20,000 nucleotides of DNA from an uncultured virus (IMG/VR IMGVR_UViG_3300032288_004063) (lineage: Duplodnaviria > Heunggongvirae > Uroviricota > Caudoviricetes). The position numbers were made by a program, and so were the translations under genes. Numbering within the stretch: position 1 is the stretch's first letter; the number at the start of each line of letters is the position of its first letter. The notes under the pieces are model-generated. The model saw nothing but the letters and a program-made list of their open reading frames with translations, had not been told where the DNA came from and did no database searches. Below, one piece after another: positions 1 to 20,000 of this stretch. The DNA is taken from IMG/VR virus record IMGVR_UViG_3300032288_004063; one strand, written 5' to 3'.

Positions 1-71
1 CTTGTAGATTTCGTCAAGTCATATATCATTGCGTGTACGGAATTTCCTGATGGTGTGATAGAGATTTCTAA

Positions 72-413
72 ATGACTAGAGTTAAAAATAGGTATGATTG
101 GTATAGGCCAATGACCTTAGGTGAGATAGAGCGTCTTGATAAACTACTGCAGTTGGCTTATACTATGACAGACAATAGACTACAAGGAGTGCAGCTTGAG
201 TATTGGGCTCTATATATGCAAATGTATCCCCATGTAACTCAGCCAAAAGATCTTGCTTGGTTTGTAGACTTTATCGTTAAGATGTGTACACCAGAATTTA
301 TGGAATCGACAGTGAAATGCGTCAAGATTTGTGCCCATATAATTGTCGACCTGATCATACCACACTGTAACTCTTTAAAAAAGAAAAAGAAAAGTTTTGA
401 AAACAATTCATAA
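72..413 (+). CDS. hypothetical phage protein
   Basis: 113-aa ORF, co-oriented with downstream genes; no motif recognised. Confidence 0.6.
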   Translation: MTRVKNRYDWYRPMTLGEIERLDKLLQLAYTMTDNRLQGVQLEYWALYMQMYPHVTQPKDLAWFVDFIVKMCTPEFMESTVKCVKICAHIIVDLIIPHCNSLKKKKKSFENNS

Positions 414-427
414 AATGGAGACTTCAT

Positions 428-817
428 GTGACAACCGAGAATGAAAACAAGCCTACGAATGTACTAAAGTTTCCCAAGCACAAGCAGCCAGTGTCTCTTT
501 CGGCAGCTCAGTCAAAGGAAGAGTTTGTCAAGCAGCTGGGAGAAAACAAGGAACGATACATTGACATGGTTCTCGCTCGCACGATGAATCAACTATATGG
601 TCGTATGGCAGCAGAAGGATTCAATACCGAAGACGATGCATTCTTCACCGACTTCTGCTTCGTCGTGGAAGCATTGAAGTCGGCCATGCTTCGTCAGTGT
701 GGTCTGGAACATTCTCTCCAGAAGTTCGTTGATGAAAACTTTGAAGCCGCACCACAGACGGAAGAAATGGAAGATTATGAAGAGTATATGGGAAAGAATG
801 ATGACGAAGACAAGTAA
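428..817 (+). CDS. hypothetical phage protein (N-terminal NVLKFP motif, acidic tail)
   Basis: GGAG at 417-420 before GTG start; 129-aa ORF directly upstream of rnh. Confidence 0.8.
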   Translation: MTTENENKPTNVLKFPKHKQPVSLSAAQSKEEFVKQLGENKERYIDMVLARTMNQLYGRMAAEGFNTEDDAFFTDFCFVVEALKSAMLRQCGLEHSLQKFVDENFEAAPQTEEMEDYEEYMGKNDDEDK

Positions 818-859
818 AAAGTTCTTGATCTTTCCAACATAATGAAGTAAGATACATTT

Positions 860-1702
860 ATGATTCTTATTGATTATAACCAACTTTGCATTGCCAATCT
901 CATGAAGCAGATTGGTAATTCTCAAAATCTGGAAGAGGGCCTTGTGCGTCACATGGTTCTCAATTCCATTCGTGCAATTTCCAAGAAGTTTCGCAATCAT
1001 GGCGATATAGTAATCGCCTGTGATGGTCCAACTTATTGGCGTCGCGATGTATATCCTCAGTATAAGCAGCATCGCAAGAAGGATCGCGAGAAGTCCGGAC
1101 ACGATTGGACCGCTATCTTCACCATTCTGCACAAGATCCGTGAAGAGATCTCCCAGCATATGCCATACAAGGTCATTCGCGTCGAAGGCGCCGAGGCTGA
1201 CGATATCATTGCCGTGCTGACCAAGAAGTATGCGCCGCATGAGAATATCATGATCGTGTCTTCGGACAAGGATTTCGTTCAGCTTCATGTCAACAAGAGC
1301 GTGAAGCAGTGGTCACCTATTCTTGGTAAGTTTGTCACTACGGATTCTCCGCAGCGCGACAAGCTGGAGCATATTCTGCGAGGTGATAAGGGTGATGGCA
1401 TTCCTAATGCGCTATCCGACGACGATTCTTTCGTGAAGGGCGAACGTCAGAAGACGCTAAATAGCAAGAAACTGGCTGAGTGGTTAGAACTTTCGTATGA
1501 TGACCTCGCTCAGCATAGCCAACTTGGACATGGATTTACTCGTAACAGAATGCTAATCGACCTCGACAACATTCCGACAAATATCTCGCAGGCCATTACT
1601 GATCAATACGAATCCATTGCTCCGAAGCCTCGTGCTGCCATGATCAATTATTTCATGGCATCCAAACTAACCAATCTAATTTCCTCTATTGATGAGTTTT
1701 GA
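860..1702 (+). CDS. rnh: T4-like RNase H / 5'-3' exonuclease (FEN/PIN fold)
   Basis: Motifs MILIDYNQ, IACDG..YWRRDVYPQYK..RK, EADDIIAVL, IVSSDKDFVQL, LRGDKGDGIPN, RNRMLIDL match T4 RNase H. Confidence 0.95.
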   Translation: MILIDYNQLCIANLMKQIGNSQNLEEGLVRHMVLNSIRAISKKFRNHGDIVIACDGPTYWRRDVYPQYKQHRKKDREKSGHDWTAIFTILHKIREEISQHMPYKVIRVEGAEADDIIAVLTKKYAPHENIMIVSSDKDFVQLHVNKSVKQWSPILGKFVTTDSPQRDKLEHILRGDKGDGIPNALSDDDSFVKGERQKTLNSKKLAEWLELSYDDLAQHSQLGHGFTRNRMLIDLDNIPTNISQAITDQYESIAPKPRAAMINYFMASKLTNLISSIDEF

Positions 1703-1704
1703 AA

Positions 1705-2142
1705 ATGATATTGACAATTTCCGAAGTGTTTGAAAAATTTGAAAAGGCGGAAACGGATGCTGATCGCATCAATGTTCTTCGCGCAAACAATACCAGAACC
1801 CTACGCAAGGTTCTCGCCTGTGCATTCAATCCAAACATTCAGTTTACGACTGAAGGACGCTGGCCGAATTGGAAGCCATCGGATGTACCAACTGGCGTAA
1901 CATATTCAGATCTACATCGCGAGTTTGATCGCGTGTATCTGTTTATTGCAAATCATCCAAAGCGTCCTCCGACTCTGGCAGAGAAGCGTTCAAATGAACT
2001 GCTTATCCAGATGCTTGAGATCATGCCTCAAGGTGATGCCATCGTGCTATTGAACATGATGGGCAAGAACCTGAAGGTCAAGGGACTAACGCAAGAAATT
2101 GCTGAAGCTGCATTTCCAAATGTCTTGAACGAGAGTATTTGA
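1705..2142 (+). CDS. conserved T4-like phage protein (probably DUF6433-like)
   Basis: Pattern ISEVFEK..K....RINVLRANN..LRKVL..AFNP...IQMLE...AFP resembles the protein that often follows rnh in T4-like phages (recalled, not searched); alternative TTG start at 1699. Confidence 0.7.
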   Translation: MILTISEVFEKFEKAETDADRINVLRANNTRTLRKVLACAFNPNIQFTTEGRWPNWKPSDVPTGVTYSDLHREFDRVYLFIANHPKRPPTLAEKRSNELLIQMLEIMPQGDAIVLLNMMGKNLKVKGLTQEIAEAAFPNVLNESI

Positions 2143-2172
2143 TTATGATGAACGCAAGAAGGAGCCTTCCAA

Positions 2173-2568
2173 ATGCGAAATCGTACCAAATCAAAGCTAG
2201 CAAAGGAAATGTCTCGCACACATGAAAAGTGCAAATATGTTCCCACGGAAGATGAAGTCATTCGTTGGTTCAATATAATCAATCGTGAGATTTTCAAGAA
2301 TGATCTTCCGCAATTTAGGAAAATTGAAATACGTCGCCGCCATGGTTGTTGGGGTGAGTGTATTGGAGACACTAGCAAGACGAAAGGCAGATACTCTGAT
2401 CTTTCCCTCAACCATTACCAAAAATCCAAAAAGCATTTCATTGAAGTCCTGATACACGAAATGGTTCACCACTATCAATGGATACATGAGAATACAATGA
2501 CACACGGCGAAACATTCTTCTCATGGAAACCAAAGCTCGCCAAATACAACGTCACCCTGACAGCATAA
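2173..2568 (+). CDS. SprT-like zinc metalloprotease domain protein
   Basis: FNIINREIF.N.LP, VLIHEMVHHYQW (HExxH), HGETF; AGGAG RBS at 2160-2164. Confidence 0.85.
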   Translation: MRNRTKSKLAKEMSRTHEKCKYVPTEDEVIRWFNIINREIFKNDLPQFRKIEIRRRHGCWGECIGDTSKTKGRYSDLSLNHYQKSKKHFIEVLIHEMVHHYQWIHENTMTHGETFFSWKPKLAKYNVTLTA

Positions 2569-2586
2569 GGAGTAGAATTATCAAAC

Positions 2587-2754
2587 ATGTCTAAGCGTAA
2601 GTATAATGAGAATTATGAAGAAGATGATGAAATTGACTTTGATGCAGACAAGGCGGTTCGCAAAGCAAAGCGACAGAATTCCAAAAGCCTATTGAAGAAG
2701 TGGCAAGATGCTGAAGAAGATGATGAATATGACGATGAATTTTACGCCAGATAA
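2587..2754 (+). CDS. small acidic/basic hypothetical protein (55 aa, not in ORF track)
   Basis: MSKRKYNENYEEDDEIDFDADKAVRKAKRQNSKSLLKKWQDAEEDDEYDDEFYAR; fills the gap between neighbours; AAGGAG upstream. Confidence 0.7.
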   Translation: MSKRKYNENYEEDDEIDFDADKAVRKAKRQNSKSLLKKWQDAEEDDEYDDEFYAR

Positions 2755-2755
2755 A

Positions 2756-3025
2756 ATGATAATTCTAAACGAGGTCATTGTTGATCCAAAGACCTCAGAA
2801 ATGCATACGCGCCGAATGCTTGTTCGCGCATCCGATGTGATTCAGGCATATGAAAGAAACACAAAACGTAATACATACGTTCATGTCGTGCTAAGAAATG
2901 CCACGGGAGCATCAAACATCATTGAGGTGCAGGAGACTCTGGCTCAGATCATGACGCGAGTCAATATGAATTGGGATTCAGATTCCAATCATCTTGATCC
3001 AGAATACAAGGAAATGTATTACTAA
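2756..3025 (+). CDS. hypothetical protein, weak FlbD-like pattern
   Basis: MIILNEV...MLVRASDVIQAYE...IIEVQETLAQIM; starts 1 nt after the upstream stop. Confidence 0.6.
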   Translation: MIILNEVIVDPKTSEMHTRRMLVRASDVIQAYERNTKRNTYVHVVLRNATGASNIIEVQETLAQIMTRVNMNWDSDSNHLDPEYKEMYY

Positions 3026-3342
3026 AAGGATTCGTTATCGTCCGACGGGAAGATAGGATCAAGAGGTTCATAATATCCGTAATGATTCTTGTAGCTAGAC
3101 TCTCTGAGTCTATCAAGATGAACTTCGGATAAATTGTTTCGGCGAACTGCTTCTCTGCGCTTTTGTTCCTGTTCGGGAGTAAACTTTTGCATACCACGAT
3201 TTTTAGCAGCACAAGGCTTGGAACAGAATCTCGCCTTGGTACGAGTAGTAAACTCAGCATCACAGTACTGACAAACTTTCGTTGTGCGTGATGTTGCAGG
3301 ACGACCAACAGGACGATTTGTTTTGACGTAATATTTTCCCAT
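3022..3342 (-). CDS. zinc-finger protein (CxxC...FCSxxC)
   Basis: MGKYYVK...VCQYCDAEFTTRTKARFCSKPCAA; likely start is ATG at 3342, just downstream of a CATAAATA box. Confidence 0.7.
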   Translation of the reverse strand: MGKYYVKTNRPVGRPATSRTTKVCQYCDAEFTTRTKARFCSKPCAAKNRGMQKFTPEQEQKRREAVRRNNLSEVHLDRLRESSYKNHYGYYEPLDPIFPSDDNESF

Positions 3343-3347
3343 GGAGA

Positions 3348-3355
3348 TATTTATG
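3348..3355 (-). promoter_or_regulatory. T4-type late-promoter-like box CATAAATA
   Basis: Plus-strand tatttatg; 1 mismatch to TATAAATA; 5 nt upstream of the minus-strand ATG. Confidence 0.5.
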
Positions 3356-3544
3356 ATAGACGATAGAATGTTTATAGATAGAATTGCACGTTCAATGTAT
3401 GTCATGAAGCTTGGTCTTGCTGATGATGCATGGGACAAGCTGAATGATGAAGCCAAGAGGTTTTGGCGAAGCGAAGTCGAGCAGTTCATTGCGGCTACAA
3501 ATCATGCGAATATTGCACTCTACGATTCGATGGATGTAAGATGA
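3353..3544 (+). CDS. hypothetical protein
   Basis: GGAG at 3343-3346, ATG at 3353; ATGA overlap with next gene. Confidence 0.65.
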   Translation: MIDDRMFIDRIARSMYVMKLGLADDAWDKLNDEAKRFWRSEVEQFIAATNHANIALYDSMDVR

Positions 3545-3789
3545 ACAAGAAACAAACCGAACATCTGCTTGAAGTTTGTGATTCGATTTTGGATTTGATG
3601 GAGAATTTTTCTCCACACAATTTTGAAGCTTCCAAACACAGCTTCATGTTTACGATGATGTATGACATGATGCTCACTTCGATTGTAGTCATGCAAAATA
3701 CCCTGTATTTGCATCACGATATGTTGGAAGAAAATGAAATAAAGAACACGCCGCCAACGTTAGATACACATACTGCAATGGATGACTAA
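3541..3789 (+). CDS. hypothetical protein
   Basis: MNKKQTEHLLEVCD...; coupled to both neighbours. Confidence 0.65.
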   Translation: MNKKQTEHLLEVCDSILDLMENFSPHNFEASKHSFMFTMMYDMMLTSIVVMQNTLYLHHDMLEENEIKNTPPTLDTHTAMDD

Positions 3790-3962
3790 TGCATCTACTA
3801 GAACTAACCAAGATTGTAGACGATACTTTTCAGCGCACGATCAAGTTCAATCCCGATGGGAGTGTAGGTCATAATTTAGATAGGGATGTCTTTCGCGTTA
3901 TTGCCATAGCCGTCGCAGCAGATATACTAGATAGGCATACGGTCACAAAAAAGGAAGACTAG
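3789..3962 (+). CDS. hypothetical protein (57 aa, not in ORF track)
   Basis: MHLLELTKIVDDTFQRTIKF...TKKED; TAATG overlap with upstream stop. Confidence 0.6.
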   Translation: MHLLELTKIVDDTFQRTIKFNPDGSVGHNLDRDVFRVIAIAVAADILDRHTVTKKED

Positions 3963-3963
3963 A

Positions 3964-4146
3964 ATGAAACGTCTATATGTGCTTTCTCTTCTATTTCTTG
4001 GTGGATGCTACGTTCATTATCCATACTATCACCCACGAAGATACTATCATCCTCCAGTAATGCATTACCGCGCACCGATTTGCCATACACAGTATTACTG
4101 GAATCCATATACGCGCAATTACTATCCAAGAAGACATTGCTATTGA
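3964..4146 (+). CDS. putative small lipoprotein, Tyr/His/Pro/Arg-rich
   Basis: MKR + hydrophobic stretch + lipobox LGG-C; AAGGA upstream. Confidence 0.7.
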   Translation: MKRLYVLSLLFLGGCYVHYPYYHPRRYYHPPVMHYRAPICHTQYYWNPYTRNYYPRRHCY

Positions 4147-4238
4147 CATTTTTTGAATTTTGCGTTATAACTCTTGTTGTAGGATTTGTTTTATCCTTGA
4201 TACTATTCGTGATCATTGGAGTGGAAAAAAATGATTGA
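4143..4238 (+). CDS. possible 31-aa single-TM peptide
   Basis: TTG start overlapping upstream stop; FCVITLVVGFVLSLILFVIIGV is hydrophobic; same DNA also reads TTGACA-N17-TATAAC. Confidence 0.4.
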   Translation: MTFFEFCVITLVVGFVLSLILFVIIGVEKND

Positions 4239-4392
4239 GAAGCGAAAAGTGGAAATCAGCATGGATGAATTCTATGAGGCAGTTCGCCTGTTCATCCATG
4301 ATACCAAGAAAATCGTCATGCCAATGGAAAGATCCAAAGTCAAGATGGACGCCACAGAACACAAACTGACCTTTGAGTGGGAACTCAAATAA
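4231..4392 (+). CDS. hypothetical protein (53 aa, not in ORF track)
   Basis: MIEKRKVEISMDEFYEAVRLFIHD...FEWELK; GGAG upstream. Confidence 0.6.
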   Translation: MIEKRKVEISMDEFYEAVRLFIHDTKKIVMPMERSKVKMDATEHKLTFEWELK

Positions 4393-4396
4393 GTAG

Positions 4397-4425
4397 TTGA
4401 CATATTCAACGAACCAAGATATAAT
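4397..4425 (+). promoter_or_regulatory. sigma70-type early promoter
   Basis: Perfect TTGACA (4397-4402)-N17-TATAAT (4420-4425). Confidence 0.9.
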
Positions 4426-4455
4426 CTGAATACAAACTCAATAAGGAGAAGTGGA

Positions 4456-4815
4456 ATGAAGACTTTCAAGAACATGGCTGCGCAGGGTGATTTCATCATC
4501 ATGCGCGTGGACAATCTTCCCAAGGGACTTGAGAAGATCGATCCAAAGAACAACACCTATACGGTGGCACACTCGGAGACTGGTCATGACCACGTGATGG
4601 TCATGGAGCGTCCTGGCACCGTCGAGGCTTTCAAGGAGAAGGGTGCCAGCGACGTTGATCTCTATGAGATGTTTCTGCTGGTAACGGAGGATACTCCGAT
4701 TGAGCATAGGCGCGCATGGGACACCCATGAGACTCTGCTTGTTCCTCCTGGAAAGTACAAGATCCGTCGTCAGCGTGAGTATGTGCCGGAGGGTTTCCGC
4801 AAGGCTGCTGACTGA
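4456..4815 (+). CDS. His-rich conserved protein (QGD...HSETGHxH...H..H...RRQREY), partner gene of DUF6745-like proteins
   Basis: AAGGAG RBS; motif set recalled from proteins encoded next to DUF6745 genes; probable metal-binding His cluster (inference). Confidence 0.8.
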   Translation: MKTFKNMAAQGDFIIMRVDNLPKGLEKIDPKNNTYTVAHSETGHDHVMVMERPGTVEAFKEKGASDVDLYEMFLLVTEDTPIEHRRAWDTHETLLVPPGKYKIRRQREYVPEGFRKAAD

Positions 4816-4882
4816 TCCTGAATTCCTGAGCGATGTTTGCTTAGAGCGGTTGGAGAATTAGTTCTCGCGAACCGCATTTTTT
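4806..4882. other. structured element copy 1 (hairpin with U-tract on + strand, may also terminate)
   Basis: TTAGA-GCGGTT-G-GAGAA-ttag-TTCTC-GCG-AACCGC-ATTTTTT; related copy at 9208-9266. Confidence 0.6.
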
Positions 4883-4886
4883 CTGC

Positions 4887-4915
4887 TTGACAATACCAAT
4901 CATACATCGTATCAT
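4887..4915 (+). promoter_or_regulatory. sigma70-type early promoter
   Basis: TTGACA (4887-4892)-N17-TATCAT (4910-4915). Confidence 0.8.
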
Positions 4916-4944
4916 ACATTCACACTAATCATACAGAGGAAAAC

Positions 4945-5808
4945 ATGACGAAGAAGCTTACCAGTCTTACCAAGAACCAGACCGAGGCGATGCCGAAGTA
5001 TGTCACTAAGTGGGTTGACATTGGCCTTTCCACGGAGCCTGTGGATTTCGAGAAGGCCAAGGGTCTCGTAGCAAAGGCATATACTGCCGTTGGTCTTCCT
5101 GAGCCAAAGAAGTATCATTTCGCGAAGGGTCCAGATGAGGGCTTTAAGATCTTCAAGAAGCGTTCTGGCAACAAGAGCCGTTCGGACTATACGGCTGGTT
5201 GCATGTTCGGTTCGATGGAAGCTTCTTGGCTTTCCTATTACGATTACTATCGTAACGAGACCAATATCGAACTGACTGACATCAGCTATATGCAGGAGCT
5301 GGCTCGGAACTGTGGCTGGGTTTACTGTGGCGAGACCGAGGCGATTATTCATGATCGTCCCGAGGTCATCAAGTTTGATGACCGTCGTCTGTCTCATTGC
5401 GAGACTGGTCCGGCAATTCGGTATCGCGATGGCTTTGAGATCTATTCGTGGCATGGTCTGACCATTCCTGACGAGTGGATCAAGGACCGCAAGAGCCTGA
5501 CCGCGAAGGTTGCTCTTGGTCAGACCAACGCGGAGCTGCGTCGTGCTGCGTGTGAGATCCTGGGTTGGGCTAATGTCATCGATCAGCTTGATTCGACGGT
5601 GATTGATGAGGATGCTGATGAGATGATCGGCACTCTGCTGGAAGTCAATATTCCAGACATTGGCAAGGAGAAGTTTCTTTTCGTGAAGTGTGGCACGGGA
5701 CGTAACTTTGCGCTTCCTGTTCCGCCAGACATGAAGACTGCTCTTGAGGCTAACGCCTGGACGTATGGTCTGAAGCCCGCTGAGTATGTTCCAGAGGTTC
5801 GTACCTGA
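4945..5808 (+). CDS. DUF6745-like domain protein
   Basis: KW..IGLSTEP.D...A...Y..VGL.EP; WLSYYDYY; DRPE....D...SHCETGPAIRYRDGF..YSWHG; NAELRR; C-terminal VKCGTGR.FALPVPP..TALEANAWTYGL...EY.P..RT. Confidence 0.8.
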   Translation: MTKKLTSLTKNQTEAMPKYVTKWVDIGLSTEPVDFEKAKGLVAKAYTAVGLPEPKKYHFAKGPDEGFKIFKKRSGNKSRSDYTAGCMFGSMEASWLSYYDYYRNETNIELTDISYMQELARNCGWVYCGETEAIIHDRPEVIKFDDRRLSHCETGPAIRYRDGFEIYSWHGLTIPDEWIKDRKSLTAKVALGQTNAELRRAACEILGWANVIDQLDSTVIDEDADEMIGTLLEVNIPDIGKEKFLFVKCGTGRNFALPVPPDMKTALEANAWTYGLKPAEYVPEVRT

Positions 5809-5821
5809 GTGAGGGTGAGGG

Positions 5822-5851
5822 AAACAGCGGCGAAAGCCGCTGTTTTCTTTT
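5822..5851 (+). terminator. intrinsic terminator
   Basis: AAACAGCGGC-GAAA-GCCGCTGTTT followed by TCTTTT. Confidence 0.85.
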
Positions 5852-5856
5852 GTGTC

Positions 5857-6027
5857 ATGAAGTCAGTCATAGATCAAGTCTTCGATCAAGTCAGAGATCA
5901 AGTCTTCGATCAAGTCAGAGATCAAGTCGAGAGTCAAGCCTGGTATCAAGTCGGGGATCAAGTCTTGAGTCAAGTCTTGCATCAAGTCTGGGATCAAGTC
6001 TTCTCCAAAGCGAGAACTGAATCATGA
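5857..6027 (+). CDS. QV-repeat miniprotein A1
   Basis: MKSVIDQVFDQV...KARTES; no RBS, directly after terminator. Confidence 0.6.
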   Translation: MKSVIDQVFDQVRDQVFDQVRDQVESQAWYQVGDQVLSQVLHQVWDQVFSKARTES

Positions 6028-6194
6028 AATCAGTCAAAGATCAAATCTGTAGCCAACTCGATGACCAAGTCTCAAATCAAGTCTTGCGTCAAGTCTTGTT
6101 TCAAGTCTACATACAAGTCTTTGATCAAGTCAGGTTTCAAGTCTGGATTCAAGTTGGACGTAAAGTCTTGTCCAAAGCGAGAACTGAATCATGA
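6024..6194 (+). CDS. QV-repeat miniprotein A2 (not in ORF track)
   Basis: MKSVKDQICSQL...QVWIQVGRKVLSKARTES. Confidence 0.7.
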   Translation: MKSVKDQICSQLDDQVSNQVLRQVLFQVYIQVFDQVRFQVWIQVGRKVLSKARTES

Positions 6195-6385
6195 AATCAG
6201 TCGAACATCAAGTAAAGAAACAAGTCTATTATCAAGTCGATGATCAAGTCAGGCGTCAAGTCGGGCGTCAAATCTGGAATCAAGTCTATCGTCAAGTCGG
6301 AGATCAAGTCTATCATCAATTCGGAGAACAAGTCGTGCGTAAAGTCTGGCATCAAGTCTGGCATAAAAAGAGATCCAAATCATGA
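6191..6385 (+). CDS. QV-repeat miniprotein A3
   Basis: MKSVEHQV...; ATGA coupled. Confidence 0.7.
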   Translation: MKSVEHQVKKQVYYQVDDQVRRQVGRQIWNQVYRQVGDQVYHQFGEQVVRKVWHQVWHKKRSKS

Positions 6386-6576
6386 AATCAGTCAGAGATC
6401 AAGTCAGAGATCAAGTCGAGAGTCAAGTCTTCGAACAAGTCGGGGATCAAGTTAGAGATCAAGTCGAGAGTCAAGTCTGGTATCAAGTCGGGGATCAAGT
6501 CGGGGATCAAGTCTTGAGTCAAGTCTGGAATAGAATTGAGCGTAGAGTCTGGGACAAAGCGAGATTCAAACAATGA
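6382..6576 (+). CDS. QV-repeat miniprotein A4
   Basis: MKSVRDQV...KARFKQ. Confidence 0.7.
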   Translation: MKSVRDQVRDQVESQVFEQVGDQVRDQVESQVWYQVGDQVGDQVLSQVWNRIERRVWDKARFKQ

Positions 6577-6755
6577 ATTCAGTCATAGATCAAATCAAAG
6601 ATCAAGTTGCGGATCATGTCTATGATCAAGTCTTGAATCAAGTCACTGGTCAAGTCTATTACCAAGTCCAAAATCAAGTCTGGTATCAAATCGAGGTTCA
6701 AGTCGGCAGTCAAGTCAGATATCAAATTTCGGATAAAACGAGTGCTGAAGCATGA
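6573..6755 (+). CDS. QV-repeat miniprotein A5
   Basis: MNSVIDQI...KTSAEA. Confidence 0.7.
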   Translation: MNSVIDQIKDQVADHVYDQVLNQVTGQVYYQVQNQVWYQIEVQVGSQVRYQISDKTSAEA

Positions 6756-6934
6756 AATCAGTCATAAAACAAGTCAGAGGAAAAGTCTGGAATCAAGTCT
6801 TTGATCAAGTCGAGCGTCAAGTCACGGATGAAGTCGAGGATCAAGTCTGCGATCAAGTCAGAAATCAAATCACGGATCAAGTCGGGGATCAAGTCTGGCT
6901 TGAAGTCTTGCATAAAGCGAGAACCCATCCATGA
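6752..6934 (+). CDS. QV-repeat miniprotein A6
   Basis: MKSVIKQV...KARTHP. Confidence 0.7.
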   Translation: MKSVIKQVRGKVWNQVFDQVERQVTDEVEDQVCDQVRNQITDQVGDQVWLEVLHKARTHP

Positions 6935-7137
6935 AATCGGTCAAAGATCAAGTCTGGATTCGAGTCGCGGAACAAGTCTCATGTCAAGTCTTGCATCAAG
7001 TCTTGCATCAAGTCTATTATCAAGTCTGGAATCAAGTCCAAAATAAAATCTGGCATCAAGTCGAGAATCAAGTCTTGGATCAAGTCTGGTCTAAAGTCTG
7101 GATTCAATCCTCGGAAGAAACGAAAATCGAACCATGA
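6931..7137 (+). CDS. QV-repeat miniprotein A7
   Basis: MKSVKDQV...EETKIEP. Confidence 0.7.
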   Translation: MKSVKDQVWIRVAEQVSCQVLHQVLHQVYYQVWNQVQNKIWHQVENQVLDQVWSKVWIQSSEETKIEP

Positions 7138-7340
7138 AATCAGTCAAAGATCAAGTCTTGAATCAAGTCGGAAATCAAGTCTGGAGTCAATTCTATGGTC
7201 CAGTCGAACATAAAGTCTTGATTCAAGTCAGGAATCAAGTCTGGGATAAAGTCGAGCGTCAAGTTTGGCGGGAAGTCAACCATAAAGTCGAGATTCAGGT
7301 CAGGGGTGAAGGCCGGTCCAAAGCGAGAACCGAACCATGA
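7134..7340 (+). CDS. QV-repeat miniprotein A8
   Basis: MKSVKDQV...KARTEP. Confidence 0.7.
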   Translation: MKSVKDQVLNQVGNQVWSQFYGPVEHKVLIQVRNQVWDKVERQVWREVNHKVEIQVRGEGRSKARTEP

Positions 7341-7513
7341 AATCAGTCAAAAGTCAATTCTATGATCAAGTCTGGAATCAAGTCGGGGATCAAGTCTGGA
7401 ATCAGGTCGTGCATCAAGTCTCGTCAGATGATCAAGTCTTGGATCAAGTCGGGGATCAAGTCCTGAGTCAAGTCTTGACTAAAGTCGAGTATAAAGTAAG
7501 AACCAAATTATGA
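7337..7513 (+). CDS. QV-repeat miniprotein A9 (not in ORF track)
   Basis: MKSVKSQFYDQV...KVRTKL. Confidence 0.7.
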   Translation: MKSVKSQFYDQVWNQVGDQVWNQVVHQVSSDDQVLDQVGDQVLSQVLTKVEYKVRTKL

Positions 7514-7704
7514 AATCAGTTAATGACAAAGTCTATAATCAAGTCAGGCGTCAAGTCAGGCGTCAAGTCTATGTTCAAGTCTCGCGTAAAGTCTTGGATC
7601 AAGTTGAGGAACAAGTCTGGGATCAAGTCTATGGTCAAACCTTGCTTCAAGTCTATTGGGAAGTCGTGCGTAAAGTCGTGACTAAAGTGAGTGCCGAACC
7701 ATGA
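7510..7704 (+). CDS. QV-repeat miniprotein A10
   Basis: MKSVNDKV...KVSAEP. Confidence 0.7.
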   Translation: MKSVNDKVYNQVRRQVRRQVYVQVSRKVLDQVEEQVWDQVYGQTLLQVYWEVVRKVVTKVSAEP

Positions 7705-7883
7705 ATTCAGTCAGAAACAAAGTCTGGTATGATGTCTTGGATGAAGTCCGGGATAAAATCGAGGAACAAGTCTGGGATCAAGTCTGGTATCAAATCTGGG
7801 ATCAAGTCTGGAATCAAGTCGAGGAACAAGTCTGGGATCAAGTTCATGATAAAGTCTTGGATAAAGCGAAAACCGAACCATGA
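7701..7883 (+). CDS. QV-repeat miniprotein A11
   Basis: MNSVRNKV...KAKTEP. Confidence 0.7.
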   Translation: MNSVRNKVWYDVLDEVRDKIEEQVWDQVWYQIWDQVWNQVEEQVWDQVHDKVLDKAKTEP

Positions 7884-8038
7884 AATCAGTCAGAAACCAA
7901 GTCTATCATCAAGTCAGATATCAAGTCTGGGATCAAGTCTATGATCAAGTCTCAAATCGAGTTTTTAATCAAGTTGCGAATCAAGTCGTGGATAAAGTCA
8001 ATGATCAAATCTGGGATAAAGTGAGAACCGAACCATGA
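7880..8038 (+). CDS. QV-repeat miniprotein A12 (not in ORF track)
   Basis: MKSVRNQVYHQV...KVRTEP. Confidence 0.7.
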   Translation: MKSVRNQVYHQVRYQVWDQVYDQVSNRVFNQVANQVVDKVNDQIWDKVRTEP

Positions 8039-8181
8039 AATCAGTCTATGATCAAGTCTATGATCAAGTCTATGAACAAGTCTGTGTTGAAGTCCGCAGC
8101 CAAGTCTTGAATAAAGTATCGTTTCATGTTTTTGGTCATATCTTGACTAAAGTTTGGTTTAAAGTGTTAACCAAACCATGA
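8035..8181 (+). CDS. QV-repeat miniprotein A13 (not in ORF track)
   Basis: MKSVYDQVYDQV...KVLTKP. Confidence 0.65.
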   Translation: MKSVYDQVYDQVYEQVCVEVRSQVLNKVSFHVFGHILTKVWFKVLTKP

Positions 8182-8372
8182 AACCAGTCGCATACCAAGT
8201 CAAAAATCAAGTCTTGCGTCAATTCTCAGGTCAAGTCTCATTTCAAGTCTATGATCAAGTCGAGTTGCAAATCGGGCGTCAAATCAAAGATCAAGTCTAC
8301 GATCAAGTCTTTGATCAAGTCTGGTCTAAAGTCTGGATTCAATCTTGGGAAGAAACGAAAACCGAACCATGA
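8178..8372 (+). CDS. QV-repeat miniprotein A14
   Basis: MKPVAYQV...EETKTEP. Confidence 0.7.
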   Translation: MKPVAYQVKNQVLRQFSGQVSFQVYDQVELQIGRQIKDQVYDQVFDQVWSKVWIQSWEETKTEP

Positions 8373-8551
8373 AATCAGTCCATGATAAATTGTTTTCCGA
8401 TCCGACTATGAATTGTTGGAATGAGGTGTCTCTTCAAACAAGTAGAAAAGCACGAAACAAAATTCGTGATGAAACTATTTTTGAAGTCAAGAAATGTGGA
8501 CTAAGAAATTGTCTACACACAGTTCTTCGCGAAATCGAAAAAGAAGATTGA
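8369..8551 (+). CDS. divergent terminal array member A15
   Basis: MKSVHDKLFSDP...; keeps head, length and ATGA coupling but has lost QV repeats. Confidence 0.65.
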   Translation: MKSVHDKLFSDPTMNCWNEVSLQTSRKARNKIRDETIFEVKKCGLRNCLHTVLREIEKED

Positions 8552-8578
8552 TTTCATTGGGCAATTTAGGCCCTTGAC
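8548..8578 (+). repeat. 31-bp direct repeat, left copy
   Basis: TTGATTTCATTGGGCAATTTAGGCCCTTGAC; 30/31 identical to 9286-9316. Confidence 0.9.
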
Positions 8579-9207
8579 GGAGCTTCATCCAAGCAATAAT
8601 ACTCCTTAACAATTCTTCTCTTTTCCCCCTCTTTTCTCCTTTTTTCCCAATAAGATTTCATGTTGGCCGATAGCTTCGTTCTGGTTTCAATTGAAGCTGG
8701 ATTTTTTTTATGACGCGCCTGCGTCGCGGCCGATAGCTTTTTTCTTGTTTCTAGTGAGACTATATTTTTTTCATGATATGCTTTCAATGCATTAGACAAC
8801 TTGGCTTTAGTTTCTAATGTAGTGGAAATTCCCTTACGCGGAGACGACATTCCTTTACGCGAAAATCCGGATGCCTTCAAACGTGCAATTAGGGTCTCTC
8901 GCTCCTCTGGAGTCAGTTTTCTTTTAGATTTATATCCTATACCATCACCCCCATTAGTTCTATTTCTAAGAATACCTGTGCCTATGTCTTTTCGTCCATA
9001 CCAAGAAATGTATCTACGTTCTAAAGCAAAAGCTCCAATCTCAGATAGTTCTTTTTCCATTAGAATAATTCTATTGGCATTTTTTGGTACACTTATCTCA
9101 TTTGGTTTCTTTTTCCAAGCACGATTTCCAGTTCCTTTACCAATGTAATAAGGTGTGCCATCCTCGCGCAGGTAGGCATAAACGTAGAATCTAAATAGGT
9201 CTGGCAT
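8566..9207 (-). CDS. free-standing GIY-YIG homing endonuclease (Seg-like) with NUMOD3-like repeats
   Basis: [19 protein letters not shown]...[18 protein letters not shown]; three xxETR/KxKLS repeats; AAGGAG RBS; opposite strand to neighbours. Confidence 0.88.
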
Positions 9208-9266
9208 TGCTGATGGCTCCTTCTAAGCTGTTAGAGTGGTTGGATGTTTCCAGCATCGCGAACCAC
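9208..9266. other. structured element copy 2 (leader of endonuclease gene)
   Basis: TTAGA-GTGGTT-G-GATG-tttccag-CATC-GCG-AACCAC plus TCTAA/TTAGA hairpin next to the RBS. Confidence 0.65.
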
Positions 9267-9270
9267 ATCT

Positions 9271-9278
9271 TATTTATC
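9271..9278 (-). promoter_or_regulatory. T4-type late-promoter-like box GATAAATA
   Basis: Plus-strand tatttatc, immediately upstream of the structured leader of the endonuclease. Confidence 0.5.
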
Positions 9279-9285
9279 AAATCTC

Positions 9286-9316
9286 TTGATTTCATTGAGC
9301 AATTTAGGCCCTTGAC
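9286..9316 (+). repeat. 31-bp direct repeat, right copy (contains a -35 box)
   Basis: TTGATTTCATTGAGCAATTTAGGCCCTTGAC. Confidence 0.9.
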
Positions 9317-9360
9317 AATTTCCTAAGGATGTGTCAAAGTAGTTTCATGATCAAGGAGAG
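9312..9360 (+). promoter_or_regulatory. probable early promoter and leader
   Basis: TTGACA-N17-CAAAGT (weak -10); TTGACA...TGTCAA inverted repeat; CATGATCAAGGAGA resembles the repeated leader. Confidence 0.5.
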
Positions 9361-9364
9361 ATAA

Positions 9365-10024
9365 ATGCCTGTTTCATACATGAAGTACCCCGGCTATCCC
9401 GCGGAGCCGTACCTGGTCGAGAATGCTTACCAGGGCGCCACCCTTTCCATCTTCACGTCCTGTGACCGCGTGATGTCGGATATCTGGGAACATCGCCTCC
9501 ACGCTCTGGTGTGGGATGCCGATACTGGCAAGGCCATCGACATTCTCCTGGTGAGCGATGGCAATCCCGGCGTCGGCGGCAAGGTCGATGCGACGCCCGA
9601 GGTAATCGAGGCTTATCGCAAGGCGAACTATGATCGTGCGCGCGCCGTGCTCCTTCAGAGGGCTGAGGAGGATTCCAAGGTTGCTCAGCCCGGCTCCGTT
9701 GTCATCGTGAAGCGCGGTCGCAAGGATCTTGGCAAGGTCGGCAAGGTCGTCTTCATCAAGCAGATGCCCTACCAGGCTGGCTATCGTTCGTACTATCTTC
9801 CCAAGCTGTGCGTTGCTTTGGATGGCACCAAGACTCAGGTGCAGGGCAAGTATGGCAAGACCTTTGATCGTTTCACCAACGTCATCTGGGTCTGGTCGAA
9901 GAACTGCGACGTGGCCAATCCCAAGGTCGATGTTGACTCTGTCGAGCGTCGTGCGAAGGAGGAGGCTGACTCGCTGGTCGAGCAGCTCACCTCCAATCAG
10001 TATCGTACCAACTACTACGCCTGA
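9365..10024 (+). CDS. hypothetical early protein with KOW/SH3-like segment
   Basis: AAGGAG RBS; PGSVVIVKRGRKDLGKVGKV. Confidence 0.8.
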   Translation: MPVSYMKYPGYPAEPYLVENAYQGATLSIFTSCDRVMSDIWEHRLHALVWDADTGKAIDILLVSDGNPGVGGKVDATPEVIEAYRKANYDRARAVLLQRAEEDSKVAQPGSVVIVKRGRKDLGKVGKVVFIKQMPYQAGYRSYYLPKLCVALDGTKTQVQGKYGKTFDRFTNVIWVWSKNCDVANPKVDVDSVERRAKEEADSLVEQLTSNQYRTNYYA

Positions 10025-10039
10025 GGTAGGAGAACCAAA

Positions 10040-10432
10040 ATGATTCCCAAGGTTGGCACAGAGATCACGGTCAAGATCCGCAATCCAATGGCGGATCATA
10101 GGCATCTGTATGCGGACGGTGTCATTGCCGAGCACAGCATTGTCTCTGGCACCGTCTATCCCCTTCAGAAGTGGCAGGATCCTCGCAAGGTCTTCAATCT
10201 TGCAACGGGTCGTCCAAGCTTTCCATTCCGAACGATTGATCTGGATCGTGTCGTAGCCATGAATGGCAAGCTGGCCAAGAAGGTCGAGCGTCAGGTGCCG
10301 CAGACGCGCGTGTGGACTATCCAGGGATCCAAGGGTGCCGTGTATACGCTGACTGAGGTTGCTGGAAAGCGTAGCTGCACCTGTCCAGGGTTTACGTTTA
10401 GGTCATCTTGCAAGCACGTTTTGGGCCCTTGA
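10040..10432 (+). CDS. SWIM zinc-finger protein
   Basis: WTIQGSKGAVYTL...SCTCPGFTFRSSCKHV (CxC-x8-CxH); AGGAG RBS. Confidence 0.85.
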   Translation: MIPKVGTEITVKIRNPMADHRHLYADGVIAEHSIVSGTVYPLQKWQDPRKVFNLATGRPSFPFRTIDLDRVVAMNGKLAKKVERQVPQTRVWTIQGSKGAVYTLTEVAGKRSCTCPGFTFRSSCKHVLGP

Positions 10433-10478
10433 CATTGTTCGGTGTGCCATCTATACTGACCACATGATGAAGGAGACA
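10429..10478 (+). promoter_or_regulatory. repeated early promoter-leader cassette, copy 1
   Basis: TTGACA-N17-TATACT-GACCACATGATGAAGGAGACA. Confidence 0.9.
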
Positions 10479-10481
10479 ACG

Positions 10482-10829
10482 ATGCAGGACTTGGAAATGC
10501 CCACCCAGATGCCCGTCTATGACATGGACATTGCGCTAACGAAGTATGCCGACTACATCATCAGCAAGGCTCCGCATACGACTCAGCCACGGCCTGGGTA
10601 TAGCAAGCCCTATTTTTCATTTGAATCCGGTTCCAAATATATTCGTGCGGTGAAGTTGGATGGATCGTCACGATCCGCCTATGCCTTCATCGTTCTGCGA
10701 AACACCGACAAGTTTCTGGTCGGTGATATTCTGAAGCCTGCTTCGTGGAAGACGCCTGCCACCAACTTTGCCCGCGGCAATGTGCTGCGGCCGCATACCT
10801 ATCAGTATCATAGCTACTACGGCCTGTGA
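10482..10829 (+). CDS. conserved T4-like phage hypothetical protein (GDILKPASWKxPA family)
   Basis: GSKYIR...SAYAFI...GDILKPASWKTPA..ARGNV; start after cassette RBS. Confidence 0.8.
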   Translation: MQDLEMPTQMPVYDMDIALTKYADYIISKAPHTTQPRPGYSKPYFSFESGSKYIRAVKLDGSSRSAYAFIVLRNTDKFLVGDILKPASWKTPATNFARGNVLRPHTYQYHSYYGL

Positions 10830-10840
10830 GGAGATAAATC

Positions 10841-11236
10841 ATGGCTACCCGTTCACGCATTGCTGTTCAGAATGCCGATGGCACTTTTCTTTCCATCTAC
10901 TGTCATTGGGACGGATATCCCAGTGGAGTTGGAAAGGATCTTCTGAATGAGCATAACGGCGCGCAGGCTGCGCGCGCGCTGATGAAGCATGGTGATCTGA
11001 GCACCCTCTCTCCGCTGGCGTCTTATCGTTCCAGGAGCGGAAAGAACGTTGATGCTCAGATCCATAATTCCATGGAAGATCTGCATTCCTTTGCCCTTGA
11101 CTGCGGCGTTGATTGGATCTATCTCTGGACAACCGAGTGGATGTGTCAGCCATACGGTGGTTTTGCCGGCAAAACCAGTGGTTTTTCCAAGAAATGGAAG
11201 ACCATTAAAGATGCAGTCAAGGCAGAATCTGAGTAG
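10841..11236 (+). CDS. conserved phage hypothetical protein (YCHWDGYP family)
   Basis: MATRSRI....SIYCHWDGYPSGVG..L; GGAG RBS. Confidence 0.85.
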   Translation: MATRSRIAVQNADGTFLSIYCHWDGYPSGVGKDLLNEHNGAQAARALMKHGDLSTLSPLASYRSRSGKNVDAQIHNSMEDLHSFALDCGVDWIYLWTTEWMCQPYGGFAGKTSGFSKKWKTIKDAVKAESE

Positions 11237-11266
11237 GATCGGCGCTTGACGGCAGGATAATCAATA

Positions 11267-11512
11267 ATGACTCCTTTGCAGCTATACCTTATGCTGAAAG
11301 ATCGCTCAAGTGCCGAGATCTCTGGGCGCTTGCTTAGTCGCGCCGAGGCTTTCGAGAAACTTGATACAGACGATCCTTTTTATCGTCGCTGCGCAGTGCT
11401 GGATAGGATAGCATCTGAGCAGATTGAACGGCTCGTGGCGATGCTAAATCCAGATAAGGATATCGCACACTGGTGCAAGGTTAGGGACGACTGGCGCAAA
11501 CAGGAAGATTGA
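11267..11512 (+). CDS. hypothetical protein
   Basis: 81-aa ORF filling the gap; AGGA upstream. Confidence 0.6.
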   Translation: MTPLQLYLMLKDRSSAEISGRLLSRAEAFEKLDTDDPFYRRCAVLDRIASEQIERLVAMLNPDKDIAHWCKVRDDWRKQED

Positions 11513-11515
11513 CCC

Positions 11516-11565
11516 TTGACAATGTTCGGGATGCAGTCTATACTGAACACATGATGAAGGAGACA
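11516..11565 (+). promoter_or_regulatory. repeated early promoter-leader cassette, copy 2
   Basis: TTGACA-N17-TATACT-GAACACATGATGAAGGAGACA. Confidence 0.9.
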
Positions 11566-11569
11566 AGCC

Positions 11570-11956
11570 ATGGCTAATCTGAAGGTTCTTTCTCTGATGA
11601 ATGTAATGATCTATGGCGTAGAACTGTCTGAGTTTTCTGAAGTACCCAAGGATTTCCCATTGATCGGACGCGACGGCTATTACTGTCGTGGTGAAGACGT
11701 TTGGTTTGAATACCAAGGTCGAGGATATGTGTTTGGGAAAACTCTCAAAGAAAGATCGTATTTTGAGTATGAACTTGTAATAAATGATGAGGCAATTCTC
11801 ATGGAACGCGAAGTCCGCGCCATGCAGACCATTCTCAAGACTACCCGAGATCCCAATGTGCGAAAAGTCATCTCCAAACGTCTTCGCATGCACGAGGAGG
11901 CGTTTGAACTAAGAGACATTCGTAGAGGTGCATATCGGATTTGGAAAATGGAGTGA
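11570..11956 (+). CDS. hypothetical early protein
   Basis: ATG directly after cassette RBS. Confidence 0.8.
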   Translation: MANLKVLSLMNVMIYGVELSEFSEVPKDFPLIGRDGYYCRGEDVWFEYQGRGYVFGKTLKERSYFEYELVINDEAILMEREVRAMQTILKTTRDPNVRKVISKRLRMHEEAFELRDIRRGAYRIWKME

Positions 11957-11970
11957 CTGCGTGATAGTGC

Positions 11971-12020
11971 TTGACAATCGTGTGAACGCCATCTATACTG
12001 AACACATGATGAAGGAGACA
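11971..12020 (+). promoter_or_regulatory. repeated early promoter-leader cassette, copy 3
   Basis: TTGACA-N17-TATACT-GAACACATGATGAAGGAGACA. Confidence 0.9.
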
Positions 12021-12023
12021 GCG

Positions 12024-12293
12024 ATGCCTGGATATTACGAGATGGCCAACTTCGATCTTTCGCTCTTTGATTGGAACAAGGATCGTGGTTCTCTGGTGAT
12101 GCGGAATTTCAATCACCAGTTCCCTAACGAGTTCATGGTGCGTTCGCATCATACTGGTAAGGAAGTGCGGTTCGTGCGCGTTTCCGTGCATGATGTTCTG
12201 TATGACCAGGATCTGTGGGATGGCGTGCAGATGGTGTATCGTCCGTCTGGCAATGTTCCGAATGTCAATTATGCTGCGCTCTGCAGGGGTTGA
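12024..12293 (+). CDS. hypothetical early protein
   Basis: MPGYYEMANFD...VRSHHTGKEVRF; start after cassette RBS. Confidence 0.8.
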   Translation: MPGYYEMANFDLSLFDWNKDRGSLVMRNFNHQFPNEFMVRSHHTGKEVRFVRVSVHDVLYDQDLWDGVQMVYRPSGNVPNVNYAALCRG

Positions 12294-12296
12294 TCA

Positions 12297-12491
12297 ATGG
12301 CAATCTATTATCGAATTGAGGAAACCGTTGGTACCAACTATATCGTTTGGGATGAGATGTTCCTGACGATGGAAGGTGCTGTGGAGTATATTGATCGGTC
12401 ATGCGAGAATGAGGATCATAGGAATCGGCTGCACGTTGCTGCGTATGATTCCAATGGTTGGGCGCCTGTTCGAATGGGTGTGGTGTACTGA
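12297..12491 (+). CDS. hypothetical protein
   Basis: 64-aa ORF, tightly packed. Confidence 0.65.
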   Translation: MAIYYRIEETVGTNYIVWDEMFLTMEGAVEYIDRSCENEDHRNRLHVAAYDSNGWAPVRMGVVY

Positions 12492-12742
12492 TGTCTGTCT
12501 TGGAAAAAAATCTGCGCGAGGAAAATGAGCGCCTCCGCGCCCGCGTCGAGGTGCTGGAGAAGATGATTGCGACTGTCCAGAACGCCTCAGCCGACAGCAA
12601 GTATCTGTATCGCGATGAAGCGATCAACCGGCTTTCTTTTATTCGCGCCGCGCTGCTTCAAGGCCAAGAGCCGCTTGGTGCGGAGTTTGAGGCTGTTTGG
12701 GATGCGAATGCCGCCGAGCTTTACAAGGAGACCAAGCCATGA
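12491..12742 (+). CDS. hypothetical coiled-coil protein
   Basis: MSVLEKNLREENERLRARVEVLE; TGATG overlap upstream, ATGA downstream. Confidence 0.7.
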   Translation: MSVLEKNLREENERLRARVEVLEKMIATVQNASADSKYLYRDEAINRLSFIRAALLQGQEPLGAEFEAVWDANAAELYKETKP

Positions 12743-12945
12743 GCAGAAACCTGTTGTCCACACACCGGCTGTCCGAGCCCACCATCGACCCCGGCGACAA
12801 GGCGGTATTCGCCCCCGGTCAGCCGAGTTGTCGCGCATGCGAAGGAAGGGGCTGGGTCTTCGACGACGACCCTGCGCTGGATTTCGGCGGGCCGGCCAAC
12901 TACCGCATCCCCTGCGACTGCATGTTTAAGGAGGCCAAGCCATGA
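12739..12945 (+). CDS. small Cys-motif protein (CxxCxGxG...CxC)
   Basis: MSRNLL...CRACEGRGWV...PCDC; AAGGAG RBS. Confidence 0.7.
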   Translation: MSRNLLSTHRLSEPTIDPGDKAVFAPGQPSCRACEGRGWVFDDDPALDFGGPANYRIPCDCMFKEAKP

Positions 12946-13214
12946 GCGACGAGATTCAAAAGAACATCAGCCGCCTCGCATTCAAGCACGGCCTCACGCT
13001 GGGTCATCTGAACGAGACAGGAGGTCGAGAACTTGAATGGCTGTTGCTGCGGTTCGACGCGCAGGCCGCCAAGATCGAATGTCTTCGCGCGTCTAATGAT
13101 AGCCTCTTGGATCTTGTGGAGACGCAGCAGAGGAGACACGAATCCTTTCTGGTTGCCGTTGCAGCAATGCTTGCGCTGGGCACCCTCCTGCTCCTTGCCG
13201 TTGTTTTTTCTTGA
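12942..13214 (+). CDS. hypothetical protein with C-terminal TM helix
   Basis: AAGGAGG RBS; FLVAVAAMLALGTLLLLAVVFS. Confidence 0.7.
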   Translation: MSDEIQKNISRLAFKHGLTLGHLNETGGRELEWLLLRFDAQAAKIECLRASNDSLLDLVETQQRRHESFLVAVAAMLALGTLLLLAVVFS

Positions 13215-13228
13215 TGGGAAGCCAAGCC

Positions 13229-13570
13229 ATGAGCGAATATAAGCCAGGGATCGTCAAGGATGGGCCTGATTGGCCTCTTCCTGTGTGCGACACGAACGGA
13301 AAGCTCGCTGACGAGATCACCCGCCTCCGCGCAGAAAATGCAAAGTTAAAATCGACCGATATGGCTGTCGCAATGGCGGAGATGAGCCTTCGCGACGAGA
13401 TCGTCCGGCTCCGCTCCCGCGTCGCGGAATTGGAAGAGGCGCTAAAGTTTTATGCTTGGTCGCACTCGTGGAAATCCACTAGCGTCTATATGTGCGGACA
13501 TAATAGCGATAGCCGCGCGACCATTGATGGAGGCGCTAAAGCCCGCGCCGCGCTGGAGGTCAAGCCATGA
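13229..13570 (+). CDS. hypothetical coiled-coil protein
   Basis: MSEYKPG...DEITRLRAE..DEIVRLRSRVAELEEALKFYA...ARAALEVKP. Confidence 0.75.
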   Translation: MSEYKPGIVKDGPDWPLPVCDTNGKLADEITRLRAENAKLKSTDMAVAMAEMSLRDEIVRLRSRVAELEEALKFYAWSHSWKSTSVYMCGHNSDSRATIDGGAKARAALEVKP

Positions 13571-13782
13571 GCGATGGAACTATTAAACTATATTGGATTG
13601 TTTCACAATCACTTGAGACGGGAGAGATTACGCGGACACCCGCACTCTTCCGTGAATATGATGGTCCTTACTTTATGTATCCCCCTTCTCATAAGGGCCT
13701 TCATCATTTTCCAAAAGAACATGAGAAAATTATCTGCGTGGAATTACCTTTCAATTTCGTTGAGGAGAAGATCGAAACATGA
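13567..13782 (+). CDS. hypothetical protein
   Basis: GGAGG RBS; ATGA coupled. Confidence 0.7.
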   Translation: MSDGTIKLYWIVSQSLETGEITRTPALFREYDGPYFMYPPSHKGLHHFPKEHEKIICVELPFNFVEEKIET

Positions 13783-13964
13783 GGTATCGTAATGATATCA
13801 CGTTTGGCTTTGCGGTCGCTGCAATTGCGATTTGTGTCATTCTCTTAATCTCAGTCGGTATCGGGCTAGAATACTTTTGCGTTCGCGTCTATGCTCCGTG
13901 GATGCTTGACACCAACGACAAGCAGGCAATTGCTTTTATGTGTTCATCTAGTTGCAATAAGTGA
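13779..13964 (+). CDS. small membrane protein
   Basis: Hydrophobic FGFAVAAIAICVILLISVGIGL; GAGGAG RBS. Confidence 0.7.
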   Translation: MRYRNDITFGFAVAAIAICVILLISVGIGLEYFCVRVYAPWMLDTNDKQAIAFMCSSSCNK

Positions 13965-13976
13965 GGAAATCAAGCA

Positions 13977-14015
13977 ATGAGCGACGCTTGGAAAGTGCTT
14001 CAAACTAACGCTTGA
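13977..14015 (+). pseudogene. probable truncated gene remnant (12 aa)
   Basis: GAGG RBS, CAAGCAATGAGC junction, MSDAWKVLQTNA, stop supplied by the TGA in the next TTGACA. Confidence 0.4.
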
Positions 14016-14040
14016 CAATAGTCCTAGTCTATGCAATCAT
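14012..14040 (+). promoter_or_regulatory. probable early promoter
   Basis: TTGACA-N17-AATCAT, then AAGGAG RBS. Confidence 0.55.
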
Positions 14041-14067
14041 ATGCATATGATAACCAAGGAGTTGGAA

Positions 14068-14394
14068 ATGTCGTATACTGGTTTCACCGTTGAGGTTTAC
14101 ATCCGCGATGCCCGAATTCGCGGAAAGATGACTCGTGGAAGCATTGACTGGCTTTCCAAGAACTTTCGTGGTTTTCGTTTTATCGAGGCCATGGATTTTC
14201 AGGTTGATTCCGAAAAGGAAGCCGAACAGCTGGCAAAGCAGGCCCACAAGCATCGTGGACTGGACAAGCTGCATTTCAAGGTGCATCAGACCTATGTGAC
14301 CCGTGTGAATGCGCTGACTAATGCGGAATATCAGGAAAGGTATGATACGCCTTCCTTTTGCTCGCCTTCTTCCGAATCCTACTGGTCCATGTGA
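14068..14394 (+). CDS. conserved phage hypothetical protein (C-terminal TPxxCSPSSExYWSM)
   Basis: AAGGAG before ATG 14068; recognisable C-terminal motif. Confidence 0.8.
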   Translation: MSYTGFTVEVYIRDARIRGKMTRGSIDWLSKNFRGFRFIEAMDFQVDSEKEAEQLAKQAHKHRGLDKLHFKVHQTYVTRVNALTNAEYQERYDTPSFCSPSSESYWSM

Positions 14395-14402
14395 GGAATC
14401 CA

Positions 14403-14597
14403 ATGTCGAATATGTCATACTGTCGTTTCCAGAACACAGAGAAGAATCTGCGAGATTGTCTGAATGCAATGCGTAAAGCATCCAGCATTTCGGACATGGA
14501 TCTATCGAATGATGAATACGAGTCATTTCAGGAAATGACCTCGCTTGTTTTACACCTTCGCATTGAAGCTGATAGGCTTCAGAAGGATGATGTATGA
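14403..14597 (+). CDS. conserved phage hypothetical protein (MSNMSYCRFxNT family)
   Basis: GAGG RBS; N-terminal motif. Confidence 0.8.
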   Translation: MSNMSYCRFQNTEKNLRDCLNAMRKASSISDMDLSNDEYESFQEMTSLVLHLRIEADRLQKDDV

Positions 14598-14782
14598 TGG
14601 TATATGATTCAGCGCAGAGTCGTCGCGAAAAGGAGTATTTCCAATTTTTGGAAAACCTCAGGGAATCAGGAGTAACTAATATGTTTGGTGCTGCGCCATA
14701 TTTGGCAAATGCTTTCAGTATTAGTAAGAGTGAAGCAAGAGATATTTTGCTGAAATGGATGGAGAGTTATGATCGGACCTAA
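14594..14782 (+). CDS. conserved phage hypothetical protein (LRESGxTNMFGA family)
   Basis: FLENLRESGVTNMFGAAPYL...EARDILLKWM. Confidence 0.8.
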   Translation: MMVYDSAQSRREKEYFQFLENLRESGVTNMFGAAPYLANAFSISKSEARDILLKWMESYDRT

Positions 14783-14798
14783 AATGAATAGGAAAACA

Positions 14799-14975
14799 AT
14801 GAACAAGTATATTTTCAATGTTGGCGACAATTCTTGGTCGGTACAGATTACCATTTATGCCACAAGCATCGACGGTGCTTGCGATCAATTCACCGAGAAA
14901 TTTGCTACTGCAATGGGAATGGCTAATCTGACGGCCGACAATATCTTGTCTGTCGAGGAGTATGCCTTTGGATGA
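14799..14975 (+). CDS. hypothetical protein
   Basis: AGGA before ATG 14799 (alternative start 14784). Confidence 0.6.
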   Translation: MNKYIFNVGDNSWSVQITIYATSIDGACDQFTEKFATAMGMANLTADNILSVEEYAFG

Positions 14976-15012
14976 ATAACACAGTCCTTGACGAGATGAA
15001 TTCGATGAAGCT

Positions 15013-15180
15013 ATGAAACCAGTCGCGGATGAAATTGAAAATCACACCAAGTTTCTAATCGAAAGACAGGTCATGAAACAAACCAATAGTGCGGTGTATC
15101 ATGAGATTTGGGGAGAAGTATCAGATCCAGTCTGGGACCATTGGAGTCAGATTCTGAATGCCATTACCGATGGAACCTAA
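15013..15180 (+). CDS. divergent array member B1 (not in ORF track)
   Basis: MKPVADEIENH...QILNAITDGT; TAA two codons before the usual ATGA junction. Confidence 0.6.
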   Translation: MKPVADEIENHTKFLIERQVMKQTNSAVYHEIWGEVSDPVWDHWSQILNAITDGT

Positions 15181-15182
15181 TC

Positions 15183-15365
15183 ATGAAATCCGTCAAAGAT
15201 GGAATTGCATATTGGGTCAGAGACTGTGTCCTCAAAGAAGTCGTAAGTCAAGTGGCTTCTGATGATTTTACTTTATCATATCATGTGATCTTTGATACTA
15301 ATCCGGCTTGTGGCAGAGTCTGGGGTCAGATTCTGGATGCATTTACCGATGGAACCAAACCATGA
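15183..15365 (+). CDS. divergent array member B2
   Basis: MKSVKDGIAYWV...QILDAFTDGTKP. Confidence 0.65.
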   Translation: MKSVKDGIAYWVRDCVLKEVVSQVASDDFTLSYHVIFDTNPACGRVWGQILDAFTDGTKP

Positions 15366-15544
15366 AATCGGTCAAAGATCAAGTCAGGACTCAAGTCGCA
15401 ATTTCAGTCTTGAAACAAGTCTGGGATCAAATCCCAAGTCAAGTCGTGAATAAAGTCGAACATCAAGTCTGGGATCAAGTCTTGGATGAAGTCGAGGATC
15501 AAGTCAGAGATAAAGTCTGCTCCAAAACGAGTACCGAACCATGA
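15362..15544 (+). CDS. QV-repeat miniprotein B3
   Basis: MKSVKDQV...KTSTEP. Confidence 0.7.
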   Translation: MKSVKDQVRTQVAISVLKQVWDQIPSQVVNKVEHQVWDQVLDEVEDQVRDKVCSKTSTEP

Positions 15545-15747
15545 AATCAGTCAAAGATCAAGTCAGAAACCAAGTCAGTCGTCAAGTCTCGCATCAAGTC
15601 TTTTTTCAAGTCTCGCATCAAGTCTTTTATAAAGTCAATGATCAAGTCAGGATTCAAGTCATGGATCAAGTCGATGAACAAGTCTGGTCTAAAGTCGAGG
15701 AACAAGTCTTTTGTAAAGTCTTGGATAAAGCGAGAGCCGAATCGTGA
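15541..15747 (+). CDS. QV-repeat miniprotein B4
   Basis: MKSVKDQV...KARAES. Confidence 0.7.
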   Translation: MKSVKDQVRNQVSRQVSHQVFFQVSHQVFYKVNDQVRIQVMDQVDEQVWSKVEEQVFCKVLDKARAES

Positions 15748-15926
15748 AATCCGCCAAATTTCAGATCACAAATCAAGTCATGCGTCGAGTCATAGACGAA
15801 GTCCTGAAACAAGTTGATATCCAAGTTTATAATCAAGTCCAGTATCAAGTCATGGATCAGGTCTTGCATCAAGTCTTTGATCAAGTCTTGGTCGAAGTCT
15901 TCAATAAAGCGAAAACCGAACCATGA
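15744..15926 (+). CDS. QV-repeat miniprotein B5
   Basis: GTG start in a GTGA overlap; ...KAKTEP. Confidence 0.7.
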   Translation: MKSAKFQITNQVMRRVIDEVLKQVDIQVYNQVQYQVMDQVLHQVFDQVLVEVFNKAKTEP

Positions 15927-16129
15927 AATCAGTCATAAATCAAGTCAGACTTGAAGTCGAGCGTCAAGTCTTGCTTCAAGTCAGAAATCAAGTCGGAAAT
16001 CAAGTCGAGAATCTAGTCTATCGTCAAGTCTGGCGTCAAGTCCAAGATCAAGTCTATGGTCAAGTCAGGCGTCAAGTCGAGGATCAAATCTTGTATCAAG
16101 TCTGGCGTCAATTCTATGGTCCAAATTGA
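15923..16129 (+). CDS. QV-repeat miniprotein B6 (out-of-register tail)
   Basis: Ends QFYGPN*, 10 nt before the next start. Confidence 0.65.
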   Translation: MKSVINQVRLEVERQVLLQVRNQVGNQVENLVYRQVWRQVQDQVYGQVRRQVEDQILYQVWRQFYGPN

Positions 16130-16139
16130 GAATCAATCC

Positions 16140-16349
16140 ATGAAATCAATCAAAAACCAAGTCTATGATCAAGTCAGAGAACAAGTCGCGAGTCATGTTT
16201 TGAATCAAGTCAGGGACCGTCAAGTCAGAGAACAAGTGTGGGAACAAGTTTACGATCAAGTTTGGGATCAACTCTGGAAACTAGGCCTTGAACAAGTCGA
16301 AGAACGATTTTTCAGACCAGTCTCTGATAAAACGAAAACCGAACCATGA
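16140..16349 (+). CDS. QV-repeat miniprotein B7
   Basis: MKSIKNQV...KTKTEP. Confidence 0.7.
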   Translation: MKSIKNQVYDQVREQVASHVLNQVRDRQVREQVWEQVYDQVWDQLWKLGLEQVEERFFRPVSDKTKTEP

Positions 16350-16537
16350 AACCAGTCATAAACCAAGTCCGAGATCAAGTCTATGGTCAAGTCTGGGATG
16401 AAGTCTATGGTCCAGTCAAGCATGAAATGTTCGATTTAGTCGCGAATCAAGTCTATGATGAAGTCGATCAGCGTGTAGGCCAAGTCAGAATCCAAGTCTT
16501 GAATAAAGTCTGGCATGAAGCGAGAACCGAATCATGA
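16346..16537 (+). CDS. QV-repeat miniprotein B8
   Basis: MKPVINQV...EARTES. Confidence 0.7.
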   Translation: MKPVINQVRDQVYGQVWDEVYGPVKHEMFDLVANQVYDEVDQRVGQVRIQVLNKVWHEARTES

Positions 16538-16704
16538 AATCAGTCAAATATCAAGTCCATGCTCAAGTCAGGCATCAAGTCGATGATAAAGTCTGGAATC
16601 AAGTCAGGGATCAAGTTCAGCTTCAAGTCAATCGTCAAATCTGGCGTCAAGTCTGGAATCAAGTTGAGGTTCGAGTCTTGTCCAAAGCGAGAACCGAACC
16701 ATGA
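16534..16704 (+). CDS. QV-repeat miniprotein B9 (not in ORF track)
   Basis: MKSVKYQVHAQV...KARTEP. Confidence 0.7.
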   Translation: MKSVKYQVHAQVRHQVDDKVWNQVRDQVQLQVNRQIWRQVWNQVEVRVLSKARTEP

Positions 16705-16883
16705 AATCAGTCACATATCAAGTCGAGAGTCAAGTCTGGCATCAAGTCCGGCGTCAGGTCGTGCATCAGGTCGTGCATCAGGTCGATGATCAAGTCTGGC
16801 ATCAAGTCAGAATTTCAACCAGCAATCAAGTCTGGATTCAAGTTGAACGTAAAGTCTTGTCCAAAGCGAGTGCGGAACCATGA
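16701..16883 (+). CDS. QV-repeat miniprotein B10
   Basis: MKSVTYQV...KASAEP. Confidence 0.7.
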   Translation: MKSVTYQVESQVWHQVRRQVVHQVVHQVDDQVWHQVRISTSNQVWIQVERKVLSKASAEP

Positions 16884-17062
16884 ATTTAGTCAGAAACCAA
16901 GTCCGAGATCAAGTCAGAGAACAAGTCGCGAGTCAAATCGGACATCAAGTCTTCGATCAAGCTTATGTCAATATCTCGGATCAAGTAATGCATCAAGTCC
17001 ATGCTCAAGTCTGGAATCAAACCGGGCGTCAAGTCTTGAATAAAGCGAGAACCGAATCATGA
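16880..17062 (+). CDS. QV-repeat miniprotein B11
   Basis: MNLVRNQV...KARTES. Confidence 0.7.
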   Translation: MNLVRNQVRDQVREQVASQIGHQVFDQAYVNISDQVMHQVHAQVWNQTGRQVLNKARTES

Positions 17063-17265
17063 AACCAGTCAAATATCGAGTCTTTTATCAACCCAGGGAT
17101 CAAGTCGAGAATCAATTCCATAATCAAGTCAGAGATCCAGTCCGGGATCAAGTTTGGGATCATGACTGGCATAAAGTCATGAATCAAGTCCGGGTTCAAG
17201 TTGCGGATCAAGTCTGGATTACAGTTGGATATAAAGTCTTGGATAAAGTCAGGTACGAATCATGA
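17059..17265 (+). CDS. QV-repeat miniprotein B12
   Basis: MKPVKYRV...KVRYES. Confidence 0.7.
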   Translation: MKPVKYRVFYQPRDQVENQFHNQVRDPVRDQVWDHDWHKVMNQVRVQVADQVWITVGYKVLDKVRYES

Positions 17266-17444
17266 ATTCAGTCAGAAACCAAGTCTGGTATAAAGTCACG
17301 GATCAAGTCCATGCTCAAGTATGGAATCAAGTCTTGTATCAAGTCTGGCGTGAAGTCGGGCATCAAGTCGAGGTACAAGTCTCTGATCAAGTCGAGGATC
17401 AAGTCGTGCGTAGAGTCTGGGATAAAGCGAGAATCGAATCATGA
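17262..17444 (+). CDS. QV-repeat miniprotein B13
   Basis: MNSVRNQV...KARIES. Confidence 0.7.
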   Translation: MNSVRNQVWYKVTDQVHAQVWNQVLYQVWREVGHQVEVQVSDQVEDQVVRRVWDKARIES

Positions 17445-17635
17445 ATTCAGTCAGAATCCAAGACTTGCGTCAAGTCCAGATTCAATTCCATAACCAAGTC
17501 TTCGATCAAGTCGAGCGTCAAGCCAGGCACCAAGTCTATGGTCCAGTCTTGGTTCAAGTCTGGAATCAAGTCTATGGTCAAGTCTTGGATCAAGTCGTGC
17601 GTAGAGTCTGCGATAAAGCGAGAACCGAATCATGA
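17441..17635 (+). CDS. QV-repeat miniprotein B14
   Basis: MNSVRIQD...KARTES. Confidence 0.7.
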   Translation: MNSVRIQDLRQVQIQFHNQVFDQVERQARHQVYGPVLVQVWNQVYGQVLDQVVRRVCDKARTES

Positions 17636-17814
17636 ATTCAGTCAGAAACCAAGTCCGAGATCAAGTCTTGAATGAAATCGATGACCAAGCCTTGAATCAA
17701 GTCTCGCATAAAATTCTGCGTCAAGTCTATGGTTCAGTCGGAGATCCAGTCTCTGATCAAGTCGATGATCAAGTCTGGGATCAAGTCTGGGATAAAGCGA
17801 GATCCAAACAATGA
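17632..17814 (+). CDS. QV-repeat miniprotein B15
   Basis: MNSVRNQV...KARSKQ. Confidence 0.7.
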   Translation: MNSVRNQVRDQVLNEIDDQALNQVSHKILRQVYGSVGDPVSDQVDDQVWDQVWDKARSKQ

Positions 17815-18005
17815 AATCAGTCAAACATCAAGTCGCGGATCAAGTCTGGAATCAAGTCTATGGTCAAGTCTTGGACCAAGTCGAGCGTCAAGTCTTTTAT
17901 CGAGTCGCGTTTAAAGTCCGTGTTAAAGTCGCGGATCAAGTCTATGAACAAGTCAGATTTCAAGTCGTAAATAAAGTCTGGCATAAAGCGAGAACCAAAC
18001 AATGA
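17811..18005 (+). CDS. QV-repeat miniprotein B16
   Basis: MKSVKHQV...KARTKQ. Confidence 0.7.
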   Translation: MKSVKHQVADQVWNQVYGQVLDQVERQVFYRVAFKVRVKVADQVYEQVRFQVVNKVWHKARTKQ

Positions 18006-18184
18006 AATCAGTCATAAATCAAGTCAGGAATAAAGTCAGAGATAAAGCCCATGGTCAAATCAGGCGTAAAGTCTTGGATAAAGTTGAGGAACCAGTCTGG
18101 GATCAAATCATAATTCAAGTCTATCGTCAAGTCTATGTTCAAGTCTCGCGTAAAGTCTTGGATAAAGCGAGGACCAAACCATGA
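18002..18184 (+). CDS. QV-repeat miniprotein B17
   Basis: MKSVINQV...KARTKP. Confidence 0.7.
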   Translation: MKSVINQVRNKVRDKAHGQIRRKVLDKVEEPVWDQIIIQVYRQVYVQVSRKVLDKARTKP

Positions 18185-18363
18185 AACCAGTCAGAAACAA
18201 AGTCCGAGATCAAGTCTATTTTCAAGTCCATGATCAAGTCTCATATCAATTCCAGGATCAATTCCAGGATCAAGTCTGGGATAAAGTCAAGAAACAAGTC
18301 AGGTCTCAAGTCTGGCATCAAGTTGGCCGTCAAGTCTTGTCCAAATTGAGAATCAATCCATGA
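18181..18363 (+). CDS. QV-repeat miniprotein B18
   Basis: MKPVRNKV...SKLRINP. Confidence 0.7.
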   Translation: MKPVRNKVRDQVYFQVHDQVSYQFQDQFQDQVWDKVKKQVRSQVWHQVGRQVLSKLRINP

Positions 18364-18530
18364 AACCAGTCAAAAACCAAGTCAGAGAACAAGTCTTGGA
18401 TCAATTCTGGGATCAAGTCTATGGTCAAGTCTGTCATCAAGTCAATCGTCAAGTCAATCGTCAAGTCTATGGTCAAGTCTGGATTCAAGTCTTGGATCAA
18501 GTCAGGCATAAAGCGAGAACCAAACAATGA
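18360..18530 (+). CDS. QV-repeat miniprotein B19 (not in ORF track)
   Basis: MKPVKNQV...KARTKQ. Confidence 0.7.
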   Translation: MKPVKNQVREQVLDQFWDQVYGQVCHQVNRQVNRQVYGQVWIQVLDQVRHKARTKQ

Positions 18531-18715
18531 AATCAGTCAGGCGTCAAGTCCGGGATCAATTCTTGGATCAAGTCTGGGATCAAGTCTGGGATCAAGTCTA
18601 TGGTCAAGTCTGTCATCAAGTCAATCGTCAAGTCTATGGTCAAGTCTTGGATCCTCTTCAAGTCAATCGTCAAGTCTATGGTCAAGTCTTGTTCAAAGCG
18701 AGAGAAGAACCATGA
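18527..18715 (+). CDS. QV-repeat miniprotein B20
   Basis: MKSVRRQV...KAREEP. Confidence 0.7.
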   Translation: MKSVRRQVRDQFLDQVWDQVWDQVYGQVCHQVNRQVYGQVLDPLQVNRQVYGQVLFKAREEP

Positions 18716-18894
18716 AATCAGTCAAAGACCAAGTCAGGAAAACAGTCATAGATCAAGTCAGATATCAAGTCTGGGATCAAGTCCAAGATCAAGTCTGGAA
18801 TCAAGTCTGGAATCAAGTCTGGCATCAAGTTGGCCGTCAAGTCTGGGATCAAGTTGGTCGTCAAGTCTTGTCCAAATTGAGAATCAATCCATGA
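18712..18894 (+). CDS. QV-repeat miniprotein B21
   Basis: MKSVKDQV...SKLRINP. Confidence 0.7.
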   Translation: MKSVKDQVRKTVIDQVRYQVWDQVQDQVWNQVWNQVWHQVGRQVWDQVGRQVLSKLRINP

Positions 18895-19082
18895 ATTCAG
18901 TCAGAAACGAAATCTGGAATAGAATTAGGAACAGATTCGACTTTGAAGTCGATATTCAAGTCGCACCTCAAGTATGGAATCAAGCCTATGATAAATTCGA
19001 TCAAGTCAAGAATCGAATCGACAATGAATTCTGGTTTATTGTCGTAAATCGAGTCTGGGATAGAGCGGGAGAAGAACCATGA
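18891..19082 (+). CDS. semi-divergent array member B22
   Basis: MNSVRNEIWNRI...RAGEEP. Confidence 0.7.
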   Translation: MNSVRNEIWNRIRNRFDFEVDIQVAPQVWNQAYDKFDQVKNRIDNEFWFIVVNRVWDRAGEEP

Positions 19083-19267
19083 AACCAGTCAGGGAACAAG
19101 TCTGGGATAAAGTCGAGGAACAAGTCTTGATTGATATTGAGGATCAAGTCGAGCGTCATGTCGATATGCAAGTTTACCGTCTAATCTTGCGTCCAGTAAT
19201 GTTAATGCTTCAATCTGATATGCGAGTCTATGATAAAGTCTTGGATAGAGCGGGAGAAGAACCATGA
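19079..19267 (+). CDS. semi-divergent array member B23
   Basis: MKPVREQV...RAGEEP. Confidence 0.7.
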   Translation: MKPVREQVWDKVEEQVLIDIEDQVERHVDMQVYRLILRPVMLMLQSDMRVYDKVLDRAGEEP

Positions 19268-19434
19268 AATCAGTCAAAAGTCAAGTCTGGGATCAAGTCG
19301 TAAATCAAATCGGAGATCAAGTCTGGAATCAAGTCTTGGATCAAGTCTGGAATCAAGTCAGGCGTCAAGTCTGGAATCAAGTCTGGAGTCGAGTCGGCTA
19401 CAAAGTCTTGTCCAAAGCGAGAACCGAACAATGA
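19264..19434 (+). CDS. QV-repeat miniprotein B24 (not in ORF track)
   Basis: MKSVKSQVWDQV...KARTEQ. Confidence 0.7.
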   Translation: MKSVKSQVWDQVVNQIGDQVWNQVLDQVWNQVRRQVWNQVWSRVGYKVLSKARTEQ

Positions 19435-19613
19435 AATCTGTCAGAAACCAAGTCAGAATCCAAGTCTCGCGTCAAGTCCAATATCAAGTCTGGGAGCAAG
19501 TCTGGATTCAAGTCTTGGATCAATTTAGACATCAAGTCTTGCATCAAGTCCGGATTCAAGTCTGGGATCAAGTTGGACATAAAGTCTTGAATAGAGCGAG
19601 AACCGAACCATGA
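19431..19613 (+). CDS. QV-repeat miniprotein B25
   Basis: MKSVRNQV...RARTEP. Confidence 0.7.
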   Translation: MKSVRNQVRIQVSRQVQYQVWEQVWIQVLDQFRHQVLHQVRIQVWDQVGHKVLNRARTEP

Positions 19614-19804
19614 AATCTGTCAAAGATCAAGTCAGAAATCAAGTCAGAAATCAAGTCTATGGTCAAGTCAGAGATCAAGTCTTGAATCAAGTCTGGGAGC
19701 AAGTCTGGGATCAAGTCGAGGTTGAAGTCGATAGTCAAGTCTGGGATAAAGTTGAGATTCAAGTCAGGGGTGAAGGTTGGTCCGAGGCGAGACTTGAACA
19801 ATGA
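19610..19804 (+). CDS. QV-repeat miniprotein B26
   Basis: MKSVKDQV...EARLEQ. Confidence 0.7.
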   Translation: MKSVKDQVRNQVRNQVYGQVRDQVLNQVWEQVWDQVEVEVDSQVWDKVEIQVRGEGWSEARLEQ

Positions 19805-19992
19805 AACCAGTCATAAACCAAGTCAGAAATCAAGTCGAGGAACAAGTCTGGAATCAATTCAGGTATAAAGTCGAAGGACAAATCTGGTATGTCCAGGATC
19901 AAGTCTGGTATAAAATTAGGGAACAAGTCTTGCGTCAAGTCTGGATTCAAGTTGGGCGTAAAGTCGAGAATAAAGCGAGATCCAAACAATGA
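19801..19992 (+). CDS. QV-repeat miniprotein B27
   Basis: MKPVINQV...KARSKQ; next unit begins at 19989. Confidence 0.7.
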   Translation: MKPVINQVRNQVEEQVWNQFRYKVEGQIWYVQDQVWYKIREQVLRQVWIQVGRKVENKARSKQ

Positions 19993-20000
19993 AATCAGTC

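What the first reader, a model, noticed from the sequence alone, without database searches (positions are those of the whole stretch)
4397..8551. DUF6745-like gene pair heads the array, and its usual internal QV-repeat segment appears to be externalised as separate minigenes
Seen: two promoter-driven genes (4456-4815, His-rich QGD/RQREY protein; 4945-5808, DUF6745-like) sit immediately before array 1. From memory, not verified here: many DUF6745 proteins carry a low-complexity 'QVWDQVRDQV'-type tract between the N-terminal GLSTEP..P segment and the G..xAxWLxFY motif. This copy has only about 25 non-repetitive residues at that position (about 5130-5205) and no QV repeats. Inference: a split system in which a constant core and a metal-binding partner work with interchangeable QV modules supplied in trans, or the array acts as a cassette reservoir for, or derived from, a repeat-bearing DUF6745 gene. 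This is the best candidate for an undescribed system in the window.
Basis: partly seen in the sequence, partly recalled or inferred. Interest (0 to 1): 0.88.

Follow-up and report, generated by a model that had tools for sequence, protein, structure and literature searches.

The report
Detached DUF6745 repeat mini-gene library
An uncultured T4-like phage has a repeat-less copy of an unstudied early protein (DUF6745) with its small histidine-rich partner, and encodes the four-amino-acid repeat that relatives carry inside that protein as dozens of separate, fast-diversifying mini-genes whose function is still unknown.

Summary
4456-4815 encodes a 119-aa His-motif protein. 4945-5808 encodes a DUF6745 protein (Pfam E 9.5e-31) with no repeat tract. 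Both have near-consensus promoters, and a conserved terminator separates them from array 1.

44 of 150 family representatives carry an x-x-(Q/S/A/N)-(V/L/T) tetrapeptide tract at that position. A window mini-protein used as query finds almost only DUF6745 proteins: 111 of the 120 listed hits carry PF20530.

Across 78 sequence clusters, 0 of 23 tract-bearing genes have mini-gene arrays, against 37 of 55 tract-less genes. This contrast rests on few independent events. One of them is a phage with x-N-A-T mini-genes nested inside an x-x-A-T tract clade.

The 42 complete units in the window are all intact ORFs, and 38 of 41 junctions are ATGA overlaps. Synonymous sites are nearly fixed, while changes between related phages are mostly non-synonymous.

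So the "externalised tract" reading is supported. Action in trans is untested, and the cassette-reservoir idea is disfavoured. Function is unknown. DUF6745 matches no solved fold. The closest studied analogue, Tweety gp54, a tunable counter-defence protein, is not homologous.

No paper describing this was found. This scan has noted the same arrangement in other genomes.

The parts
4397..4425 (+). sigma-70-like promoter of the partner gene (TTGACA-17-TATAAT)
   Evidence: 12 of 12 consensus matches. This is a consensus match only; no transcript data were available.
4456..4815 (+). 119-aa His-motif partner protein (AAQGD, HSETGHxH, DTHE, RRQREY)
   Evidence: phrog_27831 at E 6e-11; no Pfam, NCBIfam, PADLOC or PDB match. 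A homologue lies in the locus in 70 of 78 DUF6745 clusters and is adjacent on the same strand in 65. Invariant H39, E41, H44, H46, H84, H91 and R105-Q-R-E108 across 36 sequences. Window versus L006: 30 synonymous against 7 non-synonymous codon differences.
4887..4915 (+). sigma-70-like promoter of the DUF6745 gene (TTGACA-17-TATCAT)
   Evidence: 11 of 12 consensus matches.
4945..5808 (+). repeat-less (short-form) DUF6745 protein, 287 aa
   Evidence: PF20530 at E 9.5e-31; phrog_31813. No period-4 tract. AlphaFold2 model with pLDDT 95.1 and pTM 0.85. No solved-structure match. Window versus L006: 74 synonymous against 25 non-synonymous codon differences.
5826..5853 (+). intrinsic-terminator-like hairpin plus T-run between DUF6745 and array 1
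   Evidence: 7-pair stem, GAAA loop, TTTTCTTTT tail. The stem is identical in L004 and L006.
5857..8372 (+). array 1: 14 chained x-x-Q-V mini-genes of 48-68 aa. Units: 5857-6027, 6024-6194, 6191-6385, 6382-6576, 6573-6755, 6752-6934, 6931-7137, 7134-7340, 7337-7513, 7510-7704, 7701-7883, 7880-8038, 8035-8181, 8178-8372
   Evidence: Every junction is an ATGA stop/start overlap. Caps are MKSV... and ...KARTEP/S. The junction consensus AAAgcGAGAaccgAAcC|ATGAAATCAGTC comes from 37 junctions. The 12-nt unit is TGG GAT CAA GTC, with positions 6-12 conserved at 73-91%.
8369..8551 (+). 15th, degenerate unit: MKSV cap but a non-repetitive body
   Evidence: Chained by an ATGA overlap; translation shown.
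15013..20000 (+). array 2: two degenerate units, then 25 complete x-x-Q-V mini-genes and one unit cut by the window end
   Evidence: 24 of 27 junctions are ATGA overlaps and all units are open. It lies outside the finding's coordinates but belongs to the same mini-gene family.

Best explanation
Shown. This locus is the split form of a widespread phage and prophage early-gene module. The module has three parts:
- a DUF6745 protein, made of an N-terminal segment and a C-terminal domain;
- a small protein of about 115 aa with a histidine motif;
- a tetrapeptide-repeat polypeptide, x-x-(Q/S/A/N)-(V/L/T).
In roughly a third of family representatives the repeat is an internal tract of the DUF6745 protein. 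In this T4-like phage and a large clade of relatives the tract is absent from the protein. Instead it is encoded as free-standing mini-genes of about 50-70 aa, with fixed N- and C-terminal caps. At least 42 such units lie in this window.

Inferred: expression. The mini-genes are probably translated one after another by termination-reinitiation at ATGA overlaps, on read-through transcripts from the early promoters.

Inferred: evolution. The arrays evolve by unit birth and death, which keeps the Q-V codons uniform. The two x positions diversify under positive selection.

Most speculative: function. The module serves phage-host or phage-phage conflict. The mini-proteins would be a library of variable, probably helical, elements that act with the constant DUF6745/partner core. 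This would replace the single, length-tunable tract of the fused forms.

My confidence is about 0.85 for the split-module statement and about 0.35 for the conflict-library function.
For: The tract belongs to the family.
- 44 of 150 representatives have an internal period-4 tract starting near residue 70-80. Types include xxQV, xxSV, xxQL, xxAT, xxAV and xxSL.
- A 64-aa window mini-protein searched against longer proteins gave 301 hits at E<=0.01. 111 of the 120 listed carry PF20530. By my reading, most of the other 9 have the same N-terminal segment plus tract.
- The DNA unit is shared. Fused tracts read nGG-GaT/GcT-CAG-GTC; the window reads TGG-GAT-CAA-GTC. The TCAAGTC period-12 pattern also occurs inside DUF6745 genes of other viral records.

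Fused and split forms exclude each other.
- 0 of 23 tract-bearing clusters have arrays, against 37 of 55 tract-less clusters. Fisher p = 6e-9, not corrected for phylogeny.
- L013, which has x-N-A-T mini-genes, is nested with SH-aLRT support 99 in a clade of x-x-A-T tract genes.

The mini-genes are coding.
- All 42 complete units are open, where about 70 stops would be expected. They have conserved caps and ATGA junctions.
- The Q-V dipeptide is kept even where the codons differ: CAG in L058, L073 and L125, and GTA in L059.

The mini-genes diversify.
- Q is CAA in 329 of 342 codons, while other window genes use CAG in 65 of 82. V is GTC in 376 of 432 codons.
- Homologous units in the window and L004-L006 differ by 3 synonymous and 19 non-synonymous codons in 3 unique pairs. 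The DUF6745 gene shows 74 synonymous and 25 non-synonymous differences.
- Entropy at x1/x2 is 3.8/3.2 bits in the window, against 1.5-2.6/0-1.9 bits in 17 fused tracts with at least 8 tetrads.
- Array content differs between phages whose DUF6745 proteins are 98% identical.

Early or conflict context.
- Both genes have consensus promoters.
- Bacterial homologues sit in prophage early regions, beside S24 repressors, DNA methylases, P63C, YqaJ and integrases. DUF932 is the nearest neighbour in 7 loci, and in L112.
- The only studied tetrapeptide-repeat phage protein, Tweety gp54, is a tunable counter-defence factor (PMC9262239, passage).
Against: - No evidence here that the mini-proteins are made. 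The first unit has no ribosome site and sits just after a terminator. Internal units have only a weak GAGA motif.
- AlphaFold2 gives the fused tract as one long helix at pLDDT of only 43-56.
- Near-fixed synonymous sites could also reflect a nucleic-acid-level constraint.
- The non-synonymous excess rests on only 3 unique unit pairs.
- The exclusivity is largely one big viral clade (35 rows). Only 5 well-supported independent contrasts exist, and the sign test cannot reach significance.
- Arrays can lie far from the gene: array 2 is 9 kb away, and 6 of 20 records searched whole have QV-periodic DNA in arrays that lie more than 6 kb from the gene. So functional linkage is not proven.
- 15 clusters have neither a tract nor an array (for example MaMV-DC), so the repeat is dispensable for the core.
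- The counter-defence idea rests on analogy with a non-homologous protein. PADLOC gave no hit.
Confidence: 0.55

Rival explanations
1. The mini-proteins are autonomous. They descend from the DUF6745 tract but now work on their own, for example as decoys, inhibitors or amphipathic helices acting on host targets. They would need neither the DUF6745 core nor its partner.
For: Array 2 lies 9 kb from the gene and behind unrelated genes. In 6 of 20 records searched whole, QV-periodic DNA was found in arrays that lie more than 6 kb from DUF6745. Arrays are interspersed with unrelated genes in L303. 14 of 23 array-bearing records had no PF20530 hit, although all 14 are estimated at 6-44% complete. A terminator separates the gene from array 1.
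Against: All 3 array-bearing records that are at least 90% complete contain DUF6745. The 58-kb record with terminal repeats but no Pfam hit still has a 193-aa DUF6745-like N-terminal ORF 1.5 kb from its mini-genes. 32 of 35 short-form clusters have arrays in the same record, and the 3 without are fragments estimated at 8-14% complete. Arrays most often abut the gene or its partner.
Confidence: 0.2
2. Enzyme plus substrates. DUF6745 and/or the His-motif protein modify the repeat peptide. In fused forms the substrate is tethered; in split forms many substrate mini-genes are supplied, as with fused versus split precursor arrangements in some peptide natural-product pathways (recalled, not checked here).
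For: The partner has an invariant H-x-E...H set plus an RQRE motif. DUF6745 has nearly invariant H151, D162, C249 and R253. Many mini-genes accompany one core gene. The caps are conserved.
Against: No residue of the repeat is common to all tract types (xxQV, xxAT, xxAV, xSSL). No enzyme family or fold was detected for either protein. The tract is internal in fused forms, which is awkward for release of a product.
Confidence: 0.1
3. The arrays act as nucleic acid. They would be a repeated RNA (a sponge, or an antitoxin like the repeats of type III toxin-antitoxin systems) or a DNA binding-site array with the 7-mer TCAAGTC every 12 nt. The open frames would be secondary.
For: Positions 6-12 of the 12-mer are 73-91% conserved, including three synonymous sites, against the genome's own codon preference. 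The same CAAGTC is used in most related phages. The layout is gene, terminator, then repeat array. The ribosome sites are weak.
Against: Other lineages keep Q-V but change the codons (CAG, GTA, or a preceding C). Other clades use unrelated DNA for chemically similar tetrads. 42 of 42 units keep an open frame, a start, a stop and caps. Two units fold no better than shuffles, z = -0.26. No Rfam family matched.
Confidence: 0.07
4. Silent cassette reservoir. The units would be donors for recombination into a repeat-bearing DUF6745 expression gene, as in antigenic-variation systems.
For: The 12-nt unit is shared between arrays and fused tracts. Array content turns over quickly. The rest of this genome could not be examined.
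Against: The only DUF6745 gene seen here has no tract to receive cassettes. Each unit is a complete ORF with its own start, stop and caps. 0 of 23 tract-bearing clusters have arrays nearby.
Confidence: 0.04
5. Selfish or neutral minisatellite. The 12-bp repeat expands by slippage and has no function, and the ORFs are incidental.
For: Units are duplicated, lost and shuffled between near-identical phages, including two identical adjacent units in L004. Other frames are also largely open; one reverse frame has only 14 stops.
Against: There are zero stops where about 70 are expected, a precise ATGA at 38 of 41 junctions, and conserved caps. The arrays persist in phages whose DUF6745 proteins are only 45-66% identical. 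They occupy at least 7.5 kb of a phage genome.
Confidence: 0.04

Closest known systems
Fused DUF6745 proteins (Pfam PF20530, phrog_31813) with an internal tetrapeptide tract. Examples: P0130, P0134 and P0139; UOF77368.1 of MW202476.1 (xSSL); gp38 of Mycobacterium prophage prophiGD102-1 (xxQL)
   Same: Homologous N-terminal segment and C-terminal domain, at 45-50% identity in the C-domain. The His-motif partner is usually adjacent, although gp39 next to prophiGD102-1 gp38 is a different protein. The tetrad chemistry and often the 12-nt unit are the same.
   Different: In the fused proteins the repeat is one internal tract of 10-50 tetrads with low diversity: x1 is mostly W/R/G and x2 mostly D/A, D/N or S. 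Here the protein has no tract, and the repeat is present as at least 42 capped, separately translated and far more diverse mini-genes.
Mycobacteriophage Tweety gp54 (with Che8 gp57 and PMC gp51)
   Same: It is a phage protein built around 15-48 tetrapeptide repeats. Two residues are fixed and two vary, the third codon positions are invariant, and variation sits at first and second positions. The authors read this as selection for variation (PMC2884959, passages). Changes in repeat number retune it against the Phrann gp29/gp30 defence (PMC9262239, passage). It is the only functional precedent I found.
   Different: It is not homologous: no Pfam hit at E<=1 and hhalign probability 0.2% against the DUF6745 alignment. 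Its repeat is x-x-A-A joining two domains in one chain. There are no detached mini-genes and no His-motif partner next to it. The primary study, reference 79 of the review, was not seen.
DUF6745 + partner of Microcystis phages Ma-LMM01 and MaMV-DC (ORF161/ORF162)
   Same: It is the same two-gene module in cultured phages, located among replication genes.
   Different: The linker is long and non-repetitive. No QV-periodic DNA occurs anywhere in the 169-kb MaMV-DC genome.
Bordetella phage BMP-1 bbp36 variable region 2
   Same: It is a variable-copy short tandem repeat inside a non-essential phage gene, cited by the Tweety authors as a parallel (PMC2884959, passage).
   Different: Its unit is 24 bp and lies within a single gene. 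I did not examine it here, and no relation to DUF6745 was tested.

Membership tests
DUF6745 (Pfam PF20530) | Match to the PF20530 profile above its gathering score | tested here: met
   107.1 bits against a cut-off of 27, E 9.5e-31, profile positions 8-206 of 206.
DUF6745 (Pfam PF20530) | Family N-terminal segment (LTxEQ...IGLSTxP...SP) ahead of the domain | tested here: met
   It aligns over the full length with 51 short-form and 40 mixed relatives. G27, Y46, P54 and P63 are nearly invariant.
DUF6745 (Pfam PF20530) | Adjacent small His-motif partner gene (typical of the module, not part of the Pfam definition) | tested here: met
   4456-4815 lies directly upstream. The partner is adjacent in 65 of 78 clusters.
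DUF6745 (Pfam PF20530) | Internal tetrapeptide tract between the N-terminal segment and the domain (frequent, not defining) | tested here: not met
   The window protein has no period-4 stretch. 44 of 150 representatives have one.
Tweety gp54-type tunable tetrapeptide-repeat counter-defence proteins | Homology of the flanking N- and C-terminal regions | tested here: not met
   gp54 has no Pfam family at E<=1. hhalign against alignment A3 gives probability 0.2%.
Tweety gp54-type tunable tetrapeptide-repeat counter-defence proteins | 12-nt repeat with two fixed residues, invariant third codon positions, and variation at first and second positions | tested here: met
   (positions 6, 9 and 12 at 80-91%; positions 1-5 variable), compared with passages of PMC2884959.
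Tweety gp54-type tunable tetrapeptide-repeat counter-defence proteins | The repeat links two domains in one polypeptide, so that copy number sets their spacing | tested here: not met
   The repeat is absent from the window's DUF6745 and is encoded as separate ORFs.
Tweety gp54-type tunable tetrapeptide-repeat counter-defence proteins | Counter-defence activity, with escape mutants mapping to the repeat | not testable with these tools
   This needs a host, a defence system and plating assays.
Type III toxin-antitoxin (repeat-RNA antitoxin) | Tandem repeats that act as a structured RNA | tested here: inconclusive
   No Rfam family at gathering score. Two units have MFE z = -0.26 against shuffles.
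Type III toxin-antitoxin (repeat-RNA antitoxin) | Adjacent endoribonuclease toxin gene | tested here: inconclusive
   No PADLOC, Pfam or NCBIfam hit of that kind for the two head genes. Function is unknown, so it cannot be excluded.
Diversity-generating retroelement | Reverse transcriptase with a template/variable repeat pair | tested here: inconclusive
   No RT family among the 19 and 10 window ORFs scanned. Only part of the window's ORFs were scanned, and none of the rest of the genome.

The most novel reading that the evidence does not exclude
The phage carries a germline-encoded repertoire. More than 40 hypervariable helical mini-proteins would each plug, through their conserved caps, into one constant DUF6745/His-protein core. 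This would retarget a single counter-defence or host-takeover activity against many variants of a host or prophage factor. It would be a gene-array route to diversity, parallel to diversity-generating retroelements and to the repeat-number tuning of Tweety gp54.
Probability: 0.25. Interest if true: 0.9.

Novelty: new variant of a known kind. Interest (0 to 1): 0.8.

Why it matters
- DUF6745 is a very large family: 8591 representative clusters at E<=0.001. It occurs in phages and prophages of many phyla, has no known function, and its confident model matches no solved fold.
- The split form shows that the repeat is a separable part that can be amplified and diversified on its own.
- The arrays take up at least 7.5 kb of this 20-kb window. 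Their substitution pattern is dominated by non-synonymous change, which points to an arms-race role.
- If the mini-proteins are interchangeable specificity elements for a common core, this would be a new way for viruses to encode a repertoire. It would also offer a simple scaffold, with two variable residues per helical turn, for binder engineering.
- Practical point for annotation: all three forward frames and one reverse frame are largely open across these arrays. Gene callers and ORF extension therefore produce false long ORFs. My own first pass produced such false ORFs for L094 and L077.

Tried and rejected
- Own-genome search for a tract-bearing paralogue: the assembly is not held. The nearest record is an 8.8-kb fragment.

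Fold, family and sequence searches that found nothing.
- DUF6745 model: Foldseek against PDB, best E 0.66. VIA-align wide, best Z 4.5 over 54 residues. BFVD returned only other DUF6745 proteins.
- PDB sequence profiles for both proteins: nothing at or below E 0.2.
- PADLOC and NCBIfam: no hit for either protein.
- Pfam on 36 partner homologues at E<=1: only scattered chance hits.
- ESM Atlas: only unnamed viral clusters.
- A mini-protein searched against proteins of similar length: no candidate. This is probably a limit of the word filter on repeats.
- megablast of the locus and blastn of the array against 50,697 GenBank phage records: no match. The low-complexity filter may hide some matches.

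Structure and statistics.
- AlphaFold2 of a fused form: the tract is a single helix at pLDDT 43-56, too weak to use.
- The search for related loci with the 52-sequence alignment failed for lack of conserved stretches. I repeated it with an 11-sequence alignment.
- Phylogenetically independent contrasts: only 5 on supported branches, so there is no test power.

Apparent exceptions, checked and rejected.
- L094 and the second gene of L077 ('xxGS tracts') are ORF extensions into the alternative frame of an upstream mini-gene. I checked this for L094 and infer it for L077 from overlapping coordinates.
- The 'mini-genes' of L158 and L144 are unrelated low-complexity ORFs.
- L007 was scored as array-less by my strict filter but does have three QV mini-genes.

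Other ideas.
- RNA-level function: no Rfam hit and no excess folding.
- Literature: 'DUF6745', 'PF20530' and four QV peptide strings each returned 0 papers. Two phrase searches on tetrapeptide repeats, mini-genes and phage returned nothing relevant among the 15 and 5 papers listed.

Full report
**Observation.**
- 4456-4815 encodes a 119-aa protein with the motifs AAQGD, HSETGHDH, DTHE and RRQREY. It hits phrog_27831 at E 6e-11 and no Pfam family.
- 4945-5808 encodes a 287-aa protein. Residues 86-287 match Pfam DUF6745 (PF20530) at E 9.5e-31, 107 bits against a cut-off of 27.
- Each gene follows a near-consensus sigma-70-type site: 12 of 12 at 4397-4425 and 11 of 12 at 4887-4915. Each has a strong ribosome site.
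- The DUF6745 protein has no repeat tract.
- A terminator-like hairpin with a T-run at 5826-5853 follows its stop codon. The stem is identical in two relatives. The first mini-gene starts 8 nt later.
- The window comes from an uncultured T4-like phage. Its RNase H gene (860-1702) is 48% identical to those of cyanomyoviruses.

**The arrays.**
- Array 1 (5857-8551) is 15 ORFs chained by 14 ATGA stop/start overlaps.
- Array 2 (15013 to the window end) has 27 complete units plus one cut unit, and 24 of its 27 junctions are ATGA.
- Each unit reads MKSV-(x-x-Q-V)n-...KARTEP, with 48-69 residues.
- The junction consensus is AAAgcGAGAaccgAAcC|ATGAAATCAGTC. It offers only a weak GAGA motif where ordinary genes of the window have AGGAG. 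Translation would therefore depend on termination-reinitiation. This is an inference.

**Are the units coding?**
- All 42 complete units are open in the Q-V frame.
- From the base frequencies at the variable codon, I calculate about 0.155 stops per tetrad, or about 70 expected in 458 tetrads.
- The other forward frames contain 37 and 111 stops in the same interiors.
- One reverse frame has only 14 stops, so openness alone is not decisive. The regular starts, stops and caps are what single out the Q-V frame.

**The family.**
- DUF6745 is very large: 8591 representative clusters at E<=0.001.
- Of the best 150 representatives, 44 carry an internal period-4 tract beginning near residue 70-80. Types are xxQV, xxSV, xxQL, xxAT, xxAV, xxSL, xxNL, xxQM and xxNV.
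- The closest GenBank phage homologue (MW202476.1) has an xSSL tract encoded by different codons. The shared feature is thus the peptide pattern, variable / small-polar / Q,S,A / aliphatic, and not one DNA word.
- The tract is specific to this family. A 64-aa window mini-protein searched against longer proteins found 301 hits, and 111 of the 120 listed carry PF20530. Most of the remaining 9 show the same N-terminal segment plus tract with a divergent C-domain. One, P0386, differs.
- Fused QV tracts use nGG-GaT/GcT-CAG-GTC. The window uses TGG-GAT-CAA-GTC. The exact TCAAGTC period-12 pattern also occurs inside DUF6745 genes in other viral records.

**Fused versus split.**
I gathered 156 loci from viral contigs, GTDB genomes and GenBank phages. 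I reduced them to 78 clusters with a complete gene, removing copies at least 90% identical in the C-terminal 205 residues. After three corrections the classes are:
- 23 clusters with a tract;
- 37 without a tract but with tetrapeptide mini-genes in the record;
- 15 with a longer non-repetitive linker and no array;
- 3 short forms with no array seen, all on fragments estimated at 8-14% complete.

The three corrections were:
- L007 does have mini-genes.
- Five 'array-less' short-form clusters have QV-periodic DNA more than 6 kb away.
- L094's 'tract' is an ORF-extension artefact, and the 'mini-genes' of L158 and L144 are spurious.

No tract-bearing cluster has an array: 0 of 23 against 37 of 55. 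Fisher p = 6e-9, not corrected for phylogeny.

This count overstates the independent evidence. On the tree, 26 array-bearing rows (as first scored) sit in one viral clade of 35 rows. Only 5 well-supported independent contrasts exist, which is too few for a sign test.

The most telling single case is L013. Its DUF6745 gene is flanked by at least five x-N-A-T mini-genes. It nests with SH-aLRT support 99 among genes that carry x-x-A-T tracts internally: L015, L018, L111 and L116. Other arrays outside the main clade are L125 (x-A-Q-V, from a myxobacterial MAG contig), L059 and L057. The root is unknown, so fission cannot formally be told from fusion.

**Mode of evolution.**
- Within the window's mini-genes, Q is CAA in 329 of 342 codons, while 18 other ORFs of the window use CAG in 65 of 82. 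V is GTC in 376 of 432, and K is AAA in 137 of 142.
- Positions 6-12 of the 12-mer (T-CAA-GTC) are 73-91% conserved, including three synonymous sites. Positions 1-5 are close to saturated.
- Most related phages use the same CAAGTC. L058, L073 and L125 use CAG, and L059 uses GTA, each uniformly within its array. This fits concerted evolution of each array by birth and death of units better than a universal nucleotide motif.
- Between the window and phages whose DUF6745 is 91-98% identical, array content differs widely.
- The three unique homologous unit pairs differ by 3 synonymous and 19 non-synonymous codons, with no third-position excess. The DUF6745 gene shows 74 synonymous and 25 non-synonymous differences, and the partner 30 and 7.
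- Diversity at the two variable positions is 3.8 and 3.2 bits in the window, and 2.2-3.5 and 2.1-3.1 bits in nine other arrays. In 17 fused tracts with at least 8 tetrads it is 1.5-2.6 and 0-1.9 bits, with x1 mostly W/R/G(E) and x2 mostly binary.
- Detachment therefore goes with a shift from length variation of a simple tract to sequence diversification of units of fixed size.

**The core proteins.**
- The short form folds confidently (pLDDT 95.1, pTM 0.85). It has no match in PDB by Foldseek (best E 0.66), by an exhaustive aligner (best Z 4.5) or by sequence profile. The viral structure library returns only other DUF6745 proteins.
- In a fused form the tract is modelled as one helix of about 78 residues at pLDDT 43-56, which I do not rely on.
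- The partner lies in the locus in 70 of 78 clusters and is adjacent in 65, upstream in 22 and downstream in 43.
- The partner has invariant H39, E41, H44, H46, H84, H91 and R-Q-R-E in 36 sequences. This fits a metal site, but no family or structure was found.

**Genomic context.**
- Bacterial homologues lie in prophage early regions, beside S24 repressors, DNA methylases, P63C, YqaJ, HNH nucleases and integrases.
- In one genome a repressor, DUF6745 and the partner form a small island (L110).
- DUF932 is the nearest larger neighbour in 7 loci, and in L112.

**How it most likely works.**
- Shown: the repeat is a separable third part of the DUF6745 module. Here it is detached, multiplied and kept translatable.
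- Inferred: the units are translated in series and are under selection for diversity.
- Proposed: the mini-proteins act with the constant core as exchangeable variable elements in phage-host or phage-phage conflict.
- The proposal rests on early-gene placement, hypervariability, rapid turnover and one functional precedent. Tweety gp54 has N- and C-terminal regions flanking 40-48 tetrapeptide repeats, and escape mutants against the Phrann gp29/gp30 defence change the repeat number (PMC9262239, one passage read; sequence features in PMC2884959, passages read). I did not see the primary study.
- gp54 is not homologous to DUF6745. This is a 'works like' lead, not membership.
- A pure spacer role cannot apply to detached units.
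- Rivals are set out with their evidence in the Rival explanations section: autonomous mini-proteins, enzyme-substrate, nucleic-acid function, cassette reservoir and neutral minisatellite. The RNA reading is weakened by codon switching with a preserved peptide, no excess folding (z = -0.26) and no Rfam hit.

**Novelty and limits.**
- Searches for 'DUF6745', 'PF20530' and four QV peptide strings each returned 0 papers. Two phrase searches returned nothing relevant in their listings. Subscription journals are largely outside that library.
- No GenBank phage record matched the array by blastn, so no cultured model with arrays is known to me.
- Earlier notes of this scan describe the same split arrangement in other genomes. 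They also report predicted docking of a mini-protein onto the core. I could not test docking here and I treat those notes as leads.
- Expression and the rest of this genome could not be examined.

Noticed in passing
window 8566-9207 (-); L005:6788-7357 (-): A GIY-YIG-like homing-endonuclease ORF (phrog_15526 at E 5e-21; weak hit to phrog_314, homing endonuclease) sits right after array 1. In the close relative L005 a different NUMOD3 endonuclease gene is inserted between DUF6745 and its array. Array borders seem to attract homing genes.
   Followed up: partly
window 5850-8385 and 15400-20000, alternative frames: All three forward frames and one reverse frame are largely open across the arrays. 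They give false ORFs such as xIKS, xSSL and PDLI repeats of up to about 160 aa. ORF extension through such a frame created a false 'xxGS tract' in L094 and, by inference from overlapping coordinates, in the second gene of L077.
   Followed up: yes
L302:1881-5688 (a 58-kb virus record with terminal repeats): A 193-aa ORF resembling only the N-terminal half of DUF6745 lies beside three other features: an ORF with a P-loop-like GxxGxGKS motif, an ORF with an HExxH motif, and x-S-Q-V mini-genes of up to 122 aa. This may be a further variant of the module. I did not run family searches on it.
   Followed up: no
L001:8720-9043 (MW202476.1): A homologue of the His-motif partner (38% identity, E 3e-21) lies in an unannotated gap directly after the DUF6745 gene of this GenBank record.
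   Followed up: partly
L007:4145-5104, L018, L025, L037, L044, L050, L073, L112: DUF932 (PF06067) is the most frequent larger neighbour of the module. Cell-wall hydrolase (Hydrolase_2), ThyX and Rad52 genes also recur.
   Followed up: partly
fused tracts in L148, L105, L122, L099, L095, L138, L001: In fused tracts the first variable codon is almost always NGG or GAG (W/R/G/E), and the second varies at one base (D/A or D/N). Whole tracts are therefore built from about 4-6 variants of the 12-mer.
   Followed up: partly
window 860-1702; 10040-10432; 10359-10829: These ORFs are a T4-type RNase H / 5'-3' exonuclease (48% identical to cyanomyovirus Rnh), a SWIM zinc-finger ORF and a DUF7717 ORF. This is an early region with many small genes.
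   Followed up: partly
L077:1570-4046: This viral contig carries two DUF6745 genes separated by three mini-genes (x-D-Q-V and x-x-R-V types). The start of the second gene is uncertain.
   Followed up: no
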